Below, in pieces: positions 1 through 27,135 of a stretch of 27,135 bases of DNA (positions within the stretch are counted from its first letter, which is position 1; every line of letters begins with the position of its first letter). The DNA comes from a virus (taxonomy: Duplodnaviria > Heunggongvirae > Uroviricota > Caudoviricetes). The stretch lies in the IMG/VR virus record IMGVR_UViG_2529292920_000017; one strand, given 5' to 3'. The translations under genes were made by a program, and so were the position numbers. The notes beneath the pieces are model-generated. The model was given only the letters and a program-made list of their open reading frames with translations. It did not search any database and had not been told where the DNA came from.

Positions 1-56
1 GGTATCCGTTCTGCTGAAGTGTCATGGCGTTGATTTTACGGTGACTCTTCGACAGT

Positions 57-83
57 GAAAAGAAAAAAGGCCGCAGAGCGGCC
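57..83 (-). terminator. Rho-independent terminator candidate downstream of the int-cargo transcript
   Basis: Plus strand 69-83 is ggccgcagagcggcc (6-bp inverted repeat GGCCGC/GCGGCC around a 3-nt loop) directly preceded by an A-run, so the minus strand reads hairpin followed by TTTTTTCTTTTC. Position is just 3' of the minus-strand gene at 190..585. Confidence 0.5.
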
Positions 84-189
84 ATAAACACAAACAAAAA
101 TCAATAAGTTAGATAATTATCAAAGACTTACAGACACACAAAAACACAGCCAACCACAACAAATAACAGGGATGTGGTCACTTTGTGGA

Positions 190-585
190 TCATTCGCTCC
201 CCTCTTTTTCCTTATTTCGTTGAACGCCAATTGCGACACACGTACTAAGCAAATCTTTACATTTCTCTACGTCTTCAGACTTACGCAATTTGATGCTTTT
301 TACAGACTGCGGGCTACTGTCCGTAGCACGATACATCGTTATTTCAATATCATTTCGGTCTAAGAGTCCCATAATGGCTTTTGCAACCTCCACACCCTTC
401 TTCGCGAAATCAAAGAACAGAGCAAGTTTATATGGATTTTCGACGGAAAAAACTTCAATTTTGCTAAAACCAACATCGTGTCGAGAAAAATATTGCTCAA
501 CCTCATCTCGAAGTTCTGGATCGCAGACAATGTCTATTCTCCAGTACTGACCTAAATGCAAATCGCTATTAACTGTTTTTTCCAC
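190..585 (-). CDS. hypothetical protein, AT-rich cargo gene distal to integrase
   Basis: ORF track 190..606 minus. Start reassigned to in-frame GTG at 583-585, preceded 5 nt upstream by AAGGAGG that overlaps the integrase stop codon. The ORF-track start at 606 is a TTG with no RBS. Visibly lower GC than flanking phage genes. No recognisable motif. Confidence 0.55.
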   Translation of the reverse strand: MEKTVNSDLHLGQYWRIDIVCDPELRDEVEQYFSRHDVGFSKIEVFSVENPYKLALFFDFAKKGVEVAKAIMGLLDRNDIEITMYRATDSSPQSVKSIKLRKSEDVEKCKDLLSTCVAIGVQRNKEKEGSE

Positions 586-595
586 AACATCCTCC

Positions 596-1570
596 TTACC
601 CAGCAATAGGATTAAATCTCACCGCATCCTGCAAGTAATCCGGCGCAAGATGGGCATAAATCATCGTTGTCTGAATCTTTGCGTGCCCCAGAATTTTCTG
701 GAGCGTCAGAATATTGCCGCCGTTCATCATGAAATGACTGGCGAAGGTGTGGCGCAGCGCATGAACAGCCTGGCCGTCAGGAACATCAGGTGCGACCGTT
801 TTGATGACATCGCGAACCAATGGATAATCCAGCGTCGGAAACACCAGTTTCCCGCCCCGTTTTTTGATCTTTTCAAACAGGCTTTCAGAAATAGGAACGG
901 TACGGTTTTTGCTGTTCTTCGTTTTTGAAAAAGTGATTCGACAATGAAGAACACGGCGCTGCTCCAGTGCCGCTACCTCGCCCCATCGCGCCCCGGTCGA
1001 CAGAAGGATTTCGACAGCCAGCCGTTCATCGGGATTTTCAGCCAGTGCATCCAGCAACTGAACACATTCAGACTTACTCAGATATCCCATTTCGCGCTCG
1101 TTAACCTTCATTCCTTTAAGGCCTTGAACGGGGTTATCGTTAAGAAAATGGCCGGATGAGATGAGTGCGGTAAACATCGCGCTTAACGCCCCAATCTCTC
1201 GATTTATGGTGCTGGGCTGTATCCCCTGCTCTATCCTGGACACACGTAGCTCGGTGAGCATCGTTGTATTAAGTTTATGCACGCACGGGTCATCCATTGC
1301 CTCACTCAAGCGCAGCAATTTAAGGCGCGTGTTATGCCCTGACTTCATTAGCTGACCGTGGTATTTCCACCACAAGTCAATAAGCACTGACAGCGGACGG
1401 CGATCAATGGAGTTTCCTTTCCACTCATTGTTATGCTGTTGCGCCAGCACCCACCGCTCATATAAAACTGCATCCGATTTCGTTTTAAATTTTTTACGAA
1501 TGCGTTTGCCTTTACGCCCCTCCGGGCGCATGTCAAGAAGATATCCTCCCGGAATTGATTTTATGCTCAT
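596..1570 (-). CDS. int: tyrosine site-specific integrase, P2 Int-like
   Basis: ORF track 596..1720 minus; start reassigned to ATG at 1568-1570 (MSIKSIPGGYLLDMRPEGRKGKRIRKKF), which matches the N-terminus of P2-family integrases as remembered. C-terminal region carries the tyrosine recombinase signature (HALRHTFASHFMMNGGNILTLQKILGHAKIQTTMIYAHL, R...HxxR...Y). Lies next to the repressor as in P2. Confidence 0.9.
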   Translation of the reverse strand: MSIKSIPGGYLLDMRPEGRKGKRIRKKFKTKSDAVLYERWVLAQQHNNEWKGNSIDRRPLSVLIDLWWKYHGQLMKSGHNTRLKLLRLSEAMDDPCVHKLNTTMLTELRVSRIEQGIQPSTINREIGALSAMFTALISSGHFLNDNPVQGLKGMKVNEREMGYLSKSECVQLLDALAENPDERLAVEILLSTGARWGEVAALEQRRVLHCRITFSKTKNSKNRTVPISESLFEKIKKRGGKLVFPTLDYPLVRDVIKTVAPDVPDGQAVHALRHTFASHFMMNGGNILTLQKILGHAKIQTTMIYAHLAPDYLQDAVRFNPIAG

Positions 1571-1619
1571 TCGTGAAACCCCAGCGTTACAAGACCACCA
1601 TGCCCCCAGCGCTCCATGA

Positions 1620-1928
1620 TTAGCCGGGCTGTGTGCCAGTCTTGCGGGGTTTTTGAGAAGGCGATGTGCTTTTTGGCCCATCAGGGGAGAGAGACGGACT
1701 GATCTGCCCAGCAGCCTCATTTGTTTTTCCCGTCATAAGCCAATTCATGTACTTAAAAAAGCGAGGGTGATTAACAATCTTGATAAGCACTTCGCCCCCT
1801 ATGTTTTCAATCCGCCCCGTTTCATAACGACGCAAAGTGCCGATAGGCACATCAATCAGGCCGCAAAATTCTTCGCGCGTTAAATCCTCTGATTCACGAA
1901 TCACTCTAATTTTTTCACCGATAAGCAT
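1620..1928 (-). CDS. C: immunity repressor, P2 C-type (short HTH repressor)
   Basis: ORF track 1620..1964 minus (GTG at 1964). Start reassigned to ATG at 1926-1928 giving about 102 aa: MLIGEKIRVIRESEDLTREEFCGLIDVPIGTLRRYETGR... This parallels the P2 C repressor (ISEKIVLMRKSEYLSRQQLADLTGVPYGTLSYYESGR, recalled from memory) in sequence and size. Divergent from the rightward early operon. Confidence 0.8.
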   Translation of the reverse strand: MLIGEKIRVIRESEDLTREEFCGLIDVPIGTLRRYETGRIENIGGEVLIKIVNHPRFFKYMNWLMTGKTNEAAGQISPSLSPDGPKSTSPSQKPRKTGTQPG

Positions 1929-2024
1929 TGACAGTGTTCCTATAAGTACACTAAGCTTGCGCACAAGGTGTACTTATAAGTACACCAGGTCACAAACAAC
2001 CACAGATAGCGCAGGTTATCACAC
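1929..2024. promoter_or_regulatory. divergent early promoter/operator region between C and the cox-like gene
   Basis: Perfect 18-bp palindrome GTGTACTTATAAGTACAC at 1968-1985 plus a half-site copy TATAAGTACAC at 1941-1951; TTGACA at 1928-1933. Sits between divergently transcribed repressor and early operon, the position of Pe/Pc and operators in P2. Confidence 0.6.
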
Positions 2025-2303
2025 ATGGCAAAAGTCCTGAACACACACGAACAGGCAGACTTTGAGCGTTTAGCAGCGTTCTATCCCTACCGCGATGAGC
2101 ATGGGTTACCAGTACTTGAAGAAAGCCTGAAAGATTACGCAAAGCGTACCAACCAAGCTGTTAACACAGTGAAAAGACAGGCTGACAGAGGTTCAATTCC
2201 CATCAACCAGGATGAAAAGAACTCAAGACGCACAGTAAATCTCTTCGCTCTTTTCCTGAAAACAATCAGGAGCGCAGAAAAATACGTGCAGATGACAAAA
2301 TAA
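2025..2303 (+). CDS. Cox/Apl-position small regulator (putative excisionase/transcriptional regulator)
   Basis: ATG at 2025, 92 aa, first gene of the rightward operon immediately opposite the repressor, same size class as P2 Cox. No sequence similarity to P2 Cox that I can confirm from memory; call is positional. Confidence 0.45.
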   Translation: MAKVLNTHEQADFERLAAFYPYRDEHGLPVLEESLKDYAKRTNQAVNTVKRQADRGSIPINQDEKNSRRTVNLFALFLKTIRSAEKYVQMTK

Positions 2304-2317
2304 CGAGGTGTCATTTT

Positions 2318-2656
2318 ATGCTGAAGCAACGCCGTAATTTTCGTACCGGAACAGAACGCCACGCTAACCGTTTCACTACCAGTGCATCACGCAGCAACAT
2401 CCGCTACAGCCTGAGTGATACACACGCAACGCCGGATGGCTACCCAGTAAAACAAATCGGCGAGCACGCCTGGCTGATTGAGAAAGCTGGAATCGTGATC
2501 CACAAATGCCCACGCAATCCGTTTACCGGAAACCGCATTTTTGCATTGAGCTGTGGCGACAATCAGTTCGGGCAGGATTTCACATTATACGAAGCACTTC
2601 GCACGGTTGATCGTCTGCTTCGCGGGCAAAGTTTTATTAAACAGGCTGATTTATAA
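2318..2656 (+). CDS. hypothetical early protein
   Basis: ATG at 2318 with GAGG about 10 nt upstream; 112-aa ORF in the rightward early operon. No recognised motif. Confidence 0.55.
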   Translation: MLKQRRNFRTGTERHANRFTTSASRSNIRYSLSDTHATPDGYPVKQIGEHAWLIEKAGIVIHKCPRNPFTGNRIFALSCGDNQFGQDFTLYEALRTVDRLLRGQSFIKQADL

Positions 2657-2666
2657 CGGGTGCTTT

Positions 2667-2954
2667 ATGACCAAAGACCATGCACAAGGTGTATTTATCC
2701 GTTTTATTGATTTTCGCGGTGAACTGTTATTACGTGCATCCGCTATTGACGGAGTGACTCCGGCGGGTAAAAACGGAGCCGACGAAGCCACTTACGTCTA
2801 TCTGAACGGCACGCGACTGCTTGTGGAACTTCCGTACCAGACCGTACGAGAAATCATTAGCGAAGCTGAAAAGGCACGCCAGGTTAATGGCGATGAACCC
2901 TATATCGAAATTATTTGTATGGATTCAGAAGCTGAAATACAGAAAGCAGATTAA
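2667..2954 (+). CDS. hypothetical early protein
   Basis: ORF track 2553..2954. The 5' part overlaps the previous gene in another frame, so start placed at internal ATG 2667 (MTKDHAQGVFIRF...). Weak RBS; start uncertain. Confidence 0.45.
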   Translation: MTKDHAQGVFIRFIDFRGELLLRASAIDGVTPAGKNGADEATYVYLNGTRLLVELPYQTVREIISEAEKARQVNGDEPYIEIICMDSEAEIQKAD

Positions 2955-2965
2955 AGGGTGTTGCA

Positions 2966-3208
2966 ATGGACAAAGAATATAAAACACTCATCAACAAAGC
3001 ACTTGAGCGTTTTTATTTTCGCTTAAGTGCATCAGGCGTTCATGCTGAACGTGCAGCCCGTGACTCATTGACCAGGGCAATCCGGAGTCTGTATGACGTG
3101 GCTTTTTACGCTGATGATCTGGATGCACTTAACGAACTTTCCGAGCTGATCTGTGCCGCAGAATGCGGAGAACATATTGAACCGTATAAGCTGGGGAATA
3201 TCGCATGA
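2966..3208 (+). CDS. hypothetical early protein
   Basis: ATG at 2966, 80-aa ORF, tightly packed after the previous gene. Confidence 0.55.
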   Translation: MDKEYKTLINKALERFYFRLSASGVHAERAARDSLTRAIRSLYDVAFYADDLDALNELSELICAAECGEHIEPYKLGNIA

Positions 3209-3318
3209 GTATATTTATCTCATGGCTTGTTCTGATTATTTCGGTGGCCTGCGCCATTGGGATTATGCGAATTATTAATTCAGTGAAAAAGATCGAGCGT
3301 TTTTTCTCTGATGAATAA
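3205..3318 (+). CDS. small hydrophobic peptide (37 aa), putative membrane peptide
   Basis: Translated by hand: MSIFISWLVLIISVACAIGIMRIINSVKKIERFFSDE. ATG at 3205 overlaps the stop of the upstream gene (ATGA). One predicted transmembrane helix followed by a charged tail. Below the ORF-track size cut-off. Confidence 0.35.
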   Translation: MSIFISWLVLIISVACAIGIMRIINSVKKIERFFSDE

Positions 3319-3411
3319 CGATACAAATAAAACATCAAATTAAATAAGAAAACGTGAAAACCATCCGTATTAACGGAGGTATTCGCACACGCAAATAACG
3401 GAGATACAAAA

Positions 3412-3822
3412 ATGCACGCAAAAGAAGAAGGTATCATCAGAGCACTGAAAGAAATTTCAAAGATGGAAAGCGAAGTAGCGAAAAAAGCCGTGGCCAATGC
3501 TCACATGGACGTCGCAACCCACACAATGATAGTCGCAAAAGTCACGGCAGAAGCTGCCAAAATCATCGAAGAACAGGGTGTGGAACTTGCGCTTCTCAAA
3601 ACTAAACCAGTCACCGGACTGGATTTATCTGACACCGGACGCCTTATTTACACTATTGGCTCGGAGCCACAGCGATACACCATTATCGCCGGATTACAGA
3701 ACAAATACCTGATCACTCCTCACCCCATAAGGGAATCAGCGCTTCTGACAAATCTCCGCCTGATAGAGCGCTCTCAAGTTGCATTCATTGATGACGCCCG
3801 ACACACCGTATTTAACGCATAG
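3412..3822 (+). CDS. hypothetical early protein
   Basis: ATG at 3412 with AACGGAG upstream; 136 aa. Preceded by an AT-rich intergenic region (3319-3411). Confidence 0.6.
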   Translation: MHAKEEGIIRALKEISKMESEVAKKAVANAHMDVATHTMIVAKVTAEAAKIIEEQGVELALLKTKPVTGLDLSDTGRLIYTIGSEPQRYTIIAGLQNKYLITPHPIRESALLTNLRLIERSQVAFIDDARHTVFNA

Positions 3823-3845
3823 GGTTACTGGACAAAGGGGGTGCA

Positions 3846-4049
3846 ATGGCAATTAAGCATTTTCCCGTCGTTCGCTTTACCTCCAGAGGGCGCGAATACG
3901 AGGTCGACGAACGCCTGATTACCACTATCGACAAACATCGTTCGGAAAAGGATGCACACCACATCTACCTCACTGACGGCACTTACTTCTGCGCCACCAA
4001 CGTGGCGCGGGTGAATCTTATCCGACAGGTACAGGAGCCACGCAGATGA
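3846..4049 (+). CDS. hypothetical early protein
   Basis: ATG at 3846 with AAAGGGGG upstream; 67 aa; its stop overlaps the next start. Confidence 0.55.
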   Translation: MAIKHFPVVRFTSRGREYEVDERLITTIDKHRSEKDAHHIYLTDGTYFCATNVARVNLIRQVQEPRR

Positions 4050-4312
4050 CCATTCTGGACTACATCGCTACTCATCCGGGTTGTAGCGGCGGAGAGATCG
4101 CCGCAGCACTGAATACTCCAACCACAGCCATTAATGCTGAGTTACGCCAACTTTGGCGCGGCGGCTTAGTCATCAGAACAAACCGCAGCACAGGTGGTCG
4201 CGCTCGCAAAACTGGAGGCCAGGCTTCTTACCACGTAAACCCGATGCCGTTCGGGTGTAGCAATCCACTTACTCACATGTTTAACCAGCTACTGAAGGAA
4301 GCCAGAACATGA
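4046..4312 (+). CDS. small DNA-binding protein candidate (winged-helix-like)
   Basis: ATG at 4046 with CAGGAG upstream; 88 aa. N-terminal MTILDYIATHPGCSGGEIAAALNTPTTAINAELRQLWRGGLVIR has the helix-turn-helix/wing pattern of small MarR/ArsR-like proteins. This is an inference from pattern only. Confidence 0.5.
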   Translation: MTILDYIATHPGCSGGEIAAALNTPTTAINAELRQLWRGGLVIRTNRSTGGRARKTGGQASYHVNPMPFGCSNPLTHMFNQLLKEART

Positions 4313-4569
4313 GCACCATCAACCACCAGAAGCTACGCGAACTGGCATTTGCCCTGCAACGAATGGCAACGCCTCAAAAATTACTGGCATTTCGCGCAAT
4401 GCTCTCGCCGTCTGCTGTGCTGGCACTGCTGGATGAGCTGGAGCACGCCAGAACCACGGCTCCTGCCATTCGCCTGACACTCCATCATGAAATCGCTGAT
4501 TTCTGCGCGACGTTGGAGGCACCCGGCGAACCGGAAACGCCGGAAGCAATACAGCAAGAGCTGCTGTAA
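4309..4569 (+). CDS. hypothetical early protein
   Basis: ATG at 4309 with AAGGAAG upstream; 86 aa; start overlaps the previous stop. Confidence 0.55.
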   Translation: MSTINHQKLRELAFALQRMATPQKLLAFRAMLSPSAVLALLDELEHARTTAPAIRLTLHHEIADFCATLEAPGEPETPEAIQQELL

Positions 4570-4694
4570 CGCATTGACAAGGTTTTTGATTTTTTCTGAA
4601 CCAGTAAGAAACCAGAACATGCACACACAAAAAAACCGCTTGCCATGCCGCAATCGGTCAGGTTACATTTCCGCTGCACCTCATAAAACGGGTG

Positions 4695-4922
4695 CCGGGA
4701 TTCTCAACCCGATACAGAGCAAAGCGCATAACCGCGCCAGCGGTTTTTTTGTGCGTACTGTATTGCCACGTCTTTTTCGCGTCAGAATTATGGCGGGGCG
4801 TACGGGGCCGACTTCGGTCGGGCCGGATTCTTTGCTCTCCGGTGTTGAGAACCCTGTACGTCTCGCCACCCCGAGATTCTCAACTCTGGATGGTGAGCTA
4901 TTTCTATCACCGAGCAAAGAGG
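4695..4922 (+). promoter_or_regulatory. structured non-coding leader/RNA candidate with repeated bipartite motif
   Basis: Three copies of the pair TTCTCAAC...GAGCAAAG: direct at 4701-4708/4717-4724, inverted at 4830-4837 (CTTTGCTC) and 4844-4851 (GTTGAGAA), direct at 4877-4884/4912-4919. A UUCG-tetraloop hairpin lies at 4805-4824 and a terminator hairpin at 4730-4750. The third GAGCAAAG overlaps the RBS (AAGAGG 4917-4922) of the ORF starting at 4930. Confidence 0.5.
4730..4750 (+). terminator. Rho-independent terminator candidate
   Basis: AACCGC-GCCA-GCGGTT stem-loop followed by seven T residues (4744-4750), in a non-coding stretch after the 4309..4569 gene. Confidence 0.6.
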
Positions 4923-4929
4923 CCACACC

Positions 4930-5160
4930 ATGGCAAACCGCAAACAACAGCGCGCATACGCTGCGCGTCGTCACATCCAGACTGAAATCAACCGTAGACT
5001 TTTCCGCGCATCACGCGTCGCGCAAATCATGCACATCAATATGCTGCATGAGCGCAGCCACGCGCTATCGAACATCTATTCCGCCTCTGTTTTCAGCTAT
5101 CTGGCGGATGATCTGCGCGAGCTGCAACAACTCTTCCAGCAGCAAAACAAACTCCATTAA
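4930..5160 (+). CDS. hypothetical small basic protein
   Basis: ATG at 4930 with AAGAGG 7 nt upstream; 76 aa, arginine-rich N-terminus (MANRKQQRAYAARRHIQTEINRR). Confidence 0.5.
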   Translation: MANRKQQRAYAARRHIQTEINRRLFRASRVAQIMHINMLHERSHALSNIYSASVFSYLADDLRELQQLFQQQNKLH

Positions 5161-5232
5161 TTCCTGTTCCGGGCCTTTCCTGCACCTTGCGGCGGGAGGC
5201 CTTCGCACATCTGTAGTAAAGAGAATTGCAGC

Positions 5233-5622
5233 ATGATTGACGCTCATGACTTCACAAGATGGGTGCGCACACAGGACACCCGTCTGGCTCCCGTTCTTCA
5301 GGGATTATTTGATCTCTACATCCGTGGTCGTGACAACAGAGCACGCACCACAAAACCGGAAAATGCAGACACCCTTTATTTCACAGTAGACGACTGCTAC
5401 CGCGTGGACTTCACACCACACGGGCTGGCGTTGCATTGCCTGATACCACACGGAGAATCACTGCTGGCGTATTACGACTCCCCGGCCTCCGTATTTGCGG
5501 CAATGCTGGCGCATCGCACTGCTGGCGGGTGTGCCTCGCTGAGTGAATACACCGCTGAATTTAACCGCCTTTCTGCCCTCTTCTCGCAGGAGTGGCAGCG
5601 CGTGACGGGATACCAGCCATGA
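5233..5622 (+). CDS. hypothetical protein immediately upstream of the replication initiator (P2 gene B position)
   Basis: ATG at 5233; 129 aa; stop overlaps the gene A start (ATGA at 5619-5622). Positional analogy to P2 B only; no motif recognised. Confidence 0.5.
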   Translation: MIDAHDFTRWVRTQDTRLAPVLQGLFDLYIRGRDNRARTTKPENADTLYFTVDDCYRVDFTPHGLALHCLIPHGESLLAYYDSPASVFAAMLAHRTAGGCASLSEYTAEFNRLSALFSQEWQRVTGYQP

Positions 5623-8447
5623 GTGAGTTTGCATGGAGCTGGAATGAACCACGACCAGCCATTGATCCGGCCAGATTTACGGAGCACAGGCAGGAAACTG
5701 AAACCGACCTACAACGCGCCATCCGTTACTACCTTGAGGCAGACAAAAAGGCTCTGGAAGAACAGGAAGCGAAGGAGGAAGCCTTTTTCGCACAATCCAC
5801 CGTGGGTAAAAAACTCATGGCATCCCTTGAGGAAGCCGGACAGCGTGAAAAGCTGGCACAAAGCATCATCAGCAAGCGTCAGGCAACAGAACAAGACCCG
5901 GTGGCCCGTGCTTTTGCCACACTGAAGGTGCTTCCCGTTTATCTGCGTGAACCTCTGAGCCGCCACCTCTCTTTCCTGCGCAAAAAACAGGAAGCCGATC
6001 GCCAGAAAGGCAAAAAGAGCTGGCAGGCTGAACGCTACGCGCGCGGAACCCTGCGCAAAATATTCGAACGCCTGGACCGCACCGATCACCGCTGGCTGAC
6101 ACCGGGTTATCGCTCCCTTGCCGGACGCGAACGCCTGGACGATTTGCTTTACCTGCCGCAGCTCAACAAACACCAGATACAGACGCTGGCCACCATGACG
6201 GCGGCGATGTTCAGCAGCACCTTCGAAAAACTCTGCGATGGCTTTGGTGCGACTGATGGCGAACTGACCATGGATGTAACGCTGAAGGCGTATCAGATGC
6301 TGGCCCGCATGGCGTTACACCTGCACGCCATGCCTCCACATTATGACGCACTGACAACAGACAAAGACCGGAGGAACGAACCGGACACGGAGCTGCTGCC
6401 GGGCGCAATCCTTCGCCTGACCTGTGCGGAATGGTGGAAACGCAAACTGTGGCTGTTACGTTGCGAGTGGAGAGAAGAACAACTCCGCGCCGCCTGTCTG
6501 GTTTCCAGAAAAACATCACCCTATCTGAGCCAGGACGCGTTAAGCGAGTTTCGCGCACAGCGCGAGAAAACACGCGATTTCCTGAAAAGTTTCATGCTGG
6601 AAAACGAAGACGGGTTCACGATTGATCTCGAGACAGTGTATTACGCGGGAGTAAGTAACCCGGTTCACCGTAAGGCAGAAATGATGGCCACCATGAAGGG
6701 GCTGGAACTTCTGGCCGAAGCCCGTGGCGACAAAGCGGTGTTTCTGACTGTCACCTGCCCGTCAAAATACCACGCCACAACAGAGAACGGTCATCCGAAT
6801 CCCAAATGGAACGGGGCCACCATGCGCGACTCCAGCGATTACCTGGTTAACACGTTTTTTGCGGCGGTCCGCAAGAAACTGAACCGCGACGGCCTGCGCT
6901 GGTATGGCATCCGCACGGTGGAGCCTCACCATGACGGCACCGTGCACTGGCATATGATGGTCTTTGCTCATCCGGAAGAAATCGACACCATTGTGTCCCA
7001 CACCCGCGATATTGCCATTCAGGAAGACCGCCACGAGCTGGGCAATGATATTACTCCGCGCTTTAAGGTGGAGTATGTCGACGGCTCAAAAGGCACGCCA
7101 ACCAGCTACATCGCCACCTACATCGGAAAGAACCTGGACAGCCGCGCCGTGGATGGCATCGACCCGAAAACGGGCAAGCCACGCGTTGACCACGAAACCG
7201 GAAAATCAATGGCCGAGAGCGTGGAACGCGCCATCGGCTGGGCACGCCTTCACCGGGTCCGCCAGTTCCAGTTCTTTGGCATCCCCTCCCGTCAGGTATG
7301 GCGTGAACTCCGCCGCCTTGCCAGCCAGATGGCACGCAACCCGGAAGGCCCGCAACGGCTGAAGGATGATGCAATGGATGCGGTACTCGCTGCCGCTGAT
7401 GCCGGGTGTTTTGCCACCTACATTGAGAAACAGGGCGGCGTACTTGTTCCACGCAAAGACTACCTGATTCGCACCGCCTACGACCTCGCAGATGAGCTGA
7501 ACGATTACGGCGAACAGAGCGTACAGATTTACGGGATTTGGTCACCACTCATCGGGGAATCCTCCCGTGTGTGCACGCACCCGGATAACTGGAAGCTGGT
7601 AAGACGTAAACCGGAAGCGGAAGACAGCACCCGCGAAAATGGTTTTGACCTTCAGGGCGGCCCTGCCGCCCCTTGGACTCGTGGCAATAACTGTCCCCGT
7701 GTACAGGAAACGGACAACAACGGGACAGAACAGCCAGCACCGTGGTCGCAGCTCCCTGACGGCGTTGAAGTGAACGAATGGATGCGCTCACTGAAACGGC
7801 ACGAACGCCGGGCGCTGATGCGTTCGCTTCGTGACAAACAGGCAAAAAACAGCCGTGATGAAATGCAGAGCTGGACACAGAGCCGCAAACAGCAGCGGCC
7901 TTTGCCTGATAACCACGAACTACTCGCTAAAGAATGGCGGGAGTCTGCTGAATCTCTCGGCCTGCATATCGGTGAACAGCAGATGCAGCATCTGTTACGG
8001 GGCGGCAGTCTGTACGTTGACGGCAGCATCATTGCACCGCAGGGATTTGAAATTGTACGCAAACCGGATACCCGACCGGACAGCCGGATCACGCAGCTCT
8101 GGCAGCGCCTGAGCCGTAACCACGGCGTAAGCAGTACGGAGATCCGCCATAACCCGGTCGCCAGCTATCTGGAACAGCTGGGGACATCAGACCCCGAAGC
8201 CGCCGCACGCCTGGCATCCACACTTCAGCAAGACCAGAACACCATGAAAACACCCGTTACCGTGCTTTCTGACATGCTGCGCGCCATCCGCGACGCAGAG
8301 CACGCACAGAGAATCAGTGAAACCACTGAACGCGCCCGCCGCAAAGCAGACCTGCTGCGGGGTGGCCTGACCAGTGGAAACAAAAAACAGACAGAAACGG
8401 GATTCACAAATCCCGTAAATGAGCAAAAAACGCGCCGCGATATATGA
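5619..8447 (+). CDS. A: replication initiation protein, rolling-circle HUH endonuclease (P2 gene A family)
   Basis: ORF track 5592..8447 (GTG); start placed at ATG 5619 (MSEFAWSWNEP...). Contains HUH-type motif VHWHMMVF (around 6945-6968) and paired active-site tyrosines YIATYIGK (around 7105-7128), as in P2 A/phiX174 A-type initiators. About 942 aa, with a long low-complexity R/Q/E-rich C-terminal region. Confidence 0.85.
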   Translation: MSEFAWSWNEPRPAIDPARFTEHRQETETDLQRAIRYYLEADKKALEEQEAKEEAFFAQSTVGKKLMASLEEAGQREKLAQSIISKRQATEQDPVARAFATLKVLPVYLREPLSRHLSFLRKKQEADRQKGKKSWQAERYARGTLRKIFERLDRTDHRWLTPGYRSLAGRERLDDLLYLPQLNKHQIQTLATMTAAMFSSTFEKLCDGFGATDGELTMDVTLKAYQMLARMALHLHAMPPHYDALTTDKDRRNEPDTELLPGAILRLTCAEWWKRKLWLLRCEWREEQLRAACLVSRKTSPYLSQDALSEFRAQREKTRDFLKSFMLENEDGFTIDLETVYYAGVSNPVHRKAEMMATMKGLELLAEARGDKAVFLTVTCPSKYHATTENGHPNPKWNGATMRDSSDYLVNTFFAAVRKKLNRDGLRWYGIRTVEPHHDGTVHWHMMVFAHPEEIDTIVSHTRDIAIQEDRHELGNDITPRFKVEYVDGSKGTPTSYIATYIGKNLDSRAVDGIDPKTGKPRVDHETGKSMAESVERAIGWARLHRVRQFQFFGIPSRQVWRELRRLASQMARNPEGPQRLKDDAMDAVLAAADAGCFATYIEKQGGVLVPRKDYLIRTAYDLADELNDYGEQSVQIYGIWSPLIGESSRVCTHPDNWKLVRRKPEAEDSTRENGFDLQGGPAAPWTRGNNCPRVQETDNNGTEQPAPWSQLPDGVEVNEWMRSLKRHERRALMRSLRDKQAKNSRDEMQSWTQSRKQQRPLPDNHELLAKEWRESAESLGLHIGEQQMQHLLRGGSLYVDGSIIAPQGFEIVRKPDTRPDSRITQLWQRLSRNHGVSSTEIRHNPVASYLEQLGTSDPEAAARLASTLQQDQNTMKTPVTVLSDMLRAIRDAEHAQRISETTERARRKADLLRGGLTSGNKKQTETGFTNPVNEQKTRRDI

Positions 8448-8497
8448 AGCGCGCATAAAACAGGCAAAAACGGGATTTCAGAATCCCGTAAACGATT
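8385..8497. promoter_or_regulatory. parC-like centromere/operator candidate upstream of parM
   Basis: Two perfect 8-bp inverted repeats with 4-nt spacers: ACGGGATTcacaAATCCCGT at 8397-8416 and ACGGGATTtcagAATCCCGT at 8470-8489, each embedded in a longer direct repeat (AAACAGRCARAAACGGGATT...AATCCCGTAAA). Centres are about 73 bp apart. The first copy lies inside the 3' end of gene A, the second just upstream of the parM RBS. Confidence 0.5.
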
Positions 8498-8523
8498 AAT
8501 TAATCAACATAAGGAAAAGCGAC

Positions 8524-9483
8524 ATGAAAATTTGTATCGATGACGGCTCCACCAACATCAAGCTGGCATGGACTGAGAACGGCGAACGCCGCAACGCCAT
8601 CAGCCCGAACAGCTTCAAGTCGGAATGGTCTGCGCCGTTCGGTGGCACGCAGCCCGCGAACTACATGCTTGATGGCGTGCGCTATGGTTTTGATCCGGTC
8701 AGCGATCGCTTTGTCCAGACGACCGACACGCAATACCAGTACAGCGATGTGAATGTCATTGCCATTCATCACGCGCTGGTCAAATCAGGCATCACACCAC
8801 AGGAGGTGGATGTGGTTGTCACCCTGCCACTGAGCGAATATTTCGACACAAACGCACAGCCGGACATGGCCAACATCAACCGCAAAAAAGCAAACGTCAT
8901 GCGCCCGGTGGCGTACCAGAACGGAAAAGCATTCACTATCCGTAACGTACGGGTTATGCCTGAATCCATTCCGGCTGGTTTTAAAGCACTGGCTGACATG
9001 AGTCCGTTTGAATCCCTGCTGATTGTGGATTTAGGCGGAACCACGCTGGATGTGGCAAAGGTTCAGGGACAACTGGCAGGTATCAGCCAGGTGTTTTGCG
9101 ATCCACACGTAGGCGTTTCCCTGATGGCCGATGCCGTACTGTCGGTGATGGCCACTAACGGTATGCGTACCAGTCACCACATCGCCAATACCATTATCGA
9201 ACATCGCCATGATGAAGCCTGGCTGCGCCAGCACATCCACAATGACGCGCATTACGCCAGCCTGATGGCGGTTATTCGTGAAAAGGAAGAAACACTGAAA
9301 CAACGCGTGATCCGCGCGCTGGCGGGTTTTTCGGGTTACGGGCGGGTGATGGTTGTCGGTGGCGGGGCGGAGATTGTGGCACCCGCTATCCGCGAAGCCT
9401 GCGGAGTTAATGCGACTTTCATCGCGGACGGGGTGCCACAGTTTGCTCTGGTTAATGGGCTGTACGCAATGGACAAGGAGTAA
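8524..9483 (+). CDS. parM: actin-like segregation ATPase ParM/StbA
   Basis: ATG at 8524 with AAGGAAAAG upstream; 319 aa. N-terminus MKICIDDGSTNIKLAW and internal LLIVDLGGTTLDVA are the actin-fold phosphate-1 and phosphate-2 motifs. From memory the protein aligns along its length with plasmid R1 ParM (MLVFIDDGSTNIKLQW..., ...VMPESIPAG..., ...GGGAE...). Confidence 0.85.
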   Translation: MKICIDDGSTNIKLAWTENGERRNAISPNSFKSEWSAPFGGTQPANYMLDGVRYGFDPVSDRFVQTTDTQYQYSDVNVIAIHHALVKSGITPQEVDVVVTLPLSEYFDTNAQPDMANINRKKANVMRPVAYQNGKAFTIRNVRVMPESIPAGFKALADMSPFESLLIVDLGGTTLDVAKVQGQLAGISQVFCDPHVGVSLMADAVLSVMATNGMRTSHHIANTIIEHRHDEAWLRQHIHNDAHYASLMAVIREKEETLKQRVIRALAGFSGYGRVMVVGGGAEIVAPAIREACGVNATFIADGVPQFALVNGLYAMDKE

Positions 9484-9487
9484 ACCA

Positions 9488-9799
9488 ATGACGACACCAA
9501 CCAGACGAATAAGTTTCTATCTGAAGCCCGCCGCCGTCAAGAACGAAGGCGAAGCATGCGCCTGGCTGGACAGCCTTACACCAGAAGCCCGCAAAAGCGG
9601 CCAACGTGTGGCTTTTCTGGCCGGGCTGGCACTTCTGAAAATGAATCCGGCAGAGGCTTACCGACTGGCTGCATGGGCTGATGATGAAGCGTTATCAGTG
9701 ACACAAACCAGGACAGAACGCCCCGCATCACAGCCAGTATCAACCGCACAGATAACCAGTCAGATGGCCGGAAATATCCGGGCGTTATTTCCCGAATAA
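9488..9799 (+). CDS. parR: ParR-like centromere-binding protein (ribbon-helix-helix)
   Basis: ORF track 9353..9799; start placed at ATG 9488, 5 nt after the parM stop. 103 aa. RRISFYLKP, LDSLTPEARKSGQRVAFLAGLALL and the C-terminal NIRALFPE parallel R1 ParR (RRTIAFKLNP, LDSIPQGERSRLNRAALTAGLALY, NILRSLFPKE) as recalled from memory. Confidence 0.7.
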   Translation: MTTPTRRISFYLKPAAVKNEGEACAWLDSLTPEARKSGQRVAFLAGLALLKMNPAEAYRLAAWADDEALSVTQTRTERPASQPVSTAQITSQMAGNIRALFPE

Positions 9800-9862
9800 T
9801 ACAACATCAGGGCGCATCCGCCCTGATGACTTTAATCCGGGAACACAAACAAAGGGGACACA

Positions 9863-10234
9863 ATGCAACACATTGACAGAGAAAAAGCGCAGCGACTGAT
9901 TGAGCGGATGGAAGCGCTGGCGAAAGAAGAAAATGTCAACATCCAAAAAATAGCTGAATGTGGCCAGATAGTTCTTCGTCGTGAAAAAGACCTCAAACAA
10001 CTGATGTCTGGCGAAACCAGCAAAACATGGACTTCAGGCGAGAAGACGGTTTATTGCAGTTTCTGCAATAAATCCCAGTACGAAGTCACAAAGGTGATTG
10101 CCGGACCGTCTGTTTACATCTGCAATGAATGCGTGGATTTGTGCAATGAAATTATCAGGAAAGAAGTGACAGACAAAAAGGAAAAAACGCATGAACAGAA
10201 AACAGAAACAAGAGTTGAAATACTTCTTACGTAA
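9863..10234 (+). CDS. stand-alone ClpX-type C4 zinc-finger protein
   Basis: ATG at 9863 with AAAGGGGA upstream; 123 aa. C-terminal [38 protein letters not shown] is near-identical in pattern to the ClpX N-terminal zinc-binding domain ([38 protein letters not shown], from memory). There is no AAA+ module. N-terminal 60 aa is a charged, probably helical region. AT-rich gene. Confidence 0.75.
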
Positions 10235-10598
10235 AGAAATTGCCAGGCTTGAAGATGCAGAGTCACAATCATCAGAAATTCCGTTCGGAATGGATATCAA
10301 CGACGCCCGTATGCTTCAGGCATACCGTATAGCTCAGGCTGCACTACAGACAAAACCGTTAAATAACATACATGAAAAGTATGATTATTTTACGGATACC
10401 GCTTGCTTGCTGACATCAGAAGAACAAAAGATAGCCCAACTTTTAGGCGACGCATGGAACCTGTATTTAACATTGCCAGTTGAGCATCCAATGGGTAGAG
10501 ATGAATTTTGCCGGGCAATTCATCATTGCCAAAATATGGTGTTGGCACGCCCGGCCATCAGGGCGTTGGCCAGGAAGGGGCAAGGCTATAAAAGATAA
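10191..10598 (+). CDS. hypothetical protein (135 aa), overlaps the zinc-finger gene by 44 nt in another frame
   Basis: ATG at 10191 with AAAGGA about 9 nt upstream; AT-rich. The last gene before a terminator hairpin. No motif recognised. Confidence 0.5.
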
Positions 10599-10602
10599 GT
10601 AA

Positions 10603-10629
10603 AACGCCCTCCTCCAGGGCGTTTATTTC
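10603..10629 (+). terminator. Rho-independent terminator candidate
   Basis: AACGCCCT-cctcc-AGGGCGTT hairpin followed by TTATTTC, 5 nt after the stop of the 10191..10598 gene. Confidence 0.6.
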
Positions 10630-10631
10630 AA

Positions 10632-10658
10632 TGCACAATAGTGCACAAATTTGCACAA
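10632..10658. repeat. three TGCACAA direct repeats phased at exactly 10 bp
   Basis: TGCACAA at 10632-10638, 10642-10648 and 10652-10658; a fourth copy at 10724-10730. Nearby, GGATCCGT is directly repeated at 10702-10709 and 10713-10720. All lie in the non-coding region between the early/accessory genes and the portal gene. Confidence 0.6.
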
Positions 10659-10753
10659 TTTTTTTGAACGACTTTTTACCCTTCCGGCCCGCATGGCGGC
10701 TGGATCCGTCAAGGATCCGTGCGTGCACAAAAAAACGCGCTTTTTCTGCGCGC

Positions 10754-10772
10754 AGGTGACGGGGGAACAGCC
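10754..10772. other. candidate cos cohesive-end core
   Basis: The G-rich 19-mer GGTGACGGGGGAACAGCCC matches 13 of 19 positions of the P2 cohesive end as I remember it (GGCGAGGCGGGGAAAGCAC). It sits in the expected place, between the 3' end of portal gene Q and the accessory genes. My recollection of the P2 sequence is the weak link. Confidence 0.35.
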
Positions 10773-11083
10773 CGCGTTTCAGGGGGTAAATAGCATCCCC
10801 TGAACGATGTCGCAGCAACACAACAGAATGGCTGTATTTCTCACGCTGAGTGTGAAAAAGACGTGAGGGATTCTGATTTGATGGGGTGAAAGGTAAGGCC
10901 GTCAAAATCGCACTGAGGCGTCGAAGAACATGCAGTCAACGCGGTGGGATTGCGTAAGAGTCTGACCGTCGATGATGGCAATAAGCAGGAAAGCGTCGTG
11001 AAATTATCTGACTGATACAGGAGCTGGAGAGTCGGGGCATAAATTTTTTATGCCCCGGCGAAGCAGCAGACAAGCGAAGCGCG

Positions 11084-12130
11084 TCAGGATGTGGGCTGGA
11101 TGTCTAACAGTGCGTAAGGGTTAAAGCGGATCACCTCTTCGCCAAGCCAGTCATTGATGTGCTTCATGGCCTCCATGACGGGCATCAGCTCGTTAATTGC
11201 GTAAACCCGCGCGGCCTTCTCCACATCACCAAACGCACTTTTTTCACCCGGCATCGCCCCCATCAGTTGCGGCGGAACGCGGTGCGCAGCCAGCACATCA
11301 TCACGGGATGCCGCCTTAACATTCATGAACTCATCCTTTGCGGTGATCTGCTGGAACGGCAAAATTTGCACCCCCTCTTTGCCCCCGTTGGGCGCATGAA
11401 TGAGCACGTTTTTAAACGCACCACCACCACGCGCACCCTGTAGCGTTTCTTTCAGGGAGTCCATGCTTTCGCGGTTTACCTGCGCTGCACCGATGTAGAT
11501 GATGCACCCGGCGTGGGATCCGTTGTCGTAATACAGTTTTCTGAACATGTCCGCCGAATGAGACAGGCTGGCCGAGAGTAATGCGCCGAGATATTCCGGC
11601 ATGCCGTAGATTTCCTGGTTAATGTCAGGATTCATCAGGTGACACACTTTGCCTGGGCGAAACTGAAACGCATCCTTGCCATCCTGCACATACCACCATG
11701 ATTCAAGATCGCTTCCGCGTCGCATGTATTTCGCCAGTGCGTGCCGTAATTTAAGCGGTTCGCCGAGCATATTGCTTCGAAGCTCAAGGAATGCGTTACC
11801 GAACACAAACCAGTCCAGCGCCAGCGCCGAGAAATCCTGCCGGGAAAGCAGCGGGTGCGGGATGTAGCAACCGAGCAATACATTGCGCTTAAAGTAAAGC
11901 GCAGACTGATGCCAGGACGTTTGCCGGGCAGCTCTTGCCAGACCGTACCAGTCCACCGGGGTTTCATACCACCGCCCGTTATCAGCACAGTACATATTGT
12001 CCAGCAGGTCATGCCCGGTCAGGCGATAAGGACCATCAAATGTGAATGCACTGAGCGATGATTCTTTCCTGAGCGCATCAGCGAGATCAATGCGTGAACT
12101 CATGCGCACTTTTTTATTTTTTCTGCTCAT
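11084..12130 (-). CDS. Q: portal protein (P2 gpQ family)
   Basis: 348 aa, ATG at 12128-12130 overlapping the terminase stop (ATGA). Size and position match P2 Q: downstream of the large terminase on the leftward late operon next to cos. Confidence 0.85.
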   Translation of the reverse strand: MSRKNKKVRMSSRIDLADALRKESSLSAFTFDGPYRLTGHDLLDNMYCADNGRWYETPVDWYGLARAARQTSWHQSALYFKRNVLLGCYIPHPLLSRQDFSALALDWFVFGNAFLELRSNMLGEPLKLRHALAKYMRRGSDLESWWYVQDGKDAFQFRPGKVCHLMNPDINQEIYGMPEYLGALLSASLSHSADMFRKLYYDNGSHAGCIIYIGAAQVNRESMDSLKETLQGARGGGAFKNVLIHAPNGGKEGVQILPFQQITAKDEFMNVKAASRDDVLAAHRVPPQLMGAMPGEKSAFGDVEKAARVYAINELMPVMEAMKHINDWLGEEVIRFNPYALLDIQPTS

Positions 12131-13881
12131 CAGAACTCCATAACCGTGAAACGCTCGTTTTCTCCTTCGCCGCCAATCGGTTCGTTAATGACAGCAAGCA
12201 TGGTTGCCCACGCAAGGTCGCCGTGGCTGATCCCCCTCGCTCGGTCCGTTTCGTAAGTGATAAAGCCGCCCGGTGTTTTCACCTTACGCACGGCGTTAAA
12301 GGCCGCGACCAGCTCGCGTTCGGCGCGATCGTATTCCCACCGCCCGGCACGCATTATTTGCAGCATTTTCAGTACCAGCGACCGTTTTGATGACAGCGTG
12401 AAGGTGTACGGAATAGCGGCAGGGAAAAACCGTTTCACTATCTGATAAACAGCCTCCCCGTTCCCGCCCGTCACATCAATGCCGATGTGTTCCACGTTGT
12501 AGCGACACGTGAACTCTTCAATGACTCTGGCCTGTTCTTCAAACTCCAGCCCCTGAACGCGTCGCGTCTCCACCGTTCGAAAACGGCCACCAGGAACAGA
12601 CGGAGGAACCACCACGGACACAGCGCCGCTGTCGCCGTTGCCACTGCTGCCGTTTGCGTCATACCCAATCCATACCGGACGATTCCCCATCGGGCGGGGA
12701 GCAAAAGGTTTCCAGTCTTTCCAGTCGTCGTATCCGTCAACGCCGCAGCCAATCAGGATATTCAGGTTAAATGCCGATTCCCCTTCGCGGACAAACTCAC
12801 ACATATAGAGATTGAGGAACTCGTCTTCGGTGTTTTCATCACGAATTTCGTCGATATCGGTGTGTTTCCAGCCGTGATTAACCACATCTTCCAGCGTGAC
12901 AATTTGCCGCCACGTCCGGTCAGGGCAGATAAGCCCGTTATGCAGCGTTTTCCAGTCCACAGAAAAACGCTGGCGTTTATGCGAGGCCTTTTTCTCGTTC
13001 CAGCGGTCGCCGTTCCAGTAGGCGTATGCCTCGTGCGTTTCGGTGGATGGCGTGGAGAAGTAGGTGCGCCGCAGTCCGCTGAGGGTTGCCATAGCGCCAG
13101 CCACCTTGCGCAGTTCAGCAAAGCGACTGACCCAGAAAAATTCATCAAAATAAAAATTGCCCGTATAGGACTGTGCCGACGCAGCAGAAGTGCCGAGAAA
13201 ATGCAGCTCTGCGCCGTTGGAGAGGATGATTTTATCGCCCCCTTTCAGCTCCACATCAACTTCAGCCGCGGCCTTCTGAATAATGCTTTTAAACTGGAAC
13301 GCCTGACGACGCGACGCAGACAAAAAAATCTGGTTACGCTGGTAAGGTTGCGCCACATCGTCACGCAGCGCCATCAGCAGTGCTTCCTGTGCAAAATACC
13401 AGGTCGCCCCAATCTGTCGGGATTTCAGGATCATCCTGTTACGTATCCCGGCTTCCCTGCAAAGGGTCAGGGAGTCAAACCAGCCCCGCTGATGCCACTC
13501 CAGCCTGCTGATGATTTTTTCCCGCAGTGCGGCAATCTGTTCCGGCGTGAAATGATTTTTGAGTTTTTTCGCCCGGCCTTTCTTTCCTGCGGCCATCACA
13601 TCCGGCTGGCCATCATGCAGCTTTTTAAGCTGCCGGGTCAGCAGGTCTATTTCCTTAAAGTCACCGCCTGTTTTATTCTGTTTTTCAGTAAGCTGGATGA
13701 GGCGCGCATCGATGGACTGCGTGACACGCTGCACGGGTGGCGTTTCATCCCACTGGTCACGTTTTTTCCACGCATAAATCGTGTTCGGGTTTATTCCCAT
13801 CAGACGTGATATTTCTGCGGGCGGATAACCCTGCCAGTAAAGTTGCCGCGCACGCTGGCGCACAAAAGCGTCCTGAATCAT
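12130..13881 (-). CDS. P: terminase large (ATPase) subunit (P2 gpP family)
   Basis: 583 aa, ATG at 13879-13881 with GGGGGAG upstream on the minus strand. N-terminal MIQDAFVRQRARQLYWQGYPPAEISRLMGINPNTIYAWKK and size match P2 P. Divergent from the scaffold gene as in P2. Confidence 0.9.
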   Translation of the reverse strand: MIQDAFVRQRARQLYWQGYPPAEISRLMGINPNTIYAWKKRDQWDETPPVQRVTQSIDARLIQLTEKQNKTGGDFKEIDLLTRQLKKLHDGQPDVMAAGKKGRAKKLKNHFTPEQIAALREKIISRLEWHQRGWFDSLTLCREAGIRNRMILKSRQIGATWYFAQEALLMALRDDVAQPYQRNQIFLSASRRQAFQFKSIIQKAAAEVDVELKGGDKIILSNGAELHFLGTSAASAQSYTGNFYFDEFFWVSRFAELRKVAGAMATLSGLRRTYFSTPSTETHEAYAYWNGDRWNEKKASHKRQRFSVDWKTLHNGLICPDRTWRQIVTLEDVVNHGWKHTDIDEIRDENTEDEFLNLYMCEFVREGESAFNLNILIGCGVDGYDDWKDWKPFAPRPMGNRPVWIGYDANGSSGNGDSGAVSVVVPPSVPGGRFRTVETRRVQGLEFEEQARVIEEFTCRYNVEHIGIDVTGGNGEAVYQIVKRFFPAAIPYTFTLSSKRSLVLKMLQIMRAGRWEYDRAERELVAAFNAVRKVKTPGGFITYETDRARGISHGDLAWATMLAVINEPIGGEGENERFTVMEF

Positions 13882-14035
13882 TGCTCCCCCTGAGTAATTA
13901 CAGGAAGATTACCCGCGCGCGAAACTGTTCTCCTTAACCCTCTGTTCTGGCCGTTTTCTTACAACAAAAGCCCTTTGTATCAGCCTGTTACGCTTTGCCA
14001 TCATGACTGAAGAACCAGTCAGAGGGGCAAAAACT

Positions 14036-14872
14036 ATGGCTAATGAAAAAAAGACATCCCGCAAAAAGTTTCGCGTGGCTGTCTCCGGATCAACTGTTGA
14101 TGGCCGTGAAATCAGTCCGGTGCATCTGCGTGAAGCCGCCGAGAACTTCAACCCGGATGTTTACGCTGCCCGCGTGAACGTTGAGCACTATCTCTCGCCA
14201 TGCCCGTCAAGCGAATTTTCCGCAATGGGCGATGTCACCGCACTGAGTACGGAAGACATTACGGAAGGTCCGCTGGCCGGACGTACTGCGCTGTATGCAG
14301 AAATCGAACCGACCGAGCGCATGAAGCAGCTTGTTGCGGACGGCAAGAAAATCTATTCCAGTATCGAACTGCACCCGCAGTTCTCCGTTAACGGGCGCGC
14401 CTATCTGGTCGGGCTGGCGATGACCGACACCCCGGCAAGCCTGGGCACTGAGCGCCTGAAATTCACGGCACAGCAACGTCAGGCGGTGATGACGTTTAAC
14501 AGTATCCAGGGTGAAGCGCCGCTTATCTCCGAAGCCATCGAGTCTGAAATCATCGAAATGGCAGAACAACGCCAGGAAGAAGGCACCCAGTGGTTTAACC
14601 GCGTAATGGGGATTATTGGCCGTGGCCGCAAAGCGGATGACGCCAGTTTTTCCCGTATTCAGGAAGCGGTGGAAGGCGTCGCAACGTCACAGGCCGACAT
14701 TATCGACCGTTTTAATGTGCTGGAAACCCGCCATCAGCAGGACCGCCAGAAAATTACGTCACTGACCACAGAGCTGGCAGCACTGAAGGAAAAACTGCGC
14801 ACGCAGGACGGCGATCCGCAGAACCGCTTCACCGCAACGGGCGCAGCCTCCGACCAGCTGGCCGACTTCTGA
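14036..14872 (+). CDS. O: capsid scaffolding protein (P2 gpO family)
   Basis: ORF track 14003..14872; start placed at ATG 14036 because AGAGGGG lies 8 nt upstream (no RBS before 14003). MANEKKTSRKKFRVAVSGSTVDGREI resembles the P2 O N-terminus. About 278 aa. Confidence 0.85.
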   Translation: MANEKKTSRKKFRVAVSGSTVDGREISPVHLREAAENFNPDVYAARVNVEHYLSPCPSSEFSAMGDVTALSTEDITEGPLAGRTALYAEIEPTERMKQLVADGKKIYSSIELHPQFSVNGRAYLVGLAMTDTPASLGTERLKFTAQQRQAVMTFNSIQGEAPLISEAIESEIIEMAEQRQEEGTQWFNRVMGIIGRGRKADDASFSRIQEAVEGVATSQADIIDRFNVLETRHQQDRQKITSLTTELAALKEKLRTQDGDPQNRFTATGAASDQLADF

Positions 14873-14895
14873 TTAGACAAAGGAGCAAATTTTTT

Positions 14896-15948
14896 ATGAA
14901 TCTGGTGATGTCAGATATTACCCGCAACAAGCTGGGTTGCTATATGGCGCAGCAGGCGTCGCTTAATAATATCCCGGTATCTGCACTGGTGTCGCGATTT
15001 ACCGTGGAACCCGCGGTGCAGCAGCGTTTTGAAAACGCCTCAAAGGAAAGTACCGAATTTACGAAAAGAATTAACGTGATCGGCGTGACCGACCAGAAAG
15101 GCGAAAAAATCCTCCTGGATACCACAGGACCGATTGCGCGCACGAATACCAGTTATGACGGCACAAAACGCCGTAACCCGAATAACGTGGTTGATCTGAA
15201 AAACCGCAAATATCAGTGTGAACAGGTGAACTACGACACGTTTATTTCGTATCCGCAGCTTGATGCCTGGTCGGCACACCCTGATTTTCAGTCCCGCATC
15301 AGCGCACAGATTGCCCGACAGGTGGCGCTTGACCGCATCATGATCGGTTTCAACGGCACGTCTCACGCGGATGAGTCCAACTTCAGCACCAACAAGCTAC
15401 TTCAGGACGTTAACGTGGGCTGGCTGGAGCACATCAGAACCGACGCCAGCGAACGCGTTATGAATGACGTGACGCTGACCTCCCGCAACATGGACAACAC
15501 CGTGGCGCACGCGGGTAAGTATGCGAACGCTGATGCACTGGTACAGGACGCGCGTTCATCCCTGCTGGATGAATGGCACAAGGAAGCTGACGACCTCGTG
15601 GTGATTATGGGGCGCAACCTGTTTAACTCGCTGCGTCTGCCCGTGCTGAACAGCATCAGCGGCCAGAATCCCAATGCGGAATTACTCGCCGGGCAGCTCA
15701 TCCTGTCATCGCGCACCATTGGCGGGCTGGGCGTGTTCCTTGCGCCGTTCTTCCCGGATGCAACGATGCTGATCACCTCGTTCAACAACCTGTCGATTTA
15801 CTGGCAGAAAGGTTCAATGCGTCGCCTGATGAAAGACGAGCCGGAATACAACCGCATCGCCACCTACCAGTCCATCAATGACGCTTATGTCGTTGAAGAC
15901 TATGGCAAGTGCGCGATGGTTACTGGCCTGAAGTTCGCCGACAGCTAA
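14896..15948 (+). CDS. N: major capsid protein (P2 gpN family)
   Basis: ATG at 14896 with AAGGAG 8 nt upstream; 350 aa. Contains FTVEP...INVIGVTDQKGEKI, matching the P2 N N-terminal region as recalled; position is after the scaffold gene. Confidence 0.9.
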   Translation: MNLVMSDITRNKLGCYMAQQASLNNIPVSALVSRFTVEPAVQQRFENASKESTEFTKRINVIGVTDQKGEKILLDTTGPIARTNTSYDGTKRRNPNNVVDLKNRKYQCEQVNYDTFISYPQLDAWSAHPDFQSRISAQIARQVALDRIMIGFNGTSHADESNFSTNKLLQDVNVGWLEHIRTDASERVMNDVTLTSRNMDNTVAHAGKYANADALVQDARSSLLDEWHKEADDLVVIMGRNLFNSLRLPVLNSISGQNPNAELLAGQLILSSRTIGGLGVFLAPFFPDATMLITSFNNLSIYWQKGSMRRLMKDEPEYNRIATYQSINDAYVVEDYGKCAMVTGLKFADS

Positions 15949-15957
15949 TCAACTCAC

Positions 15958-15976
15958 GGCGGGCATCATGCCCGCC
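15958..15976 (+). other. stable stem-loop immediately downstream of the major capsid gene
   Basis: GGCGGGC-atcat-GCCCGCC inverted repeat 10 nt after the capsid stop. No T-run follows, so this is more likely an RNA-stabilising hairpin or partial terminator than a full intrinsic terminator. Confidence 0.4.
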
Positions 15977-15993
15977 TGTAACGGAGAGAAAAA

Positions 15994-16794
15994 ATGATTA
16001 CTCCTGCACAACAACACTGGCAGAACGTGATGGCACAGCGCGCAGGCCGGGCGAATGAAGGCGTGGACCACGCCGCGCGTACCGCGCATGAAGAGGTGCT
16101 GTATCGTCTGCGTCTGGCACAGGCCCGGCTTAAGGGCGTACAGGCCAGAAGCGCGAAAGCCGCCATCAAAAAAGAGTTGTTGCCGGATTTTTCCGGCTGG
16201 ATTGAGGGAACGCTGGAGGCTGACGGCGGGCAGCAGGATGAAGTGATTGCCACGCTGATGGTGTGGGCGATTGACTGTGGCGATCTTCCGCTTGCGCTGC
16301 GTATCGGCGCGTATGTAGTCCGTCACAACCTCATCATGCCGGATAACTTTGGCCGTACTGCTGCCACGGTACTGGCCGAAGAAATCTGTAATCCGGTACT
16401 GACGCAGGCCGGGACGGATGCCGACGCGGATTTGTCCGCCTTTATCGAACCACTGGACACCCTCCGGGAGATTGTCACCGACCAGGACATGCCGGACGAA
16501 GTGCGCGCCAAATTATGCAAAGCGTGCGCCTTTGCCCGCCGTGGCCTGAGTGATGCGGACAGCATGGCCCTGTCACTGAAGCTGCTGCGCGAAGCAATGC
16601 ACCTGAACCCGAACGCAGGTGTGAAACGCGAGATTGCAACCCTTTCCCGCGCCCTGAAAAAAGCCGATTCCGCAGCCGAACCAGAAGACGCCAGCGCACA
16701 GCAGGCGCAGGACGAAAGCAGCAAAAGTAAAAAGACAACGCGGAAGCCTGCAACACGAAAAACCACCGCGACGCAGAAGGCGAAGCGCGGTTAA
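15994..16794 (+). CDS. M: terminase small (endonuclease) subunit (P2 gpM family)
   Basis: ATG at 15994 with ACGGAGAG upstream; 266 aa; position after the capsid gene as in P2. C-terminus is basic and low-complexity. Confidence 0.8.
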   Translation: MITPAQQHWQNVMAQRAGRANEGVDHAARTAHEEVLYRLRLAQARLKGVQARSAKAAIKKELLPDFSGWIEGTLEADGGQQDEVIATLMVWAIDCGDLPLALRIGAYVVRHNLIMPDNFGRTAATVLAEEICNPVLTQAGTDADADLSAFIEPLDTLREIVTDQDMPDEVRAKLCKACAFARRGLSDADSMALSLKLLREAMHLNPNAGVKREIATLSRALKKADSAAEPEDASAQQAQDESSKSKKTTRKPATRKTTATQKAKRG

Positions 16795-16897
16795 CGACTG
16801 ACCCCGTCAGCGGGCGGCGTGCGCGGTGTTCCGGTTTGACTCCGTGACCGTTTACACCGCGCACCCACCGCCCGATTTTTTTTCAGGAGTGAACCCC

Positions 16898-17392
16898 ATG
16901 ACTATGGTTGCCAGAACTGAACCCGGACCCGCAGAGGACGACATCACCGATACCGATGATGGCGATACCCGCATTTCAGCGGGTGCATTCTGGCCGGATA
17001 TTGTGCTGCGCGAGCTGCGTCTGGCGGTACGACTGCCGGGGCGCGTGACCACCTCCCGCCTGCTGCATACTGCCACCGGGGCTGTGGCACACGTTACCCG
17101 CGAGCTGGAAGCATGGCAGCAGGAACAGCAGGCAGCTGGCCATCAGACGCTGGCCGATGTTCCGGCACCCGTAATTAACGGAGAAAGCGTCAATCTCTGG
17201 CACTGGCGCAATGCTGTTTATACCGCCACGCGCGCCCTGATTCTGGAGCGTTATCGTGATGCAGACACTACGGACAAGGGCGACCGCCGGGCGGACGCTC
17301 TGGATATACAGACATCGGATTTGTGGCGTGATGTGAGCTGGGCCATCTCTGACATTCTGTGCCGCCCGCGAATCTTTGCGGAGTTGTGCTGA
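16898..17392 (+). CDS. L: head completion/stabilisation protein (P2 gpL family)
   Basis: ORF track 16826..17392; start placed at ATG 16898 with AGGAGTG 6 nt upstream. About 164 aa, the size and position of P2 L. Confidence 0.8.
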   Translation: MTMVARTEPGPAEDDITDTDDGDTRISAGAFWPDIVLRELRLAVRLPGRVTTSRLLHTATGAVAHVTRELEAWQQEQQAAGHQTLADVPAPVINGESVNLWHWRNAVYTATRALILERYRDADTTDKGDRRADALDIQTSDLWRDVSWAISDILCRPRIFAELC

Positions 17393-17592
17393 TGAAAGTG
17401 AAGGCACTGGAAGGCGACACCGTGGATTCGCTCTGTTTCCGGTACTACGGCACGACGCAGGGCGTCACCGAAAAGGTGCTGGATGCCAACCCCGGACTCT
17501 GTCAGCAGGTATTTCTGGACGCCGGGCAGGAAGTGGAGATGCCGGAGCCGGAGAAGAAGAAACGAGAAATGATTCAGTTGTGGGGGGAGTAG
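17392..17592 (+). CDS. X: tail protein X (LysM-like)
   Basis: ATG at 17392 overlaps the gpL stop (TGATG). 66 aa: MKVKALEGDTVDSLCFRYYGTTQGVTEKVLDANPGL, a LysM-like pattern as in P2 gpX. Confidence 0.8.
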   Translation: MKVKALEGDTVDSLCFRYYGTTQGVTEKVLDANPGLCQQVFLDAGQEVEMPEPEKKKREMIQLWGE

Positions 17593-17594
17593 CA

Positions 17595-17918
17595 GTGAGC
17601 ACCATTCAAACAGGGATCACAGAGCAGGTTATTGCGTGGCTCTTTGACCACCTGCCAACGGTGTATGCAGTAGGCGCGGCGGTCAGCATTTCCGCGCTGA
17701 TGAGTCTTTATGACGGACGAACACTGGTTCAGACCGTAACGGGATCGCTGGCGTGCGGCGTTCTTGCCATGGCCGTGGCCGGGTCGTTGCGCTTCTTCGG
17801 TTTTCCTGAAGATGCCGTGACGTTTATCGGCGCATCAATCGGTTTTATGGGGGCAGAGAAAGCACGCGACAAGGTTATTGCGGCCTTTAATCGCAGGGTG
17901 AAGGAGAAGGACGAATGA
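17595..17918 (+). CDS. putative holin
   Basis: In-frame GTG at 17595 with GGGGGGAG 5 nt upstream. About 107 aa with three hydrophobic segments and a charged C-terminus (RRVKEKDE). Sits directly before the endolysin with overlapping stop/start. Not similar to P2 Y as far as I can recall. Confidence 0.6.
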   Translation: MSTIQTGITEQVIAWLFDHLPTVYAVGAAVSISALMSLYDGRTLVQTVTGSLACGVLAMAVAGSLRFFGFPEDAVTFIGASIGFMGAEKARDKVIAAFNRRVKEKDE

Positions 17919-18307
17919 GCAACACATTTAAATTCAGCAGCCGGAGCGAAAAGAATTTGCAGGGCGTAAATCCTGATCTGGTGAAAGTGACCCGACGGGC
18001 ACTGGAAATCTCGGAAGTGGATTTTGGTATCACCGAAGGGTTGCGCAGCCGTTACCGCCAGAAGCAACTGGTGACCACGGGTAAGAGCCAGACCATGAAC
18101 AGCCGCCACCTTACGGGGCATGCCGTGGATGTTGTGGCTTATATCGGCAGCCAGGTGTCATGGGAATGGCCGCTGTACGAAAAAATCGCAGCAGCATTCA
18201 GACAGGCCAGCCGGGAACTGAATATTCCGGTGGAATGGGGCGGCGACTGGAAAACCCTGAAAGACGGACCGCATTTTCAGTTACCACACGGAGCCTATCC
18301 GGCATGA
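17915..18307 (+). CDS. endolysin, peptidase M15 family (L-alanyl-D-glutamate peptidase type)
   Basis: ATG at 17915 with AAGGAGAAGG upstream; 130 aa. SRHLTGHAVDVVAY and the distal PHFQLPHG (His/Asp zinc ligands) fit the small M15 phage endolysins. This differs from the P2 gpK lysozyme. Confidence 0.75.
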   Translation: MSNTFKFSSRSEKNLQGVNPDLVKVTRRALEISEVDFGITEGLRSRYRQKQLVTTGKSQTMNSRHLTGHAVDVVAYIGSQVSWEWPLYEKIAAAFRQASRELNIPVEWGGDWKTLKDGPHFQLPHGAYPA

Positions 18308-18711
18308 AGCTCTGGCCCACGCTTGGCGTCGCTTTCCTTCTGATTGCCGGATGGGGAACATCCATGCGTCTGTCGTGGTCGCTGGGCCGGGAGAACGCCA
18401 GAAACGAAGCGCAGGCCAGCACCCTGAAAAGTACCGCCGACACCCTGAATATCATCAGCGCCGGGGTACAGGATATGCAGCAGGTGCTGGCGCAACTCCG
18501 CGTGGAAAATCAACAGAGAAATCAGGACGGAGAGGCCAGACGTGAACAGCTACGCAACGATATTGCAAAAGATGAATGCGCCCACGCTTTGCCTGACGCT
18601 CGTTTTACTGACAGGTTGCGCAGGCACGCAGAACGCGCCACGGCCAGCGCCGTCAGTCCGGCTTATACCGCAGACGCTGACCATACCGGTAATGCCTCCC
18701 CCCTTCCCTGA
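18304..18711 (+). CDS. i-spanin (Rz/LysB-like)
   Basis: ATG at 18304 overlapping the endolysin stop. N-terminal hydrophobic anchor MKLWPTLGVAFLLIAGWG, then a charged coiled-coil-like region. Position after the endolysin as for P2 lysB. Confidence 0.7.
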   Translation: MKLWPTLGVAFLLIAGWGTSMRLSWSLGRENARNEAQASTLKSTADTLNIISAGVQDMQQVLAQLRVENQQRNQDGEARREQLRNDIAKDECAHALPDARFTDRLRRHAERATASAVSPAYTADADHTGNASPLP

Positions 18712-18862
18712 CACTCCCACATGGGGAAATCTCGGTATATGGGGCGACCGCCTTCTGGATGCACTTGAAACCTGTAACGCGGATAAACGGGCCATTGAAT
18801 TACTGGAACAGCGCAGGCTGCAACGACTGAACAACGAGGATAACAACCATGCTGAAAACTGA
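18572..18862 (+). CDS. o-spanin (Rz1/LysC-like lipoprotein)
   Basis: ORF track 18542..18862 (GTG); ATG at 18572 gives MNAPTLCLTLVLLTGCAG with lipobox L-T-G-C. Proline-rich mature part. Starts inside the i-spanin gene in another frame and extends past it. Confidence 0.7.
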   Translation: MNAPTLCLTLVLLTGCAGTQNAPRPAPSVRLIPQTLTIPVMPPPFPDTPTWGNLGIWGDRLLDALETCNADKRAIELLEQRRLQRLNNEDNNHAEN

Positions 18863-19316
18863 TTCCCTGCGTGAAGCCATGACCCGTTCATGCCGATGGT
18901 GTCAGGCTAACCCGGAAAAATTCACCATTTTCGTGGAGAGCGGCAACATTGAAACGACCGGAGAAACGCCCTCGTTTGTTTACCGCTATCAGATGGTGAT
19001 GTTTGTCATGGATTACGCAGGAGAGCTGGACGACCTCACGCTGCCGCTGCTGGCGTGGTTATCCGAAAATCAGCCACAGTTGTTGCTCAATCCGGAGCGT
19101 AATCAGGACATCAAATTTTCCGCCGTTATCAATGACGATGACAGCGCCGATCTCCTGTTTACGCTCCCCCTGCGGGAACGCGTTCGCATCACGCGCAACA
19201 GTCAGGGCACACCGCAGGCAGAACACCTGCCGGAGCCAAAACCCCGTCTGCCCTCTTCCGAAGGCGACTGGTCGCATGTATTCCAGGATGTGACGTGGGG
19301 TGAAAGCGATGGATAA
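18849..19316 (+). CDS. R: tail completion protein (P2 gpR family)
   Basis: ATG at 18849; 155 aa, the length and position of P2 R. Confidence 0.8.
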   Translation: MLKTDSLREAMTRSCRWCQANPEKFTIFVESGNIETTGETPSFVYRYQMVMFVMDYAGELDDLTLPLLAWLSENQPQLLLNPERNQDIKFSAVINDDDSADLLFTLPLRERVRITRNSQGTPQAEHLPEPKPRLPSSEGDWSHVFQDVTWGESDG

Positions 19317-19944
19317 GGCATTCACCCGCGTGGATGAAACCTTTGAGGCCATCCGCGACAGCCTGAATCAGCAGGCCATCAATAACATCGCCAGAAAGCT
19401 GGCACAGGATTTACGCCGCGCCCAGCAGGCACGTATCCGGTCACAGAAAGCGCCGGACGGGACCGCGTGGACACCTCGCAGACGCCGCGTAACCCGGATA
19501 CAGGAGCGCATTCGCTTTATCTGGAATAACGAAGCACGCACGCTGAAAAACTGGCATCACGACACGGGGAAATACGGGCGAACCATTACCGGGTGGGATG
19601 AGGATAAAAACAATATCCGCACGTTTTACCGGGATGACATCGACCGTTTTCTGGAAATACGCACCCGGCGCATCAACCAGGACAGCACAAAGCGCGTCCC
19701 CATGTTCGTAAAACTGCGCACCGCCCGCTACCTGAAAGCCCGTGCAGATGCTTCCGGTGTGACGGTGGGTTACAGCGGCGTGGCCGCACGTATTGCACGC
19801 GTTCATCAGTTCGGTGAGCGCGATCAGGTTGCGCCGGGCATTTTCACCGATTACCCGGTACGTGAGCTGCTGGGTATCAGCCAGGCAGATGAACGCCTGA
19901 TTTATAACACGGTGCTGGGCCGGATTGCGGAGGCTGTACGGTGA
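19309..19944 (+). CDS. S: tail completion/virion morphogenesis protein (P2 gpS family)
   Basis: ORF track 19300..19944 begins at GTG; ATG at 19309 overlaps the gpR stop. 211 aa, longer than P2 S (about 150 aa). Position between R and V. Confidence 0.7.
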   Translation: MDKAFTRVDETFEAIRDSLNQQAINNIARKLAQDLRRAQQARIRSQKAPDGTAWTPRRRRVTRIQERIRFIWNNEARTLKNWHHDTGKYGRTITGWDEDKNNIRTFYRDDIDRFLEIRTRRINQDSTKRVPMFVKLRTARYLKARADASGVTVGYSGVAARIARVHQFGERDQVAPGIFTDYPVRELLGISQADERLIYNTVLGRIAEAVR

Positions 19945-20522
19945 GCGCAGAACTCATGCGACTGCTGAGCAACATCATTCGCACCGGGATCATCTCTGAA
20001 GTTGATGAGAAGTCCTGGCGCGTGCGCGTTCGCAGCGGCGAACTGGAAACAGGCTGGTTGCGCTGGAACACCACGCGCGCGGGAGCCTTCAATGTGTGGC
20101 TGCCGCCATCACCAGGCGAACAGGTGGTAATTGCCTGCATTGGCGGCAACCCGGAAACCGCCATGATAATTGGCAGCCTGTGGAGTGATGCCATTCCGGC
20201 CCCCGGCAAAAGCCTGAAAGAAATCGTGGTCAGCGCGCCGGATGGCGCGGTGTTCCGCTACGACGCGGCCGCAGGCGCACTGAGCGCCAGCGGCATGAAA
20301 ACAGCCACCCTGCAGGCATCCGTCAGTGTGACACTGGATACGCCTGTCGTGGAATGCACAGACCTTCTGAGAACAGCGACGCTTGACGTCACAAAAGGGG
20401 GAACGATGAGCGGCAATATCACGCACAGCGGCGGCAATTTCACCTCAAACGGCATCACAGTGCATACGCATAAACACGGTGGCGTTAAAGGTGGCAGCGA
20501 TTCGACAGGAGGCCCGCAGTGA
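19941..20522 (+). CDS. V: baseplate spike/assembly protein (P2 gpV family)
   Basis: GTG at 19941 overlapping the gpS stop (GTGA). IIRTGIISEVDE near the N-terminus and C-terminal GNITHSGGNFTSNGITVHTHKHGGVKGGSDSTGGP parallel P2 V (IRTGII..., GNIEHTGG...HTHKHPGDSGGTTG) as recalled. Confidence 0.85.
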   Translation: MSAELMRLLSNIIRTGIISEVDEKSWRVRVRSGELETGWLRWNTTRAGAFNVWLPPSPGEQVVIACIGGNPETAMIIGSLWSDAIPAPGKSLKEIVVSAPDGAVFRYDAAAGALSASGMKTATLQASVSVTLDTPVVECTDLLRTATLDVTKGGTMSGNITHSGGNFTSNGITVHTHKHGGVKGGSDSTGGPQ

Positions 20523-20869
20523 CAACCCGCTACACAGGAATGAACCAAGACGGAACGGGAAACCTGAACGATATGGAGCACCTGAAACAGTCAGTCAGGG
20601 ATATCCTGACCACCCCGCTGGCAAGCCGGGTTATGCGACGGGAATATGGCAGCCTTGTGCCTGATTTGATTGACGAACCCATGAATAACACCACGCGTCT
20701 GCAATGCATGAGTGCTGCCGTGATTGCACTGACACGATGGGAACCCCGCATTGCCCTGGATGCCATCGACGTTGTCTGGAAAGCGGGAGGCCGCGCCGGG
20801 GTGACGCTGTCGGGCACTGTCATGCAGACCATGCAGAATGTTGAATTAACCATCACGCTGAGGGAGTAA
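20519..20869 (+). CDS. W: baseplate wedge protein (P2 gpW, gp25-like)
   Basis: GTG at 20519 overlapping the V stop. MTTRYTGMNQDG...RVMRREYGSLVPDLIDEP parallels the P2 W N-terminus (MTARYLGMN...RVMRRDYGSL). 116 aa. Confidence 0.85.
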   Translation: MTTRYTGMNQDGTGNLNDMEHLKQSVRDILTTPLASRVMRREYGSLVPDLIDEPMNNTTRLQCMSAAVIALTRWEPRIALDAIDVVWKAGGRAGVTLSGTVMQTMQNVELTITLRE

Positions 20870-20872
20870 ATC

Positions 20873-21769
20873 ATGCCCGCCGTTGACCTTTCACAGTTAC
20901 CGGAACCCGCCATCATCGCGGAGCCTGACTTTGAAGCAATTCTGGCGGACACAAAGGCCATGATGATTGCGTCCTATCCCGCCGAACAGCGTGAAGCCGT
21001 TTCCGCCGCGCTGGAGCTGGAATCGGAACCCCTTAACGTTATCGCTCAAACCATGTCGTTTCGTGAAATGCTGTTACGCCAGCGGGTTAACGAGGGCGCA
21101 CGCGCCTGCATGTTAAGCCACGGTTCAGGGACAAACCTGGACAACCTCGCGGGCAATATGAACACAAAGCGCCTGGTTATCACTCCGGCAACGGATACCA
21201 CCGACGCGGTGATGGAGAGCGACACATCACTGAGACTGCGGGCGCAACGGGCGTATGACGGCCTGAGCGTTGCTGGCCCATCGGGCGCATACGAATATTT
21301 TGCCCGCAGCGCCAGCGGTCTGGTGCGTGATGCGCGGGCCATCAGCCCGTCTCCGGCCTGTGTGACGGTTTCCATCCTGTCCACTGAGGGCGACGGCACA
21401 GCAACGGAGGCGTTGCTTAATACCGTTCGCGCCGTTCTGAATGCAGAGGATACCCGCCCGGTGGCCGACCGCCTGACCGTACAGAGCGCCAGAATCGTGA
21501 CATGGCGGCTGAATGCAAAACTGTACTTTTACCCCGGCCCGGAATCCGAACCTATTCTGGCCGCGGCTGAATCGTCGTTCAGGAAGTGGCTGGATGAACA
21601 GGGGCTTATCGGTCAGGACGTGGCGTTGTCCGCCATTGCTGCCGCACTGCATGTGCACGGTGTGCAACGCGTGGAGATAATCGAACCCACACAGAATATG
21701 GCCATCAGCGACATACAGGCGGCGCGCTGTGAGTCATTCACCATCAGCGAAGGTGGACGCAATGAGTAA
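20873..21769 (+). CDS. J: baseplate assembly protein J
   Basis: ATG at 20873; 298 aa. MPAVDLSQLPEPAIIAEPDFEAILADTKA parallels P2 J (MPIIDLNQLPAPDVVEELDFESILAERKA). Confidence 0.9.
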   Translation: MPAVDLSQLPEPAIIAEPDFEAILADTKAMMIASYPAEQREAVSAALELESEPLNVIAQTMSFREMLLRQRVNEGARACMLSHGSGTNLDNLAGNMNTKRLVITPATDTTDAVMESDTSLRLRAQRAYDGLSVAGPSGAYEYFARSASGLVRDARAISPSPACVTVSILSTEGDGTATEALLNTVRAVLNAEDTRPVADRLTVQSARIVTWRLNAKLYFYPGPESEPILAAAESSFRKWLDEQGLIGQDVALSAIAAALHVHGVQRVEIIEPTQNMAISDIQAARCESFTISEGGRNE

Positions 21770-22370
21770 TTCGTTGTTACCACCATCAGCCAGCAATTTC
21801 ATGCGTTGTGCCGAAGCCGTCGGAACACGCATTACAGACATTCCGGTAGACCTCAACACGCTGTGGTCGCCGGACACCTGCCCGGTGCATCTGCTGCCTT
21901 ATCTCGCCTGGGCGTTTTCCGTTGACCGCTGGGATCGCAACTGGCCGGAAGAGACAAAGCGACAGGTGATTCGTGATGCATGGCTGATACACCGACACAA
22001 AGGGACCATCAGCGCACTGCGAAGAGCCGTGGAGCCTCTCGGCTACCTGATTGAAGTAAAGGAGTGGTGGCAACTCAACGAGGAGCCAGGAACATTTCGC
22101 ATTGTTGTCGGAGTACTTGATCAGGGCATCACCGATGAAATGTATCAGGAACTTGAGCGCCTTATTGCGGATGCAAAACCAGTAAGTCGCCATCTGACGG
22201 GGCTGGCGATCAGCCTGAGTGTGAACGGAAAGATTTTCGTTGGTACGGGATGCTATCACGGCGATGCCCTGACGGTTTATCCCTACACCCCGGAGTCCAT
22301 TATTGTCGAAGGGGATTATTTCCCTGCCCCGGCCATTCATTTAATTGATAATCTGAGAGTAAACGCATGA
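21762..22370 (+). CDS. I: baseplate protein I
   Basis: ORF track 21729..22370; ATG at 21762 overlaps the J stop. LWSPDTCPVHLLPYLAWAFSVDRWD...ERLIADAKPVSRHL matches P2 I as recalled. Confidence 0.85.
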   Translation: MSNSLLPPSASNFMRCAEAVGTRITDIPVDLNTLWSPDTCPVHLLPYLAWAFSVDRWDRNWPEETKRQVIRDAWLIHRHKGTISALRRAVEPLGYLIEVKEWWQLNEEPGTFRIVVGVLDQGITDEMYQELERLIADAKPVSRHLTGLAISLSVNGKIFVGTGCYHGDALTVYPYTPESIIVEGDYFPAPAIHLIDNLRVNA

Positions 22371-23971
22371 CAGTGAAATACTACGCCATTCTGACTAATC
22401 AGGGCGCGGCACGACTGGCTAACGCGACGATGCTCGGCAGTAAGCTGAATCTGACGCAAATGGCCGTTGGTGATGCAAATGGTGTGTTACCAACACCAGA
22501 CCCTGCACAAACAAAACTGATTAACCAGAAACGCATTGCACCGCTGAATCTTCTGAGTGTTGACCCTAACAATCAGAGCCAGATTATTGCGGAGCAAATC
22601 ATCCCTGAAAACGAGGGAGGATTCTGGATCCGTGAGATTGGTCTTTATGATGATGAAGGTGTACTCATTGCGGTGGCAAACTGCCCGGAAACGTACAAAC
22701 CGCAGTTGCAGGAAGGCAGTGGACGCACCCAGACTATCCGCATGATTCTGGTTGTCACGAACACCGAAGCCATCACGCTGAAAATCGACCCGTCTGTGGT
22801 TCTGGCAACCCGCAAATATGTGGATGATAAAATCTCAGAGCACGAACAGTCACGACGTCACCCGGACGCCTCGCTGACCGTAAAAGGTTTTACTCAGTTA
22901 AGCAGTGCAATTAACAGTGAATCAGAAACACTGGCCGCAACACCGAAAGCGGTTAAGGCTGCATATGACCTGGCTAACGGGAAATATACCGCCCAGAACG
23001 CCACCACTACACAAAAAGGAATTGTTCAGCTCAGTAGCGCCACGAACAGCACGTCTGAAACGCTGGCAGCGACACCAAAATCTGTTAAGGCGGTAATGGA
23101 TGAAACGAACAAGAAAGCACCATTAAACAGCCCGGCACTGACCGGAACGCCAACAACACCAACAGCGCCACAGGGGACTAATAGTACCCAGATCGCAAGC
23201 ACGGCTTTCGTTATGGCCGCGATTGCCGCACTTGTAGATTCGTCACCTGATGCACTGAACACGCTGAACGAACTGGCTGCGGCGCTGGGCAATGACCCGA
23301 ATTTTGCGACCACCATGACTAACGCGCTTGCGGGTAAGCAACCGAAGGATGCCACCCTGACGGCGCTGGCAGAGCTTGCTACATCAGCAGATAAACTCCC
23401 ATATTTTACAGGGGCAGATCGTGCCGCGTTAACCGCGTTGACAAGTGTTGGACGTGCCATTCTTGGTAAAACCAGCACTCAGGGAGTTCTTGATTACCTT
23501 GGTTTGGGGGAAGGCTCTGCGCTGCCCGTTGGTGTGCCCGTTCCATGGCCCTCAGCCACGCTGCCAACGGGGTGGCTGAAATGTAACGGCGCAGCATTTT
23601 CTTCTGAAATGTACCCCAATCTGGCAAAGGCCTACCCCACCAATAAATTACCGGATTTACGGGGCGAATTTATTCGCGGCTGGGATGACGGACGGGGCGT
23701 TGATAATGGGCGCAACCTACTGTCTGCACAGTCTGACGCTATTCAGAATATAGTTGGCACTTTTGGGCGTACTCAGCTTTTTAAAGATGCGCTTAATTCA
23801 GGACCATTTAGTCAAACTGACTCTATATTATCAGTAGGCTTACAACCAACTGAGATCATTGAAGGATATGGTGCTTCTGTATGGACATTCGACGCCTCTC
23901 GCTCAGTTCGCACAGCATCTGAAACACGCCCCCATAACATTGCGTTTAATTACATCGTAAGGGCAGCATGA
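22367..23971 (+). CDS. H: tail fiber protein H: constant N-terminal part fused to the currently expressed C-terminal cassette (Hv1)
   Basis: ATG at 22367 overlapping the I stop; 534 aa. N-terminus MTVKYYAILTNQGAARLANA is the conserved P2-type fiber N-terminus. Internal tandem roughly 30-aa repeats (LSSAINSESETLAATPKAVKAA / LSSATNSTSETLAATPKSVKAV). From about 23500 the sequence (GLGEGSALPVGVPVPWPSAT...ETRPHNIAFNYIVRAA) belongs to the cassette family repeated downstream. Confidence 0.9.
   Translation: MTVKYYAILTNQGAARLANATMLGSKLNLTQMAVGDANGVLPTPDPAQTKLINQKRIAPLNLLSVDPNNQSQIIAEQIIPENEGGFWIREIGLYDDEGVLIAVANCPETYKPQLQEGSGRTQTIRMILVVTNTEAITLKIDPSVVLATRKYVDDKISEHEQSRRHPDASLTVKGFTQLSSAINSESETLAATPKAVKAAYDLANGKYTAQNATTTQKGIVQLSSATNSTSETLAATPKSVKAVMDETNKKAPLNSPALTGTPTTPTAPQGTNSTQIASTAFVMAAIAALVDSSPDALNTLNELAAALGNDPNFATTMTNALAGKQPKDATLTALAELATSADKLPYFTGADRAALTALTSVGRAILGKTSTQGVLDYLGLGEGSALPVGVPVPWPSATLPTGWLKCNGAAFSSEMYPNLAKAYPTNKLPDLRGEFIRGWDDGRGVDNGRNLLSAQSDAIQNIVGTFGRTQLFKDALNSGPFSQTDSILSVGLQPTEIIEGYGASVWTFDASRSVRTASETRPHNIAFNYIVRAA
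23487..23512 (+). other. candidate recombination site A (inside H, constant/variable boundary)
   Basis: TTCTTGATTACC-TT-GGTTTGGGGGAA. The right half and central TT are identical to the downstream cassette junctions; the left half is unique H sequence. Confidence 0.5.
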
Positions 23972-23990
23972 AAACGTTGGTTTGGGGGAA
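23965..23990 (+). other. candidate recombination site B (cassette junction)
   Basis: AGCATGAAAACG-TT-GGTTTGGGGGAA. The left half contains the stop codon of the preceding cassette (GCA TGA); the right half encodes the start of the next cassette (LGEG). Confidence 0.55.
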
Positions 23991-24515
23991 GGCTCTGCAC
24001 TGCCCGTTGGTGTACCTGTTCCGTGGCCCTCAGCCACTCCACCAACGGGCTGGCTGAAATGCAACGGCGCAGCATTTTCTTCTGAAGATTACCCCAAATT
24101 GGCACAGGCTTACCCCGCGAACAAATTACCGGATCTACGGGGTGAATTTATCCGTGGCTGGGATGATGGACGTGGCTTGGATGCTGGGCGTGCCTTGCTA
24201 AGTCTTCAGGATGACTCTTTTGAAGCGCACAGGCATGAGTCCTTTTTTTATGCGGGTATTTCACGTAATGAGACCCCATTAAAAAATCTTCCAAGTTCAG
24301 ACGAGATGCTGACTTTAAGTTCCACAACTAATGCCTTGTCCCCGGACAGTATTGATGCCACCAACTCGTTAATTGGTAATGACGATTACAACTGTCTTAT
24401 CGAAGGGAATAAAAATAACAAACGAACAGCGACAGGACTGAGTACCAGTATTGTCGGCACAGCAGAAACACGCCCCCGCAACGTTGCATTCAATTACATC
24501 GTAAGAGCTGCATGA
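23979..24515 (+). CDS. silent tail-fiber C-terminal cassette Hv2 (promoterless; no ATG)
   Basis: ORF track 23982..24515 starts at TTG. Shares the N-terminal roughly 65 aa (GEGSALPVGVPVPWPSATPPTGWLKCNGAAFSSE.YP.LA.AYP.NKLPDLRGEFIRGWDDGRG) and C-terminal ETRPRNVAFNYIVRAA with the H C-terminus; the middle is unique. Protein identical to the minus-strand cassette at 26602..27135. Confidence 0.7.
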   Translation, partial: GLGEGSALPVGVPVPWPSATPPTGWLKCNGAAFSSEDYPKLAQAYPANKLPDLRGEFIRGWDDGRGLDAGRALLSLQDDSFEAHRHESFFYAGISRNETPLKNLPSSDEMLTLSSTTNALSPDSIDATNSLIGNDDYNCLIEGNKNNKRTATGLSTSIVGTAETRPRNVAFNYIVRAA

Positions 24516-24534
24516 AAACGTTGGTTTAGGGGAA
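24509..24534 (+). other. candidate recombination site C (cassette junction)
   Basis: TGCATGAAAACG-TT-GGTTTAGGGGAA; same architecture as site B. Confidence 0.55.
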
Positions 24535-25001
24535 GGCTCTGCACTGCCCGTTGGTGTGCCCGTTCCGTGGCCCTTAGCAACACCACCAACGGGCTGGCTG
24601 AAATGTAACGGTGCAGCATTTTCTTCTGAAATGTACCCCAATCTGGCAAAAGCCTACCCCACCAATAAATTACCGGATTTACGGGGCGAATTTATTCGTG
24701 GCTGGGATGATGGGCGAGGAATTGATGCAGCACGCGCTTTATTGAGCATTCAAACCGGGATGTTGGAAAAACACCGCCATATTGTTGTAGCTAACGATGG
24801 ATATGACACAAAGGATGAATGGGAGTTGGCCACGATTTTCAAAAAACATATACACAAGGCAGGGGGCTTGATGCCACAAATACAGGAGGGAGTTTGATTC
24901 CATCACCAACGCTTCATTCACGAGGAAGTATTGGTAACACAGGTGGTAGTGAAACCCGCCCCCGCAATATTGCATTTAACTATATCGTGAGGGCGGCTTA
25001 G
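24523..25001 (+). pseudogene. tail-fiber C-terminal cassette Hv3, frameshifted
   Basis: The conserved cassette N-terminus (ORF 24556..24897) and the conserved C-terminus ETRPRNIAFNYIVRAA (ORF 24819..25001) are in different frames. The frame changes in the region of an A6 tract at 24841-24846; adding one A would join them into one cassette-length ORF. Confidence 0.6.
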
Positions 25002-25007
25002 TTATAT

Positions 25008-25619
25008 TCAACTGGCTGCTGCCAGTGGTATTTCCGGCAAGTTGATATCTGGTGCCATGTTTATATCCATTGCGTTCAGCGCGTCTATATAATCCAGCAC
25101 GGCGTTAAGCCGGGTGGTTTCTGCCTGCGTCAACTTCCGCCCGGCCTGCAACTTCAACTGAATCAGACTTATGGAAGCCATTGCCGCATCAGCCAGTGAC
25201 TGGCGCTTGGTTTCTGCCGCTTCTACTGCGGCACTATGTTGTGCCTCAGTATCTGTCACCCATTTTTCACCATCCCATTTATCGTATGGTGTCGACGGGG
25301 AGATAGTGGTTGTATTTTTCGGGTAGTCACCTAGCGTCGTGATTTCTTCGGTGTTTCCCGTGTCAGTGTTATAGACGGTTTCACCACGATGATCTGGCGT
25401 ATACTCCCATGAATTTAAATTCTCCGAACGGCGGATAGCATAGCCCGCTTTATGTGCGCCCGGGGCATCTAAACAGGAATTTGCCGGAATACCGACACCC
25501 GCAGCAAGATATTCAGTTGATTCGGAAATATATTCCCGTGTCTCACCATCATAGTTATAAACGACGATGTTTCCTGCCTGTACGGCAATAAGGTCATCAT
25601 TTAATATCGCGTTATTCAT
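25008..25619 (-). CDS. tail fiber assembly protein (Tfa, P2 gpG functional analogue)
   Basis: 203 aa, ATG at 25617-25619 overlapping the stop of cassette Hv4 (TAATG). C-terminal region KRQSLADAAMASISLIQLKLQAGRKLTQAETTRLNAVLDYIDAL is the conserved Tfa chaperone domain pattern. Encoded on the strand opposite to H. Confidence 0.8.
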   Translation of the reverse strand: MNNAILNDDLIAVQAGNIVVYNYDGETREYISESTEYLAAGVGIPANSCLDAPGAHKAGYAIRRSENLNSWEYTPDHRGETVYNTDTGNTEEITTLGDYPKNTTTISPSTPYDKWDGEKWVTDTEAQHSAAVEAAETKRQSLADAAMASISLIQLKLQAGRKLTQAETTRLNAVLDYIDALNAMDINMAPDINLPEIPLAAAS

Positions 25620-26080
25620 TATGCGGTTCTCACAATATAATTGAAGGCAATATTGCGTGGGCGGGTTTCATTCCCCTCTGAGGATTCCGTTCTGTATTGA
25701 CTGGTAAATCTACCGTTAATTGCACCTTGCCGGACGGCGTTATCTGTCGACAACAGACTATCCCCGCCTTTGTCATTTGGCACCAGTACCGTGTTATCCC
25801 ACGCATCCCATGACCGAATATTATGATAATGACTTCCTGTTAACCACCCCTGCATGCTTAAGATGACCCTTCCGGCATCCACCCCGCGCCCATCATCCCA
25901 GCCACGGATAAATTCACCGCGTAAGTCTGGTAATTTATTGGTGGGGTAAGCCATTGCCAGTCTGGGATACATTTCAGAAGAAAATGCTGCGCCGTTACAT
26001 TTCAGCCACCCCGTTGGCGGCGTGGCTGAGGGCCATGGAACAGGTACACCAACGGGCAGTGCAGAGCCTTCTCCTAAACC
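25619..26080 (-). CDS. silent tail-fiber C-terminal cassette Hv4 (minus strand, directly upstream of tfa)
   Basis: ORF track 25619..25972 begins at an internal ATG, but the same frame stays open back to site D and encodes the conserved cassette N-terminus (GEGSALPVGVPVPWPSATPPTGWLKCNGAAFSSEMYP...). Ends ETRPRNIAFNYIVRTA; unique middle. Confidence 0.65.
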   Translation of the reverse strand, partial: GLGEGSALPVGVPVPWPSATPPTGWLKCNGAAFSSEMYPRLAMAYPTNKLPDLRGEFIRGWDDGRGVDAGRVILSMQGWLTGSHYHNIRSWDAWDNTVLVPNDKGGDSLLSTDNAVRQGAINGRFTSQYRTESSEGNETRPRNIAFNYIVRTA

Positions 26081-26094
26081 AACGTTTTCATGCG
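26069..26094 (-). other. candidate recombination site D (inverted orientation)
   Basis: Plus strand reads TTCTCCTAAACC-AA-CGTTTTCATGCG, the reverse complement of the site B/C pattern. Confidence 0.55.
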
Positions 26095-26594
26095 GCTCTT
26101 ACGATGTAATTAAATGCAACGTTGCGAGGGCGAGTTTCTGTACCTACATTTCCACTAATTTCACCAAACCGTTTTACATTACGAGAGCTAATGGCTCGTA
26201 GTGAGGAAGGCACATTTAAACCGGGTTCGTCTGTTTTAACTATTCCCCCGTCCCCGTATGTAGCCAGTATTCCAGGGTTTACTCCTTCCCGTGTACTTCC
26301 CGCGGCAAGTCCATCCCCGGTCCATAATTCCATATAGTGTGCATGATCCAAAATTGTGTGTGGCTGCCAATTAAGCAGAGCGCGGCCAGCATCCACCCCG
26401 CGCCCATCATCCCAGCCGCGAATAAATTCGCCCCGTAAATCCGGTAATTTATTGGCGGGGTAGGCCTTTGCCAGATTGGGGTACATTTCAGAAGAAAATG
26501 CTGCACCGTTACATTTCAGCCAGCCCGTTGGCGGCGTGGCTGAAGGCCATGGAACGGGCACACCAACGGGCAGCGCCGAGCCTTCCCCTAAACC
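26088..26594 (-). CDS. silent tail-fiber C-terminal cassette Hv5 (minus strand)
   Basis: ORF track 26088..26561. Conserved cassette N- and C-termini (…ETRPRNVAFNYIVRAA) with a unique middle (LLNWQPHTILDHAHYMELWTGDG...). Confidence 0.65.
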   Translation of the reverse strand, partial: GLGEGSALPVGVPVPWPSATPPTGWLKCNGAAFSSEMYPNLAKAYPANKLPDLRGEFIRGWDDGRGVDAGRALLNWQPHTILDHAHYMELWTGDGLAAGSTREGVNPGILATYGDGGIVKTDEPGLNVPSSLRAISSRNVKRFGEISGNVGTETRPRNVAFNYIVRAA

Positions 26595-26608
26595 AACGTT
26601 TTCATGCA
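26583..26608 (-). other. candidate recombination site E (inverted orientation)
   Basis: Plus strand reads TTCCCCTAAACC-AA-CGTTTTCATGCA. Confidence 0.55.
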
Positions 26609-27135
26609 GCTCTTACGATGTAATTGAATGCAACGTTGCGGGGGCGTGTTTCTGCTGTGCCGACAATACTGGTACTCAGTCCTGTCGCTGTTCGTTTGTT
26701 ATTTTTATTCCCTTCGATAAGACAGTTGTAATCGTCATTACCAATTAACGAGTTGGTGGCATCAATACTGTCCGGGGACAAGGCATTAGTTGTGGAACTT
26801 AAAGTCAGCATCTCGTCTGAACTTGGAAGATTTTTTAATGGGGTCTCATTACGTGAAATACCCGCATAAAAAAAGGACTCATGCCTGTGCGCTTCAAAAG
26901 AGTCATCCTGAAGACTTAGCAAGGCACGCCCAGCATCCAAGCCACGTCCATCATCCCAGCCACGGATAAATTCACCCCGTAGATCCGGTAATTTGTTCGC
27001 GGGGTAAGCCTGTGCCAATTTGGGGTAATCTTCAGAAGAAAATGCTGCGCCGTTGCATTTCAGCCAGCCCGTTGGTGGAGTGGCTGAGGGCCACGGAACA
27101 GGTACACCAACGGGCAGTGCAGAGCCTTCCCCCAA
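26602..27135 (-). CDS. silent tail-fiber C-terminal cassette Hv6 (minus strand), reaches the window edge
   Basis: ORF track 26602..27135. The translated protein is identical to cassette Hv2 (23982..24515), so the two form a long inverted duplication. The window ends inside the next junction site (TTCCCCCAA at 27127-27135). Confidence 0.65.
   Translation of the reverse strand: MGEGSALPVGVPVPWPSATPPTGWLKCNGAAFSSEDYPKLAQAYPANKLPDLRGEFIRGWDDGRGLDAGRALLSLQDDSFEAHRHESFFYAGISRNETPLKNLPSSDEMLTLSSTTNALSPDSIDATNSLIGNDDYNCLIEGNKNNKRTATGLSTSIVGTAETRPRNVAFNYIVRAA

Follow-up and report, generated by a model that had tools for sequence, protein, structure and literature searches.

The region 4695–4930 of the window (the whole stretch of viral DNA analysed, 27,135 nucleotides long), together with the sequence just before it and the epsilon-like gene that follows it, very probably forms a complete RNA immunity module of the IsrK–C4 (seqA–CI) type. 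The module is carried by a P88-like (Xuanwuvirus, P2-type) E. coli prophage, in which it sits inside the early operon. It comprises, in this order, a sigma-70-like promoter, an isrK-type leader with its terminator, a C4 RNA, box a2, box b2 with the Shine-Dalgarno sequence, and the epsilon-like ORF; all of these features are on the plus strand. By analogy with the known systems, the switch would consist of a small antisense RNA (C4/CI) and a decoy-like leader (IsrK/seqA) that control the translation of an anti-repressor. The copy present in the window is an ordinary member of a known family of phage RNA switches, the system having already been described as IsrK–C4 (seqA–CI) immunity, and since this class of mechanism has been known since 1990, nothing about it is categorically new biologically.

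A preliminary description of this DNA had reported the bipartite motif TTCTCAAC...GAGCAAAG as occurring twice in direct orientation and once inverted (4830–4851), and both a motif search and a repeat finder recover it in that arrangement, with the direct copies at 4701–4724 and 4877–4919. Within the 27-kb window there are three copies of TTCTCAAC, all inside the module (4701–4708 and 4877–4884 direct, 4844–4851 inverted), compared with a chance expectation of ~0.72 matches. GAGCAAAG is found at 4717–4724 and 4912–4919 in direct and at 4830–4837 in inverted orientation, with one unrelated extra site at 6962. The proposal that the inverted copy could pair with either the upstream or the downstream one agrees with the presence of four pairs of complementary arms, 4698–4708 with 4844–4854 and 4716–4724 with 4830–4838 on the upstream side, and 4829–4837 with 4912–4920 and 4838–4851 with 4877–4890 on the downstream side, and both pairings covary. 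The terminator hairpin (4730–4745) and the cUUCGg hairpin (4807–4820), which were said to be enclosed between the upstream and inverted copies, are also there.

Box a1 (TTCTCAAC, 4701–4708) is placed in the loop of leader hairpin 2, with a' as its partner, and box b1 (AGAGCAAAG, 4716–4724), the partner of b', lies in the single-stranded linker ahead of the terminator. Box b' (UCUUUGCUCU, 4829–4838) occupies the loop of hairpin 2 of C4 and has b1 or b2 as its partner, whereas box a' (GUUGAGAA, 4844–4851), located in the single-stranded junction of C4, is the partner of a1 or a2. Box a2 (TTCTCAAC, 4877–4884) begins 4 nt past the end of the C4 model, as it does in P1, and box b2 (GAGCAAAGA, 4912–4920) overlaps the Shine-Dalgarno sequence AAGAGG (4917–4922) of a 76-aa ORF, positioned 7 nt ahead of the ATG at 4930. 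The overlap of the downstream motif (GAGCAAAG, 4912–4919) with this ribosome binding site is therefore as originally stated.

The promoter (4640–4669) includes a −35 hexamer TTGCCA at 4640–4645, a 17-nt spacer, and a −10 hexamer TTACAT at 4663–4668, with both hexamers invariant or nearly so in 39 relatives. The promoter scan predicts transcription to start at G4676, the nucleotide that aligns with the first position of the isrK model in Rfam, and an equivalent promoter is found ~7 nt before the leader in eight other lineages (e.g., N15, P4, P1, Stx, mEp460, Yersinia, and Gifsy-1). The IsrK-type leader is thus predicted from the sequence to have a promoter of its own. The leader, or sRNA, itself (4676–4750; seqA in P4, the c4-a1b1 leader in P1) matches RF01394 isrK with 62.8 bits (cut-off 50) over model positions 1–77 of 77. 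It begins with two hairpins (a1 being in the loop of hairpin 2), continues with the single-stranded b1, and ends in an intrinsic terminator, and, when folded alone, it assumes the structure of the isrK family (z = −3.1). The terminator (4730–4752), formed by AACCGC-GCCA-GCGGTT followed by T7, was identified by the terminator scan and is also included in the isrK model. The c4-a1b1 model, RF03163, stays below its gathering cut-off in the window, where only isrK passed; it overlaps the isrK matches on the same leader in the Pectobacterium and Serratia loci and marks the leader of P1. Published descriptions of the c4 and c4-a1b1 motifs date from 2010 (PMC2864571).

The antisense RNA of the C4/CI type (4786–4873) matches RF01695 C4 with 78.5 bits (cut-off 45, E = 4.7e-14) over model positions 1–87 of 87. 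The MFE structure of the lone strand is that of the family (−47.6 kcal/mol, z = −4.9), with a long outer stem around two hairpins, b' exposed in the loop of the second one and a' in the junction. C4 also has a conserved AAUUAUGG context on the 5' side and a conserved CCACC tail on the 3' side, which lend some indirect support to maturation by RNase P. The mature RNA is predicted to extend from ~4792 to 4870 (79 nt), in register with the annotated 77-nt c4 RNA of P1. A second promoter-like site (4763–4791) was considered as a dedicated promoter of C4 and found unlikely: its −35 element varies, reading TCGCCA in many relatives, its −10 element is the AAUUAU conserved next to C4 in all phages, and the start would fall inside the C4 stem.

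The 76-aa ORF (4930–5160) is a homologue of P4 epsilon, a helper derepression protein (anti-repressor), according to Pfam, BLASTP, and PHROG comparisons. Its score on Pfam PF25738 (Derepression) is a modest 31.5 bits (cut-off 27), with P4 epsilon itself scoring 170 bits; the identity to P4 epsilon is 33% over 51 aa (BLASTP, E = 4e-9), and the match to phrog_3688 has E = 1e-45. The ORF has 195 relatives in viral contigs, and in P88 and in RefSeq records it carries the label 'derepression protein'. As a member of this family it is a putative anti-repressor, and it would come first among the genes that the module controls. The ORF is rich in C and poor in G, with a C/G ratio of 1.61 vs 1.04 in the whole window. 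It is followed in the same transcription unit by a 129-aa ORF with no assigned function (5233–5622) and by the gene of the gpA replication endonuclease (5592–8447; Pfam PF05840 Phage_GPA, 437 bits; phrog_3237), in keeping with the original placement of the region in the middle of the early operon, ahead of the replication gene. The promoter scan found no promoter-like sites between 4792 and 5700, and both the 129-aa ORF and gpA are possible indirect targets of the module through polarity. P4 orf151 was considered as a homologue of the 129-aa ORF, and no similarity was detected. NCBIfam has no model for the 76-aa and 129-aa products, or for that of a 249-aa ORF discussed below.

To follow its variation, the module was compared among 39 distinct relatives, which come from P88-like (Xuanwuvirus) prophages. 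Variation falls precisely in the pairing boxes, with 6 types of a' and 11 types of b' found in 14 combinations, against a nearly invariant scaffold made up of the helices of the two sRNAs; all three copies change together and the pairing is retained. In the upstream pairing (a1:a' and b1:b'), 91.9% of the cells are paired and 170 are doubly changed, with a score of 0.587 compared with 0.125 for shuffled and at most 0.152 for slid partners. In the downstream pairing (b':b2 and a':a2), 89.1% of the cells are paired and 161 are doubly changed, with a score of 0.472 vs 0.100. The number of pairs changed on both sides is 10 in each of the two pairings. Among the individual helices, a1:a' has four pairs with double changes, b1:b' is paired in 100% of the cells with compensatory changes in six of its nine pairs, and b':b2 is 97.4% paired with five compensatory pairs, while the 27 pairs of the internal helices of C4 are kept in 100% of the cells, four of them with compensatory changes. 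Since these pairs are compensated across the 39 relatives and none of the 500 shuffles (0/500) reached the observed score, the pattern is far beyond chance. A set of merely accidental repeats is ruled out by the motif counts together with the covariation. Covariation analysis had been proposed in the preliminary description as a check, and its outcome is that both pairings are conserved through double substitutions. In their hypervariability and joint change, the boxes behave like determinants of specificity in RNA–RNA recognition and not like a ligand sensor.

Covariation of this kind might also be expected if the three copies were binding sites for a protein on DNA (iteron- or operator-like) and changed in concert because the specificity of that protein changes, as one bipartite motif in two direct copies and one inverted copy would co-vary then too. 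However, the a and b boxes are spaced unequally in the copies (8 nt for a1–b1, 6 nt for b'–a', and 27 nt for a2–b2), some of the differences between the copies remain G–U pairs in RNA, and the boxes are found in the loops of conserved, covarying RNA helices. Moreover, no protein partner varies along with them, the adjacent ORF being 91–100% identical across the box types, and sites of this sort are extremely improbable.

The preliminary description had offered three options for the region, namely an attenuator, a riboswitch-like leader, and a small regulatory RNA, of which the last one stands and the first two do not, as Rfam assigns two sRNA/antisense families instead. In a purely cis-acting leader switch, alternative pairings would respond to a signal and decide both termination and access to the RBS, with no RNA acting in trans. 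The mutually exclusive pairings are present, with the terminator between the copies, and the MFE structure of 4676–4945 uses the a'b':a2b2 pairing in cis; nonetheless, such a switch is unlikely. No riboswitch or leader family is found in the region at the Rfam cut-offs and there is no leader peptide, while the two sRNA/antisense families match at full length. The boxes are variable and the rest is invariant, whereas a ligand pocket would show the opposite. A riboswitch or an attenuator was rejected because of this lack of a family match and the reversed pattern of conservation. The homologues are, in addition, experimentally trans-acting (PMC4825925, PMC8546580, PMC3632133). RNA folding, the other check proposed at the outset, shows that each RNA taken alone adopts the structure of its family, and that in the read-through RNA (4676–4945) a'b' pairs with a2b2 in cis at the cost of the outer stem of C4. 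A cis contribution to the antisense control is therefore possible.

The same stretch might also be read as protein-coding, with the repeats being incidental to a 249-aa ORF (4487–5236) of the 'Ash family' or 'transcriptional regulator' kind. In 37 of the 39 relatives no stop interrupts its frame within the module, its translation matches PHROG 'transcriptional regulator' families (E = 1e-15) and scores 18.6 bits on Pfam PF10554 Phage_ASH, short of the cut-off of 26, and a CDS of this kind is annotated in some records. This ORF, however, overlaps two well-supported genes in other frames, and the substitutions cluster in three short boxes that are mutually complementary. It was rejected because five relatives have a broken frame and yet retain all the RNA pairings (the ORF is cut to 16–64 aa in L015, L034/L052, and L053, and has stops across the module in L049), and because the P4 'cI protein' CDS, which defines the Ash family, sits exactly on the C4/CI RNA gene. 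It is thus very unlikely that a protein accounts for the region.

The same layout and complementarity of the boxes are found in P88, N15, P4, P1, Stx phi346, mEp460, Salmonella 118970_sal3, Yersinia vB_YpM_39, and Gifsy-1. The emphasis differs among the known systems, being on translational block and polarity in P1 and P4, on control of the terminator in N15, and on IsrK-dependent activation in Gifsy-1. For P1, P4, and N15, the repressor defined genetically is the processed, trans-acting C4/CI/CA RNA. The immI operon of P1 and P7 (c4, a1/b1, a2/b2, icd, ant1/ant2) was reportedly characterised by Citron and Schuster (1990, 1992) and Biere et al. (1992). The P1 record NC_005856 annotates a1, b1, c4, a2, b2, icd, and ant, and the spacing in the window agrees with it almost base for base. 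In both P1 and the window, the antisense RNA belongs to RF01695 (in P1, c4 is annotated at 48343–48419, within the Rfam match 48337–48422), and the order of elements is promoter, a1, b1, terminator-like hairpin, C4, a2, b2 with the Shine-Dalgarno sequence, and a small ORF. Box a2 starts 4 nt past the Rfam C4 match in the window (4873 to 4877) and 4 nt past the annotated mature c4 in P1 (48419 to 48423), and the distance from the end of b2 to the ATG is 11 nt in the window as well as in P1 (b2 to icd). The regulated product counteracts the prophage repressor in P1 and, to judge by its membership in the epsilon family, that of the window may do so too. On the other hand, the first ORF of P1 is Icd, followed by Ant1/2, whereas in the window it is the epsilon-like ORF, followed by replication gene A, with no Ant1/2. 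The leader of P1 scores as c4-a1b1 and that of the window as isrK, and the separate immI operon of P1, with its C1 operator, contrasts with a module located inside a P2-type early operon. [quoted passage not shown]

In P4 (NC_001609), an isrK-family leader and a C4-family RNA follow each other in the same order as in the window, seqC/b2 overlaps the Shine-Dalgarno sequence of the first ORF, and a gene of the epsilon family, then a replication gene, are found downstream. The left operon of P4 (kil/eta, epsilon, alpha) is said to be controlled by seqA, the CI RNA (seqB), and seqC, according to work from the Deho/Ghisotti laboratory. P4 differs from the window in that its terminator and CI are ~100 nt further apart, and in having small nested kil/eta genes between seqC and epsilon. 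The replication gene is the alpha primase in P4 and the gpA nickase in the window, and the 129-aa ORF of the window has no counterpart in P4. P4 is also a satellite, whereas the element in the window is a P2-like phage of the helper type. The immunity of P4 is RNA-based (PMC3632133), and IsrK and C4 are structural homologues of its seqA and CI RNA, with similar systems in P1, P7, and N15 (PMC3632133; PMC4825925).

N15 also has matches to the isrK and C4 families with equal spacing, and its a' box (GUUGAGAA) is identical to that of the window. A hairpin located between the leader and C4 is annotated there as a rho-independent terminator. The b box, the target genes, and the genomic context of N15 are different. 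Its anti-immunity locus (CA RNA, an icd-like gene, antA-C) was reportedly described by Ravin et al. in 1999, and control is said to be exerted mainly via termination at the leader terminator, which also distinguishes it from the window.

The isrK–orf45–anrP region of Salmonella Gifsy-1 (Hershko-Shalev et al. 2016, PMC4825925) shares with the window the leader family, a processed C4-like RNA (STnc1160), the a1:a' pairing, proven there by compensatory mutations, and the position of b2 over the Shine-Dalgarno sequence of the anti-repressor. The target is different, being a Rha/Ant-type anti-repressor of a lambdoid phage, encoded downstream of that phage's late antiterminator region, and what the published model emphasises is IsrK-dependent activation together with orf45-mediated coupling rather than a repressor role of the C4-like RNA (PMC4825925). 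Binding of Hfq by IsrK and its activation of the read-through mRNA in trans are known only for Gifsy-1 (PMC4825925). If positive control of this type were the main output in the window, the read-through mRNA would be silent through intramolecular pairing and a short IsrK-type RNA would activate it in trans, with the processed C4 playing a secondary role. IsrK would capture a'/b' or other strands, the epsilon-like anti-repressor would be turned on, and induction of the prophage would follow. In Gifsy-1, IsrK supplied in trans raises the translation of anrP more than 100-fold, and G28A/G31A with C162U/C159U restore a compensatory helix (PMC4825925) at positions that map onto a1:a'. Promoter, leader, and terminator are likewise present in the window, and in the MFE structure of the full transcript the RBS is occluded in cis. 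Positive control as the main output is nevertheless rather doubtful, in view of the repressor role of the processed RNA in P1, P4, and N15 noted above. The reading frame through C4 (the equivalent of orf45) is broken in several relatives, and an upstream coupling ORF is unnecessary because the Shine-Dalgarno sequence of the target ORF itself lies directly under b2. The two schemes are, however, compatible, and positive control may be the other half of one switch.

Repression by the C4-like RNA would, by analogy with these systems, proceed through several steps. Read-through transcripts would be processed, with RNase P acting at the 5' end, to yield a C4-like RNA of ~79 nt. By pairing with a2/b2, either in trans or in cis, this RNA would keep ribosomes off the epsilon-like ORF. 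Left untranslated, this C-rich ORF would then be subject to Rho-dependent termination, and the resulting polarity would keep the 129-aa ORF and gpA silent when only the internal promoter fires, the situation expected of a lysogen. Competition for a'b', either by the short IsrK-type RNA or by a1/b1 within the same transcript, might tune or relieve the repression, in the manner of IsrK in Gifsy-1. The hypervariable boxes would act as determinants of specificity (hetero-immunity), as in P1 vs P7.

Since the module is located in the middle of the operon, transcripts of the early operon must pass the IsrK terminator to reach gpA. A 14-nt segment upstream of the leader (ACAAAAAAACCGCU, 4627–4640) forms an inverted repeat with 4739–4752, where it is complementary to the terminator's U-run and 3' arm. 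According to the folding calculations, the predicted pair probability of the terminator is 0.97 in a transcript starting at 4676 and 0.0 in transcripts starting at 4600 or 4540. The segment could therefore be a candidate terminator-cancelling strand, one that transcripts arriving from the early operon contain and those of the internal promoter lack. Relatives whose upstream contexts differ (at least five such contexts) begin to share homology exactly at this segment, and in one relative (L053) A6 in the segment is matched by T6 in the terminator. Confined to the Xuanwuvirus modules, the segment is absent from those of N15, P4, P1, Stx, mEp460, Sal3, Yersinia, Pectobacterium, and Serratia. A genome-wide pattern scan for divergent P2-type modules, in which its covariation might be followed, returned 10 loci, none of them P2-type with a different terminator. 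A hairpin at 4623–4662 with an A-run, considered as a possible terminator on the minus strand, folds no better than shuffled sequences (z = 0.06).

We can tentatively speculate that the Xuanwuvirus version of the IsrK–C4 module carries two added layers, a barcode of box alleles and a filter for the promoter of origin. The barcode may consist of at least 14 reassorting a/b alleles on an invariant scaffold that gate the epsilon-type anti-repressor and, by polarity, gpA. As modelled, the filter may let read-in transcripts of the early operon bypass the IsrK terminator, at which transcripts from the internal promoter stop. Neither layer is described in the literature searched. If true, the barcode would amount to a second, RNA-based immunity that decides which related prophages derepress one another. 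Only two genomes with co-resident prophages were usable; in one of them, the box types are different, and in the other they are identical, possibly as an artefact of assembly. With many specificity alleles on one scaffold, upstream of an anti-repressor and a P2-type replication gene, the relatives provide a clean natural experiment, and the set of alleles can be used for testing RNA-based hetero-immunity and cross-induction of prophages.

The preliminary description named neither the family nor the known system. The element is also blank in RefSeq or overlaid by spurious CDSs in the records, where the right annotation would be isrK and C4 RNA controlling an epsilon-like anti-repressor. It is present in 1154 of the 5426 complete E. 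coli genomes, or about one in five.

The prophage is of the P2 type and belongs to the P88/Xuanwuvirus group, with ~2340–23400 being 95–96% identical to phages P88, PhiR44_2, and Shae_phiSM. In its rightward early operon, a 360-nt gap lies between an Ead-like gene, which ends at 4569, and the 76-aa ORF (4930–5160), which is followed by a 129-aa ORF and by the replication gene gpA (5592–8447). This gap is occupied by an isrK-C4 module. At Rfam's curated cut-offs, the window as a whole has exactly two hits, each spanning the complete model: isrK (RF01394; 4676–4750, 62.8 bits, cut-off 50) and the C4 antisense RNA (RF01695; 4786–4873, 78.5 bits, cut-off 45). The preliminary description had proposed an attenuator or riboswitch-like leader, or else a small regulatory RNA, with alternative pairings that could occlude a ribosome binding site. 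The feature noted there exists and is functional, and its pairing logic stands, whereas the identity as a riboswitch or attenuator is not supported, with no such family matched in the Rfam scan of the window and the variable parts being the pairing boxes. The module typifies an RNA system that has long been known and curated. It is common, and unannotated in RefSeq; only its allele diversity and a possible bypass of its terminator by read-in transcripts might repay experiments.

All copies of the bipartite motif listed in that description were found in place, as were the terminator hairpin (4730–4745 and a T-run, also seen in a terminator scan), the UUCG hairpin (4807–4820), and the overlap of GAGCAAAG (4912–4919) with the Shine-Dalgarno sequence AAGAGG (4917–4922), seven nucleotides before the ATG. 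A conserved promoter-like site, TTGCCA-17-TTACAT (4640–4668), has a predicted transcription start, G4676, that coincides with position 1 of the isrK model. Both RNAs, folded alone, take their family structures. In the leader, the upstream box a1 is located in the loop of the second hairpin, and b1 is single-stranded before the terminator; in the C4 RNA (−47.6 kcal/mol, z = −4.9), the inverted box b' occupies the hairpin-2 loop and a' the junction. In the fold predicted downstream of C4, a2 is found in the loop of a small hairpin and b2 is single-stranded. The complete read-through RNA folds in cis with a'b' paired to a2b2, and thus action in cis and in trans may both occur. A second promoter-like site, TTGCCA-17-AATTAT (4763–4791), ends on AAUUAUGG, which also precedes C4 in P1, N15, P88, and others; its −35 element is not conserved and its predicted start would fall within the C4 stem, and the site probably provides a context for processing, not for transcription initiation.

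Upstream regions of the best 80 of 195 relatives of the 76-aa ORF in viral contigs, together with P88 and the window, yielded 40 distinct sequences, 39 of which were aligned (L015, with a 17-nt insertion, was left out). The scaffold is almost invariant among these 39, while the boxes are hypervariable, with all three copies changing together and their pairing kept, which is the covariation across related prophages that the preliminary description had called for. For a1:a' plus b1:b', 91.9% of cells are paired, with 10 pairs changed on both sides and 170 compensated cells (score 0.587, versus 0.125 shuffled and 0.152 for the best slid partner); for b':b2 plus a':a2, the corresponding values are 89.1%, 10, and 161 (0.472, versus 0.100 and 0.140). 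For neither pairing did any of 500 shuffles score as high as the alignment itself. The b1:b' helix by itself is 100% paired, with six of nine pairs compensatory, and the a1/b1 copy is under equal selection. The internal helices of C4 are also 100% paired, with 4 pairs changed on both sides and 25 compensated cells (0.120, versus 0.085 and 0.057). Although the shuffle control ignores relatedness, shared ancestry is an implausible explanation given the slid-partner control and the number of independent box types. The anatomy of the module, its structures, and the selected pairings are shown by the present analysis. A model in which the repeated boxes serve as DNA binding sites is contradicted by their unequal spacing among the copies, as well as by differences between copies that are compatible with G-U pairs. 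The six types of a' and 11 types of b' occur in 14 combinations, and thus the two boxes reassort; by analogy with P1 versus P7, such diversity fits determinants of specificity (hetero-immunity). In L015 (IMGVR_UViG_2582580934_000004, about 106–411), the insertion duplicates the loop of C4 hairpin 2, creating tandem b' boxes of two kinds, one as in the window and one of the CTTGTGTAG type, and this sequence resembles an intermediate in recombination between specificity alleles.

Comparison with the GenBank record of P1, which annotates a1, b1, the 77-nt c4 RNA, a2, b2, icd, and ant1, reveals an identical order of elements and nearly identical spacing. Box a2 starts 4 nt beyond the Rfam C4 match in the window and 4 nt beyond the annotated end of mature c4 in P1, and 11 nt separate the end of b2 from the start codon in both. 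With the ends of the P1 RNA placed on the Rfam alignment, a mature C4-type RNA of ~79 nt (4792–4870) is predicted. Like the window, P4, N15, P88, an Stx phage, mEp460, a Salmonella phage, and a Yersinia phage each yield the isrK and C4 pair, whereas P1 yields C4 with c4-a1b1 instead of isrK. In nine of nine lineages, the loop and the junction of C4 show complementarity to positions of about 26–33 and 41–49 in the leader, as well as to two downstream boxes, the second of which abuts or overlaps a GAGG-type Shine-Dalgarno sequence. Matches to isrK and c4-a1b1 (RF03163) overlap on one leader in Pectobacterium and Serratia loci (L093 6046–6137, L095 7157–7248, and L096 6936–7027); the two families describe a single element, and the C4 clan includes only c4-a1b1 of the two.

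A 2010 study (PMC2864571) listed both the c4 and the c4-a1b1 motif. PMC3632133 and PMC4825925 describe IsrK and C4 as structurally homologous to seqA and CI RNA of P4 and report similar systems in P1, P7, and N15; the literature already handles these elements as one system, and both RNAs are annotated in one Stx-phage record of GenBank. The compensatory Gifsy-1 mutants G28A/G31A and C162U/C159U reported in PMC4825925 map exactly onto a1:a', so this pairing has experimental support in a homologue. Gifsy-1 (L101 34076–34316, minus strand) also has a2 and b2 boxes downstream of its C4-like RNA, with the anrP GGAGG overlapped by b2 (AUCACCG). This anatomy would thus permit the anrP ribosome binding site to be blocked directly, as in P1. 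In the sections of PMC4825925 considered here, the published model centres on orf45 coupling, with no discussion of such a block.

The 76-aa product matches the Pfam 'Derepression' family (31.5 bits, cut-off 27), whose archetype is P4 epsilon (170 bits), and is 33% identical to the latter across 51 residues. The P4 protein binds the C repressor of P2 and derepresses the helper prophage. Its gene is found in P4 downstream of the CI RNA region, with two further ORFs between it and the replication gene alpha; the window presents a more compact form of this order, with gpA replacing alpha. Window positions 1–2340 (the integrase, repressor, and cox end) have no homology to P88, unlike the remainder, and thus the conserved epsilon-like gene coexists with different types of immunity repressor. 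By analogy with P1 and P4, the C4-type RNA would be excised from read-through transcripts and would pair with a2/b2, blocking translation of the first ORF; Rho termination in the untranslated ORF would then switch off the downstream genes. The a1/b1 copy may be either a partner within the same molecule or, when released as the terminated 75-nt RNA, a competitor freeing the target as in Gifsy-1. C is abundant and G scarce in the epsilon-like ORF (C/G of 1.61 versus 1.04 in the whole window), and a promoter scan found no promoter-like site between C4 and gpA; both features are compatible with this scheme, although they do not prove it. C-rich 4930–5230, where C/G peaks at 2.08 over 5110–5187, is compatible with a Rho loading region.

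A protein-coding reading assigns the module to an 'Ash family' ORF (4487–5236, +), the frame of which lacks stops in 37 of 39 relatives and the translation of which matches PHROG 'regulator' families; however, the ORF from the conserved AUG is shortened to 16–64 aa in four relatives, and a fifth has stops in the frame across the module, with the pairings kept in all five. Additionally, this ORF overlaps two real genes, and the P4 member of the Pfam Ash family is an obsolete 'cI protein' CDS located on CI RNA. Translated isrK-C4 DNA (window 4487–5236, +; L082 8168–8584, −; and L086 2141–3292, +) is hit by Pfam Phage_ASH as well as by several PHROG 'transcriptional regulator/repressor' families, all of which appear to be protein families built on RNA genes. 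A 'cI gene product' CDS is still present over CI RNA in the P4 record, and mEp460 gp41 is annotated as a single 383-aa protein in which the isrK-C4 region is fused to a Rha anti-repressor.

Just upstream of the internal promoter, segment ACAAAAAAACCGCU (4627–4640) is complementary to the 3' arm and U-run of the terminator (4739–4752), perfectly over 14 nt and at 90% over 21 nt. In thermodynamic folding, the probability of the terminator pairs is 0.97 in transcripts from the internal promoter versus 0.0 in read-in transcripts. Among the modules examined, the segment is conserved in and specific to those of Xuanwuvirus, being absent from all others. The sole relative with a 6-T terminator, L053, carries a 6-A segment, a single A6/T6 length covariation. 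Relatives with at least five different genes upstream share homology only from precisely this segment onward. We can only hypothesize that the segment might cancel the IsrK terminator in read-in transcripts, as a context-specific extra; if true, this could explain how early-operon transcripts reach gpA. However, it competes for the 3' arm of the terminator, not the 5' arm, which is kinetically unfavourable. The segment may instead be a leftward terminator or a cassette boundary.

The module was found in 1154 of 5426 complete E. coli genomes. RefSeq has no feature across the 320-nt region in E. coli 300709 (L089 5183–5504), and the P88 record (L001 5033–5221, −) has a minus-strand hypothetical CDS that spans the IsrK and C4 genes. 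Directly after gpA, the window encodes a plasmid segregation protein of the ParM type (8524–9483) and, in the next ORF, a partition protein as annotated in P88 and E. coli strain 300709, which hints at a plasmid-like phase of this P2-type prophage.

Follow-up and report, generated by a model that had tools for sequence, protein, structure and literature searches.

A type II partition module, parMR, in the lineage core of P88-like prophages of Escherichia coli

Genes and repeats at the locus

A 27,135-nt stretch of viral DNA (IMG/VR record IMGVR_UViG_2529292920_000017; hereafter the window) was analysed. It is a P88-like (P88-type), P2-family prophage of E. coli, genus Xuanwuvirus. Part of positions 1-2400 was matched in every E. 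coli genome searched (5426/5426), so the left end is core chromosome; together with an integrase gene at 596-1720 on the minus strand, this means that the element is integrated. Gene A, encoding the rolling-circle replication endonuclease, occupies 5592-8447 on the plus strand (alternative start ATG 5619; stop codon 8445-8447) and contains a Phage_GPA domain (4e-131). The portal gene is at 11084-12130 on the minus strand, which also carries the terminase gene. A pair of palindromes, parM and parR all lie between gene A and the portal gene, and the integrase, the Phage_GPA domain and the placement of the portal bear out the initial annotation, which had put a partition module between gene A and cos of an integrative P2-like prophage. 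The parMR pair starts 76 nt 3' of gene A on the same strand, and the order gene A-parM-parR is also that of the P88 annotation. An approximate P2 ori nick-site sequence, used as a query, had no match in the window.

parM (8524-9483, plus strand) encodes an actin-fold partition ATPase of 319 aa, with Pfam matches to StbA_N (6.9e-82) and the ParM C-terminal domain (1.3e-68). The solved R1 ParM (1mwk) was matched with an E-value of 1.6e-92 and is 47% identical. Both phosphate-binding motifs, read from the DNA at the outset, were recovered: phosphate-1 (DDGSTNIK), phosphate-2 (here DLGGTTLD, pattern DxGGTTLD) and the adenosine motif (GGGA) are invariant in the alignment with the ParM proteins of R1, IncL/M and D6, in which E147 and D169 correspond to E148 and D170 of R1. 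To judge from these matches the protein is a genuine R1-type ParM with a cognate ParR, and not the unrelated actin-fold ATPase against which the initial annotation had asked for a homology check.

parR (9488-9799, plus strand) encodes the adaptor protein, 103 aa, and begins 4 nt past the parM stop; its true start is ATG 9488, not 9353. The ParR-like protein noted at the outset matches Pfam PF10784 (Plasmid_stab_B) at 4e-24. A profile built from the phage lineage alone had pB171 ParR (2JD3) as its best PDB match (E 0.0012), and a profile including plasmid ParRs reached the same structure at 1.4e-13; single-sequence phmmer against PDB sequences gave nothing even at E 10, so that only profiles reach 2JD3. 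An AlphaFold2 monomer computed from a 15-sequence alignment was a poor model (pLDDT 56), as expected for an obligate-dimer fold, and the ribbon-helix-helix assignment therefore has a sequence basis only. Along ParR, a conserved N-terminal DNA-binding domain (residues 1-65; pN/pS 0.13) is followed by a hypervariable linker (66-95; 0.50) and a conserved C-terminal tail, NIRALFPE (0.05), which is the most constrained segment of the protein. The tail, NI[RQ]xxFP[E], is essentially invariant over 15 diverse alleles, and the beta-strand segment RRISFYLKP is invariant among alleles otherwise just 52% identical; all alleles are located behind the same palindromes. The C-terminal tail (...KN....L..) lines up with the C-terminus of R1 ParR, where ParM is bound by the final 17 residues (PMC3794156), and is the predicted ParM-binding peptide here.

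The paired palindromic repeats reported upstream of parM were located in two 42-nt direct repeats on the plus strand, 81% alike and 73 bp apart. Copy 1 (8381-8422) lies within the 3' end of gene A, in its last codons, and contains the palindrome ACGGGATTCACAAATCCCGT (8397-8416); copy 2 (8454-8495) is intergenic, 34 nt ahead of the parM ATG, and contains ACGGGATTTCAGAATCCCGT (8470-8489). Both 20-bp palindromes follow the design ACGGGATT-N4-AATCCCGT, a perfect 8+4+8, with half-sites one helical turn apart. The pair is unique in the 27 kb: the pattern was found nowhere else even with three mismatches allowed, its chance expectation is 0.10 matches, and 0/100 shuffles held at least two. A diverged Hafnia relative with different flanks keeps the repeat pair, the 73-nt spacing and the core GGGATT-N4-AATCCC. 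The palindromes form a plausible cis site for ParR, copy 1 as a candidate parC-like binding site and copy 2 as a candidate binding site or operator. They may be merely an operator, because two sites (four half-sites) compare with ten iterons in R1 parC.

The sequence from gene A to parM yielded neither a sigma-70-like promoter, in a simple consensus scan, nor a plus-strand terminator, and no further parC-like repeats were found in a search 3' of parR. By eye, the gap between gene A and parM contains only weak -10-like AT-rich hexamers. On the minus strand the palindromes resemble a terminator, and folding of the region gives z = -6, both trivial consequences of palindromy. A role as an RNA hairpin or minus-strand terminator is unsupported: there is no minus-strand gene there to terminate, and relatives show uncompensated single-arm transitions. 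Single-arm substitutions are common among 78 relatives, in about a third for palindrome 1 (27-28/78, according to the reading of shifted copies) and in 21/78 for palindrome 2.

Conservation of the module and comparison with known systems

The ParM scan of viral contigs (IMG/VR) retained 80 loci, all at least 98% identical, and that of genome contigs gave only three, all >97% identical; the most diverged usable relative, from Hafnia, has a ParM at 95% and a ParR at 74%. parM is full length (319 aa) in 80/80 IMG/VR relatives and has a dN/dS of 0.01-0.15; it is under very strong purifying selection over its whole length. parR is intact in 76/80, and the four exceptions may sit at contig ends. By its distribution along the protein, the constraint on ParR is that expected of a working adaptor. 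The ParM nucleotide motifs and selection, with the constraint on the ParR tail, thus point to a working filament-adaptor pair. That the module is an inert relic of past plasmid recombination, carried passively by a prophage that replicates with the chromosome and has no obvious need of partition, is refuted by these selection data; a ParR constraint that tracks domains and the retention of the module from Escherichia to Salmonella, Citrobacter and Hafnia also count against it.

Over 64 relatives, coverage was 95-100% for the end of gene A and parM, 75-92% for parR and 9-27% for 9800-10600. Since parMR is widely kept and the following segment is not, the variable slot begins 3' of parR. Collinearity of the 64 loci ended at 9795-9799 in 18 and at 9825-9828 in 17, that is, at the parR stop or behind a GC-rich hairpin, CATCAGGGCG-N4-CGCCCTGATG (9805-9828), which forms the boundary between the conserved module and the variable cargo. 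The slot, the actual hotspot, spans 9829-10624 on the plus strand, is shared by 9-27% of the 64 relatives, and holds here a ClpX-zinc-finger-only protein (9863-10234), a 135-aa ORF (10191-10598) and a terminator (10602-10624). parMR is lineage core, not hotspot cargo.

The same module was found at the same place in P88 and other Xuanwuvirus (Peduoviridae) phages such as 520873, P884B11, PhiR44_2 and Citrobacter phage phiSM, answering the earlier call for a search of related prophages. Their order is that seen here, gene A-parM-parR-variable slot-portal; the module is 97-99% identical (ParM 98-99%, ParR 84-98%) with the same upstream palindromes, and differences are limited to the cargo behind parR and the immunity/integrase module. 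In a sub-lineage comprising 569R5 and prophages of ST131 and O157, a 52%-identical ParR allele stands behind the same ParM and palindromes.

The type II archetype, ParMRC (StbAB) of R1/NR1, shares the order cis site-parM-parR and the Pfam family of ParR, but its ParR is only 28% identical to that of the phage. In R1 parC, direct 11-bp iterons (2 x 5) stand on either side of a promoter, and these ten iterons build the ParR ring (PMC3794156); the phage has two 20-bp palindromes 73 bp apart, a promoter of its own was undetected in the consensus scan, and the replicon is an integrating phage. IncL/M likewise differs from the phage in having multiple short direct iterons upstream. D6, a P1-like phage-plasmid and the only other phage with an R1-type ParM in a collection of 50,697 records, encodes an StbA-type ParM (48% identity) and, behind it, a ParR homologue (26%). 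Unlike the element studied here it is a true plasmid prophage, and its upstream region has multiple short direct repeats (TTCTCAA-type) and no palindromes.

Proposed role and alternative readings

We read parMR as a functional type II (ParMRC-type) segregation cassette, fixed in P88-like (Xuanwuvirus) phages and acting on replicating circles, with a probability of a little over one half (about 0.55). Its most probable task is to move circular phage DNA in the replicative phase. parM and parR would come last in the early (replication) operon, transcribed by readthrough from gene A, and would therefore be made after infection or induction and be silent in the repressed, integrated prophage. We infer this co-transcription from the 76-nt distance on one strand and the empty promoter and terminator scans, and likewise infer the binding of ParR to the palindromes and the form of the target DNA. 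ParR, as a ribbon-helix-helix-type adaptor, would bind both GGGATT-N4-AATCCC palindromes straddling the end of gene A, and its conserved C-terminal tail would capture the ends of ParM filaments. Elongating filaments would then separate or position the monomeric phage circles produced by gene A-driven rolling-circle replication. The gain may be that replicating or packaging templates are spread in space, that both daughters receive a copy before integration or after excision, or both. Active partition is of no obvious use to a lytic phage, with its many genome copies, which counts against such a role, and a literature search found no functional study of this parMR module.

The proposed role would parallel those of srpMRC of the SXT/R391 ICEs and AlpAC of prophage CGP3, the only two integrated elements with experimental precedent (PMC4489591; PMC4446434). 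srpMRC stabilises the excised form of SXT/R391 and is expressed with the excision/replication functions, its target being a transient circle that replicates by the rolling-circle mode (Carraro et al., 2015, PMC4489591). Like the phage parMR it is an actin-type partition system in the conserved core of a normally integrated element; SrpM is distant from R1 ParM and no ParR domain can be recognised in SrpR, whereas the phage pair is clearly of the R1 family. A stabilisation assay and EMSA back srpMRC. In Corynebacterium glutamicum, excised CGP3 circles need AlpAC with the alpS repeats to replicate efficiently, loss of the system halves their copy number, and its genes are induced early (Donovan et al., 2015, PMC4446434). 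Here too an integrated prophage combines upstream repeats with genes for a DNA-binding adaptor and an actin-like protein that forms filaments, but AlpC comes from another actin-like family and its host is Gram-positive, and the order of the adaptor gene and the repeats (TTAAnnG) are unlike those of the phage module.

A stronger proposal, which we regard as doubtful, is that P88-like prophages use ParMRC for a second lifestyle, as partitioned circles replicated by gene A with a two-palindrome mini-centromere, or for rolling-circle replication and packaging of monomeric circles organised by ParM and A, in the manner of R1 ParMR with TraI.

That these phages are facultative phage-plasmids, persisting for generations as low-copy circular episomes that rely on gene A for replication and on ParMRC for partition, in alternation with integration, is unlikely. 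Pfeifer et al. (2021, PMC7969092) placed P88 among the predicted phage-plasmids on account of its partition genes and virion gene set and proposed 'episomal and integrative states'. The window likewise combines parMR with P2-type morphogenesis genes, that is, partition/replication genes with a full virion set, and the closest ParM in phages outside the genus is that of the phage-plasmid D6. In one complete assembly an entire P88-like genome is recorded as a circular 'plasmid' of 34,461 bp (NZ_CP148288.1), and a 100% identical phage is integrated in the chromosome of a sister isolate (NZ_CP148378.1). Against this, of the 1455 module copies in complete E. coli genomes 1453 lie in the chromosome, an integrase gene is present and the window is integrated; extrachromosomal lysogeny, by which phage-plasmids are also defined, is thus not what is seen. 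The circular record is the only one among the inspected 'plasmid' records with the look of a free circular phage genome, and spontaneous induction during DNA extraction could explain it. Two further supposed plasmid carriers were discarded, NZ_CP049283.1 being a linear, IS1-riddled contig and NZ_MK439959.1 an IS26-bounded fragment captured on an IncC plasmid; the other 'plasmid' matches are very large records (272 kb to 1.4 Mb), known from the match alone. Nor is rolling-circle replication by a cis-acting A protein known to yield copy-controlled plasmid replication. Evidence of a stable episome is thus nearly absent from public assemblies. The extrachromosomal mode suggested at the outset is left with one 34.5-kb circular record set against about 1450 chromosomal copies, weak support, and a transient or rare episomal state may occur in P88-like phages.

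The palindromes also admit a reading in which the module is an accessory to replication or regulation: at the junction of gene A and parM, ParR would act mainly as a roadblock or as a repressor bound to an operator, or ParM and ParR would stimulate A, the HUH endonuclease, at the origin, or both. Just two palindromic sites with half-sites one helical turn apart are the classical layout of a ribbon-helix-helix operator rather than an iteron array; one lies inside gene A and the other shortly before parM, and the module invariably adjoins gene A. There is also precedent in R1, whose ParM and ParR bind the relaxase TraI and stimulate nicking (PMC4949242). We consider this reading distinctly unlikely, since every nucleotide-binding motif of ParM is kept under very strong purifying selection throughout, the predicted ParM-binding tail is the most constrained part of ParR, and a contact between A and ParM is without evidence.

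P2-like phages carry defence genes in a slot near gene A-cos. The module adjoins that slot, and the initial annotation had named the position, that of old and tin in P2, as a reported anti-phage hotspot and had suggested an incompatibility or exclusion device. In such a device the prophage centromere and ParR would destabilise resident plasmids or incoming phage-plasmids sharing the par system; in another form of this reading the cassette would be hotspot cargo. The high polymorphism of ParR (46 distinct proteins among 77) might seem to agree, but it is concentrated in the linker, where constraint is relaxed, and not in the DNA-binding domain. Among 72,556 plasmids, this ParR or the upstream repeats occurred only in records bearing the prophage itself; a PLSDB tblastn search with ParR returned seven records, every one carrying the prophage. 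DNA matches in true plasmids covered only part of the parM coding sequence, at ~67% identity, and did not extend to the upstream repeats, and the iterons of R1, IncL/M and D6 differ from the palindromes. In PADLOC, neither ParM and ParR nor the pair of downstream ORFs had a match at E <= 0.01, and the module is conserved rather than variable. We give this reading very little credence.

Significance for P88-like phages

The initial annotation had taken the cassette to be unusual for a P2-like prophage, which is not supported: the module was found in 1307/5426 complete E. coli genomes (24%). P88-type gene A is spread roughly in parallel, most of the gene A query being matched in 1355 genomes and most of the parMR query in 1278. 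Nor is the module itself new. The P88-type genes are annotated in RefSeq (NCBI) as 'plasmid segregation protein ParM' and 'partition protein', and the idea of a dual lifestyle for P88 has been published (PMC7969092). What is added here is that parMR belongs to the lineage core, that the variable slot starts at the parR stop or the following hairpin, that an atypical palindrome pair is the candidate centromere, that ParR is constrained as in a working adaptor, and that assembly support for a stable episome is nearly absent.

Partition systems are usually regarded as plasmid equipment. A fixed, strongly selected type II partition cassette in a very common integrative prophage lineage of E. coli is therefore a piece of unexplained phage biology, and P88 with E. 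coli offers a tractable system in which the module can be tested. If a second lifestyle or ParM-organised replication proved true, a classical integrative coliphage would for the first time have an actin-based system for handling DNA whose role is defined.

Identity and conservation of ParM and ParR

The initial annotation had described a parM gene, a parR gene and palindromic repeats lying upstream of them. The region does carry two genes read in the same direction, together with a pair of repeats, and this description was borne out by Pfam, the R1 structures, a ParR profile and a repeat search. The 319-aa ORF at 8524-9483 (+) gave Pfam matches to StbA_N at 6.9e-82 and to the C-terminal domain of ParM at 1.3e-68, and matched solved R1 ParM structures with an E-value of 1.6e-92. 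Aligned identity was 47% to R1 ParM, 53% to that of an IncL/M plasmid and 47% to that of the phage-plasmid D6. The phosphate-1, phosphate-2 and adenosine motifs were unchanged across this alignment, and the counterparts of R1 E148 and D170 were likewise invariant. The start of parR (9488-9799, +) was placed at ATG 9488, 4 bases past the parM stop; a TTG at 9353, taken from the ORF list, was set aside. The resulting 103-aa protein matched PF10784 (Plasmid_stab_B, StbB/ParR family) at 4e-24. As a single-sequence query it gave no match among PDB sequences. A profile built from the phage lineage alone gave pB171 ParR (2JD3) as the best PDB match (E = 0.0012), and adding plasmid ParRs brought this to 1.4e-13.

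All 80 relatives have an intact parM of 319 aa; its pairwise dN/dS among eight loci was 0.01-0.15. parR was intact at 103-104 aa in 76 of the 80; the remaining four may sit at contig ends. Variation is much greater in ParR than in ParM: 77 sequences comprise 46 distinct proteins, and two deep alleles, which share only 52% identity, follow ParMs that are 98% identical. The polymorphism follows the domains: pN/pS was 0.13 in residues 1-65, rose to 0.50 in the linker (66-95) and fell to 0.05 over the final eight residues. The segment RRISFYLKP, which from knowledge of the family we take to be the predicted DNA-reading beta-strand, and the tail NI[RQ]xxFP showed little or no variation in any allele. 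In alignment, this tail falls on the C-terminus of R1 ParR, whose last 17 residues form the ParM-binding peptide (PMC3794156). Constraint of this kind is what one would expect if ParR works as an adaptor, reading one DNA site and gripping one filament protein.

A candidate cis site upstream of parM

Two 42-nt direct repeats were located with a spacing of 73 nt, copy 1 at 8381-8422 within the final codons of gene A (5592-8447, +) and copy 2 at 8454-8495, 34 nt 5′ of the parM start. Each contains the perfect palindrome ACGGGATT-N4-AATCCCGT, and a search of the window for this pattern at up to three mismatches yielded no further copy (chance expectation 0.1 matches). The 73 bp between the palindromic sites correspond to about 7 helical turns. 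R1 parC consists of runs of A/C-rich 11-bp iterons flanking the promoter, ten in all, bound by ten ParR dimers (PMC3794156), and the IncL/M and D6 par loci carry several short direct repeats; the phage, in contrast, has only two sites, both inverted repeats with half-site centres 10 bp apart. We take the palindromes to be the best candidate for the ParR site, with an operator-like, minimal architecture.

A diverged Hafnia relative (ParM 95%, ParR 74% identical) has a much altered gene A 3′ end. It retains both 42-nt repeats, their 73-nt spacing and the GGGATT-N4-AATCCC core, with changes in the outer bases and in the 4 central nt of the palindromes. Single-arm transitions were common among 78 close relatives: roughly one locus in three has GGGACT in palindrome 1 (27-28 of 78, depending on the reading of shifted copies), and 21 of 78 have AATCCT in palindrome 2. 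The palindromes therefore tolerate change. They score as minus-strand terminators and the region folds well, but a role as RNA hairpins or minus-strand terminators is unsupported, with neither compensatory changes nor the gene layout backing it. Separately, A-tracts of the form CA(N)AAAAC were read by eye in window 8380-8470, at about 8381, 8392, 8425, 8455 and 8465, in a roughly 10-11-bp register around both palindromes, a pattern that may point to intrinsic bending of the DNA or to additional, degenerate half-sites.

Genomic position and distribution

parMR had been assigned to the P2 accessory or anti-phage hotspot, and this did not hold. Among the 64 IMG/VR relatives reaching far enough for comparison, 8000-9500 (gene A end, repeats and parM) was common to 95-100% and parR to 75-92%, against only 9-27% for 9800-10600; from about 10650, in the cos-proximal region, sharing was 83-85%. 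Collinearity stops at the parR stop (9795-9799) in 18 loci, at a hairpin (9825-9828) in 17 and inside parR (9540-9555 and 9641) in 16, and the genes 3′ of parR are quite different between relatives. parMR is therefore a fixed neighbour of the variable slot, which starts beyond parR. Because the breakpoints inside parR lie just past its conserved 5′ end, cargo exchange seems to drag the linker and tail with it. PADLOC defence models gave no match for ParM, ParR or the two downstream ORFs. The hotspot cargo of the window (9863-10598), whose DNA is common to only about 9-18% of the 64 relatives, encodes a 123-aa protein that is little beyond a ClpX-type C4 zinc finger (Pfam 8.6e-18); as a free ClpX N-domain it might disturb ClpXP substrate or adaptor recognition. 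The overlapping 135-aa ORF that follows had no Pfam match, and in its C-terminal half it matches a PHROG with the label 'DNA ligase'.

The window carries an integrase at 596-1720 (-), and its left end is core chromosome, since all 5426 of 5426 E. coli genomes match part of 1-2400; it is an integrated prophage. Escherichia phage P88 and further members of Xuanwuvirus (Peduoviridae) match positions 8300-10700 at 97-98% identity. RefSeq annotates P88 with the replication endonuclease first, then 'plasmid segregation protein ParM' and 'partition protein', and after these small ORFs, the portal and the terminase. The parMR segment was present in 1307 of the 5426 complete E. coli genomes, where NCBI names the products ParM and partitioning or stability protein. 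At a coverage of at least 80%, the P88-type gene A segment was found in 1355 genomes and parMR in 1278, so both largely travel together.

Window 1-2339 (integrase/repressor/cox module) and 5238-5940 (gene A 5′ end) align neither to P88 nor to the closest parMR match, E. coli GB089, whose prophage adjoins pheA. The window is thus a mosaic with a different immunity/integration module, one that a prophage end in E. coli O55:H7 CB9615 matches at 100% identity. A record of Escherichia albertii NBRC 107761 carries parM and a ParR allele at 5965-8231; beyond them come other small genes, an ORF with an Ogr-like zinc finger and a portal that shares only about 30% identity with that of the window, so parMR may also reside on a differently built P2-family element. 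A 226-kb contig from a genome labelled as the Gram-positive Vagococcus sp. WN89Y (NZ_JBQPOM010000071.1) includes part of a P88-like prophage of E. coli type, 97% identical, probably through assembly contamination or mislabelling. In a 228-kb conjugative IncC KPC resistance plasmid (NZ_MK439959.1), a large P88-like prophage piece lies between IS26 copies at 14053-37928; it includes gene A, parM and parR, and coexists with the plasmid's own partition functions.

Proposed role and alternatives

The interval between gene A and parM held no promoter-like and no plus-strand terminator-like site, so the simplest reading puts parMR at the end of the early operon. In the P2 family this operon is off in the lysogen and on after infection or induction, and gene A drives rolling-circle replication to monomeric double-stranded circles. 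parMR would then be read through from gene A and silent in lysogeny, and would act on free circular phage DNA rather than on the integrated prophage. We give this reading a probability of about 0.55. Two experimentally studied systems are precedents. srpMRC of SXT/R391 ICEs is conserved, is co-expressed with int, binds its own upstream region and makes loss of the excised, replicating form rarer (PMC4489591). In prophage CGP3, AlpAC/alpS is switched on early, ties circular phage DNA to filaments and is required for full phage copy number (PMC4446434).

That the element is a facultative phage-plasmid is unlikely. P88 is listed among predicted phage-plasmids, with episomal and integrative states proposed (Pfeifer et al., 2021; PMC7969092), and one 34,461-bp circular 'plasmid' record, from E. 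coli Z1323PEC0009 (cat isolate; NZ_CP148288.1), is a whole P88-like genome. A phage 100% identical to it over the 4.5 kb compared is integrated in the chromosome of the sister isolate Z1323HEC0067 (human isolate; NZ_CP148378.1), the two apparently coming from one project, judging by strain names and accession numbers. Against these stand the chromosomal location of 1453 of 1455 copies in complete E. coli genomes and the nature of the other 'plasmid' matches. Slightly less probable still is an accessory role in replication or regulation. The operator-like layout of the palindromic sites would suit it, as would the stimulation of the HUH relaxase TraI by R1 ParM/ParR (PMC4949242), because protein A is likewise an HUH endonuclease; constraint along the whole of ParM and on the ParR tail argues otherwise. 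The proposal of an incompatibility or exclusion device against plasmids is very improbable, as among 72,556 plasmids this ParR or its repeats occurred only where the prophage was carried. An inert relic is refuted by the selection data.

parMR is already annotated as ParM and partition protein in P88, phiSM and more than 1300 RefSeq genomes. In phiSM the module is given as a 'fitness' gene (PMC6456863), the P88 paper does not mention it, and we found no functional study of it in the literature. With the dual-state hypothesis also published, the finding therefore amounts to rediscovering a feature that was known and annotated but has gone unstudied. Added here are the status of parMR as lineage core, the precise boundary of the hotspot, the atypical site of two palindromes, the selection on ParR domain by domain, and a census that weighs against a stable episome.

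Follow-up and report, generated by a model that had tools for sequence, protein, structure and literature searches.

The parMR cassette and its setting

The window, a stretch of 27,135 nucleotides, is a P88-like prophage (Xuanwuvirus, P2-type) in which gene A, parM, and parR follow one another in the 5' to 3' direction. Of 5426 complete E. coli genomes, 1308 carry the element, whose placement was chromosomal at 1454 of 1456 places, so a classical role in plasmid partition is not obvious. About a fourth of the P2-like phages of E. coli carry the ParMR cassette, so far mentioned only as a 'putative plasmid partitioning system' (PMC9122126); no description of its cis site in P2-like phages was found in the literature searchable here. 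The features of the locus are the following:

5619-8447, plus strand: gene A, P2-type replication endonuclease with a Phage_GPA domain
8381-8422, plus strand: repeat unit 1 (A/C-rich 16-nt flank, dyad 1, AAATGA)
8397-8416, no strand: dyad site 1, ACGGGATT-caca-AATCCCGT, full copy ACGGGATTcacaAATCCCGT
8454-8495, plus strand: repeat unit 2 (A/C-rich flank, dyad 2, AAACGA)
8470-8489, no strand: dyad site 2, ACGGGATT-tcag-AATCCCGT, full copy ACGGGATTtcagAATCCCGT
8495-8500, plus strand: ATTAAT, downstream of site 2 and invariant in four diverged lineages
8512-8516, plus strand: AGGAA, ribosome-binding site of parM, read directly and conserved in relatives
8524-9483, plus strand: parM, actin-like partition ATPase, 319 aa
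9488-9799, plus strand: parR-like adaptor gene, 103 aa (PF10784, E 1.6e-24)
9805-9828, no strand: strong GC-rich 10-bp hairpin directly 3' of parR

The mechanically called open reading frame of gene A begins with GTG at 5592; the ATG at 5619 shares bases with the stop codon of the reading frame before it, and the stop of gene A is the TGA at 8445-8447.

Both proteins of a type II (ParMRC) locus are present. ParM is an actin-like ATPase with matches to StbA_N (Pfam, E 7e-82), to the ParM C-terminal domain (Pfam, E 1e-68), and to PDB 1mwk (E 1.6e-92), and it is 47% identical to R1 ParM over 318 aa. Directly downstream lies the small ribbon-helix-helix (RHH) adaptor ParR, whose start is 4 nt after the parM stop codon. 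Its N-terminal RHH carries the strand TRRISFYLKP; this N-terminus is 33% identical to that of R1 ParR (BLASTP E 1e-8) and gives a profile match to the RHH domain of pB171 ParR (PDB 2JD3, E about 2e-7). An AlphaFold2 model of the ParR monomer was of low confidence (pLDDT 53). The C-terminal tail of ParR, NIRALFPE, is kept in all phage variants, including those only 52% identical overall, and aligns with the C-termini of the ParR proteins of IncL/M and IncFII plasmids (KNVQHLFPDD) and of R1 (KNAMKLIN). The hairpin at 9805-9828, which folds at -18.4 and -19.5 kcal/mol, likely ends the transcription unit and resembles a terminator on the minus strand too.

Two dyads upstream of parM

Direct reading confirmed the two matching 20-bp palindromes of the original prediction, ACGGGATT-N4-AATCCCGT, which are 73 bp apart, start to start. 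Each is indeed part of a longer direct repeat, and the two 42-nt units (8381-8422 and 8454-8495) are 81% identical. The core of dyad 2 ends 36 nt before the parM ATG. When up to 3 mismatches were allowed, only these two palindromes were found in the 27,135 bp, where 0.10 would be expected; two or more matches occurred in 0 of 100 shuffles. The 12-base core GGGATT-N4-AATCCC likewise occurs at only these two places in the complete 35,994-bp genome of a relative, PhiR44_2. In total, the sites comprise four half-sites in two inverted pairs within 93 bp. No other repeat families or arrays were detected around the operon, between 8300 and 11100, and a search for extra degenerate half-sites or hidden iterons gave none above chance. 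The A-tracts between the dyads are phased at 10.5 bp, which is the strongest such phasing in the window (rank 1 of 2701; 0 of 2000 shuffles).

The upstream copy lies within the last codons of gene A, as had been stated (ACG GGA TTC ACA AAT CCC GT., 10-16 codons before the stop), and this placement had been taken as a hint of coupling between the replication gene and the partition operon. The position of the stop codon relative to site 1 differs among relatives: it falls in the site 1 spacer in the Hafnia relative and 3 nt after site 1 in another (L222). The overlap looks incidental, and functional coupling to gene A is therefore unlikely.

The dyads had also been described as flanking the probable parM promoter. 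This was not borne out, as the segment between the two sites is the least conserved part and contains only 7 of 12 matches to the sigma-70 consensus. A strict promoter scan of positions 8000 to 10000 returned nothing, a result that is uninformative because the scan also misses the known R1 par promoter. The best match under lenient settings, TTCAGA-16-ATTAAT (8/12), overlaps site 2. The ATTAAT at 8495-8500 could be a weak -10 element that lacks the A at position 2; if so, the core of dyad 2 would fall at the -35 position. No convincing sigma-70 promoter was found in association with the sites. We also found no plus-strand terminator between gene A and parM, so read-through into parM is possible.

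Variation among close relatives was analyzed in 65 unbiased unique sequences, and the spacing was counted in 119 unique relatives. It should be kept in mind that most relatives are more than 95% identical overall, so that little can be concluded from conservation among them. Only some relatives share the perfect 8+8 symmetry of this phage: it is present at site 1 in 26 and at site 2 in 32 of the 65 sequences. The unit conserved among close relatives is GGGAYT-N4-AATCCC, with GGGA and TCCC unchanged in all 65 sequences. The core arms have a nucleotide diversity of 0.03-0.05, against 0.12-0.25 for the spacers and 0.12-0.15 for the outer 2 nt; the surrounding tail of gene A has many non-synonymous polymorphisms.

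Such inverted repeats could also act as RNA. Each palindrome can form a hairpin of 8 bp (-10.7 kcal/mol, z about -4) with conserved arms and variable loops, and the region, having no plus-strand terminator, is probably transcribed through. The palindromes might thus be mRNA stem-loops at the gene A-parM junction that act in processing, stability, or translational control of the early transcript. The pattern of variation speaks strongly against this. No compensatory changes were found in the dyad arms and 18 of the 65 sequences break one pair, which points to selection on the sequence and not on a hairpin; the variant concerned, T8403C, makes a C.A mismatch. The covariation observed in the dyads is that of shuffles, the dyad region has no Rfam match, and distant relatives have lost the self-complementarity and kept GGG-N10-CCC. 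In addition, the presence of the same stem in both hairpins points to sequence-specific recognition. We regard the mRNA stem-loop as highly improbable.

The other RNA reading takes the palindromes as intrinsic terminators on the minus strand, stopping antisense transcripts that would enter gene A and its internal origin. Both sites do score as terminator-like on that strand, where site 2 reads ACGGGATTCTGAAATCCCGT followed by TTTTTGCC and site 1 is followed by TTCTGTCTGTTTTTTG; the minus-strand hairpins fold at -10.2 kcal/mol, and the plus-strand A-run 5' of each site is conserved. The combination of hairpin and T-run is present on the minus strand only, and the pairing is not kept: frequent variants break pairs without compensation, and the inner parts of the Plesiomonas and Hafnia lineage 2 sites (GGGACAACAAAAACCC, for example) are not self-complementary and form no stable hairpin, even though GGG/CCC and the spacing are kept. 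No minus-strand promoter was found downstream within parMR (the best match was 8/12 at 9763), leftward transcription is already blocked by the much stronger hairpin at 9805-9828, and two terminators have no need of identical stems. The chance that the sites are terminators therefore seems very slight. An RNA hairpin on either strand was rejected given the absence of covariation and of an Rfam family.

A separate, central GC-rich inverted repeat (8431-8435/8449-8453) appeared to show compensatory changes in phage 520873. It was dropped as a structural element, since the double change occurs in only 2 of 119 unique sequences and many others break the pairing.

Conservation of the sites with parMR

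Scanning genome and viral contigs with ParR gave close relatives only, and the contigs of two more divergent ParR proteins (P0031 and P0028) begin inside parM and hence carry no upstream sequence. The informative distant relatives were obtained through ParM homologs. The Hafnia relative is 51-61% identical over the 3' end of gene A, with a jump from about 55% to 73-93% at about 8380 that holds through parMR. As this high-identity block does not begin together with gene A but near 8380, the sites appear to be conserved with parMR and not with gene A; the left edge of repeat unit 1 coincides with the start of the block. Segments of the repeat units are 75-100% identical, compared with 68% at third codon positions of parM, and in segment 8457-8469 the identity reaches 100% with both the Hafnia and the Salmonella relative.

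In distant P2-like prophages (Hafnia lineage 2 and Plesiomonas), only GGG-N10-CCC is kept, twice, 72-73 bp apart, at 36-43 nt before parM. The Hafnia lineage 2 sites, GGGATTGAGGAAACCC and GGGTTCATTAAATCCC, are 73 bp apart and lie inside an unrelated open reading frame, while those of Plesiomonas, GGGACAACAAAAACCC and GGGACAACACTAACCC, are 72 bp apart; from the end of the sites to parM, the distance is 39-43 nt in both. The GGG and CCC of both dyads are invariant in an alignment of four lineages. The core and its 72-73 bp spacing persist at this distance.

These observations bear on the possibility that a local duplication left the sites behind as a remnant without function. The 42-nt units are direct repeats with 81% identity, as such a remnant would be, and the conservation seen among relatives more than 95% identical overall carries little information. 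A mere remnant is nevertheless hard to credit, because within the same 20 bp the spacers and outer bases vary more than the core arms, the spacing is 73 in 113 of the 119 unique relatives, and GGG/CCC and the 72-73 bp spacing have outlasted the divergence of ParM (62-63% identical) and of the surrounding sequence.

The A-tract phasing behaves differently. It is present at the E. coli, Hafnia lineage 1, and Serratia loci and absent from those of Hafnia lineage 2 and Plesiomonas. It was therefore rejected as a general feature and is taken as clade-specific; DNA curvature is not a general requirement.

We also considered that the sites might bind another protein, such as a phage or host regulator, or serve replication as an accessory to a P2-type origin or cis-acting A protein, with ParR uninvolved. 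Site 1 is inside gene A, as the P2 origin is, and the C-terminal 200 aa of gene A are found only in phages that also carry parMR. However, the P2 nick site (29892) aligns to about 7664-7695 of the window, roughly 730 bp upstream of the palindromes, and on this ground we rejected the sites as a P2 origin (A-protein nick site). The conserved block from about 8380 runs into parMR and not into gene A, and in the Hafnia lineage 2 and Enterobacter relatives other open reading frames separate the sites or parMR from gene A. The late-promoter dyad of Ogr/delta, TGT-N12-ACA, was likewise rejected, as none lies near parM. A role without ParR seems unlikely on this evidence, although less so than the RNA and duplication readings.

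A further argument against another protein is that the motif tracks the strand type of ParR. The strand TRR[IV]SFYL goes with pairs of GGG-N10-CCC in four lineages. GGG-N10-CCC is missing from Serratia and Enterobacter prophages, where the strand is NRKISFYLKP; these have an inverted repeat of 19-20 nt that includes ATTTTTCT[AG]T. The strand NRKCSFYIYP of IncFII and IncL/M plasmids goes with direct TTTTTCTAT iterons, and the strand RRTIAFKL of R1 with CCC-containing iterons. The repeat motif thus appears to change with the N-terminal strand of ParR, in a comparison that covers a handful of lineages and in which the assignment of sites is our own reading of which repeats are sites. This co-variation of the TRR, NRK, and RRT strands with the motif may amount to a small code of DNA recognition in this RHH family.

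A putative parC-type site and its possible role

Taken together, sequence comparisons make it probable that the two dyads are the cis-acting site of the prophage's type II ParMR system, a parC-type centromere that probably doubles as operator. We favor a parC-type site because the dyads sit upstream of parM, where type II systems keep parC; in R1 and pSK41, parC is directly upstream of parM (PMC5016525). For RHH partition proteins, direct and inverted repeats are equivalent binding sites (PMC5016525), and the 13-bp repeats bound by SrpR of SXT/R391 occur in both orientations (PMC4489591). The original prediction, which proposed the palindromes as a ParR-bound centromere/operator, thus stands insofar as they are the best and only candidate cis site by comparison; its statements on a flanked parM promoter and on coupling to gene A are not supported. 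As no convincing sigma-70 promoter lies at the sites, the operator role is conjectural.

The phage has a repeated candidate cis site immediately upstream of parM and lacks a tandem array of at least four direct iterons, such as those of R1 and pSK41. We therefore speak of a variant architecture and not of a classical parC. The dyad site is a candidate for a new architectural variant of a known site type, with two dyads in place of the direct-repeat arrays of plasmids.

Several known systems resemble it in part. Like R1 parC, the site is directly upstream of parM-parR, consists of two blocks with CCC in the repeats, and has A-tracts phased at 10.5 bp, and the R1 proteins are related (47% identity for ParM and 33% for the ParR N-terminus). 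The form differs from R1 parC, as had been pointed out: in R1, a clear promoter is flanked by 2 x 5 direct iterons, 10 in all, that are C/A-rich and 11 bp long (PMC5016525), whereas the phage has two 20-bp dyads, that is, four inverted half-sites, with no sequence similarity to the R1 iterons and no clear promoter between them. The parC of pSK41 consists of four 20-bp repeats in tandem, with a ParR dimer-of-dimers on each (PMC5016525). A 20-bp unit of two roughly 10-bp halves and recognition by an RHH ParR would be common to both systems (PMC5016525); the pSK41 repeats are contiguous and direct, whereas the phage units are palindromic with 53 bp between them, and the pSK41 proteins are, by description, only distantly related. 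It should be noted that R1, with 10 iterons, and pSK41, with 4 x 20 bp, have much larger arrays than the four half-sites present here, which counts against a centromere.

The nearest plasmid ParM proteins (52-53% identity) are those of IncL/M (L218), IncFII (L217), and a Pantoea plasmid (L229). These plasmids share the N-[VA]-x-x-L-F-P tail at the ParR C-terminus, and two of them (L218 and L229) have two ParR-type repeat blocks 72-73 bp apart. They differ in that each block is made up of several direct, T-rich iterons (GTATTTTTCT, TTTCTCT), a strong promoter separates the two blocks, and the ParR strand is of the NRK/RRK type and not TRR.

Two other systems come from mobile elements. The srpMRC module of SXT/R391 ICEs is type II-like, resides on a normally integrated element, and has in srpC only four repeats, direct and inverted, upstream of a ParM-like gene (PMC4489591); it acts on the excised circular form (PMC4489591). 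It differs in that SrpR has no recognizable ParR domain, the repeats are 13 bp, and control is by SetCD (PMC4489591), and by description it is not homologous to the phage ParMR at the sequence level. In the Corynebacterium prophage CGP3, AlpAC and alpS likewise combine a prophage actin-like protein and a DNA-binding adaptor with sites upstream of the operon (PMC4446434). AlpAC is expressed early after induction and needed for efficient replication and positioning of phage DNA (PMC4446434), while alpS consists of 24 short TTAAnnG repeats and the actin-like protein and adaptor belong to other families, in a Gram-positive host (PMC4446434).

We infer ParR binding and its stoichiometry, looping, autoregulation, and biological role as follows. 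At each GGG/CCC half-site, the N-terminal beta-ribbon of a ParR dimer (TRRISFYLKP) would enter the major groove, with a dimer-of-dimers on each 20-bp dyad. A distance of 73 bp, or 7 helical turns, would place both dyads on the same face of the DNA; with the phased A-tracts that lie between them in this clade, four ParR dimers could thus assemble into one compact looped or wrapped complex. The ParR tails (NIRALFPE) would capture the ends of ParM filaments, and the filaments would push circular copies of the phage genome apart after excision or infection. The position of dyad 2, 7 nt upstream of ATTAAT and 36 nt away from the start codon of parM, makes it probable that expression of parMR is limited by bound ParR as well, which could occlude a promoter or act as a roadblock to transcription entering from gene A.

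A broader and distinctly speculative proposal is that the minimal two-dyad centromere and ParMR form a genome-positioning device of a P2-like myovirus that is usually integrated and occurs in roughly one in four E. coli genomes. Once the phage has excised or infected a cell, ParR at the two GGG-N10-CCC sites would couple circles to ParM filaments, the same complex would throttle read-through from gene A into parMR, and plasmid iteron arrays would have been converted to a few inverted sites in the TRR- and NRK-type lineages. The compact candidate site, GGG-N10-CCC twice at 72-73 bp, makes the system experimentally tractable and raises the questions of ParR binding, of ParM capture by two dyads, and of the use of actin-like segregation in an integrating phage. 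If the proposal is true, ParMR may act like AlpAC in CGP3 and disperse or position the circles as they replicate, or it may sustain a transient plasmid-like carrier state.

The palindrome pair and its genomic setting

Judged by its sequence, the window is a P88-like prophage of E. coli (genus Xuanwuvirus, Peduoviridae, P2-type), and phages PhiR44_2, P88, Chuche, and phiSM show 97% identity to region 5500-10300. Its genes run in the order integrase, C/Cox switch, early genes, gene A, parM, a parR-like gene, and an ORF encoding a ClpX-type zinc finger, with the following features around the sites under study.

5619/5592..8447, gene A (Phage_GPA), stop codon at 8445-8447
8381-8422, repeat unit 1
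8397-8416, site 1, palindrome ACGGGATTcacaAATCCCGT
8454-8495, repeat unit 2
8470-8489, site 2, palindrome ACGGGATTtcagAATCCCGT
8524..9483, parM
9488..9799, parR-like gene
9863-10234, ClpX-zinc-finger ORF
beyond the ClpX-zinc-finger ORF, opposite strand, portal and terminase

Reading the sequence directly confirmed both palindromes of the original prediction, as well as the longer direct repeats said to contain them (42 nt each, 81% identity, 73 bp apart). Site 1 also lies within the last codons of gene A as proposed, given the position of the stop codon. A palindrome search of the whole window allowing up to 3 mismatches returned only these 2 matches (0.10 expected; two or more in 0/100 shuffles), and in the complete PhiR44_2 genome (36 kb) the GGGATT-N4-AATCCC core occurs nowhere else. 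The pair is real and non-random. No other family of direct, inverted, or tandem repeats was found between 8300 and 11100, and no additional half-sites were present above chance. A GC-rich inverted repeat, CGCGC..GCGCG (8431-8435/8449-8453), lies exactly midway between the dyads and spans the gene A stop; it shows one apparent compensatory change, in phage 520873, and was rejected as it is mostly broken or one-sided in 119 unique sequences and is not kept in distant relatives.

The ParMR module and its expression

The prophage ParM is a close relative of R1 ParM (47% identity; PDB 1mwk, E 1.6e-92). The 103-aa product of the parR-like gene is a member of PF10784, ‘Plasmid_stab_B’ (ParR/StbB; E 1.6e-24), and its N-terminal 61 residues are 33% identical to R1 ParR, the sequence used for the latter being 100% identical to plasmid records. 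The family profile of this ParR matched the solved ribbon-helix-helix ParR of pB171 (2JD3, E 2e-7). Its C-terminal NIRALFPE, retained in all variants, including those ~52% identical overall, aligns with the C-termini of plasmid ParRs (KNVQHLFPDD in IncL/M and IncFII, KNAMKLIN in R1); in R1, the ParR C-terminal tail is the ParM-binding peptide (PMC5016525). These homologies and the tail indicate that the phage carries a complete ParM plus ParR pair; such a pair would be expected to have its cis site directly 5′ of parM.

Several observations concern the module's surroundings. At ~9542 (parR codon ~18), DNA similarity to the window ends in phages 705R2 and 569R5 and in many genomes; past this point the variant ParR is only ~52% identical, with the N-terminal strand and C-terminal NI..LFPE kept, which looks like a recombination breakpoint or a diversifying ParR middle region. 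A ParR 93% identical to that of the E. coli prophage occurs in NZ_JBQPOM010000071.1, labelled Vagococcus sp. (Gram-positive), which probably reflects assembly contamination or mislabelling. The 123-aa ORF directly 3′ of parR is mostly a ClpX-type C4 zinc finger (PF06689, E 9e-18) whose product could be a ClpX-adaptor mimic or decoy, and it falls within the gpA-gpQ hotspot of P2-like phages (PMC9122126). The C-terminal 200 aa of gene A (7845-8444) form an extension missing in P2 A, with no domain in a Pfam search and tblastn matches only in 14 phage records, all of which also have parMR.

The parM promoter had been placed between the two sites; this proved unsupported, as that segment is poorly conserved and has only 7/12 consensus matches. 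The best lenient match, TTCAGA(8477)-16-ATTAAT(8499), overlaps site 2. Four lineages share an unchanged ATTAAT at 8495-8500; if it serves as a -10 element, the dyad 2 core would fall at -35, although the hexamer would be a weak -10 with no A at position 2. There is a strong hairpin 3′ of parR (9805-9828) and no plus-strand terminator between gene A and parM. With no terminator there and a weak candidate -10, parMR may be expressed by read-through from the early operon, by a weak promoter beneath dyad 2, or by both routes.

Conservation of the dyads and linkage to parMR

Conservation was assessed in the 65 unique sequences, among 209 related loci gathered, that had not been selected through the motif. 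The 6-bp core arms had a nucleotide diversity of 0.03-0.05, against 0.12-0.25 for the 4-nt spacers and 0.12-0.15 for the outer two palindrome positions; gene A and parM gave 0.065 and 0.022, respectively. GGGA and TCCC did not vary. Conservation of the palindromes in relatives held for the core arms and GGG-N10-CCC and not for perfect 8+8 symmetry, found in only 26/65 (site 1) and 32/65 (site 2). The spacing was 73 bp in 113 of 119 unique sequences. The arm-versus-spacer contrast contradicts a relic of duplication, as does conservation in diverged lineages. A formal pair count found no compensatory change in either palindrome, one pair being broken in 18/65, and covariation was at the level of the shuffled control, which argues that a sequence with dyad symmetry is preserved and not a hairpin. 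The same absence of covariation counts against hairpins in the plus-strand mRNA, for which Rfam also gave no match.

Against a Hafnia prophage, identity is 51-61% over the last 600 nt of gene A and rises to 73-93% from ~8380 (the left boundary of unit 1) onward, across both parM and parR. The repeat units are 75-100% identical, versus 68% at parM third codon positions, and conservation is lowest in the stretch separating them (8431-8456). The gene A stop lies 29 nt downstream of site 1 in the window, inside the site 1 spacer in Hafnia (GGATTCATGAATCC), and 3 nt past site 1 in another relative (L222); non-synonymous polymorphisms are numerous in the gene A tail. These comparisons indicate that the sites travel with parMR and not with gene A, and the overlap is best explained by a gene A ORF that extends into the upstream region of the parMR cassette. 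The suggested coupling of gene A with partition control found no support, since the stop codon shifts relative to site 1 and the sites go with parMR. That the palindromes are an origin or A-protein element is less likely: they stay with parMR where it is separated from gene A, and a homologue of the P2 ori nick site lies inside gene A at about 7664-7695 (..CCTTGGACTCGTGGCAATAACTGT.. vs P2 ..CCTCGGAGTCCTGTCAATAACTGT..), coinciding with a local peak of 87% identity to the Hafnia relative.

Further P2-like prophages that carry gene A, parM, and parR were reached through ParM homologues with 54-63% identity, and we regard them as the decisive comparative evidence. A second, distant Hafnia lineage (Hafnia-2) has GGGATTGAGGAAACCC and GGGTTCATTAAATCCC, 73 bp apart, within an unrelated 167-aa ORF. 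The corresponding sites of Plesiomonas, GGGACAACAAAAACCC and GGGACAACACTAACCC, have a 72-bp spacing, and there too the first falls in the final codons of gene A. In the four-lineage alignment, the columns that never vary are those of GGGA..A.CCC (two copies), ATTAAT, and the start codon, so the general unit is GGG-N10-CCC, present twice at a spacing of 72-73 bp, with its end 36-43 nt upstream of parM; only the clade of E. coli and the closer Hafnia relative (Hafnia-1) has the palindromic ATT/AAT inner part. Self-complementarity is lost in distant relatives, contrary to what minus-strand terminators would require; the hairpin plus T-run is real, but no source of antisense transcription was found and a stronger hairpin lies downstream.

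All lineages with GGG-N10-CCC have ParRs with the N-terminal strand TRR[IV]SFYL. The unit is absent from the Serratia and Enterobacter P2-like prophage loci, whose ParR strand is NRKISFYLKP and which carry upstream of parM a 19-20-nt inverted repeat (…GAAATAGAAAAAT / ATTTTTCTATTTC…) with 28 nt between arms (L227 3382-3447 in Serratia; L228 2883-2950 in Enterobacter). Its TTTTTCTAT motif serves as the direct iteron in plasmids of the IncFII and IncL/M groups, which have the ParR strand NRKCSFYIYP; the R1 strand, RRTIAFKL, pairs with CCC-containing iterons. Such co-variation of strand and motif, seen in few lineages and short of a statistical proof, would be expected if ParR reads these repeats.

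Comparison with known centromeres and distribution

As 73 bp corresponds to seven helical turns, both dyads lie on one face of the DNA. In this clade, 10.5-bp A-tract phasing reaches its maximum for the whole window in the 126-bp region (rank 1/2701 windows; 0/2000 shuffles), and R1 parC gives the same signal. Phasing is also seen in the Hafnia-1 and Serratia loci and is lost in Hafnia-2 and Plesiomonas, making it supportive, not general. The second-strongest phasing in the window, at ~2100-2270 near the rightward early gene start and the C/Cox switch, is probably bent regulatory DNA.

The predicted difference in form from R1 parC was borne out: the phage has two dyads, whereas parC of R1 and of the IncFII, IncL/M, and Pantoea plasmids, the latter three carrying the nearest plasmid ParMs (52-53% identity), consists of direct 10-11-bp iteron arrays in two blocks with no similarity to the phage dyads. 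In the IncL/M (L218 1076-1178) and Pantoea (L229 2856-2962) loci, direct ParR-type iteron blocks lie 73 bp and 72 bp apart, respectively; this spacing, common to plasmids and phage dyads, may be a conserved segrosome geometry or a coincidence. Among integrating elements, the nearest parallels in function are srpMRC of SXT/R391 ICEs, which has four 13-bp repeats in direct and inverted orientation (PMC4489591), and the AlpAC/alpS system of prophage CGP3 (PMC4446434).

For P2-like phages of E. coli, the ParMR cassette has been noted as a ‘putative plasmid partitioning system’ in about a fourth of them (Rousset et al., PMC9122126). The parMR module (8340-9800) was found in 1308 of 5426 complete E. 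coli genomes, at 1454 chromosomal places and 2 on plasmids. One of the plasmid records, NZ_CP148288.1 (circular, 34,461 bp), holds the complete phage, integrase included; it may represent an excised phage, a carrier state, or induced phage DNA that was assembled. O157:H7 genomes carry the module (82% of the query, ~97.5% identity), which does not imply a location in Sp13, the P2-like remnant of O157 Sakai that excises, circularises, and amplifies after mitomycin C (PMC2669165).

No description of the parMR cis site was found in the searchable literature. The dyads are likely to be the ParR-binding centromere/operator of a prophage ParMR module; this part of the original prediction stands as their most likely identity, without the gene A coupling and the promoter placement attached to it. 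With two GGG-N10-CCC dyads seven helical turns apart, the candidate site differs from classical parC, which is defined by arrays of iterons.

Follow-up and report, generated by a model that had tools for sequence, protein, structure and literature searches.

A P2-like prophage of E. coli encodes a small protein in which a ClpX-type C4 zinc-binding domain (ZBD) stands free of any AAA+ module, behind a predicted two-helix hairpin that appears to be peculiar to one phage protein family. By analogy with the isolated domain of ClpX itself, this zinc-finger (ZnF) protein may act in trans as a free N-domain, in competition with ClpX for the substrates and adaptors that depend on that domain, a reading that we favor as a real possibility while holding it somewhat short of probable. 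The ZnF protein matches PHROG 6797, a family listed as of unknown function (E=3e-58 across aa 1-106), and has P88 gp19 and WP_065275731.1 as orthologues. In RefSeq the family already bears the name 'ClpX C4-type zinc finger protein'; the label 'carboxylate--amine ligase' found in older records is wrong.

The window, that is, the whole 27,135-nucleotide stretch of viral DNA analyzed, is a P2-like prophage (Peduoviridae, Xuanwuvirus/P88-like) of E. coli, and its positions 8400-11100 are 97% identical to Escherichia phage P88. The features on which the following analyses draw are these:

596-1720, minus strand: integrase
1620-1964, minus strand: HTH repressor-like ORF
5592-8447: replication gene A, with which the rightward block ends
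8524-9483, plus strand: parM (Pfam StbA_N/ParM_N, E=7e-82)
9488-9799, plus strand: parR/StbB-like gene (Pfam Plasmid_stab_B, E=4e-24)
9805-9828, plus strand: perfect 10-bp hairpin (CATCAGGGCG-N4-CGCCCTGATG), directly 3' of the parR stop
9853-9858, plus strand: Shine-Dalgarno-like AGGGGA, 4 nt 5' of the ZnF ATG, read from the sequence and a good ribosome-binding site
9863-10234, plus strand: ZnF ORF, 123 aa plus stop, in its minority A6 allele
9863-10012, plus strand: ZnF N-terminal domain, aa 1-50, predicted two-helix hairpin (H6-22, H27-48)
10013-10048, plus strand: flexible linker, aa 51-62 of the ZnF protein (pLDDT <50 for residues 52-59)
10049-10168, plus strand: ClpX-type C4 ZBD, aa 63-102
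10169-10231, plus strand: charged tail, aa 103-123
10182-10187, plus strand: A6 homopolymer, A7 in the nearest relatives
10191-10598, plus strand: downstream 135-aa ORF, overlapping the ZnF ORF by 44 nt here and by 4 nt in relatives
10602-10624: terminator-like hairpin (AAACGCCC...GGGCGTTT then TATTT), which ends the rightward unit
10641-10656: second terminator-like hairpin

An initial sequence-only reading had described an AT-rich gene in an accessory hotspot. Both points hold, as does the ORF it had placed here: the GC content of the gene is 41.7%, against 52.9% for the window, and the interval from replication gene A to portal gene Q, in which it lies, has been published as the P2 hotspot (bioRxiv 10.1101/2021.01.21.427644). 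A search of the window for the P2 cos consensus, intended to place the hotspot relative to cos, gave no match. The ZnF gene is the penultimate gene of the rightward gpA-parM-parR unit, which ends at 10602-10656; beyond the two terminator-like hairpins, the portal (Q) and terminase (P) genes run leftward. Across lineages, the ZnF gene always has the orientation of the replication and early genes. No sigma70-like promoter specific to the gene was detected in a sequence scan, and no plus-strand terminator was found separating it from parR. The hairpin at 9805-9828, which sits within the 63-nt spacer preceding the ZnF gene, would be a weak attenuator at most, since a plus-strand T-run is absent. 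Because the gene is penultimate in the gpA-parM-parR unit, its product is probably made together with the replication and partition proteins.

A Pfam scan of the ZnF protein returned PF06689 (zf-C4_ClpX) as the sole matching family, with 64.4 bits against a gathering cut-off of 27 bits (E=8.6e-18; aa 64-99, profile positions 2-38 of 39). When the protein was compared with all PDB chains by phmmer, it matched 1OVX (E=7e-20) and 2DS5 (E=3.5e-19), both of which are the E. coli ClpX ZBD. ZnF residues Y64-V102 are identical to E. coli ClpX Y14-I52 at 31 of 39 positions (79%). The cysteine ligands C65, C68, C87 and C90 correspond to C15, C18, C37 and C40 of ClpX with identical 2/18/2 spacing (CxxC-x18-CxxC), and all four are invariant among 13 family members and 115 ZBD sequences. 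The stand-alone ClpX finger first noticed from the letters is thus borne out, far beyond chance, and so is the claim that the ATPase is missing: the AAA+ module is absent, since the full-length ClpX profiles (TIGR00382 / NF003745 equivalog) give 54.1 bits against a cut-off of 370.75 and are matched over positions 6-60 only. Judged by these profiles, the protein carries a genuine PF06689 domain and is not a ClpX.

We then compared the predicted structure with that of the ClpX N-domain, a check that the sequence-only reading had itself suggested. In an AlphaFold2 (AF2) model built from a 115-sequence alignment, the ZBD (pLDDT 83-92) is predicted to adopt the treble-clef fold, and it superposes on the crystal structures 2DS5, 2DS6, 2DS7 and 2DS8 with an rmsd of 0.6-1.1 Å and a target-normalised TM of 0.87-0.91. 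An earlier AF2 model, from 12 sequences, had a poor ZBD (pLDDT 57-69), and Foldseek on that model was uninformative. All hydrophobic core and surface residues of the ClpX ZBD are retained in the phage domain; given this retention, the domain probably binds zinc and dimerizes.

Conservation extends to the ligand-binding pocket. In ClpX, F16 and I46 form a pocket that coincides in part with the site for lambda O and that TF, SspB and RssB use as well (PMC7804408). These two residues are present in the ZnF protein as F67, which is invariant in the family, and I97, which is I or V in the family. Other ligand-contacting positions have changed: ClpX L12 and H23 are replaced by T62 and Y73, both at positions that vary in the family, and L13 by V63. 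Outside these positions, R26 and D38 are replaced by T and N. Binding of the MqsA degron needs ClpX L12, L13 and H23, and the SspB tail also needs H23 (PMC8808172). With L12 and H23 altered, the ligand range of the ZnF protein has probably shifted relative to that of ClpX; the protein may bind SspB-type ligands weakly or in a different way, and may not be a perfect SspB decoy.

Host clpX was tested as a recent source of the ZBD, through capture or gene conversion, and rejected. At the nucleotide level, the ZBD is 69% identical to E. coli clpX, with a pS of 0.84, and the third codon positions of identical residues agree in 48% of cases; with synonymous sites saturated in this way, the ZBD is no recent copy of clpX. 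Furthermore, a sensitive ('distant') blastn search with the ZnF gene matched 176 of 5426 complete E. coli genomes (about 3%), among them UPEC UTI89. Since clpX is present in all of these genomes, the search evidently does not detect clpX. Relative to other family members, dN/dS in the ZBD is 0.13-0.33; selection is maintaining the ClpX-like sequence. That the gene is a functionless, decaying fragment of a captured clpX is highly improbable. Frameshifted, truncated and fused alleles do exist, that of the window included, but such a remnant would not be expected to combine this dN/dS range with saturated synonymous divergence, to keep its architecture at 36-52% identity over P2-like, P1-like and ~110-kb phage-plasmid lineages, or to have acquired a private N-terminal domain.

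The allele in the window can be traced to a single homopolymer. A prophage of E. coli GB089, 99.7% identical, has A7 where the window has A6 (10182-10187), and the run is also 1 nt longer in P88 and PhiR44_2 than in the window. The usual product is 110-111 aa long, and the 110-aa form ends in ...KKEKNA with an ATGA stop/start overlap to the next gene. With A6, the frame shifts after residue 108, 15 further codons (residues 109-123) are read into the next gene, and the ATGA overlap is lost. The ZBD had been described as C-terminal; here it is not at the very end, as 21 residues follow it, the last 15 of them frameshift read-through. We considered whether the 123-aa length was a sequencing error and rejected this, as the exact protein recurs on 8 public contigs; a single 110-aa form is found on 88. 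The 123-aa allele is therefore genuine, though rare. The 111-aa forms, in turn, carry a different tail from the 110-aa forms; since tails depend on the allele, the tail is variable and probably unimportant. Truncated and frameshifted ZnF alleles are common in assemblies, and the gene is therefore dispensable for prophage carriage.

The region ahead of the ZBD had been taken for a charged stretch of 60 aa. It is not just charged: aa 1-50 are predicted to form a two-helix hairpin (AF2 pLDDT 87-95) that is kept across the family, with E17, E23 and R40 conserved. A profile of the hairpin, searched against 1.84 billion representative proteins, returned 17 entries only, which are hairpin-plus-ZBD proteins (105-129 aa if complete) or fragments, with the exception of two long multi-stretch proteins that we take to be spurious. 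On the evidence of this search, the hairpin is private to the ZnF family and always precedes a ZBD. The same profile gave only chance matches among PDB sequences (E at least 0.2), and Foldseek searches of PDB and BFVD with the whole ZnF model found matches through the ZBD only. The hairpin is without a recognizable relative. The linker that joins it to the ZBD varies in length in the family alignment, by up to about 20 extra residues, and AF2 gives no confident arrangement of the two domains (pTM 0.39). Conservation of the hairpin implies that the protein does more than compete passively, whether through avidity, through delivery or by binding a specific partner.

Members of the family (105-129 aa) occur in temperate phages of enterobacteria and nowhere else. 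They are carried by P2-like prophages of E. coli, E. albertii and Salmonella, the P1-like phage D6, and the ~108-kb phage-plasmids PhiR41_1 and CMS-2020a; a full-length homologue is also present on 94 non-mobilizable enterobacterial plasmids of 75-120 kb. We surveyed gene neighborhoods at 80 IMG/VR loci, leaving viral ZBD-only matches (L086-L097) out of the statistics because most of them are full-length clpX genes. All 35 close relatives have the order gpA-parM-parR-ZnF with constant spacing (35/35), and at four further loci (L081, L082, L084 and L085) very divergent alleles (36-50% identity) are found at this position after parR, so that the parM-parR-ZnF order is found at 39 viral loci.

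This linkage, together with the lack of an intervening plus-strand terminator and the fact that most other carriers are phage-plasmids (the 94 plasmids, D6 and PhiR41_1), would fit a protein that works with ParM/ParR or with the extrachromosomal prophage state and whose ZBD makes a contact unrelated to ClpXP clients. However, the association fails in both directions. Shae_phiSM, Chuche, 520873 and 503458 have parMR without the ZnF gene, and five P2-like loci (L054, L055, L083, L094 and L098) and Salmonella prophages have the ZnF gene without parMR. In 25 phage-plasmid loci, the ZnF gene lies among ea22-type accessory genes, away from the partition genes, and is usually followed by a gene for a 176-aa protein. 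Conservation that reaches the ClpX ligand-pocket residues, rather than the fold alone, also argues against a contact unrelated to ClpXP clients. We regard a maintenance function of this kind as quite unlikely.

Downstream of the ZnF gene, there is a gene of the P88 gp20/135-aa type, a gene for a 174-aa protein, nothing recognizable, or a convergent ogr-like gene. The 135-aa ORF is a mosaic that has its first 60 aa in common with P88 gp20 and a different C-terminal half; it is a frequent, non-obligate neighbor of the ZnF gene in P88-like phages. When the proteins encoded on either side of diverged homologues were compared, no obligate partner gene common to all lineages was found, and a two-gene toxin-antitoxin or defense reading was demoted on that ground. 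Because its neighbors differ among lineages, the ZnF protein is an autonomous unit with lineage-specific neighbors.

A defense or counter-defense role, which the sequence-only reading had put forward, is unsupported. In such a role, the protein could be a lysogen's decoy against phages that need the ClpX N-domain (for Mu-type transposition or lambda O turnover), or half of a two-gene system with the downstream ORF. The gpA-gpQ hotspot holds old/tin in P2 and many validated defense systems (10.1101/2021.01.21.427644), and the ZnF gene is low in GC. P88-like phages usually couple its translation to that of the next gene, whose product keeps its N-terminus and exchanges its C-terminus, and some defense systems, such as CmdTAC, depend on ClpP for toxin release (PMC11618068). 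However, the CmdA degron is of the LAA type, which ClpX recognizes without its N-domain; the hotspot also houses non-defense cargo such as partition systems (Rousset preprint); and Salmonella, D6 and several E. coli loci lack the downstream gene or have another in its place. A PADLOC-DB 2.0 scan that took in the ZnF protein, the downstream ORF, ParM and ParR gave nothing meaningful: the ZnF protein had no match at E<=1, and a marginal match of the downstream ORF to RT_UG36 (E=0.019) is regarded as chance. The orientation of the gene with the early lytic genes, in the absence of a detectable sigma70-like promoter of its own, likewise speaks against an exclusion or defense function, which we judge distinctly unlikely.

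What, then, might a free ClpX-type ZBD do? The ClpX N-domain docks lambda O, MuA, UmuD', FtsZ and the MqsA degron as well as the adaptors SspB and RssB (PMC8808172, PMC5415555), and it is described as a constitutive dimer (PMC7226468, PMC7804408). ClpX without its ZBD does not degrade sigmaS yet still degrades ssrA substrates (PMC7226468), and degradation of lambda O requires the ZBD (PMC7804408). Purified ClpX ZBD added in trans at 5-20 µM inhibits RssB-mediated degradation of sigmaS by ClpXP (PMC7226468, Fig. 1d). Isolated recombinant ZBD has thus served as an in-vitro competitor in PMC7226468 and in Wojtyra et al. 2003, the latter as cited in PMC7804408.

Since the F16/I46 pocket residues are retained, the simplest model would be a competitive decoy. 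The ZnF protein would be a free copy of the ClpX N-domain, flexibly tethered to a family-specific hairpin. Its ZBD would probably fold around one zinc ion and dimerize, like the isolated ClpX ZBD, and the dimer would present the hydrophobic docking pocket as in ClpX. Ligands bound to it would be kept away from the unfoldase because the protein has no ATPase. Candidate ligands are substrates of the lambda O, MuA, UmuD', FtsZ or MqsA type and the adaptors RssB and SspB. The outcome would be a selective damping of N-domain-dependent proteolysis and remodeling by ClpXP that spares substrates recognized at the pore (ssrA-type). The hairpin might add avidity through oligomerization or bind a specific phage or host partner, and the beneficiary would most likely be a phage early or maintenance protein.

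The decoy model is plausible and, by analogy with the in-vitro competition described above, precedented. It is consistent with the identity of the ZBD, the conserved F67/I97 pocket, the dN/dS range and the autonomy of the unit, and with the independent acquisition of free ZBDs, next to replication genes, by unrelated phages. Several points weigh against it. In vitro, the decoy effect required ZBD to exceed ClpX about 10-30-fold (PMC7226468), two positions used by ClpX ligands are changed (L12/H23 to T62/Y73; PMC8808172), and with truncated and frameshifted alleles common, prophage carriage does not require the gene. A conserved hairpin would be superfluous in a pure decoy and speaks for some further or other activity. 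Moreover, a literature search found no functional study of a free or phage ZBD. The sequence-only reading had also raised the idea that the protein might poison ClpX hexamers. This is unlikely, because ClpX without its ZBD still forms active hexamers (PMC7226468, PMC8808172), so that the domain is not needed for ring assembly, and because the ZnF protein has no part that could enter the ring.

The conserved hairpin suits a different arrangement as well, in which the protein would be an adaptor that works by subunit mimicry. The hairpin would bind a specific partner from phage or host, the ZBD would heterodimerize with the ClpX N-domain or capture ZBD-binding adaptors, and the partner would be delivered to ClpX; it would then be degraded or remodeled by ClpX rather than protected. 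Two modules joined by a flexible, length-variable linker are what tethering adaptors have, a conserved hairpin exclusive to the family suggests a dedicated partner, and with all ClpX ZBD hydrophobic residues retained the dimer interface is probably retained too. However, exchange of a free ZBD with the constitutive ClpX dimer (PMC7226468, PMC7804408) may be slow, no candidate partner gene conserved across lineages was found, and the inter-domain arrangement is not confidently predicted (pTM 0.39). We consider an adaptor unlikely. A bolder version, which we hold to be improbable, has the ZBD pair with the ClpX N-domain and so graft the phage hairpin onto the host unfoldase, swapping the specificity module of ClpXP. 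If true, particular proteins for replication or maintenance of the phage, such as those of ParMR or of the plasmid-prophage state, would be retargeted or shielded, and a protease reprogrammed through imitation of its own docking domain would be seen in nature for the first time.

The competitive decoy would matter because ClpXP sets the fate of many proteins of phages and plasmids (lambda O, MuA, Phd, UmuD', antitoxins and sigmaS are named), with the N-domain as docking hub for adaptors and some of the substrates. If the decoy model is right, a selected free copy of that domain would be a new viral way to tune host proteolysis, with a reach of about 3% of complete E. coli genomes (176/5426) and about 90 phage-plasmids, and it would offer research a ready-made, branch-selective inhibitor of ClpXP. 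The altered L12 and H23 positions could show how N-domain specificity is encoded. Were the role instead in ParMR function or the plasmid-prophage state, partition systems would be linked to regulated proteolysis.

[quoted passage not shown] It differs in being detached from AAA+ and placed C-terminally behind a hairpin and linker, and in having T, Y, T and N for L12, H23, R26 and D38. Recombinant isolated ClpX ZBD shares with it the mechanism proposed here, that of an ATPase-free ZBD acting in trans; that protein is a laboratory construct, whereas the ZnF protein is the product of a natural gene under selection, with an extra domain. Detachment of the ZBD is a recurrent viral theme. Free ZBDs occur in Pseudomonas phages PP9W2 and Alize, Klebsiella phage ST846-OXA48phi9.2 and Caulobacter phage Cr30 (PHROG 12435 and 5259), and, as with the ZnF gene, they lie in early or replication regions: PP9W2 gp081 (65 aa) comes after primosomal/DnaB genes, and in the Klebsiella lambdoid phage a 73-aa ORF lies between cII and the replication initiator. 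Unlike the ZnF protein, these proteins have no N-terminal hairpin, consisting of the ZBD only (65-73 aa) or carrying it N-terminally (Alize). With the cargo of the P2 hotspot (old, tin, retrons, PARIS; Rousset et al. preprint), the ZnF gene shares the gpA-gpQ location, low GC and high turnover; it differs in encoding a single small protein with no defense domain and no PADLOC match, and in its early-operon orientation.

In function, the nearest analogues would be anti-adaptors and phage protease inhibitors. The anti-adaptors IraD, IraP and IraM are of the former kind, and phage inhibitors of AAA+ proteases include T4 PinA and T7 Gp4.5, which act against Lon, and SPO1 Gp53, which acts on ClpC. 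Like these, the ZnF protein is small and, by analogy, would block delivery of substrates rather than catalysis. It is related to none of them in sequence or fold, and whereas they bind the adaptor or the protease, the phage ZnF protein would instead imitate the protease's own docking domain.

In four IMG/VR loci (L081, L082, L084 and L085), the slot immediately after the parR-like gene is occupied by a divergent ZnF gene (at ~5001), whose product is 36-50% identical to the ZnF protein of the window. The parR-like products of these four loci have 40-84% identity to the window ParR, parM has 97-99% identity to that of the window in L081, L082 and L085, and gpA is 96-97% identical in whichever of these last three extend to it. 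This arrangement resembles the replacement of one allele by another at a fixed junction. When the window ZnF gene was compared with that of an E. coli P2-like prophage (L008), pS was 0.30 in the zinc-binding domain (ZBD) and 0.76 in the hairpin. This sharp difference suggests intragenic recombination between alleles of the ZnF family.

Disrupted ZnF alleles were found in many public assemblies (for example, the protein sequences P0010, P0012, P0014, P0017, P0137 and P0141). One is a ParM-ZnF fusion of 199 aa generated by an in-frame deletion, another is reduced to 70 aa by an internal deletion, and others carry frameshifts or are truncations of 63-96 aa. We conclude, therefore, that the ZnF gene is frequently lost or damaged in resident prophages.

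The downstream 135-aa ORF (window 10191-10598) is a mosaic: over its N-terminal 60 aa it shares 92% identity with P88 gp20 and with the homologue in phage PhiR44_2, whereas its C-terminal half is unrelated to the C-terminal halves of these two proteins and matches PHROG 13916 (a 67-aa profile labelled 'DNA ligase'). The identical 135-aa protein is present on >1000 public contigs, and the ORF sequence was also matched in genomes in which megablast left most of the ZnF gene unmatched. Beyond this ORF lies an inverted repeat, which is probably a bidirectional terminator:

Window 11033-11057: perfect 11-bp hairpin, CGGGGCATAAA-TTT-TTTATGCCCCG, in the interval that separates the hotspot from the portal gene; kept in P88

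A ClpX-type ZBD was also observed in other settings:

L016:3001-3222 (Klebsiella phage ST846-OXA48phi9.2): unannotated 73-aa ORF with a ClpX-type ZBD, between cII and the replication-initiator gene
L095:2400-3311 (IMG/VR contig): 303-aa protein whose C-terminal part matches the ClpX-type ZBD

At the site of the first, the phage record instead lists a 51-aa ORF that is encoded by the other strand. The second, whose N-terminus looks ParB-like by eye, is a fusion architecture different from that of the hairpin+ZBD family. Two 136-aa metagenomic/genomic proteins (P0050 and P0093) have a stand-alone architecture in which an N-terminal ZBD is followed by a C-terminal segment (…GVSWARIGEALGMTRQSAWERF) that looks HTH-like; they are unrelated to the phage hairpin+ZBD family.

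Upstream of the ZnF gene, two repeat copies flank the gpA stop codon, with parM starting shortly downstream:

Window 8381-8422: first copy of a 42-nt direct repeat
Window 8454-8495: second copy, 81% identical to the first

Both contain the palindrome ACGGGATT-N4-AATCCCGT, and the pair could be a parC/ParR-binding site or a par promoter-operator. A full ParM/ParR actin-type partition cassette (window 8524-9799) lies inside the gpA-gpQ hotspot of an integrase-carrying P2-like prophage. Partition cassettes of the ParM/ParR kind have been reported by Rousset et al., who proposed plasmid-like maintenance (10.1101/2021.01.21.427644).

Follow-up and report, generated by a model that had tools for sequence, protein, structure and literature searches.

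In phage lambda, the cos site consists of cosQ, cosN and cosB, the last with the elements R3-I1-R2-R1. The repeats of a lambda-type cosB are binding sites of the small terminase subunit, they lie on that side of cosN which is packaged first, and IHF induces a bend. The described systems closest to the locus treated here are the cos sites of phages P2 and 186 and of satellite P4. All three have three TGCAT pentamers (12-13 and then 10 bp apart), a fourth TGCAT exactly 72 bp further on, and an annotated 19-nt 5' cohesive end that starts 29 bp after the start of the fourth copy. The Ralstonia phage phiRSA1 has TGCAT at -129, -110, -100 and -29 relative to its end, and the corresponding distances are 71 and 29 bp. 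In the Pseudomonas phage phiCTX, (T/C)GCAG occurs at about -109 and -99, i.e., 10 bp apart, with 71 bp to a proximal copy, TGCAG (TGCAGAAAAAG), at -28 from the end; the phiCTX record annotates repeats R4-R6 and an IHF site around cos. As the 1990 work of Ziermann and Calendar is cited in two later papers (PMC5694545 and PMC9594776), the cos sites of P2 and P4 have a conserved core of 55 bp. By our own reading, the fourth repeat would be the first element of this core, with TGCATTAAAA as its P2/P4 counterpart.

The stretch of DNA analyzed here (the window, 27,135 nucleotides) is a P88-like prophage (Xuanwuvirus, P2 family); its nearest phage records are P88 and other Xuanwuvirus members, which are 92-96% identical to it. 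The prophage carries the P2-type genes for gpA, gpQ, gpP, gpO, gpN and gpM, as well as integrase, scaffold and capsid genes. The region between gpA and gpQ is a known hotspot for defense and cargo genes beside cos in P2-like phages (PMC9122126), and in the window, such accessory genes extend to position 10598. Between this hotspot and the portal gene Q lies a short intergenic element, the G-rich strand of which reads towards Q, as it does in P2. We propose that positions 10632-10783 are very probably the cos (cohesive-end) packaging site of the prophage. As such, it is unannotated, and it would be a variant of the known P2-family cos sites in both its repeat and its cohesive-end sequence.

Anatomy of the predicted cos region

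The features of the window that bear on this proposal are listed below.

5592-8447: gpA replication protein
8524-9483: ParM (StbA), near the array, in the cos-proximal hotspot
to 9799: end of a StbB-like protein, which together with ParM forms a plasmid-partition cassette (8524-9799)
9863-10234: small protein with a ClpX-type C4 zinc finger, among the last cargo genes before the predicted cos
10191-10598: 135-aa open reading frame with no Pfam match, overlapping the ClpX-zinc-finger frame; last cargo before the predicted cos
10602-10624, plus strand: hairpin AAACGCCCT / AGGGCGTTT that ends the accessory operon, last feature before the predicted cos module
10632-10667, plus strand: distal array, TGCACAA three times (10632, 10642, 10652) with a conserved TTTTTTTGA tail; putative terminase recognition (cosB-like) element
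10668-10723, plus strand: spacer of fixed length and variable sequence, with the patch CCCTTCCGGCCC and a direct repeat of GGATCCGT
10724-10735, plus strand: proximal (fourth) TGCACAA and an A-run, 31 bp upstream of the 19-mer
10735-10754: GC-rich inverted repeat (ACGCGC..GCGCGC), ending in a conserved GCGCGCA that abuts the 19-mer
10755-10773, plus strand: predicted cosN, the presumed 5' cohesive end GGTGACGGGGGAACAGCCC
10774-10804: right flank, a partly conserved GCG and then the inverted repeat TTCAGGGG/CCCCTGAA
11033-11057: terminator hairpin of the portal gene
11084-12130, minus strand: portal protein, P2 gpQ homologue (PF04860)
12130-13881, minus strand: large terminase subunit, P2 gpP homologue with an N-terminal helix-turn-helix (PF06056 Terminase_5, HTH_23, Terminase_6N, Terminase_6C)
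15994-16794, plus strand: small terminase subunit, P2 gpM homologue (PF05944)

The window thus encodes a P2-type terminase pair (gpP with Terminase_5/6N/6C domains and gpM of PF05944) together with a gpQ portal.

The individual elements reported in the preliminary description are all present. Three TGCACAA heptamers lie one helical turn apart (10632-10638, 10642-10648 and 10652-10658; start-to-start distances of 10 and 10 bp), a fourth is located at 10724-10730, with its start 72 bp past that of the third, and GGATCCGT is directly repeated at 10702-10709 and 10713-10720. The heptamer by itself is not unusual in the window, in which eight copies were found against 7.1 expected. The clustering is unusual, since a triple of any 7-mer at an equal spacing of 8-12 bp occurs just once in the window and in none of 300 simulated windows of matched dinucleotide composition. 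A chance origin of the array is rejected.

The G-rich 19-mer GGTGACGGGGGAACAGCCC is unique in the window. The preliminary description had also claimed that it partly matches the cohesive end of P2; the match exists (13 of 19 positions), but taken alone it is not above chance, and eight 19-mers in the window match that of P2 equally well (six or fewer mismatches). The significance of the 19-mer therefore comes from its context and from intermediate sequences, which are described below, and its register, placed by homology, is uncertain by about 2-3 nt. The inverted repeat on its left resembles an intrinsic terminator when read on the minus strand, and Novemvirus-type relatives keep the GCGCGCA and not the hairpin. 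The cos region has no match to a known RNA family.

Some other observations concern the surroundings of the site. The gap from the 19-mer to the portal stop codon (10774-11083, 310 bp) is conserved among P88-like phages and contains the inverted repeat at 10778-10804 and short open reading frames that are annotated as hypothetical in the P88 record. The virion-derived P88_4B11 record (L001:78-100) lacks 5 bp (CCCGC) at the 3' margin of the predicted 19-mer. This deletion is absent from all IMG/VR contigs; it could be genuine variation or have arisen during assembly, as an artefact at a physical end. Elsewhere in the window, Rfam matches on the plus strand mark isrK (4676-4750) and a C4 antisense RNA (4786-4873), i.e., a P1/P7-type immunity RNA pair within a P2-family prophage.

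Conservation among relatives and satellites

The preliminary description had suggested a comparison with the cos regions of P2 and 186, and the position, the orientation, the repeat layout and the G-rich 19-mer all prove to be colinear with them. The mapped or record-annotated cos sites of P4, phiCTX and phiRSA1 are likewise colinear with the window, in which the frame consists of TGCACAA units at 10, 10, 72 and 31 bp.

Three scans of IMG/VR, keyed on the window-type 19-mer, the array and the P2-type 19-mer, respectively, gave about 220 distinct cos regions. The 19-mer columns that served as keys are conserved by construction, and the array-keyed scan is the unbiased one. Among the 110 distinct sites of the P88/Novemvirus type, TGCACAA is present at -123 in 78, at -113 in 95, at -103 in 100 and at -31 in 101, and the last distal repeat and the proximal one are 72 bp apart in 106 of 109. 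The P2/186/P4-type sites, also 110 in number, have TGCAT at -29 (107 sites), -101/-100 (90), -111/-110 (82) and -124/-121/-120 (75); here, the corresponding distance is 72 bp in 82 of 109 sites and 71-73 bp in 102 of 109, and it is held despite spacers that are unrelated in sequence. When representatives below 85% identity are compared, only two segments have a high information content, the distal array and the stretch from about -36 to +26. A distal array of two to four phased TGCA-core repeats about 72 bp from a proximal repeat, a feature derived in the present analysis from the approximately 220 sites, is present in the window.

The homology of the relatives begins exactly at the first repeat (10632), and the sequence upstream of it is unrelated. 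The module occurs, unannotated, in 1106 of 5426 complete E. coli genomes, and most of the alignments listed start at 10632. In the genome scan, an identical core was found in 17 loci from many genera of the Enterobacterales, including Kluyvera, Erwinia, Pantoea, Mixta, Kosakonia, Enterobacter, Citrobacter, Izhakiella, Apirhabdus and Salmonella, and also in one contig labelled Vagococcus.

The array-keyed scan returned variant 19-mers in the same register, namely GGCGAGGCGGGGGAGCAAG, GGTGCCGGGGGAACAGCCC and GGTGACGGGGGGCAAGCCC. The first 12 nt of GGCGAGGCGGGGGAGCAAG are those of P2, and the TGCACAA-array loci that carry it have a core that aligns with phiCTX. These intermediates link the window 19-mer to established cohesive ends. 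Support for homology of the core to P2 is transitive, through the hybrid class, phiCTX and the colinear geometry; the direct match of the two 19-mers is not above chance.

A prophage of E. coli S1-CAM-02-A (L295:7000-7160) shares about 95% identity with the window over the array, the spacer and the proximal repeat. Its 19-mer is a different one, GGCGACGAGGGAAGGGCGC, and the similarity drops from within the 19-mer onward; its gpP and gpM are 73% and 56% identical to those of the window. This would indicate that the upstream recognition half and the cut site can diverge separately.

The spacers and the heptamer itself display some patterns of their own. Many P2/186/P4-type and hybrid spacers contain a GC-rich dyad (CGCCAG..CTGGCG or CCGCGCC..GGCGCGG) at about -80 to -50 from cos, followed by a GGATCC- or GGTCTG-like sequence (e.g., L008:356-380 and L010:258-278). 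The dyad is absent from P2, and the window has its GGATCCGT duplication, which is subtype-specific, at the equivalent place. Arrays of three or more TGCACAA-type repeats were also seen in viral contigs that are unrelated and have no cos-like core (L131, L134, L135, L139, L142, L143 and L166); in L143, the copies are numerous and run in both orientations. A heptamer array is thus not enough by itself to identify a cos site.

Satellites depend on the terminase of their helper, and so, DNA that is common to a satellite and a helper is informative. Thirteen P4-like loci of the P2 type have no portal homologue in the at least 3 kb of sequence downstream, and all 13 keep all four TGCAT positions. 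A satellite-like element with a window-type site is present in Izhakiella and Apirhabdus, and its cos subtype was also found in Candidatus Erwinia dacicola, a Kluyvera MAG and Enterobacter hormaechei. On the 3' side of cos, the Izhakiella/Apirhabdus element encodes an Ogr/delta-like protein and one of 264 aa that matches no family, as well as a P2-family capsid protein, extended by about 130 aa at its N-terminus, and an integrase. Over the 5.9-7 kb downstream of cos, neither a portal nor a terminase gene was found in this satellite family. A related IMG/VR contig encodes, upstream, a P4-alpha-type primase (zinc ribbon, Toprim and DUF927), an AlpA-like helix-turn-helix protein and an Ash protein. 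The gene order across the loci of the family (L309:1128-6050, L303:4118-7140 and L313:1-12075) is AlpA-like, Ash, alpha-type primase, integrase, cargo, cos, Ogr/delta-like, 264-aa protein, capsid and a second integrase.

Around cos, the alignment of these satellites with the window is confined to the segment that starts at the first repeat and ends about 10 nt beyond the 19-mer. Against the E. coli genomes, the module is the only intergenic match of the satellite, with two other short matches in the ogr-like and capsid genes. The 10/10/72/31 spacing is kept in one IMG/VR contig of the family even though the second and fourth repeats have diverged, and E. hormaechei B17-3 has both a phage-type and a satellite-type site. 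No published description of a TGCACAA-type satellite family was found in the searchable literature.

These results support the main suggestion of the preliminary description, that the region resembles a cos site with a cosB-like array: the layout is colinear with known cos sites, the repeats and the 19-mer stand out as conserved in the comparison of about 110 relatives, and satellites share the module.

A proposed packaging signal and its alternatives

We infer from this arrangement that the terminase (gpP and gpM) would recognize a two-part signal on the accessory-gene side of the cut. The distal part would be the three TGCACAA repeats one helical turn apart, and the proximal part, the single TGCACAA 72 bp on. 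The four repeats share one orientation and would face approximately the same side of the helix, with the geometry set by the constant spacer, as 72 bp is close to seven helical turns. Bound in this manner, presumably by one of the terminase subunits, the repeats would place the nuclease so that it nicks the strands in a staggered fashion about 31 bp past the proximal repeat, and they may serve the initiation of packaging, its termination or both. The product would be a G-rich 5' overhang of 19 nt, GGTGACGGGGGAACAGCCC, at 10755-10773, give or take 2-3 nt. Since the offset from the proximal repeat is 31 bp instead of 29 bp, the nicks may sit about 2 nt to the left of the alignment. The cosB-like role of the array is proposed by analogy. 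No mapped virion ends of any P88-like phage were found in the searchable literature, and no IMG/VR contig, these loci being mostly prophage predictions, ends exactly at the 19-mer.

Phased repeats next to a gene cluster could have other functions, and the preliminary description had allowed that they might equally be an operator. They would then be an operator or promoter for the accessory genes or for rightward transcription and have nothing to do with packaging. TTGCAC does resemble a -35 hexamer. In P2, the annotated starts of the old/tin transcripts are on the opposite strand, and the TGCAT array (33424-33479; L005:1425-1480) is 26-50 bp upstream of them, where it overlaps the upstream part of the old/tin promoter and may have a second role. 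In the window, however, the accessory genes read towards the array and are closed off ahead of it by a hairpin, and no promoter-like site is predicted at the array on either strand. Among the relatives, the distance from the array to the 19-mer is fixed whatever lies upstream, and satellites with unrelated neighbors keep the array. With its placement independent of the upstream genes and no promoter predicted there, the operator explanation finds no support, and we regard it as very improbable. The repeats might instead be a parC-like centromere that belongs to the upstream ParM/StbB cassette. Known parC sites, such as that of plasmid R1, are arrays of phased direct repeats, and in the window, too, direct repeats spaced by about one helical turn are close to a parM gene, the ParM (8524-9483) and StbB-like (to 9799) genes being 1-2 kb upstream of the array. 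However, two further genes and a terminator-like hairpin separate the cassette from the array. In addition, only 44 of the 81 array-bearing relatives (about half) have ParM/StbB upstream, the other 37 lack it, none of the four hybrid-class loci or the 86 P2-type loci has it, and the satellites and phiT5282H carry the array without it. The array of the window differs from parC in being independent of ParM/StbB and locked to the cos core; the distribution of the two rules out a ParMR centromere, and a parC-like role is hardly credible.

Two other explanations accept that the prophage has a cos region and differ in the function of its parts. One is that the repeats do not serve the initiation of packaging by the terminase but are bound by a DNA-bending protein of the host or act as a termination signal like cosQ. 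In favor of this, they lie to the right-end side of the cut, the constant 72-bp spacer points to a complex with bent or wrapped DNA, for which an accessory protein may be required, and the IHF site in the phiCTX record is near cos. Against this, the repeat differs by lineage (TGCAT, TGCACAA or TGCAG), satellites carry the repeat type of the phages that share their 19-mer, and no good IHF consensus is apparent by eye in the window spacer. A lineage-specific repeat that is matched in the satellites fits a phage-encoded reader better than a conserved host protein, and we consider this explanation unlikely. The other is that P88-like phages are cut elsewhere, e.g., near 10677, and that the G-rich 19-mer is not the overhang. 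The P88_4B11 record (LR595891), the one virion-derived record to begin near the site, starts at the equivalent of 10677, a position 78 bp upstream of the 19-mer, and relative to the window, its two ends are contiguous. However, the depositors chose nucleotide 1 relative to reference genomes after trimming repeats at the contig ends, position 10677 is within the poorly conserved spacer, and the layout of the window is colinear with phages that have known ends. The start of the record as a physical end is rejected, nucleotide 1 having been chosen by the authors, and a cut away from the 19-mer seems extremely improbable.

If, as we propose, 10632-10783 is the cos site of the prophage, then the repeats may be read by gpM, by the helix-turn-helix at the N-terminus of gpP or by a host factor; gpP is also the candidate cosN nuclease. 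The helix-turn-helix of gpP differs between TGCAT-type and TGCACAA-type loci, but this difference is confounded by relatedness. Across P2, phiRSA1, phiCTX and the window, the putative recognition helix of this domain does not change in step with the repeat type, and an assignment of the reader from the gpP helix-turn-helix was rejected on these grounds. Among solved structures, there are no relatives of gpM and nothing useful for the N-terminus of gpP.

Significance and comparison with known systems

It is possible, if somewhat doubtful, that the type of the TGCA-core repeat (TGCAT, TGCACAA or TGCAG), set in a rigid frame of 10/10/72/~30 bp, is a packaging specificity code of the P2 family. 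If this were true, the repeat type would divide helpers and satellites into compatibility groups, and the TGCACAA group, which about 20% of the complete E. coli genomes carry, would have a dedicated family of P4-like satellites with a P2-type capsid protein. It would also imply that the invariant 72-bp spacer reflects a wrapped or looped terminase-DNA complex that measures the distance to the nick.

In the searchable literature, neither the TGCAT/TGCACAA array nor the family-wide frame nor a P88 cos is described; Ziermann and Calendar (1990) may already note the array. The proposal would place the cos site of a very common and little-studied group of prophages. It would also provide a concrete candidate, four oriented repeats in a fixed frame, for the equivalent of lambda cosB that has long been lacking in the P2 family. 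Longer cos flanks raised transduction more than 1000-fold in P2/P4-type cosmids and transducing particles (PMC9594776). The array should aid the design of such cosmids and particles, and it should help to predict which satellites can be packaged by a given helper phage.

The likeness to lambda would be one of organization, if the lambda site is taken as the analogue: both would be multipartite sites in which repeated binding elements beside the nick position the nuclease and in which geometry matters. Homology of sequence or protein is absent, the small subunit belongs to another family (PF05944 in the window), and the large subunit of the window has its own N-terminal helix-turn-helix. The site of phiCTX is closer, as it shares the phased repeats with a proximal copy, and its core aligns with the TGCACAA-array intermediates; it differs in the repeat variant, in the length of the overhang (21-nt ends) and in its host.

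The closest comparison is with P2, 186 and P4. The differences are the repeat unit, which is TGCACAA in the window and TGCAT in the others, the 19-mer (only 13 of 19 positions identical to P2), the distance from the proximal repeat to the aligned end (31 bp versus 29 bp for the P2 type), the gap to Q (310 bp versus 167 bp in P2) and the proteins, with gpP 42-46% and gpM 33-37% identical between the window and P2-type loci. Nonetheless, the site is found where theirs are, with the accessory hotspot on one side and portal gene Q on the other, in the same orientation. It has a G-rich 19-mer beginning GGYGA, a TGCA-core repeat about 30 bp upstream of it and a triple array 72 bp further, it accompanies P2-type gpP and gpM genes, and, as in P2 and its relatives, the cos module is common to phages and their satellites.

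Follow-up and report, generated by a model that had tools for sequence, protein, structure and literature searches.

A probable multi-site tail-fibre tip switch of the Din family in a P2-like Escherichia coli prophage

The 27,135-nt stretch of DNA analysed here (hereafter the window) ends in what is, with high confidence, a switch of host range acting on the tail fibre of an E. coli prophage of P2-like (Gemsvirus) type, one of the multiple-inversion systems served by the Din serine invertases (Gin, Cin, Pin, Hin and Min). Switches of this kind, in which an invertase flips DNA segments and so joins one of several alternative tips to the fibre gene, are well known. The present locus is an ordinary one, of a type common in E. 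coli.

Layout of the locus and its tip cassettes

The window is the terminal part of the E. coli draft contig AIEZ01000015.1. The P2 gene order and the presence of hallmark proteins (Int, A, Q, P, O, N, M, L ... V, W, J, I, H) assign it to a P2-like prophage. GPA and integrase were detected in the window by Pfam searches, the same contig also encodes portal, terminase, capsid, baseplate and tail families of P2 type, and at its 5' end H shares 98.7% identity with Escherichia phage 500465-2, a Gemsvirus. In the list of open reading frames, the tail-fibre gene H spans 22367-23971 on the plus strand. Its constant N-terminal part (377 codons, 22367-23498, plus strand) includes a tail-collar-fibre N-terminal domain and fibre repeats (PF12571, E 1.6e-62; PF03406). 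Downstream of codon 377 lie six cassette copies, three on each strand, and one tail-fibre assembly gene, together with five complete crossover sites and a sixth that is truncated at the window edge.

Cassette coordinates are given from the base following each site core. On the plus strand, cassette A (type c4, 23501-23971) is fused to H and encodes 156 aa and a stop, cassette B (type c2, 23979-24515) is silent and reads 178 aa from the core, with a Collar domain (E 1.9e-14) homologous to the T4 gp37/gp12 collar, and cassette C (type c3, 24523-25001), with no site after it, is frameshifted and forms the left end of a central head-to-head piece. The right end of this piece is cassette D (type c1, 25619-26080, 153 aa), always linked to the assembly gene tfa, and followed on the same minus strand by cassettes E (type c5, 26088-26594, 168 aa) and F (type c2, 26602-27135), the latter an exact inverted copy of B. 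The first-pass annotation, made from the sequence alone, had rightly described cassettes in both orientations, one of the plus-strand ones being frameshifted. It had also counted at least six versions of the tip: six copies are present, but since F duplicates B, the distinct tips number five (c4, c2, c5, c1 and c3, the last one frameshifted in the window assembly). The lesion in cassette C is the loss of 1 nt near 24841, in a run of A that has seven residues in intact copies elsewhere and six here, and may be a sequencing error.

Each cassette contains a Collar domain, and the conserved cassette ends are homologous to the fibre tips of T4 gp37 and gp12. The description of conserved ends around unique middles is borne out: identity between cassettes is 89-95% over the N-terminal ~73 aa and 88-100% over the last 16 aa, while the middles are dissimilar. 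Read from the core, all six cassettes begin with GLGEGSALPVG... in frame 0, so that recombination at the site inside H would fuse any of them to H in frame, as had been proposed. The assembly gene tfa (25008-25619, minus strand, 203 aa; Pfam Caudo_TAP, E 3.4e-32; PHROG 105, E 1.8e-91) is the only one in the locus, and its first codon and the stop codon of cassette D overlap as TAATG.

Crossover sites and the invertase of sibling loci

The motif ACSTTGGTTTRGGRGAAGG occurs five times in the window, three times on the plus strand and twice on the minus strand, and it was absent from 100 out of 100 shuffled sequences. Site A (TTCTTGATTACC TT GGTTTGGGGGAA, 23487-23512, plus strand) is the fixed site inside H; its TT core (23499-23500) occupies positions 2-3 of the Leu-378 codon, and its position is that of the experimentally mapped inversion endpoint 1891695 of the enteropathogenic E. 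coli (EPEC) locus discussed below. Site B (AGCATGAAAACG TT GGTTTGGGGGAA, 23965-23990, plus strand) contains the TGA stop of cassette A in its left half. Site C (TGCATGAAAACG TT GGTTTAGGGGAA, 24509-24534) is also on the plus strand, and sites D (CGCATGAAAACG TT GGTTTAGGAGAA, 26069-26094) and E (TGCATGAAAACG TT GGTTTAGGGGAA, 26583-26608) are on the minus strand. Of the sixth site, only a remnant of the right half is left (27127-27135, minus strand), at the end of the source contig, which stops 2 nt past the window, that is 1 nt short of the sixth core. Sites A, B and C on the plus strand therefore face D, E and the cut site F on the minus strand, as inverted sites on one molecule.

The five complete sites are 26 bp long, with the 12-2-12 Din architecture, a TT core and imperfectly symmetric halves. 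Their common form is xxxxTGAAAACG TT GGTTTRGGRGAA, from which site A departs by carrying ATTACC where the first-pass annotation had placed AAAACG in every left half. Aligned with the annotated P1 cixL (TCAATCCTAAACC TT GGTTTAAGAGAAC) and cixR, they share the TT core and have a near-identical GGTTT half-site. They also match the consensus table of the EC958 prophages, the Phi2 sites and the Sandmeier consensus (PMC4134206), in agreement with the suspected resemblance to hix/gix/cix-type sites of serine invertases. Two further statements on the junctions were right in part. The 26-bp element had been placed at every junction: five complete sites exist, but none at the C/Tfa or Tfa/D boundary. 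Each junction had also been said to embed a stop and an in-frame start. The TGA of the preceding cassette is indeed located there, in the left half-site, but the ATG that overlaps it is read in another frame than the next cassette, with TTG or GTG as the sole in-frame candidates.

A tblastn search of the window with the sibling invertase as query gave no match, in keeping with the earlier remark that the window holds no recombinase for the switch, and the window likewise contains no terminal site. This absence is put down to the end of the contig at the sixth site. The proposal of a Hin/Gin/Cin/Pin-type enzyme beyond the right edge fits what is seen in relatives: the source contig itself ends, and contigs encoding an identical H protein run on into the terminal site and then directly into a 199-aa Resolvase+HTH_7 protein. 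In 18 out of 18 sibling P2-like loci, the terminal site adjoins an intact invertase of 199 aa, with an identity of 197/199 or higher. With P1 Cin this protein shares 73% identity, and it matches two structures of Mu Gin (4m6f and 3uj3) with E about 1e-91. In Cin and Gin, the Fis-dependent recombinational enhancer is located at the 5' end of the invertase gene. The 5' region of the sibling invertase gene is identical to the annotated P1 cin enhancer at 57 of 72 positions, compared with 67% over the whole gene, and from this similarity the enzyme is predicted to depend on Fis.

These data bear on the other recombinase that had been envisaged, an Rci-like tyrosine enzyme acting in trans or encoded past the edge, as in the R64 shufflon. 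The resemblance to R64 is a general one: several segments, both orientations, and multiple inversions that choose one of several alternative C-termini for one protein. R64 however relies on a tyrosine recombinase (Rci) and different sites, and diversifies a pilus adhesin rather than a phage fibre. In the present locus, the sites combine the Din architecture with homology to P1 cix, all sibling loci have a serine Resolvase+HTH_7 protein close to Gin/Cin beside their terminal site, and the prophage integrase (596-1720) is the sole tyrosine recombinase in the window. We therefore rejected membership of the R64 shufflon group, which has a vanishingly small probability.

The proposed Din-type mechanism would be as follows. 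The promoterless cassettes each bring a right half-site at their start and a stop-bearing left half-site at their end, and the terminal site would adjoin an invertase gene just past the contig end. The invertase would recombine any two inverted sites by strand exchange at their TT cores and so flip the intervening DNA, probably with the assistance of Fis bound at an enhancer in the invertase gene's own 5' coding region. In this way codon 377 of H could be continued in frame by each of the cassettes, and the resulting fibres would share the collar domain and differ in their receptor-binding tip. Such inversions presumably take place in the strain of the window, where they would be expected to alter host range. 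Indirectly, coexisting isomers are favoured by the contig break at a site, by the permuted sibling genomes and by the variation seen at the EPEC locus.

Permuted relatives and known switches

Crossover sites are retained in 20 out of 20 mapped loci, and no malformed junction was found among them. All 20 obey a rule of two facing chains: cassettes left of the central piece all point rightwards, and those right of it all leftwards. The central piece itself (c3 -> <- Tfa-c1), with its two outward-facing cassette starts, is universal among mapped loci, each having exactly one assembly-chaperone gene, tied to c1 within this piece. Across different genomes, c1, c2, c4, c5 and c6 were each found fused to H, internal and terminal, and c3 was found fused to H and internal. 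The window and two relatives (L003 and L004) have cassettes c4, c5, c2, c3 and c1 in common, in differing order and orientation, 2-3 legal inversions apart. Treating cassettes as beads, 3 sites allow 4 isomers, 5 sites 48 and 6 sites 240, the first value agreeing with the EPEC measurement.

This measurement comes from the P2-like prophage of EPEC O127:H6 E2348/69, whose 3-site locus exists as four coexisting variants, detected by paired-end sequencing and PCR, and shows a measurable rate of inversion inside a single colony (Goldberg et al. 2014, PMC4272514). The inversion endpoints given there (1891695, 1892127 and 1893703) map to the same sites as in the window. The two prophages are 98.9% identical over the J-to-H region and share site A, the internal site, the terminal site and the central piece, and the EPEC invertase is 197/199 identical to that of the sibling loci. 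They differ in complexity, EPEC having 3 sites, 3 tips (c6, c3 and c1) and 4 states, against 5 distinct tips in the window, where 5 sites would allow 48 states and 6 sites 240. Together with the sites and the sibling invertase, the four EPEC variants fit the view of a programmed multi-state switch, with a probable effect on host range.

A rival view holds that the cassettes are static duplication relics, the invertase being missing or dead in this strain and the order changing slowly by homologous recombination between inverted repeats. The window is indeed without a recombinase, cassette C is frameshifted, and the cassettes bear inverted repeats of 214-290 nt with 84-92% identity. Moreover, SNPs within the conserved ~200-nt cassette starts form a mosaic pattern, only loosely linked to cassette type, which means that homologous recombination or gene conversion is also active and could explain some rearrangements. 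Nevertheless, all 20 loci have kept their sites and all 18 sibling P2-like loci an intact invertase, and the absence of malformed junctions is what site-specific inversion alone predicts. In EPEC, inversion of the homologous locus was measured inside single colonies, and its endpoints coincide with the sites (PMC4272514). Alternative PacBio contigs arising from inversions of 2-3 kb were obtained for EC958 prophages, Phi2 and its sites of the same type among them, about half of the reads showed the other orientation of Phi1, and Din invertases from other prophages can act in trans (PMC4134206). Static relics are thus quite improbable, and we retain the Din-type switch.

Among known systems, the two-state switches (Mu G/Gin, P1 C/Cin, e14 P/Pin, and EC958 Phi1, Phi2 and Phi4, PMC4134206) share with the window the recombinase family and the 26-bp site type, as well as a site within the fibre gene, so that alternative C-termini get fused. 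They have two sites, two states and an assembly gene for each variable part (U and U'), whereas the window has many sites, short Collar-domain tips of 143-178 aa, and a single Tfa tied to one cassette. The Min system of p15B (Sandmeier et al. 1990, 1992) is closer, with several sites in both orientations in the tail-fibre region, overlapping invertible segments and a Din-family invertase. The prophage in that case is a P1-like plasmid, and its fibre gene is of the S type, in contrast to the P2 gene H and chromosomal prophage of the window. With more than two sites (five, and one cut), overlapping invertible segments and five distinct in-frame cassettes as alternative fibre C-termini, the window falls within the p15B-Min type, and the likeness drawn earlier is upheld. 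The isomers of p15B reportedly number 240, as in the bead model for six sites. Cassettes of the same types, about 87% identical, are also present on E. coli plasmids of the P1-like group, where the sites number up to 12.

Duplicate cassettes and the assembly gene

Positions 23982-24539 and 26578-27135 form an inverted repeat identical at 558/558 positions, which pairs cassettes B and F and runs through site E to 26578, ending where cassette-specific SNPs begin. This may be explained by a partly chimeric assembly, the strain truly having five sites and cassettes (c4, c2, c3, c1 and c5): with mixed isomers in the culture, the assembler would have passed from cassette E into reversed B, created a spurious sixth copy and halted at a site. 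We give this explanation a chance slightly short of even. The identity begins at the contig end, the contig terminates 1 nt from a core, L003 and L004, with an identical H protein and the same cassette set, each have a single c2, and the c5<c2< junction is two inversions away from the five-site reading. Among the top matches from 5,426 complete E. coli genomes, no record held the c2->c3 and c2->c5 junctions together. Site A breaks many draft assemblies, leaving partial H proteins of 375-379 aa, and Forde et al. (PMC4134206) cautioned against artefactual duplications of exactly this kind. Against a chimera, the finished assemblies AP031375.1 (L002) and plasmid CP196102.1 (L009) hold exact inverted c2 duplicates (0/537 mismatches), so that duplication can be genuine and a perfect match does not tell the two cases apart. 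A duplication of just this form would also be expected from unequal exchange between sister chromosomes carrying different isomers.

Exact inverted duplicates like B and F may indeed arise by such exchange, which could constitute a built-in route of cassette gain and loss and would then account for the 2 to 12 sites observed. As to tfa, it is antisense to H in the isomer of the window, as it is in roughly half of the loci mapped, and a search for a promoter of its own gave no convincing candidate. In the lineage of the window phage, the FI-U tail operon runs opposite to its direction in P2, so that two late operons converge on the invertible region. Possibly, the short collar-type tips other than c1 are chaperone-independent, or the chaperone gene is transcribed in both orientations thanks to the converging operons. 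Taken jointly, these proposals on chaperone, operons and duplicates concern the architecture of the locus rather than the switch, and we consider their combination unlikely.

The importance of the locus is mainly one of housekeeping. In loci of this type, crossover sites break short-read assemblies, cassette fragments end up annotated as separate 'phage tail protein' genes, and spurious duplications can be produced. For phage biology, chromosomal P2-like prophages of E. coli share a pool of short receptor-binding tips with P1-like phage-plasmids, and five tips, in 48-240 arrangements of the DNA, are available to a single prophage. Such diversity is of relevance for predicting the host range of phages or tailocins, and leaves the current view of the switch mechanism unchanged.

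Cassettes and crossover sites at the end of the tail-fibre gene

The window is a P2-like prophage, with its integrase gene at 596-1720 (minus strand) and replication gene A at 5592-8447. Portal and terminase genes are on the minus strand; rightwards from there come those for head, lysis and baseplate, as far as I and H. The stretch that separates replication gene A from portal gene Q, the place of the P2 old/tin accessory-gene hotspot, contains genes for a ParM/StbA-like actin (8524-9483, plus strand, Pfam E 7e-82) and a ClpX-type zinc finger protein (9863-10234, plus strand); neither gave a PADLOC defence-system match.

The H product (22367-23971) has an N-terminal tail-collar-fibre domain, fibre repeats and a Collar domain. 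The first-pass annotation had described repeated C-terminal cassettes from 23487 onwards, and six copies are indeed present: the plus strand carries A (23501-23971), B (23979-24515) and C (24523-25001), the minus strand D (25619-26080), E (26088-26594) and F (26602-27135). C is set apart from D by the sole tail-fibre assembly gene, Tfa (25008-25619, minus strand). Cassettes share 89-95% identity over their first ~73 residues and 88-100% over the last 16, around unrelated middles. The six copies were taken as six alternative versions, but 23982-24539 and 26578-27135 form an exact inverted repeat (558/558), which makes F a repeat of B and leaves five distinct tips. Cassette C is frameshifted by one missing A (A6 at 24836-24841, versus A7 in intact copies elsewhere), which could reflect a sequencing error or a slippage-prone tract.

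At their conserved ends the cassettes show homology to the fibre-tip collar region of T4 gp37 (2xgf, E 3.6e-18), as well as to T4 gp12 and a short tail fibre (9cuy, E 9e-19), the C-terminal ETRPRN(I/V)AFNYIVR aligning to the returning strand. In PHROGs, every cassette maps to the C-terminus of tail-fibre families. Given this placement and the likeness to T4 fibre tips, the variable middle is plausibly the receptor-binding tip.

Every cassette begins with GLGEGSALPVG, in frame 0 when counted from the first base past the core of the crossover site, and this core supplies the second and third positions of an H codon, so that any fusion of H to a cassette is in frame, as had been predicted and as the reading of all six confirms. 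Two details of the junctions need correction. No site is present at the C/Tfa and Tfa/D boundaries, although one had been described at every junction; and the left half-site does contain the stop codon of the preceding cassette, but the ATG overlapping that stop does not share the frame of the following cassette.

The motif ACSTTGGTTTRGGRGAAGG occurs five times in the window (three on the plus and two on the minus strand) against 0 matches in 100 shuffles, which rules out chance repeats. Site D reads CGCATGAAAACG TT GGTTTAGGAGAA and site A TTCTTGATTACC TT GGTTTGGGGGAA. The crossover sites annotated in P1 (NC_005856), TCAATCCTAAACC TT GGTTTAAGAGAAC for cixL and GTTATCCAATACC TT GGTTTAAGAGAAC for the reverse complement of cixR, agree with them in the TT core and almost entirely in the inner half-site. 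Sites of the same type are present in prophage Phi2 of E. coli EC958, and the consensus for Mu, P1, e14, p15B and S. boydii was tabulated by Forde et al. (PMC4134206).

Right half-site variants and nearby SNPs (GGTTTGGGGG, GGTTTAGGGG, GGTTTAGGAG) were observed in the first ~100 nt of all cassettes (e.g. 23501-23600 and 23979-24080), and across genomes they are independent of cassette type. These conserved starts are mosaic, with SNP linkage that rises from weak beside the site to stronger towards the variable part. Linkage, meant to separate site-specific from homologous exchange, reveals conversion over time rather than the driver of flips. The pattern suggests local gene conversion or homologous exchange beside the crossover sites, which also shapes the locus over time.

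A probable invertase beyond the right edge

No invertase-like sequence was found within the window by tblastn, which speaks against such an enzyme hidden inside it. Six public contigs carry a gene for exactly this H protein. One of them, AIEZ01000015.1 (E. coli assembly GCA_000249135.2), has the window's sequence and runs on for only 2 nt, stopping 1 nt before the core of the sixth site. The others run on through the last cassette into a terminal site with outer half tagggataaagacgAAAACG, followed after ~55 nt by the gene for a 199-aa protein with Resolvase and HTH_7 domains. This protein shows 73% identity to P1 Cin and hits two structures of Mu Gin, 4m6f and 3uj3, with E about 1e-91. It is intact, with at least 197 of 199 residues identical, in all 18 mapped sibling P2-like loci. 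The 5' end of its gene is identical at 57 of 72 positions to the annotated P1 cin enhancer (67% for the whole gene). The recombinase, supposed by the first-pass annotation to lie either past the right edge or in trans, is thus almost certainly just beyond that edge: the continuing sequence would start ...CGTTTTCGTCTTTATCCCTA and lead into the 199-aa invertase gene.

The p15B Min system and the R64 shufflon had both been named as nearer to this locus than the two-state Mu G or P1 C segments. Site type and recombinase family rule out an R64/Rci shufflon; the locus is a multiple-inversion system of the Din-invertase, p15B-Min-type family.

Arrangements across related loci

Sites were mapped and cassettes typed (c1-c10) in 20 loci, and all follow one rule: site A, a rightward chain of cassettes, a central piece, a leftward chain, the terminal site and the invertase. 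The central piece is either [c3> Tfa< c1<] or its flip [c1> Tfa> c3<]. P2-like prophages have 2 to 8 sites, six-site loci being common (e.g. L008, L014, L015, L017, L018 and L020-L022), and a P1-like phage-plasmid, L009 (NZ_CP196102.1, locus 262-6639), has 12. The 12 cassettes of this plasmid are of the same types as in P2-like prophages, three of them being present twice.

In a model where only oppositely oriented sites invert, 3, 4, 5 and 6 sites give 4, 12, 48 and 240 states respectively, and malformed junctions never arise. The window reads c4 c2 [c3 Tfa< c1<] c5< (c2<), and two other loci read c4 c5 c2 [c3 Tfa< c1<] (L003) and c4 [c1 Tfa c3<] c5< c2< (L004). All three hold c4, c5, c2, c3 and c1, and are 2-3 legal inversions apart in the model. 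Depending on the genome, types c1, c2, c4, c5 and c6 are each seen in all three positions (joined to H, internal or terminal), and c3 in the first two.

Each of the 20 loci has one Tfa, always joined to c1. Its start overlaps the c1 stop (TAATG), and it thus looks like the partner of c1. Tfa is antisense to H in the window and in 11 of the 20 mapped loci; a scan for a promoter that would serve it in this orientation gave no more matches than shuffles. The FI-FII-E-T-U tail block is on the strand opposite to H in this lineage (14924-20499 in L003, all sibling loci, and phage 500465-2) so that it converges with H on the invertible region; in P2 the block runs in the same direction as H. A 2024 preprint also describes invertases at this hotspot of P2, together with inversion of neighbouring genes. 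A strong terminator-like hairpin (12-bp stem) between U and the invertase parts Tfa from the converging tail operon, which makes read-through from that operon a weak idea.

A measured relative and the status of cassette F

In a P2-like prophage of EPEC E2348/69, two overlapping inversions (NC_011601 1891695-1893703 and 1892127-1893703) produce four coexisting, PCR-confirmed variants with three alternative C-termini, a system named "shufflon" by Goldberg et al. (PMC4272514). That locus, c6> [c3> Tfa< c1<] followed by the terminal site and invertase, shares 98.9% identity with the window from J to H. Its site cores map to 1891695, 1892134 and 1893695, at the reported inversion endpoints. The window is therefore a larger version of a system in which inversion has been measured.

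Cassette F may be an assembly chimera from a mixed culture or a real duplicate. Its exact identity with B begins at the contig end and the contig halts at a site, as expected of a chimera; L003 and L004 carry one c2 each, and among the matches listed from 5,426 complete E. coli genomes, no record has the c2-to-c3 and c2-to-c5 junctions together. Draft assemblies also break often at site A: the 90% cluster of the H protein (22367-23971) contains many 'partial' H of 375-379 aa, from dozens of contigs, and site A lies at codon 377. Forde et al. (PMC4134206) likewise saw alternative PacBio contigs arising from such inversions, and they caution that artefactual duplications result when these are merged. 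Exact inverted c2 duplicates are nevertheless present in the finished assemblies AP031375.1 and CP196102.1, so that the identity of B and F does not discriminate between the two readings. We infer that the B/F arrangement is exactly what would result if two different isomers, on sister chromosomes, underwent exchange.

Whether F is chimera or duplicate, the conclusion about the inversion system is the same, and a chimera would itself be evidence for inversion in the sequenced culture. The proposal of multi-state inversion at the tail fibre is thus supported, and the observations behind it were largely correct. This kind of system is already known and common, and the window is a further member.

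Follow-up and report, generated by a model that had tools for sequence, protein, structure and literature searches.

A tail-fibre cassette assembled twice, in inverted orientation, within an invertible array of a P2-like E. coli prophage

Why does one end of a tailed-phage sequence spell the same tail-fibre segment twice, once on each strand? The stretch of DNA analysed here (the window; 27,135 nt, IMG/VR record IMGVR_UViG_2529292920_000017) had been predicted to hold, near its right end, an inverted repeat of more than 500 bp between two cassettes, Hv2 and Hv6. A repeat search of the window bears this out and enlarges it: the arms are 757 nt long, 98% complementary, and 1640 nt apart (Table 1). 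Base-by-base comparison over the full length, as the original prediction had called for, reveals a core of 558 nt with 0 mismatches, followed by ~180 nt of ~95% identity, beyond which the arms diverge; the first mismatches lie at offsets 563, 566, 590, and onward, counted from the crossover centre. The perfect core comprises one full cassette (Hv2 = Hv6), including its stop codon, and the entire 26-bp crossover site 3′ of the cassette (s2 in one copy, s4′ in the other), and its limit is the first natural difference between the N-termini of Hv3 and Hv5. The identity far exceeds chance, since other cassette pairs reach only 84–92% over a conserved N-terminal part of ~230 nt and have no likeness in their variable parts. 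The outer limit of the right arm is hidden: the end of the window coincides, to within 2 nt, with the end of its source contig.

The duplicated segment is part of a multi-site invertible tail-fibre array, Min- or shufflon-like and associated with a serine invertase, in a P2-like E. coli prophage. The array runs Hc / Hv1 / Hv2 / Hv3 >< tfa′ Hv4′ / Hv5′ / Hv2′, followed by the invertase on a partner contig. The constant part, Hc, lies within a 534-aa ORF (22367–23971) and has 88% nucleotide identity to P2 gene H; precomputed Pfam assignments for a protein identical to the product of this ORF are Phage_tail_fib, Phage_fiber_2, and Collar, and those for a product identical to that of tfa are Caudo_TAP_N and Caudo_TAP. 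The window contains no tRNA genes. The A6 run that shifts the frame of Hv3 (24841–24846) is A7 in 29 related loci. A stop codon of its own closes each cassette just ahead of the following site, so that only the Hc-proximal cassette is translated, and the TTG at 23982 that opens the Hv2 ORF is no true start, being the in-frame Leu codon of GLGEGS. The cassettes are promoterless 3′ gene ends, expressed only if fused in frame to the Hc of gene H. The 177-aa translations of the Hv2 and Hv6 ORFs are identical, as had been stated; the accompanying description, that the two cassettes "encode identical proteins", is misleading for units that are exchange cassettes and not genes.

Table 1. Features of the array and of the inverted repeat (window coordinates).
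Feature	Position	Strand	Remarks
Hc, constant 5′ part of tail-fibre gene H	22367..23498	+	up to crossover centre
Site s0 (Hc / Hv1)	23487..23512	+	GAGTTCTTGATTACC then TTGGTTTGGGGGAAGG; central TT at 23499–23500
Cassette Hv1	23499..23971	+	now fused to Hc; TGA end; Collar-type N-terminus, conserved C-terminal ETRPHNIAFNYIVRAA before the stop
Site s1 (Hv1 end / Hv2)	23965..23990	+	GGCAGCATGAAAACG then TTGGTTTGGGGGAAGG; centre 23977
Cassette Hv2	23977..24515	+	left copy of duplicate; 177-aa ORF from TTG 23982
Left arm, inverted repeat	23982..24738		perfect over 23982–24539 (exact reverse complement of 26578–27135)
Site s2 (Hv2 end / Hv3)	24509..24534	+	AGCTGCATGAAAACG then TTGGTTTAGGGGAAGG; centre 24521; within perfect repeat; identical to s4′
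Cassette Hv3	24521..25001	+	frameshift at A6 run
tfa, tail-fibre assembly chaperone gene	25008..25619	-	203-aa ORF; sole tfa of array
Cassette Hv4	25619..26082	-	directly upstream of tfa
Site s3′ (Hv5 end / Hv4)	26069..26094	-	AGCCGCATGAAAACG then TTGGTTTAGGAGAAGG; centre 26082
Cassette Hv5	26088..26596	-	
Right arm, inverted repeat	26379..27135		perfect over 26578–27135; truncated at contig end
Site s4′ (Hv6 end / Hv5)	26583..26608	-	AGCTGCATGAAAACG then TTGGTTTAGGGGAAGG; centre 26596; within perfect repeat
Cassette Hv6	26602..27135	-	second, inverted Hv2 copy; reaches window end, 5 nt before next crossover centre
Truncated site	window end	-	

The crossover sites, five complete 26-bp copies and one truncated, are imperfect dyads (…AAAC[C/G] TT GGTTT…) around a 2-bp core. 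The 13-nt site core has four exact matches where about one is expected, and the sites agree with those of Phi2 and with the published consensus (PMC4134206, Table 3); in particular, the left half of s0 is the EC958 Phi2_5prime left half of that table. After its site every cassette opens with GLGEGSALPVG in one register, and Hc reads in frame through s0 as …LDYLGLGEGS. Sites are more than two in number and lie in both orientations (three plus; two complete and one truncated minus), allowing the overlapping inversions of a multiple-inversion array. Half-site variants (GG/AG/AA) were considered as marks of crossover points inside a cassette and were rejected, since a given variant mostly stays with its cassette regardless of the upstream sequence.

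The invertase gene lies beyond the window. In the partner contig (L008) it begins 67 nt past the terminal site equivalent to the truncated one, and in those related arrays whose map extends to the invertase side it occupies the same position and is assigned to Pfam Resolvase and HTH_7. Such a small serine invertase (Gin/Cin/Pin/Min family) would exchange DNA at the hix-like sites that start each cassette, and the fibre gene would be completed by whichever cassette adjoins Hc. Relatives hold the same cassettes in varied orders and orientations, with plus orientation always on the left side of the tfa module and minus on the right. This comparative evidence suggests that array segments invert in the present strain also and that isomers exist; inversion within clonal cultures has been demonstrated for P2-like E. 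coli prophage loci (PMC4134206; PMC4272514).

The window comes from the end of draft contig AIEZ01000015.1 (GCA_000249135), and its limit is not an arbitrary cut: the NCBI contig itself extends only 2 nt further and terminates within the following crossover site. Contig L008 starts, in reverse complement, at the very base where the window's contig ends, and contains Hv2-Hv3-tfa′-Hv4′-Hv5′-Hv2′, then the terminal site, then the invertase; merged, the two contigs amount to ~36.9 kb, the usual length of a prophage. Their overlap of 3.16 kb was left unmerged and contains three homopolymer indels and eight transitions, from which it is clear that the assembler struggled at the array. The homopolymer-type discrepancies suggest pyrosequencing reads, and most of the differences private to L008 look like consensus errors, being unique among ~30 relatives; some of the eight transitions are alleles present in other strains. 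The two Hv2 copies of L008 differ at 3 nt (offsets 7, 10, and 37; the invertase-proximal copy deviates), pointing to two distinct Hv2 sequences in that DNA, whereas the copies in the window are the same at these three positions as everywhere else. Over both contigs the junctions are Hc–Hv1, Hv1end–Hv2, Hv2end–Hv3, Hv5end–Hv4, Hv2end–Hv5, and inv–Hv2, a set of six that fits together without conflict as one six-cassette isomer.

The reading that we favour, with modest confidence, is that a six-cassette array is truly present, with the Hv2 tip twice, and that the extra copy came from a crossover between inversion isomers. We infer both that the two copies lie on one molecule and how the duplicate originated. 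The duplicated unit is exactly one cassette, site to site, as in duplicates from closed genomes, which points to exchange between isomers rather than to gene conversion or to a duplication with arbitrary limits. Joining the front of one isomer to the back of another yields a duplicate with crossover sites at its ends, and such joining could be the work of homologous recombination in the cell or of an assembler given a mixed culture. Specifically, a single homologous crossover in the Hv3-tfa-Hv4-Hv5 block common to two co-existing isomers, 'Hc Hv1 Hv2 C Hv5′ inv' and 'Hc Hv1 C Hv5′ Hv2′ inv' on sister chromosomes or replicating phage genomes, would add one Hv2 copy delimited precisely by crossover sites. 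The contig runs unbroken through five crossover sites as far as the outer end of the second copy, where the assembler would have halted because the repeat is longer than the read span. The duplicate would bring no new specificity; it would double the array positions that give an Hv2-tipped fibre, would let RecA flip the inner 1.6–2 kb without the invertase, and would be raw material for later divergence. A RecA substrate had been part of the original prediction and is plausible for a perfect inverted repeat of 558 nt; the resulting inversion is the same as the invertase's own between s2 and s4′.

Exact inverted cassette duplicates bounded by crossover sites occur in four closed E. coli replicons: AP031375 (551 nt exact), CP127303 (copies differing by a 2-nt indel), AP045758, and the P1-like plasmid CP196102 (L007; 557 nt exact, in a 14-cassette array with Hv2 twice). 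Together with diverged duplicates in L114, L009/L061, and L007, these indicate that cassette duplication is real in such arrays, and an 80% paralogue of Hv2 is present in L005. Four relatives (L119, L120, L113, and L118) contain a single copy of each of these cassettes, in differing order, indicating that the parental isomer types exist. Among 104 closed genomes with Hv2, within the part of the multi-match genomes that was examined, Hv2 is found twice in one array in L001 and L007 only; the array regions examined of CP104629, CM142788, and OY754453 contain no second Hv2 copy. A search for the window's arrangement found no closed E. coli genome that covers at least 80% of it, and the duplicated arrangement of AP031375 is unique to it, so that vertical inheritance cannot serve as proof that the duplicate is real. 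Closed genomes with duplicates may themselves be mis-assembled, a point that weighs against a real duplication, and the duplicate of L124 includes a run of N.

An assembly artefact is the strongest competitor, and we regard it as a possible but less likely account. The strain would have five cassettes (Hv1, Hv2, Hv3-tfa-Hv4, Hv5) in a mixture of isomers, and a single Hv2 node would have been threaded twice, first from an isomer with Hv2 before Hv3 and then from one with Hv2′ after Hv5′, with the assembler halting at the next branching crossover site. The second copy is 100% identical to the first and ends with its contig inside a crossover site, at the base where L008 starts. These features count against a real duplication; the identity, the site-bounded limits, and the position of one copy at a contig end are also expected of a real repeat that reads could not span. 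The relatives with each cassette once also fit the artefact, as does the Hv5′–Hv2′ junction, a real one that is present in L120 and L002. Arrays of this type in P2-like prophages are heterogeneous in clonal cultures, with several isomers in one culture (PMC4272514); they yield spurious alternative contigs, with a published warning of artefactual duplication (PMC4134206), and regions with multiple inversions are mis-assembled even with PacBio reads (PMC5430464). L100 consists of two isomers joined by a single N, a clear in-silico concatenation, and the discordant, unmerged overlap of the present contigs is in keeping with such trouble. However, the artefact requires that isomers were chosen inconsistently in both contigs, and the 3-nt difference between the copies of L008 is left unexplained; the contig also passes five other sites without a break. 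A five-cassette mixture also needs the junctions Hv1end–Hv3 and inv–Hv5 (the latter, between the Hv5 N-terminus and the invertase flank, would read …GGTTTAGGGGAAGGCTCGGCG preceded by ATAAAGACGAAAACG), and both are absent from both contigs.

It is improbable that two related P2-like prophages or subpopulations were cross-assembled, with the window entering the array on one and L008 leaving it on the other, both contigs borrowing a shared Hv2 block. E. coli genomes often carry several such prophages (AP031375 has five places that match Hv2), and the eight transitions, some of them alleles known from other strains, would fit two sources. However, IMG/VR searches returned no second left or right prophage half, the merged length fits a single prophage, and the L008-private differences are mostly of the consensus-error type. 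Very improbable is gene conversion that homogenised two originally different cassettes with no duplication of a module: across strains a given cassette does not always carry the same half-site variant at offsets 7 and 10, indicating that short conversion tracts do occur, but here identity spans the entire variable part, otherwise unrelated between cassettes, with the crossover site as its inner limit (the outer one being off the contig), and among relatives only L113 has a sixth distinct cassette, c70, at the Hv6 position. Recent duplication, a RecA substrate, and an assembly mis-join, all named in the original prediction, stay in contention, now sharpened by the site-to-site unit and the contig-end position, and a gene-conversion tract is disfavoured.

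If the six-cassette array is real, we suggest, tentatively, that the duplicate records the birth step of cassette turnover, in which recombination between isomers repeatedly makes duplicates that diverge into receptor-binding tips. The exact duplicates of AP031375, CP127303, AP045758, and CP196102 would then be young and the pairs of L114 and the paralogue of L005 older; the invertase system would drive the growth of its own repertoire, and the long perfect inverted repeats left behind would permit RecA-driven switching without the invertase. P2- and P1-like elements of E. coli commonly carry invertible tail-fibre arrays with several cassettes, and annotation routinely splits these into rows of individual 'phage tail protein' genes. 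A cassette that occurs twice in such an array is either an assembly error, which would inflate gene counts and mislead predictions of host range, or a genuine intermediate in the evolution of receptor-binding repertoires, and telling one from the other is useful for prophage tail-fibre typing and phage engineering. The main value of the present case is a caution and a small evolutionary note; there is no new mechanism, and the locus is ordinary whether the duplicate is real or an artefact.

The locus is an already known kind of system. The R64/IncI shufflon likewise has clustered invertible segments that give alternative C-termini of one adhesin-like protein, and, as are such arrays, it is notoriously hard to assemble (PMC5430464). 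The shufflon acts on a pilus tip protein (pilV) through the tyrosine recombinase Rci and 19-bp sfx repeats, whereas the recombinase here (in L008 and relatives) is a serine recombinase with Resolvase and HTH_7 domains and the sites are hix-like 26-mers, and on recombinase type we rejected membership of the R64-type shufflons. Min (p15B), the P1 Cin/C segment, the Mu Gin/G segment, and e14 Pin also use a serine invertase, and Min-type systems likewise vary the 3′ end of a tail-fibre gene through numerous 26-bp sites that have a dinucleotide at their centre and lie in both orientations. In p15B the variable part is built from several in-frame segments, in contrast to the present array, in which every cassette is terminated by a stop immediately before the following site; in Mu and P1 each alternative has a tfa to itself, and here a single tfa serves the array. 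The EC958 Phi2 prophage and the 'shufflon-like' P2 prophage of EPEC E2348/69 (CP059840, among the DNA matches) have the same site family (…ATTACC TT GGTTTAGGAGAA / …AAACG TT GGTTTGGGGGAA), the same Hc (Phage_fibre_2) with Collar-domain 3′ alternatives, and the invertase at the same position, between the array and gene U. For these loci 2–3 sites and 2–4 isomers have been described, whereas the present array has five complete sites and one truncated site, and six cassette positions with one cassette occurring twice.

Full-length comparison of the two copies of Hv2, an exchangeable 3′ cassette of tail-fibre gene H, reveals an exact inverted repeat of 558 nt (0 mismatches, by alignment and base-by-base comparison), set within inverted arms of 757 nt that the repeat finder scores as 98% complementary with a spacing of 1640 nt. 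The original prediction, that the second copy (Hv6) lies in an inverted repeat of more than 500 bp and yields the same 177-aa translation, is confirmed by this comparison and by comparison of the translations. Beyond the perfect core, ~180 nt match at roughly 95% before the arms diverge; this tail is the conserved N-terminal region of Hv3 and Hv5, and the inner limit of the core is the first natural difference between the N-termini of those two cassettes. The core comprises one entire cassette and, where that cassette ends 3′, a crossover site in full, indicating that the duplicated unit is a site-to-site module. The right arm reaches the window end, and its outer boundary lies beyond view. 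Other cassette pairs in the region match at 84–92% over ~230 nt only, and their variable parts share nothing, so that the Hv2/Hv6 identity goes beyond family-level resemblance.

Positions of the tail-fibre array features in the window
Feature	Position	Strand	State
Tail-fibre gene H	22367-23971
Crossover site	centre 23499	plus	complete
Crossover site	centre 23977	plus	complete
Crossover site	centre 24521	plus	complete
Crossover site	centre 26082	minus	complete
Crossover site	centre 26596	minus	complete
Crossover site	window end		truncated
Hv3 A6 run	24841-24846		frameshifted
tfa	25008-25619	minus
Inverted arms	23982-24738 / 26379-27135
Perfect core	23982-24539 / 26578-27135

The window is a P2-like E. 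coli prophage, with an integrase at its left and P2-type portal, terminase, capsid, and baseplate genes. Its first 121 nt also open 12 other IMG/VR proviruses, indicating that the left edge is a recurrent prophage-boundary call of the lineage and not a contig end. Downstream of Hc, the constant 5′ part of gene H, lie six copies of a 26-bp site, …(C/G)ATGAAAACG TT GGTTT(A/G)GG(A/G)GAAGG, five of them complete and one truncated; a Collar-domain cassette begins exactly at each. The array, with primes marking the minus strand and tfa the tail-fibre assembly chaperone gene, reads Hc / Hv1 / Hv2 / Hv3 >< tfa' Hv4' / Hv5' / Hv6'(=Hv2'). The sites belong to the hix/gix/cix/mix family, and in relatives the last site is followed by a gene for a 199-aa Resolvase+HTH_7 recombinase. 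Cassettes start with GLGEGSALPVG…, end with …ETRPRN(I/V)AFNYIVRAA-stop, and are followed directly by the next site; the Hc–Hv1 reading frame is continuous through crossover site s0. This layout and frame indicate that the "177-aa proteins" are promoterless 3′ exchange cassettes. The two copies are thus identical in translation but are not proteins in their own right, the TTG "start" being the Leu codon of GLGEGS.

The six-cassette array has one tfa, which in the present isomer lies on the strand opposite to H; all cassettes share the terminal motif ETRP(R/H)N(I/V)AFNYIVR(A/T)A, which could be a docking element for one general chaperone. An A6 run puts Hv3 out of frame; at this position L008 (the presumed partner contig) and a further 29 related loci read A7, and their cassette is intact. 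The draft contig probably has a homopolymer sequencing error here; otherwise the change is a private mutation that makes Hv3 a pseudogene. The cassette-side half-site is variable, with GG, AG, or AA at offsets 7 and 10 (all five complete window sites; L008 positions 2104 and 3162). The variant mostly stays with its cassette, but Hv4 and the invertase-proximal Hv2 copy have exchanged variants between the window and L008, suggesting short conversion tracts beside the crossover point.

An exact protein match of H led to the source contig, AIEZ01000015.1 (198,131 nt; draft GCA_000249135.2), which agrees with the final 14,769 nt of the window at 0 mismatches. AIEZ01000015.1 continues for only two bases ("AC") past the window, so the second Hv2 copy runs up to a contig end that lies 3 nt from the next crossover centre. 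A search of IMG/VR for the Hv5'/Hv6' junction returned one contig, L008 (12,932 nt), whose start is the AIEZ01000015.1 end in exact reverse complement, from the same base onward, and which reads Hv2 / Hv3 tfa' Hv4' / Hv5' / Hv2' / terminal site / invertase / tail genes. Merging the window with L008 gives ~36.9 kb, a normal length for such prophages, and no second left half from the IMG genome of L008 was found in IMG/VR. Most likely, L008 is the partner of AIEZ01000015.1 and comes from the same assembly or a sister one. Over the 3.16 kb that the two contigs share, there are 8 transitions and 3 homopolymer indels, each indel private to one contig and missing from ~30 relatives.

We extended the map of sites and cassettes to over 100 related loci. 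Several genomes carry the same cassettes in single copy and varying order: Hc Hv1 Hv5 Hv2 Hv3 tfa' Hv4' inv (L119; inv, serine invertase), Hc Hv1 Hv4 tfa Hv3' Hv5' Hv2' inv (L120), Hc Hv5 Hv1 Hv2 Hv4 tfa Hv3' c70' inv (L113, closed), and Hc x Hv2 Hv3 tfa' Hv4' Hv5' inv (L118, closed). With C for the shared block, the window corresponds to the front of "Hc Hv1 Hv2 C Hv5' inv" and the back of "…C Hv5' Hv2' inv". The prefix of one isomer and the suffix of another, joined in the shared block, give a site-to-site inverted duplicate. In the cell, a single homologous crossover could produce it, the partners being sister chromosomes or replicating genomes that differ in isomeric state; in an assembler, joining isomers from a mixed culture would give the same sequence.

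We consider it somewhat probable that the Hv2 duplicate is physically real. First, the six junctions in the two contigs fit together as a single, self-consistent six-cassette isomer, and the inv/Hv5 and Hv1end/Hv3 junctions required by a five-cassette mixture are in neither contig. Second, the contig reads cleanly through five sites, ending only where a perfect inverted repeat, 558 nt or longer, can no longer be resolved. Third, the invertase-proximal Hv2 of L008 differs from its other Hv2 at offsets 7, 10, and 37. Fourth, cassette duplication demonstrably occurs among related arrays. In particular, four closed replicons carry exact inverted cassette duplicates bounded by crossover sites: AP031375 (Hc Hv2 Hv4 tfa Hv3' Hv2' inv; identical over 551 nt from the crossover centre), CP127303 (two copies of Hv1, with a 2-nt indel between them), AP045758 (two copies of cassette c4), and CP196102 (P1-like plasmid; two copies of Hv2, identical over 557 nt). 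Diverged duplicates are present in L114, L009/L061, and L007, and L005 has an 80% Hv2 paralogue. As separate observations, L007 7788-14683 (NZ_CP196102.1, 92 kb, deposited linear) has ~14 cassettes and one tfa, its inverted Hv2 copies both annotated WP_072756900.1, plus one direct-repeat cassette pair and one mosaic pair; in L006 9737-11686 (NZ_AP045758.1, closed), the single tfa is split by IS4-family ISVsa5, with array and invertase intact.

An assembly artefact from mixed inversion isomers is a less probable alternative: the second copy lies at a contig end, the copies are perfectly identical, heterogeneity of such loci is known, and the discordant overlap was left unmerged. Duplicates are also rare in closed genomes: among 104 closed Hv2 genomes, with some multi-match genomes examined, Hv2 was found twice in one array only in L001 and L007, the window's arrangement was found in no closed genome, and no other genome has that of AP031375. 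Draft assemblies of these arrays are visibly error-prone (L100, L124, L037). L100 1-3876 (IMGVR_UViG_2693429728_000004) concatenates two alternative isomers across a single N, where 1-782 matches 2495-3276 exactly in reverse complement and 1879-2493 recurs exactly, in direct orientation, at 3262-3876, invertase 5′ end included; it is clearly an in-silico duplication from a mixed population. The L124 duplicate contains a gap of Ns. In L037 6180-6660 (IMGVR_UViG_2541047915_000010), Hv3 tfa' Hv4' (truncated) meets Hv4 tfa Hv3' head-to-head in a fold-back palindrome. The join is no crossover site; it falls at a short inverted repeat in the conserved cassette N-terminus, GCCCGTTGG / CCAACGGGC (quasi-palindrome I12 of the window's repeat search). 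Either template switching rearranged the DNA here, or the assembly is chimeric. Cross-assembly of two related prophages is improbable, and gene conversion more improbable still.

A real duplicate would add no new specificity, two of the six positions giving the same fibre tip, and would leave a spare Hv2 copy free to diverge. A long inverted repeat would let RecA invert the Hv3-tfa-Hv4-Hv5 block; the invertase, acting at s2 x s4', the sites that end Hv2 and Hv6, would yield an identical product.

The duplicated cassette belongs to a well-known system, and is a useful example of why duplicated cassettes in invertible arrays have to be confirmed in the reads. Experiments have demonstrated inversion in clonal cultures for this family: a three-site P2-like prophage locus in EPEC yielded four isomers (PMC4272514), and the PacBio assembly of EC958 contained contigs with alternative alleles (PMC4134206). 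Artefactual duplications and mis-assembly in invertible regions of this type are the subject of explicit warnings in the literature (PMC4134206, PMC5430464). The crossover sites of EC958 prophage Phi2 (PMC4134206, Table 3) have the same sequences as those of the window.

Follow-up and report, generated by a model that had tools for sequence, protein, structure and literature searches.

The frameshift in a silent tail-fibre cassette of a P2-family Escherichia coli prophage is a single homopolymer lesion or miscall and very probably not a genetic switch

Introduction

When a silent tail-fibre cassette is split by a frameshift that falls in a run of adenines, is the run a genetic switch, the site of a mutation, or a flaw in the assembled sequence? 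Cassette Hv3, in the invertible tail-fibre region of the prophage described here, raises this question. The preliminary description of this DNA had offered two readings of the split, decay of a silent cassette or a slipped-strand, phase-variable tract that gates one receptor specificity. We address the question by setting out how the region is built, what exactly is broken in Hv3, how long the run is in homologous cassettes, and how trustworthy the calls of a shortened run are, here and elsewhere.

The window, by which we mean the whole stretch of 27,135 nt that was analyzed, is the final 27,135 nt of draft contig AIEZ01000015.1 (GCA_000249135.2), which continues for 2 nt beyond it. The accession range of AIEZ01 corresponds to E. 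coli DECA collection drafts released in 2012 (PMC3558956). The window carries a P2-family prophage whose insertion point adjoins btuC and whose structural genes are all intact. Relatives covering at least 80% of the window are present in ~370 complete E. coli genomes with a best identity of ~98.6%, and neither exact look-ups of H, the integrase, J and tfa nor a BLAST search with 23.5 kb revealed a relative above that value.

Results and Discussion

The expressed tail-fibre gene H (22367..23971, + strand; Pfam Phage_tail_fib, Phage_fiber_2 and Collar) is composed of a constant part, extending up to about 23500 on the + strand, and the cassette now fused to it, Hv1 (23501-23971, +). The cassettes located after H are promoterless and C-terminal. 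Hv2 (23979..24515, +) is silent and intact, with 177 residues, and is followed by Hv3 (24523..25001, +), a silent alternative C-terminal cassette of H that we delimit from just past the crossover core to the stop codon. A tail-fibre assembly (chaperone) gene (25008..25619, −; Pfam Caudo_TAP) faces Hv3 tail to tail and runs in the same direction as the next cassette, Hv4 (25619..26080, −; frame read by hand), which is silent and intact and encodes a protein identical in the relatives L001 and L003 (L numbers designate the loci compared). Hv5 (26088..26594, −), of 157 residues as called, is likewise silent and intact, and the last cassette, Hv2' (26602..27135, −), repeats Hv2 exactly in inverted orientation; the contig stops 2 nt past the window, inside the next crossover site. 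Cassettes Hv2 to Hv5 share a LGEGSALPVGVPVPWP... start and an ...ETRPRN[IV]AFNYIVRAA end, and differ in their middles.

A scan of the whole window with the motif A[AC]C[CG]TTGGTTT[AG]GG[AG]GAAGG located copies at 23499, 23977 and 24521 on the + strand and at 26082 and 26596 on the − strand, together with a partial copy at the window end, and none in the rest of the window. These copies mark crossover sites within H (23487..23512, +; core TT 23499-23500 in ...TACC TT GGTTTGGGGGAAGG, with the junction also visible in the alignment with GF66.2), between the Hv1 stop codon and Hv2 (23965..23990, +), before Hv3 (24509..24534, +; core TT 24521-24522), before Hv4 (26069..26094, −, opposite in orientation to the three + sites) and before Hv5 (26583..26608, −). 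The sites presumably resemble gix, cix and hix. An exact 558-nt inverted duplicate (23982-24539 versus 26578-27135) includes the crossover sites on both of its sides, and just outside it identity falls to about 91%. The second copy of Hv2 is most likely the product of two inversion isomers merged in one contig rather than a true duplication.

The conserved sites, the cassettes, the recombinase encoded in relatives, and the varied orders and orientations in which the cassettes occur identify the locus as a host-range switch that works by multiple inversion, of the known Gin/Cin/Pin/Min kind. In every relative fetched, a recombinase gene with Resolvase and HTH_7 domains directly follows the last cassette (for example, L004 35014-35613; L008 10298-10897, PF00239 and PF02796); the corresponding point of our contig is beyond its end. 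The same cassettes are found in related genomes in other orders, orientations and fusions to H: here and in L004 the Hv3-type cassette lies silent on the + strand, in L005 and L007 it is inverted relative to H, and in L003, L200, L205 and L206 it is joined to the constant part of H. The serine invertase, encoded just past the window end in relatives, would recombine the 26-bp sites at the cassette 5' edges, and inversion would thereby attach to the constant part of H a single C-terminal receptor-binding tip out of about five alternatives. Judging from the orientations of the sites, Hv3 would become fused to H only after two inversions in succession. When the Hv3-type cassette is expressed, as in L003, L200, L205 and L206, the sole tail-fibre assembly gene in the invertible DNA lies on the opposite strand.

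In its layout the locus follows Min (plasmid p15B), Cin (P1), Gin (Mu) and Pin (e14), in which a constant N-terminal fibre gene precedes promoterless C-terminal cassettes. It also shares with Din-family systems the crossover sites of ~26 bp with a central TT/AA core, located at cassette 5' edges in both orientations, the tail-fibre assembly gene within the invertible DNA, and, as seen in relatives of the window, the Resolvase and HTH_7 recombinase gene beside the last cassette. Unlike the systems listed, the host element here is a P2-family prophage, at least five cassettes accompany one chaperone gene, and the recombinase lies outside the window. A P2-like prophage that Goldberg et al. (2014, PMC4272514) described in EPEC E2348/69 has a shufflon-like locus whose isomers coexist in clonal culture. 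As in the window, partly homologous inverted repeats there yield alternative C-termini of one tail-fibre protein; that locus has three repeats and four variants, as against six sites in the window, and no frameshift was reported in it (PMC4272514). We find that E2348/69 carries the Hv3 cassette type with a run of seven adenines (A7; 98.9% identity over 87 nt). The Hv3 type is used by P1-like plasmids as well, and in plasmid CP088419.1 the intact cassette is fused to the S-type fibre as the expressed end of a P1-type fibre.

Within Hv3, the frame changes at the A6 run 24841-24846, where the preliminary description had rightly put it. One open reading frame (24556-24897, frame 1) holds the conserved cassette N-terminus and ends at TGA 24895-24897, and a second (24819-25001, frame 3) holds the conserved C-terminus (...GGSETRPRNIAFNYIVRAA) and ends at TAG 24999-25001. 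Reliable homologues have A7 at the point of change, read in the codons AAA AAA A-CA (Lys-Lys-Thr). Upon alignment of Hv3 with three intact E. coli copies, the sole difference inside the variable part was one missing A, and Hv3 is otherwise base-for-base the same as the intact CH4793 copy. Addition of one A restores a continuous frame of 158 residues (LGEGS...NYIVRAA) that is identical to intact copies elsewhere, which bears out the earlier prediction that one inserted A would give a cassette-length frame. A G5 run, which had been placed at about 24870, does follow, although its true position is 24862-24866, and its length is the same as in relatives. No second lesion was found in Hv3 by alignment with the three intact copies; the multiple additional disruptions that simple pseudogenization would leave are absent, and the cassette contains only the one-base deletion. 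The break is a specific departure from orthologues by one base and no product of chance patterning; it is a single ordinary homopolymer lesion or miscall in a silent cassette, and very probably not a genetic switch.

The repaired Hv3 protein has a Pfam Collar domain at residues 10-57 and resembles the tip of T4 gp37 (PDB 2XGF) in its N-terminal collar part (E = 1.4e-16) and in the last strand, NIAFNYIVR. This is a likeness in sequence, and the middle, receptor-binding part of T4 gp37 is unrelated in sequence to Hv3. The 2XGF chain runs out to the tip and then returns. A product cut at the A run would lack both the tip and the returning strand, and a truncated Hv3 would therefore be a null allele.

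We then consider how the run varies among homologues, using A7 queries of 87 and 121 nt and an A6 query of 36 nt. The Hv3-type variable part is carried by 79 of 5,426 complete E. coli genomes, and is in frame in ~78 of them. With the A7 query, 59 of the 60 matches listed for complete E. coli genomes had no length difference, and the exception among them, 14EC047, has A7 but G4 in place of G5. All of the 21 loci fetched individually (L001-L010, L013 and L197-L206) have A7, as do all four metagenome contigs. A slightly different allele is found in 86 records of P1-like plasmids, the first 60 of which are 100% identical over 121 nt including A7. Among 68 viral contigs in IMG/VR, 41 have A7, 27 have AAAAAGA, and none has A6 or A8. 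The Hv3-type variable part is essentially limited to Escherichia (contig scan, with two informative loci added); matches in other genera either have at most 43% identity over the full query or are confined to the conserved C-terminal motif.

The A7 variants that the preliminary description had predicted thus exist, and A7 is in fact the normal state in relatives. Homologous cassettes in other genomes, which it had proposed to check, are intact even where they are fused to the constant part of H as its expressed end, in GF66.2, L200, L205 and L206. A6 was absent among roughly 190 reliable A7-bearing sequences, which sets the prior for a true A6 below about 1-2%. The AAAAAGA form contains a synonymous Lys codon, so that Lys-Lys is kept and the run is broken, and a copy of 87% identity in Escherichia sp. 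MOD1-EC7003 (L014) reads AGA AGA GCA (Arg-Arg-Ala). The existence of these two alleles suggests that selection keeps Lys-Lys or Arg-Arg at this point and not the run of adenines.

These distributions bear directly on the possibility that the A run has evolved as a slipped-strand contingency tract, toggling one receptor specificity on top of inversion. The frameshift lies exactly in the homopolymer and a single slip would restore the frame; two alleles, one chromosomal and one of P1-like plasmids, have an A6 call at this run; and a frameshift in a mononucleotide run of a surface-recognition gene is what the contingency loci of Neisseria, Haemophilus, Campylobacter and Helicobacter display. However, contingency mononucleotide tracts in those genera are usually at least 8 bases long, and the run considered here is only 7 bases long, being A7 in intact copies and A6 in the window. 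At contingency loci the tract is conserved while its length varies among close relatives, whereas the Hv3 run is invariant in length in the reliable assemblies (~78 complete genomes in frame, at least 60 plasmids with A7, 41 viral contigs with A7) and is not conserved as a tract, being broken by AAG in 27 of 68 viral contigs and replaced by AGA AGA GCA in the 87%-identical copy. Moreover, about two thirds of the cassette precedes the run, and every other A6 call comes from an error-laden assembly. In length, polymorphism and conservation alike the run falls short of a contingency tract, and the switching in this region is site-specific inversion; the phase-variable tract proposed at the outset is not supported, and we regard it as very improbable.

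A different programmed reading would have the A6 form decoded by recoding, either by a −1 ribosomal slip on C-AAA-AAA or by addition of an extra A by RNA polymerase. By inspection, a ribosome that slipped back one base on the two Lys codons would go on to read ACA UAU ACA..., which is the exact wild-type continuation. This match is outweighed by several observations: homologues are single open reading frames, so that the split frame is not conserved; the heptamer is imperfect, with C instead of A before the run; and no stable downstream RNA structure is predicted (z = +0.49). In addition, if the fibre is a homotrimer, as the analogy with T4 gp37 leads one to presume, a percent-level yield of full-length chains would give almost no complete trimers. 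Recoding is the least credible of the readings, and even pooled with the contingency tract it makes for a slim prospect. Hardly more credible than recoding is a mixed form of the two ideas, in which the Lys-Lys A run acts as a low-rate second switch in the shufflon through reversible slippage or percent-level −1 decoding; if it did, the availability of one receptor specificity would be tuned on top of the choice of cassette by inversion.

Apart from the window, four assemblies have an A6 call at this run, all with many one-base indels nearby. The 36-nt A6 query matched one further complete genome, EC291 (L097, NZ_AP027445.1), in which at least 20 further homopolymer deletions are found, all in the invertible region, with zero in both flanks. 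A protein search with the truncated product retrieved one small cluster with the same out-of-frame tail, made up of proteins from P1-like plasmids; the window's own truncated product, of 113 aa, occurs in this contig only, among 153 billion gene positions. Neighbouring genes are fragmented in CDDKER01 and CATKVD01, and a second copy in CATKVD01 is A5. CP088429.1 differs from its sister plasmid by ten further one-base indels within 2.8 kb. Every independent A6 is thus explained by a poor consensus at a place where reads of different isomers mix.

Several irregularities of a related kind were observed in these and other assemblies. In EC291 (1750-4750) and 14EC047 (L112, NZ_CP024155.1), one-base homopolymer deletions and PGAP "frameshifted" flags cluster within the invertible tail-fibre DNA, and the neighbouring I, J, recombinase and gpU genes are free of them; the tape-measure gene of 14EC047 is flagged as frameshifted too. 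This pattern looks like failed polishing of mixed-isomer DNA. In CP088429.1 (L099 and L101, 6400-8100) a cassette is present in both orientations and the tail-fibre assembly frame lacks its first ~50 codons, which we take as a sign of mis-assembly of the invertible region. In L002 (2014C-3075, NZ_CP027447.1; 2437-4030), H is annotated without a C-terminus and the crossover site before the Hv3-type cassette has lost one base (TTT-GGGG); the site is possibly damaged, or this is another consensus error.

With the programmed readings set aside, the A6 of the window is to be explained by an error or by a mutation. We incline to the first: A6 is probably a consensus error on an incidental A7 run (TTC AAA AAA ACA, Phe-Lys-Lys-Thr). 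The base would most likely have been lost when noisy reads became consensus, and the real prophage would carry an intact Hv3. The reads appear to be noisy at homopolymers and are probably 454 reads, and the region would be a mix of inversion isomers in any culture. Contemporaneous E. coli drafts from the same centre were produced with 454 Titanium sequencing and the Celera assembler (PMC3491183). That the exact inverted copy of Hv2 at the contig end is bounded by crossover sites suggests that the contig was built from more than one isomer.

An indication of the quality of the reads was obtained from the Logan assembly of SRR094159, which is identical to the contig over 13,388 nt except at one T7/T6 run (L195 2686 versus L196, in the ydiV-nlpC spacer), where the Logan assembly has T6 and the contig has T7, as do 13 further E. 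coli loci. Because two assemblies of the strain's reads disagree at a T7, there seems to be length noise at 7-base runs in these reads. Of the runs of at least 7 bases in the window, 3 of 11 differ from all relatives (T6 at 4590, T8 at 16876 and A6 at 24841), as compared with 0 of ~33 six-base runs. The supposed error resembles known homopolymer consensus errors of pyrosequencing and long-read assemblies in that it misses one base of the gene's longest run (the A7 of the Hv3 cassette type), and the same run is miscalled in EC291, CDDKER01, CATKVD01 and CP088429.1. Some observations count against an artefact. The T6 at 4590 is found in both assemblies of the strain, and the 3.6-kb invertible region has no other indel, so that, unlike those error-laden assemblies, the window would have a single error, if it is one, alone in the region.

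We also considered whether an excess of homopolymer changes could serve as proof of error, and rejected this line of argument. The window contains about 5 strain-unique indel events to about 104 strain-unique substitutions, a ratio that is not clearly abnormal, and one of the runs is naturally polymorphic. The latter is the T run 16876-16883, in the non-coding spacer between the terminase small-subunit and head-completion genes, which is T8 here; most relatives have T7, whereas T6 occurs in L120 and L123. The run truly varies, or is often miscalled.

The competing explanation is a genuine, recent and spontaneous slippage from A7 to A6 that made silent Hv3 a null allele, and it is a serious possibility, if a less probable one. 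A slippage hotspot is expected at A7, the longest run in the cassette. The other genes and cassettes of the window are clean, so that the assembly is not generally error-ridden, and the number of unique indels, set against that of unique substitutions, looks natural. A real nonsense allele is found in the same prophage, in a small accessory gene of 99 codons (4309-4608) with TAA at 4567-4569, and is common to the unrelated prophage L194. PGAP also flags frameshifted cassettes elsewhere, for example in EC43. A null Hv3 would persist because the cassette is rarely exposed to selection. Against these points stand the homopolymer noise evident in the reads of the strain, the absence of A6 from roughly 190 reliable sequences, and the absence of a second lesion, by which the mutation would have to be very recent. 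The decay of a silent cassette originally suggested would therefore hold only in the form of one very recent lesion, since no other disruption accompanies it. If the mutation is real, a fibre fused to Hv3 would have neither its distal tip nor its C-terminal strand, which would leave the virions of that isomer defective.

Consensus errors in pyrosequencing occur, as a rough figure, at a few percent per run. Weighing this rate against the low prior for a true A6 (under about 1-2%) is what leads us to rate a miscall as slightly more probable than not and a true mutation as a substantial but lesser possibility. Sequencing error at the homopolymer, which the preliminary description had named as the finding that would overturn its proposals, is accordingly the reading that we now favour, as an inference from the comparisons above.

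The frameshift carries little biological weight: host-range switches of this kind are known, and the break amounts to one lesion or miscall that is not programmed. The lesson is one for annotation. Any culture holds invertible tail-fibre regions as a mixture of isomers, and assemblies of these regions gather chimeric arrangements as well as errors at homopolymers. A cassette annotated there as "frameshifted" is to be taken for a pseudogene or a phase-variable gene only after the reads have been checked.

Lastly, the prophage has several features of its own outside the invertible region. Partition genes of the ParM/StbA-like and StbB-like kinds are located at 8524-9799, between replication gene A and the portal gene, and are an unusual cargo for an integrated P2-family phage. 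Changes unique to the strain lie at 4309-4608, 7733, 10180 and 10924. Besides the nonsense codon described above, they comprise the change from T7 to T6 at 4590, the loss of 12 nt from replication gene A with the frame kept, a change from G3 to G2 by which the four final codons of a ClpX-type zinc-finger gene are altered, and an extra A at 10924.

Follow-up and report, generated by a model that had tools for sequence, protein, structure and literature searches.

In Mu (G segment, Gin), P1 (C segment, Cin), e14 (P segment, Pin) and P88, a serine invertase encoded next to an invertible segment flips that segment and alters the 3' end of a fibre gene. The gene for the tail fibre assembly protein (tfa, or U) is carried within the segment and immediately follows the variable part, as it does in the locus described here. 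Each of these systems pairs two sites and two tips with two tfa genes in mirror image, whereas the present locus combines many tips with a single tfa. A further two-state switch is that of EC958 Phi2, for which the 26-bp sites TCCTCAATTACCTTGGTTTAGGAGAA and GAGAGATAAACGTTGGTTTGGGGGAA have been published (Forde 2014, PMC4134206); the sites reported below belong to the same family. As in our locus, the EC958 Phi2 fibre has a stable part with Phage_fibre_2 repeats and an invertible 3' end encoding a Collar domain, but both of its alleles have a 'minor tail fibre' gene of their own downstream. Larger sets of tips have also been described. PCR on a P2-like prophage of E2348/69 revealed three inverted repeats and four coexisting variants (Goldberg 2014, PMC4272514), and the gin-containing tail-fibre shufflon FRphi of Enterobacter produces three C-terminal isoforms at ∼50/25/25% (Nat Microbiol 2026, PMC13418256), as predicted by a three-site layout with one double-ended core.

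The whole 27,135-nt stretch of DNA that we analysed (the window) is a P2-family prophage encoding an integrase, replication gene A, ParM, portal, terminase, a P2-type capsid and the baseplate proteins V, J and I. It is 95–96.5% identical to Escherichia phage P88 (Xuanwuvirus) and to PhiR44_2 over ∼81% of its length. The gene for the ParM-type, actin-like plasmid segregation protein (8524–9483, plus strand; StbA_N, E 6.9e-82) follows replication gene A, as it also does in relatives.

The fibre gene H (22367–23971, plus strand) consists of a constant 5' part (22367–23503) followed by a Collar domain. The constant part encodes the Phage_tail_fib N-terminal domain (PF12571, E 1.6e-62) and Phage_fiber_2 repeats (PF03406, E 5.7e-41) and ends at the first crossover site; positions 22700–23490 were found at 100% identity in 17 complete E. 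coli genomes. Downstream of H lie five more promoter-less units, giving six collar-domain tip cassettes in all. Each tip unit has a common collar start (LGEGSALPVGVPVPWP...RGEFIRGWDDGRG), a differing 'head' and the end ETRPRNxAFNYIVRAA. The tips are homologous to the 'short tail fiber' structure 9cuy (E 1.6e-25), to the T4 gp37 tip 2xgf (E 7.8e-17) and to T4 gp12.

The tip currently fused to H, Hv1 (type G; 23504–23971, plus strand; 155 aa), combines the collar with a head of the GDAIxNI class and a ETRPHNIAFNYIVRAA end, and matches both 9cuy and 2xgf. Two silent tips follow on the plus strand: Hv2 (type A; 23982–24515; 177 aa; collar PF07484, E 1.9e-14), whose protein is 100% identical to that of the corresponding cassettes in two relatives (L001 and L002), and Hv3 (type D; 24526–25001), which is frameshifted and faces tfa in the core segment described below. 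Three silent tips occupy the minus strand, namely Hv4 (type C; 25619–26077; 152 aa; HxH head GSHYHNI), the stop codon of which overlaps the tfa start, Hv5 (type B; 26088–26591; 167 aa) and Hv6 (type A; 26602–27135), an exact inverted copy of Hv2. The Hv3 frameshift maps to a run of six adenines at 24841–24846, where three relatives (L001, L002 and L048) have seven, and it divides the cassette into ORFs 24556–24897 and 24819–25001. A sequencing error in the homopolymer, a genuine mutation that pseudogenises the cassette, and slippage are all conceivable causes. The tfa-coupled C-type cassette of E. coli LR-62-2 (L053, 6428–6876) is also annotated as frameshifted, so pseudogenised cassettes are not restricted to type D.

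Among the heads, types A (EAHRHES), B (DHAHYM), C (GSHYHNI) and D (EKHRHI) carry an HxH motif and recall the metal-binding motifs of T4 gp37 and gp12. Types F and G form a second class with the motif GDAIxNI, like PDB 9cuy. The D-type heads show an unusually extreme protein conservation at saturated synonymous divergence.

Five complete 26-bp sites of the form N12-TT-GGTTTRGRRGAA are present in the window, three in plus orientation (starting at 23487, 23965 and 24509) and two in minus orientation (26069 and 26583); 0.05 occurrences of the crossover core pattern would be expected by chance. Site 1 (23487–23512; TTCTTGATTACC TT GGTTTGGGGGAA) is fixed inside H, and its left half-site is the one that marks the H side in four relatives as well (L001, L002, L048 and L049). 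It is followed by site 2 (23965–23990; AGCATGAAAACG TT GGTTTGGGGGAA) and site 3 (24509–24534; TGCATGAAAACG TT GGTTTAGGGGAA), and by the inverted sites 4 (26069–26094; CGCATGAAAACG TT GGTTTAGGAGAA) and 5 (26583–26608; TGCATGAAAACG TT GGTTTAGGGGAA). A sixth, outermost site in minus orientation is cut by the window end, which leaves its right-hand 9 nt (TTGGGGGAA, 27127–27135). One site lies immediately 5' of each unit and one at the matching point inside H. In their length of 26 bp, their asymmetric central dinucleotide and their occurrence as inverted copies, these sequences agree with the sites of the Gin/Hin/Cin/Pin/Min (Din) group, and they resemble hix, gix and cix.

In five relatives (L001, L002, L048, L052 and L053) a recombinase of 199 aa is encoded directly beyond the outermost site, and it matches the Mu Gin structures 3uj3 and 4m6f over its full length (E 1e-90). 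The relatives' invertase genes start ∼50–70 nt past the site; in L002, for example, the site is at 8663–8688 and the invertase at 8742–9341. By analogy, we infer that a Gin-like invertase gene lies just beyond the end of the window. After the outermost site the complete relatives continue with the recombinase, a hairpin and then, on the opposite strand, gpU-T-E-FII-FI. In L047 (31467–40832) the FI-FII-E-E'-T-U operon is convergent with V-W-J-I-H, unlike the arrangement in P2, with the invertible region and the invertase gene occupying the space between these operons.

The minus-strand ORF at 25008–25619 encodes a protein of 203 aa that Pfam assigns to Caudo_TAP (PF02413; E 3.4e-32, score 111.8, cut-off 22.1) and PHROG to family 105, 'tail fiber assembly' (E 1.8e-91). 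When all six-frame ORFs of the window were searched with a hidden Markov model (HMM) built from 44 Tfa homologues, this ORF was recovered with E 1.6e-88 and no second Tfa was found, the best remaining hit having an E value of 0.84. Sequence searches returned no structural relative of Tfa in the PDB, and no NCBIfam model covers the window protein.

The Hv4 stop codon TAA (25621–25619) and the tfa start codon ATG (25619–25617) have one base in common, forming TAATG; on the minus strand the junction reads ...CGCATAATGAATAAC and, in its longer form, ...CGCATAATGAAT.... The gene is directly 3' of, and co-oriented with, a fibre 3' end, that of cassette C, which is the gene position described for Caudo_TAP members. 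Coupling of a tip to tfa was also seen in the large majority of homologous loci with a readable upstream tip. The Shine-Dalgarno sequence of tfa is weak (GAGA), as is that of H. On its other side tfa is convergent with Hv3, whose stop codon ends at 25001, 6 nt from that of tfa at 25008. H, which is fused in frame to Hv1, has no co-oriented tfa downstream inside the window, which ends in the outermost site. The canonical P2 H-G order, with tfa right after the expressed H on the same strand, is accordingly absent from the captured isomer; it is present in the isomers of five relatives (L049, L136, L146, L149 and L161).

An earlier sequence-only reading of this DNA had described a sole Tfa-like gene on the minus strand, overlapping Hv4 in TAATG, convergent with plus-strand Hv3 and leaving the H-Hv1 fusion without a co-oriented chaperone, and had noted the shared ETRPRN.AFNYIVR C-terminus of the cassettes. 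Our results bear out each of these points, the missing chaperone within the limits of the window. The same reading would have been overturned by a second, co-oriented tfa just past the window. The window is indeed truncated, and the type phage P88 carries tfa twice, in mirror image. All relatives with this cassette family, however, run from the outermost site straight into the invertase, the terminator hairpin and gpU, and none of the complete relatives examined has a second tfa beyond the cassettes. The claim survives, and we regard a hidden second copy as next to negligible in probability.

The layout of the window can be written H>G>A>[D tfa' C']<B<A<. With more than two sites, a double-ended segment and the constant part outside, it has the organization of a Min-type multiple-inversion region. 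No crossover site separates D from tfa. The C-tfa pair and the facing D tip form a core on either side of which the single-ended cassettes A, B, E, F and G are found. This core is common to the window, every complete chromosomal relative examined and 19 IMG/VR loci. When all inversions open to the window layout were enumerated, 240 isomers resulted, and tfa was co-oriented with H in exactly half of them. Whenever C is expressed tfa is co-oriented, and whenever D is expressed it never is.

The antisense tfa is very probably part of a Gin/Min-type multiple DNA-inversion region on a P88-like backbone. In the mechanism that we propose, the serine invertase encoded just past the window would recombine 26-bp sites that share an asymmetric TT core, one of them within H and one ahead of each promoter-less tip cassette. 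With each inversion the constant part of H would acquire another receptor-binding tip with a collar domain. The tfa gene is translationally coupled to the C tip (Hv4) and, together with the facing D tip (Hv3), makes up the innermost, double-ended segment. Recombining the H site with the C site restores the canonical P2 order H-C-tfa. The tips other than C, and D certainly, would then have to function without a co-oriented tfa. The frameshift in the window's Hv3 counts against this account.

Orientation counts from related loci are consistent with free inversion of this kind. Of 39 assemblies, 18 have tfa in the orientation of H and 21 have it antisense. Among the complete E. coli records containing both H (at least 99% identity) and tfa, 12 of 27 were co-oriented and 15 of 27 antisense (binomial p 0.70 against 0.5), and the IMG/VR loci were divided six to six. 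Two assemblies of the same strain, EPEC E2348/69, are a whole-region inversion apart. NC_011601 reads H-X/D/tfa'C'/inv, with tfa antisense, and CP059840.2 reads H-C-tfa/D'/X'/inv, which is the canonical P2 H-G order, the left half-sites having been exchanged. The four assemblies of the O127:H6 E2348/69 lineage contain at least two, and apparently three, states. The segment has been captured in both orientations in relatives of the window only. The antisense tfa is one ordinary, expected state of an already known tip-swapping switch in P2-type E. coli prophages: in the H-Hv1 isomer the core points away from H, which places tfa on the opposite strand. The earlier suggestion of an alternative state of an invertible segment is upheld by the sites, by the relatives' invertase and by E2348/69 in both states. 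'Off', its label for this state, does not fit, since the fibre tip Hv1 is expressed all the same.

Part of the window layout is probably not that of a single molecule. Positions 23982–24539, comprising Hv2 and its downstream site, are the exact reverse complement of 26578–27135 (558 nt, 100%), and the sixth crossover site is cut off after 9 nt by the window end. In the complete chromosomal loci L001, L002, L048/L049 and L052 every cassette type occurs once, whereas five draft assemblies (L142, L148, L150, L154 and L155) contain inverted single-cassette duplicates or palindromic layouts. One P1-like plasmid record (L045) also has its A-type cassette twice. Mixed isomers are known to yield artefactual duplications (Forde 2014, PMC4134206), and the inverted Hv2/Hv6 pair is probably such a mixed-isomer assembly artefact, produced by a contig that walks through two isomers. 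The two candidate source molecules are H>G>A>[D tfa' C']<B< and H>G>[D tfa' C']<B<A<. In both of them tfa is antisense to H-Hv1, so the observation holds either way.

The duplicate and the contig end inside a crossover site, together with the palindromic or chimeric drafts (L142, L148, L150 and L154) and the published warning (Forde 2014, PMC4134206), could be taken further, to mean that the orientation itself is purely an assembly artefact and that no real molecule has tfa antisense to an expressed H. This is exceedingly improbable, given that both possible source molecules have the antisense arrangement and that complete, duplicate-free genomes have it too, among them L002 and L048 and, in all, 15 of the 27 complete records. 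As a more general caution, assemblies of such loci break at crossover sites and duplicate cassettes in inverted form, and gene order there should not be read as that of one molecule.

Having placed tfa within the switch, we turned to the relationship of its product to tips other than C. When D cassettes facing tfa were compared with D cassettes with identical heads that are accompanied by a tfa of their own or lie in P1-like arrays, dN/dS was 0.00–0.03 at a dS of ∼0.9–1.1. Against D cassettes linked to a tfa, those facing tfa showed ∼32 synonymous and 0–5 non-synonymous changes in 86 codons; between lineages (L002 versus L057, and others) the D-type heads differed by ∼32 synonymous and 0–2.5 non-synonymous changes over the same length, and within the tfa-facing class (L092 versus others) dN/dS was 0.03–0.05 at a dS of ∼0.4. 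Judged by these codon comparisons, the D tip is under strong purifying selection though it is never co-transcribed with tfa. Such constraint argues against antisense isomers as dead ends, and it implies either that Tfa is dispensable for such tips or that tfa is expressed regardless of orientation. The sequence-only reading had proposed that a shared Tfa would be co-expressed 'only after inversion'; this fails for the D tip, which always faces tfa and yet is strongly conserved.

The strictest form of dependence would make one Tfa essential for all collar tips, acting through the ETRPRNxAFNYIVR end or the collar, and produced solely from a gene in the orientation of H. The direction of tfa would in that case add a second ON/OFF layer, with fibre-defective particles arising from antisense isomers. 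In keeping with this, the collar and the C-terminal strand are common to all cassettes, D tips elsewhere keep a coupled Tfa, close relatives of Tfa accompany unrelated heads, including D-like and F/G-like ones, and no above-chance promoter was detected upstream of tfa. However, D is never expressed with a co-oriented tfa and still shows a dN/dS of ∼0.01–0.05, where a nonworking tip should decay, and hundreds of E. coli genomes and two phage backbones stably carry the one-tfa design. We therefore consider an essential Tfa that is made only in the co-oriented state to be quite improbable.

The partners of related Tfa proteins bear on the milder alternatives. In most IMG/VR loci with a D-type tip, D heads of 97–100% protein identity precede a coupled Tfa of their own, 74–78% identical to that of the window. 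Tfas whose N-terminal domains are 69–73% identical accompany unrelated heads, D-like and F/G-like ones included, a pattern that fits a shared chaperone. The T4 gp37 tip, which is homologous to the tips described here, requires gp38. A chaperone dedicated to C is favoured by the constant coupling of tfa to C, by the weak GAGA Shine-Dalgarno sequence and by the separate tfa for each tip in Mu, P1 and P88. A shared chaperone is favoured by the related Tfas on unrelated heads and by the D heads that have their own Tfa elsewhere. These same two observations, along with the need of gp37 for gp38, argue against the notion that non-C tips need no Tfa. On balance, we give slightly less than an even chance to the non-C tips folding without Tfa, and we hold more tentatively that tfa is supplied by an orientation-independent route that escaped detection.

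Searches for such a route gave little. Sigma-70 promoter predictions in the invertible region numbered three against 4.7 expected, none of them well placed for tfa, and L047 gave the same result. No Ogr-type TGT-N12-ACA box was found in the fibre region of the window, although this strict pattern also misses the phage's own P/O late-promoter region. L047 has a TGT-N12-ACA palindrome between the outermost site and the invertase ATG (34588–34605), with no suitably spaced leftward -10 element; it is probably a chance occurrence. Between the gpU and invertase stop codons of L047 there is also a perfect 12-bp hairpin with flanking A and T runs (35210–35239), which looks like a candidate bidirectional terminator. 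Read-through from the convergent FI-FII-E-T-U operon was considered as a source of antisense tfa expression and is unlikely, as this terminator-like hairpin lies between.

Inside Hv4 the sequence TTAACA (25843–25838, minus strand) is followed after 14 nt by TAATAT, the whole element spanning 25843–25818 on the minus strand; the consensus promoter scan did not report it. The stretch in which it lies, C codons 71–90, has the fewest synonymous variants (1/24) among 22 distinct copies, with a post hoc p of 0.02. The element is possibly an internal tfa promoter, or else a coincidence with the codons of the HxH motif. As a test for an embedded promoter, the synonymous-site profile of the C cassette proved too weak, the post hoc dip at codons 71–90 being its only feature.

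Expression of one Tfa for all tips from a promoter inside the C cassette, independent of orientation, would nonetheless have its attractions. The C cassette is the only sequence that is always upstream of tfa, the constraint on D would be reconciled with the usual partnership of D with a Tfa, and TTAACA-N14-TAATAT sits in the C stretch with the fewest synonymous variants. Its spacer is not optimal, however, the consensus scan passed over it, the p value is post hoc, and the low diversity may mean no more than that paralogues do not exchange sequence by gene conversion in the head region. We rate such a promoter as unlikely. We place the same low confidence in the fuller proposal, that a shared Tfa would recognize the invariant collar or the ETRPRNxAFNYIVR strand and be made from the C-cassette element whichever isomer is present. 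Were it correct, a multi-tip switch would need only one chaperone gene, whichever way that gene points, and the conservation of D despite its lack of co-transcription with tfa would be accounted for.

The preferred reading, a Gin/Min-type inversion region with tfa in its core, is in most respects that of loci already described. For the engineering of phage and tailocin host range it matters whether collar tips need their own Tfa and whether one Tfa can serve many of them, and the combination of one chaperone with many tips is the sole non-routine part of this locus. The prophage of EPEC E2348/69 has an H that is 99.9% identical and a tfa that is 97.7% identical, the same sites and the same C-tfa/D core, with three sites and three tips against the six sites of the window. 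Inversions between its sites would span ∼2.0 and 1.6 kb, and the inversion sizes published for the PCR-validated locus are about 2.2 and 1.8 kb (Goldberg 2014, PMC4272514). Matching that published locus by its number of repeats and its inversion sizes, we conclude that the window locus is most likely essentially the E2348/69 shufflon.

FRphi is likened to the window by layout alone. Its related loci have up to six paralogues and its isomers have been locked by deletion of gin, and the paper makes no mention of a tail fibre assembly gene (PMC13418256). R64-type shufflons likewise use multiple invertible segments to swap the C-terminus of an adhesin, in their case the PilV tips. They differ in relying on the Rci tyrosine recombinase and sfx repeats, whereas the present locus has hix/gix-type sites and, in its relatives, a Gin-like serine enzyme, and it is not a member of that group.

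The Min system of p15B (E. coli 15T-) and those of P1-like phage-plasmids share the site family of the window. On P1-like plasmids the cassettes are 87–92% identical at the nucleotide level, the invertase shares 97% identity with that of the chromosomal loci, and up to 13 cassettes again accompany one tfa coupled to a C-type tip. The topology of p15B-type Min is also the same, with single-ended cassettes around one double-ended segment. For p15B Min, Sandmeier et al. in 1990 and 1992 reportedly arrived at 240 isomers, equal to our enumeration for the six sites of the window. The two differ in backbone, which is P88-like and P2-family here and P1 there, and in the constant part, P2 H versus P1 S. 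On the P1-like plasmids another cassette type faces tfa, and D belongs to the single-ended array. The C-tfa-D core around which the chromosomal switch is arranged is comparable to a Mu G segment with only one U gene.
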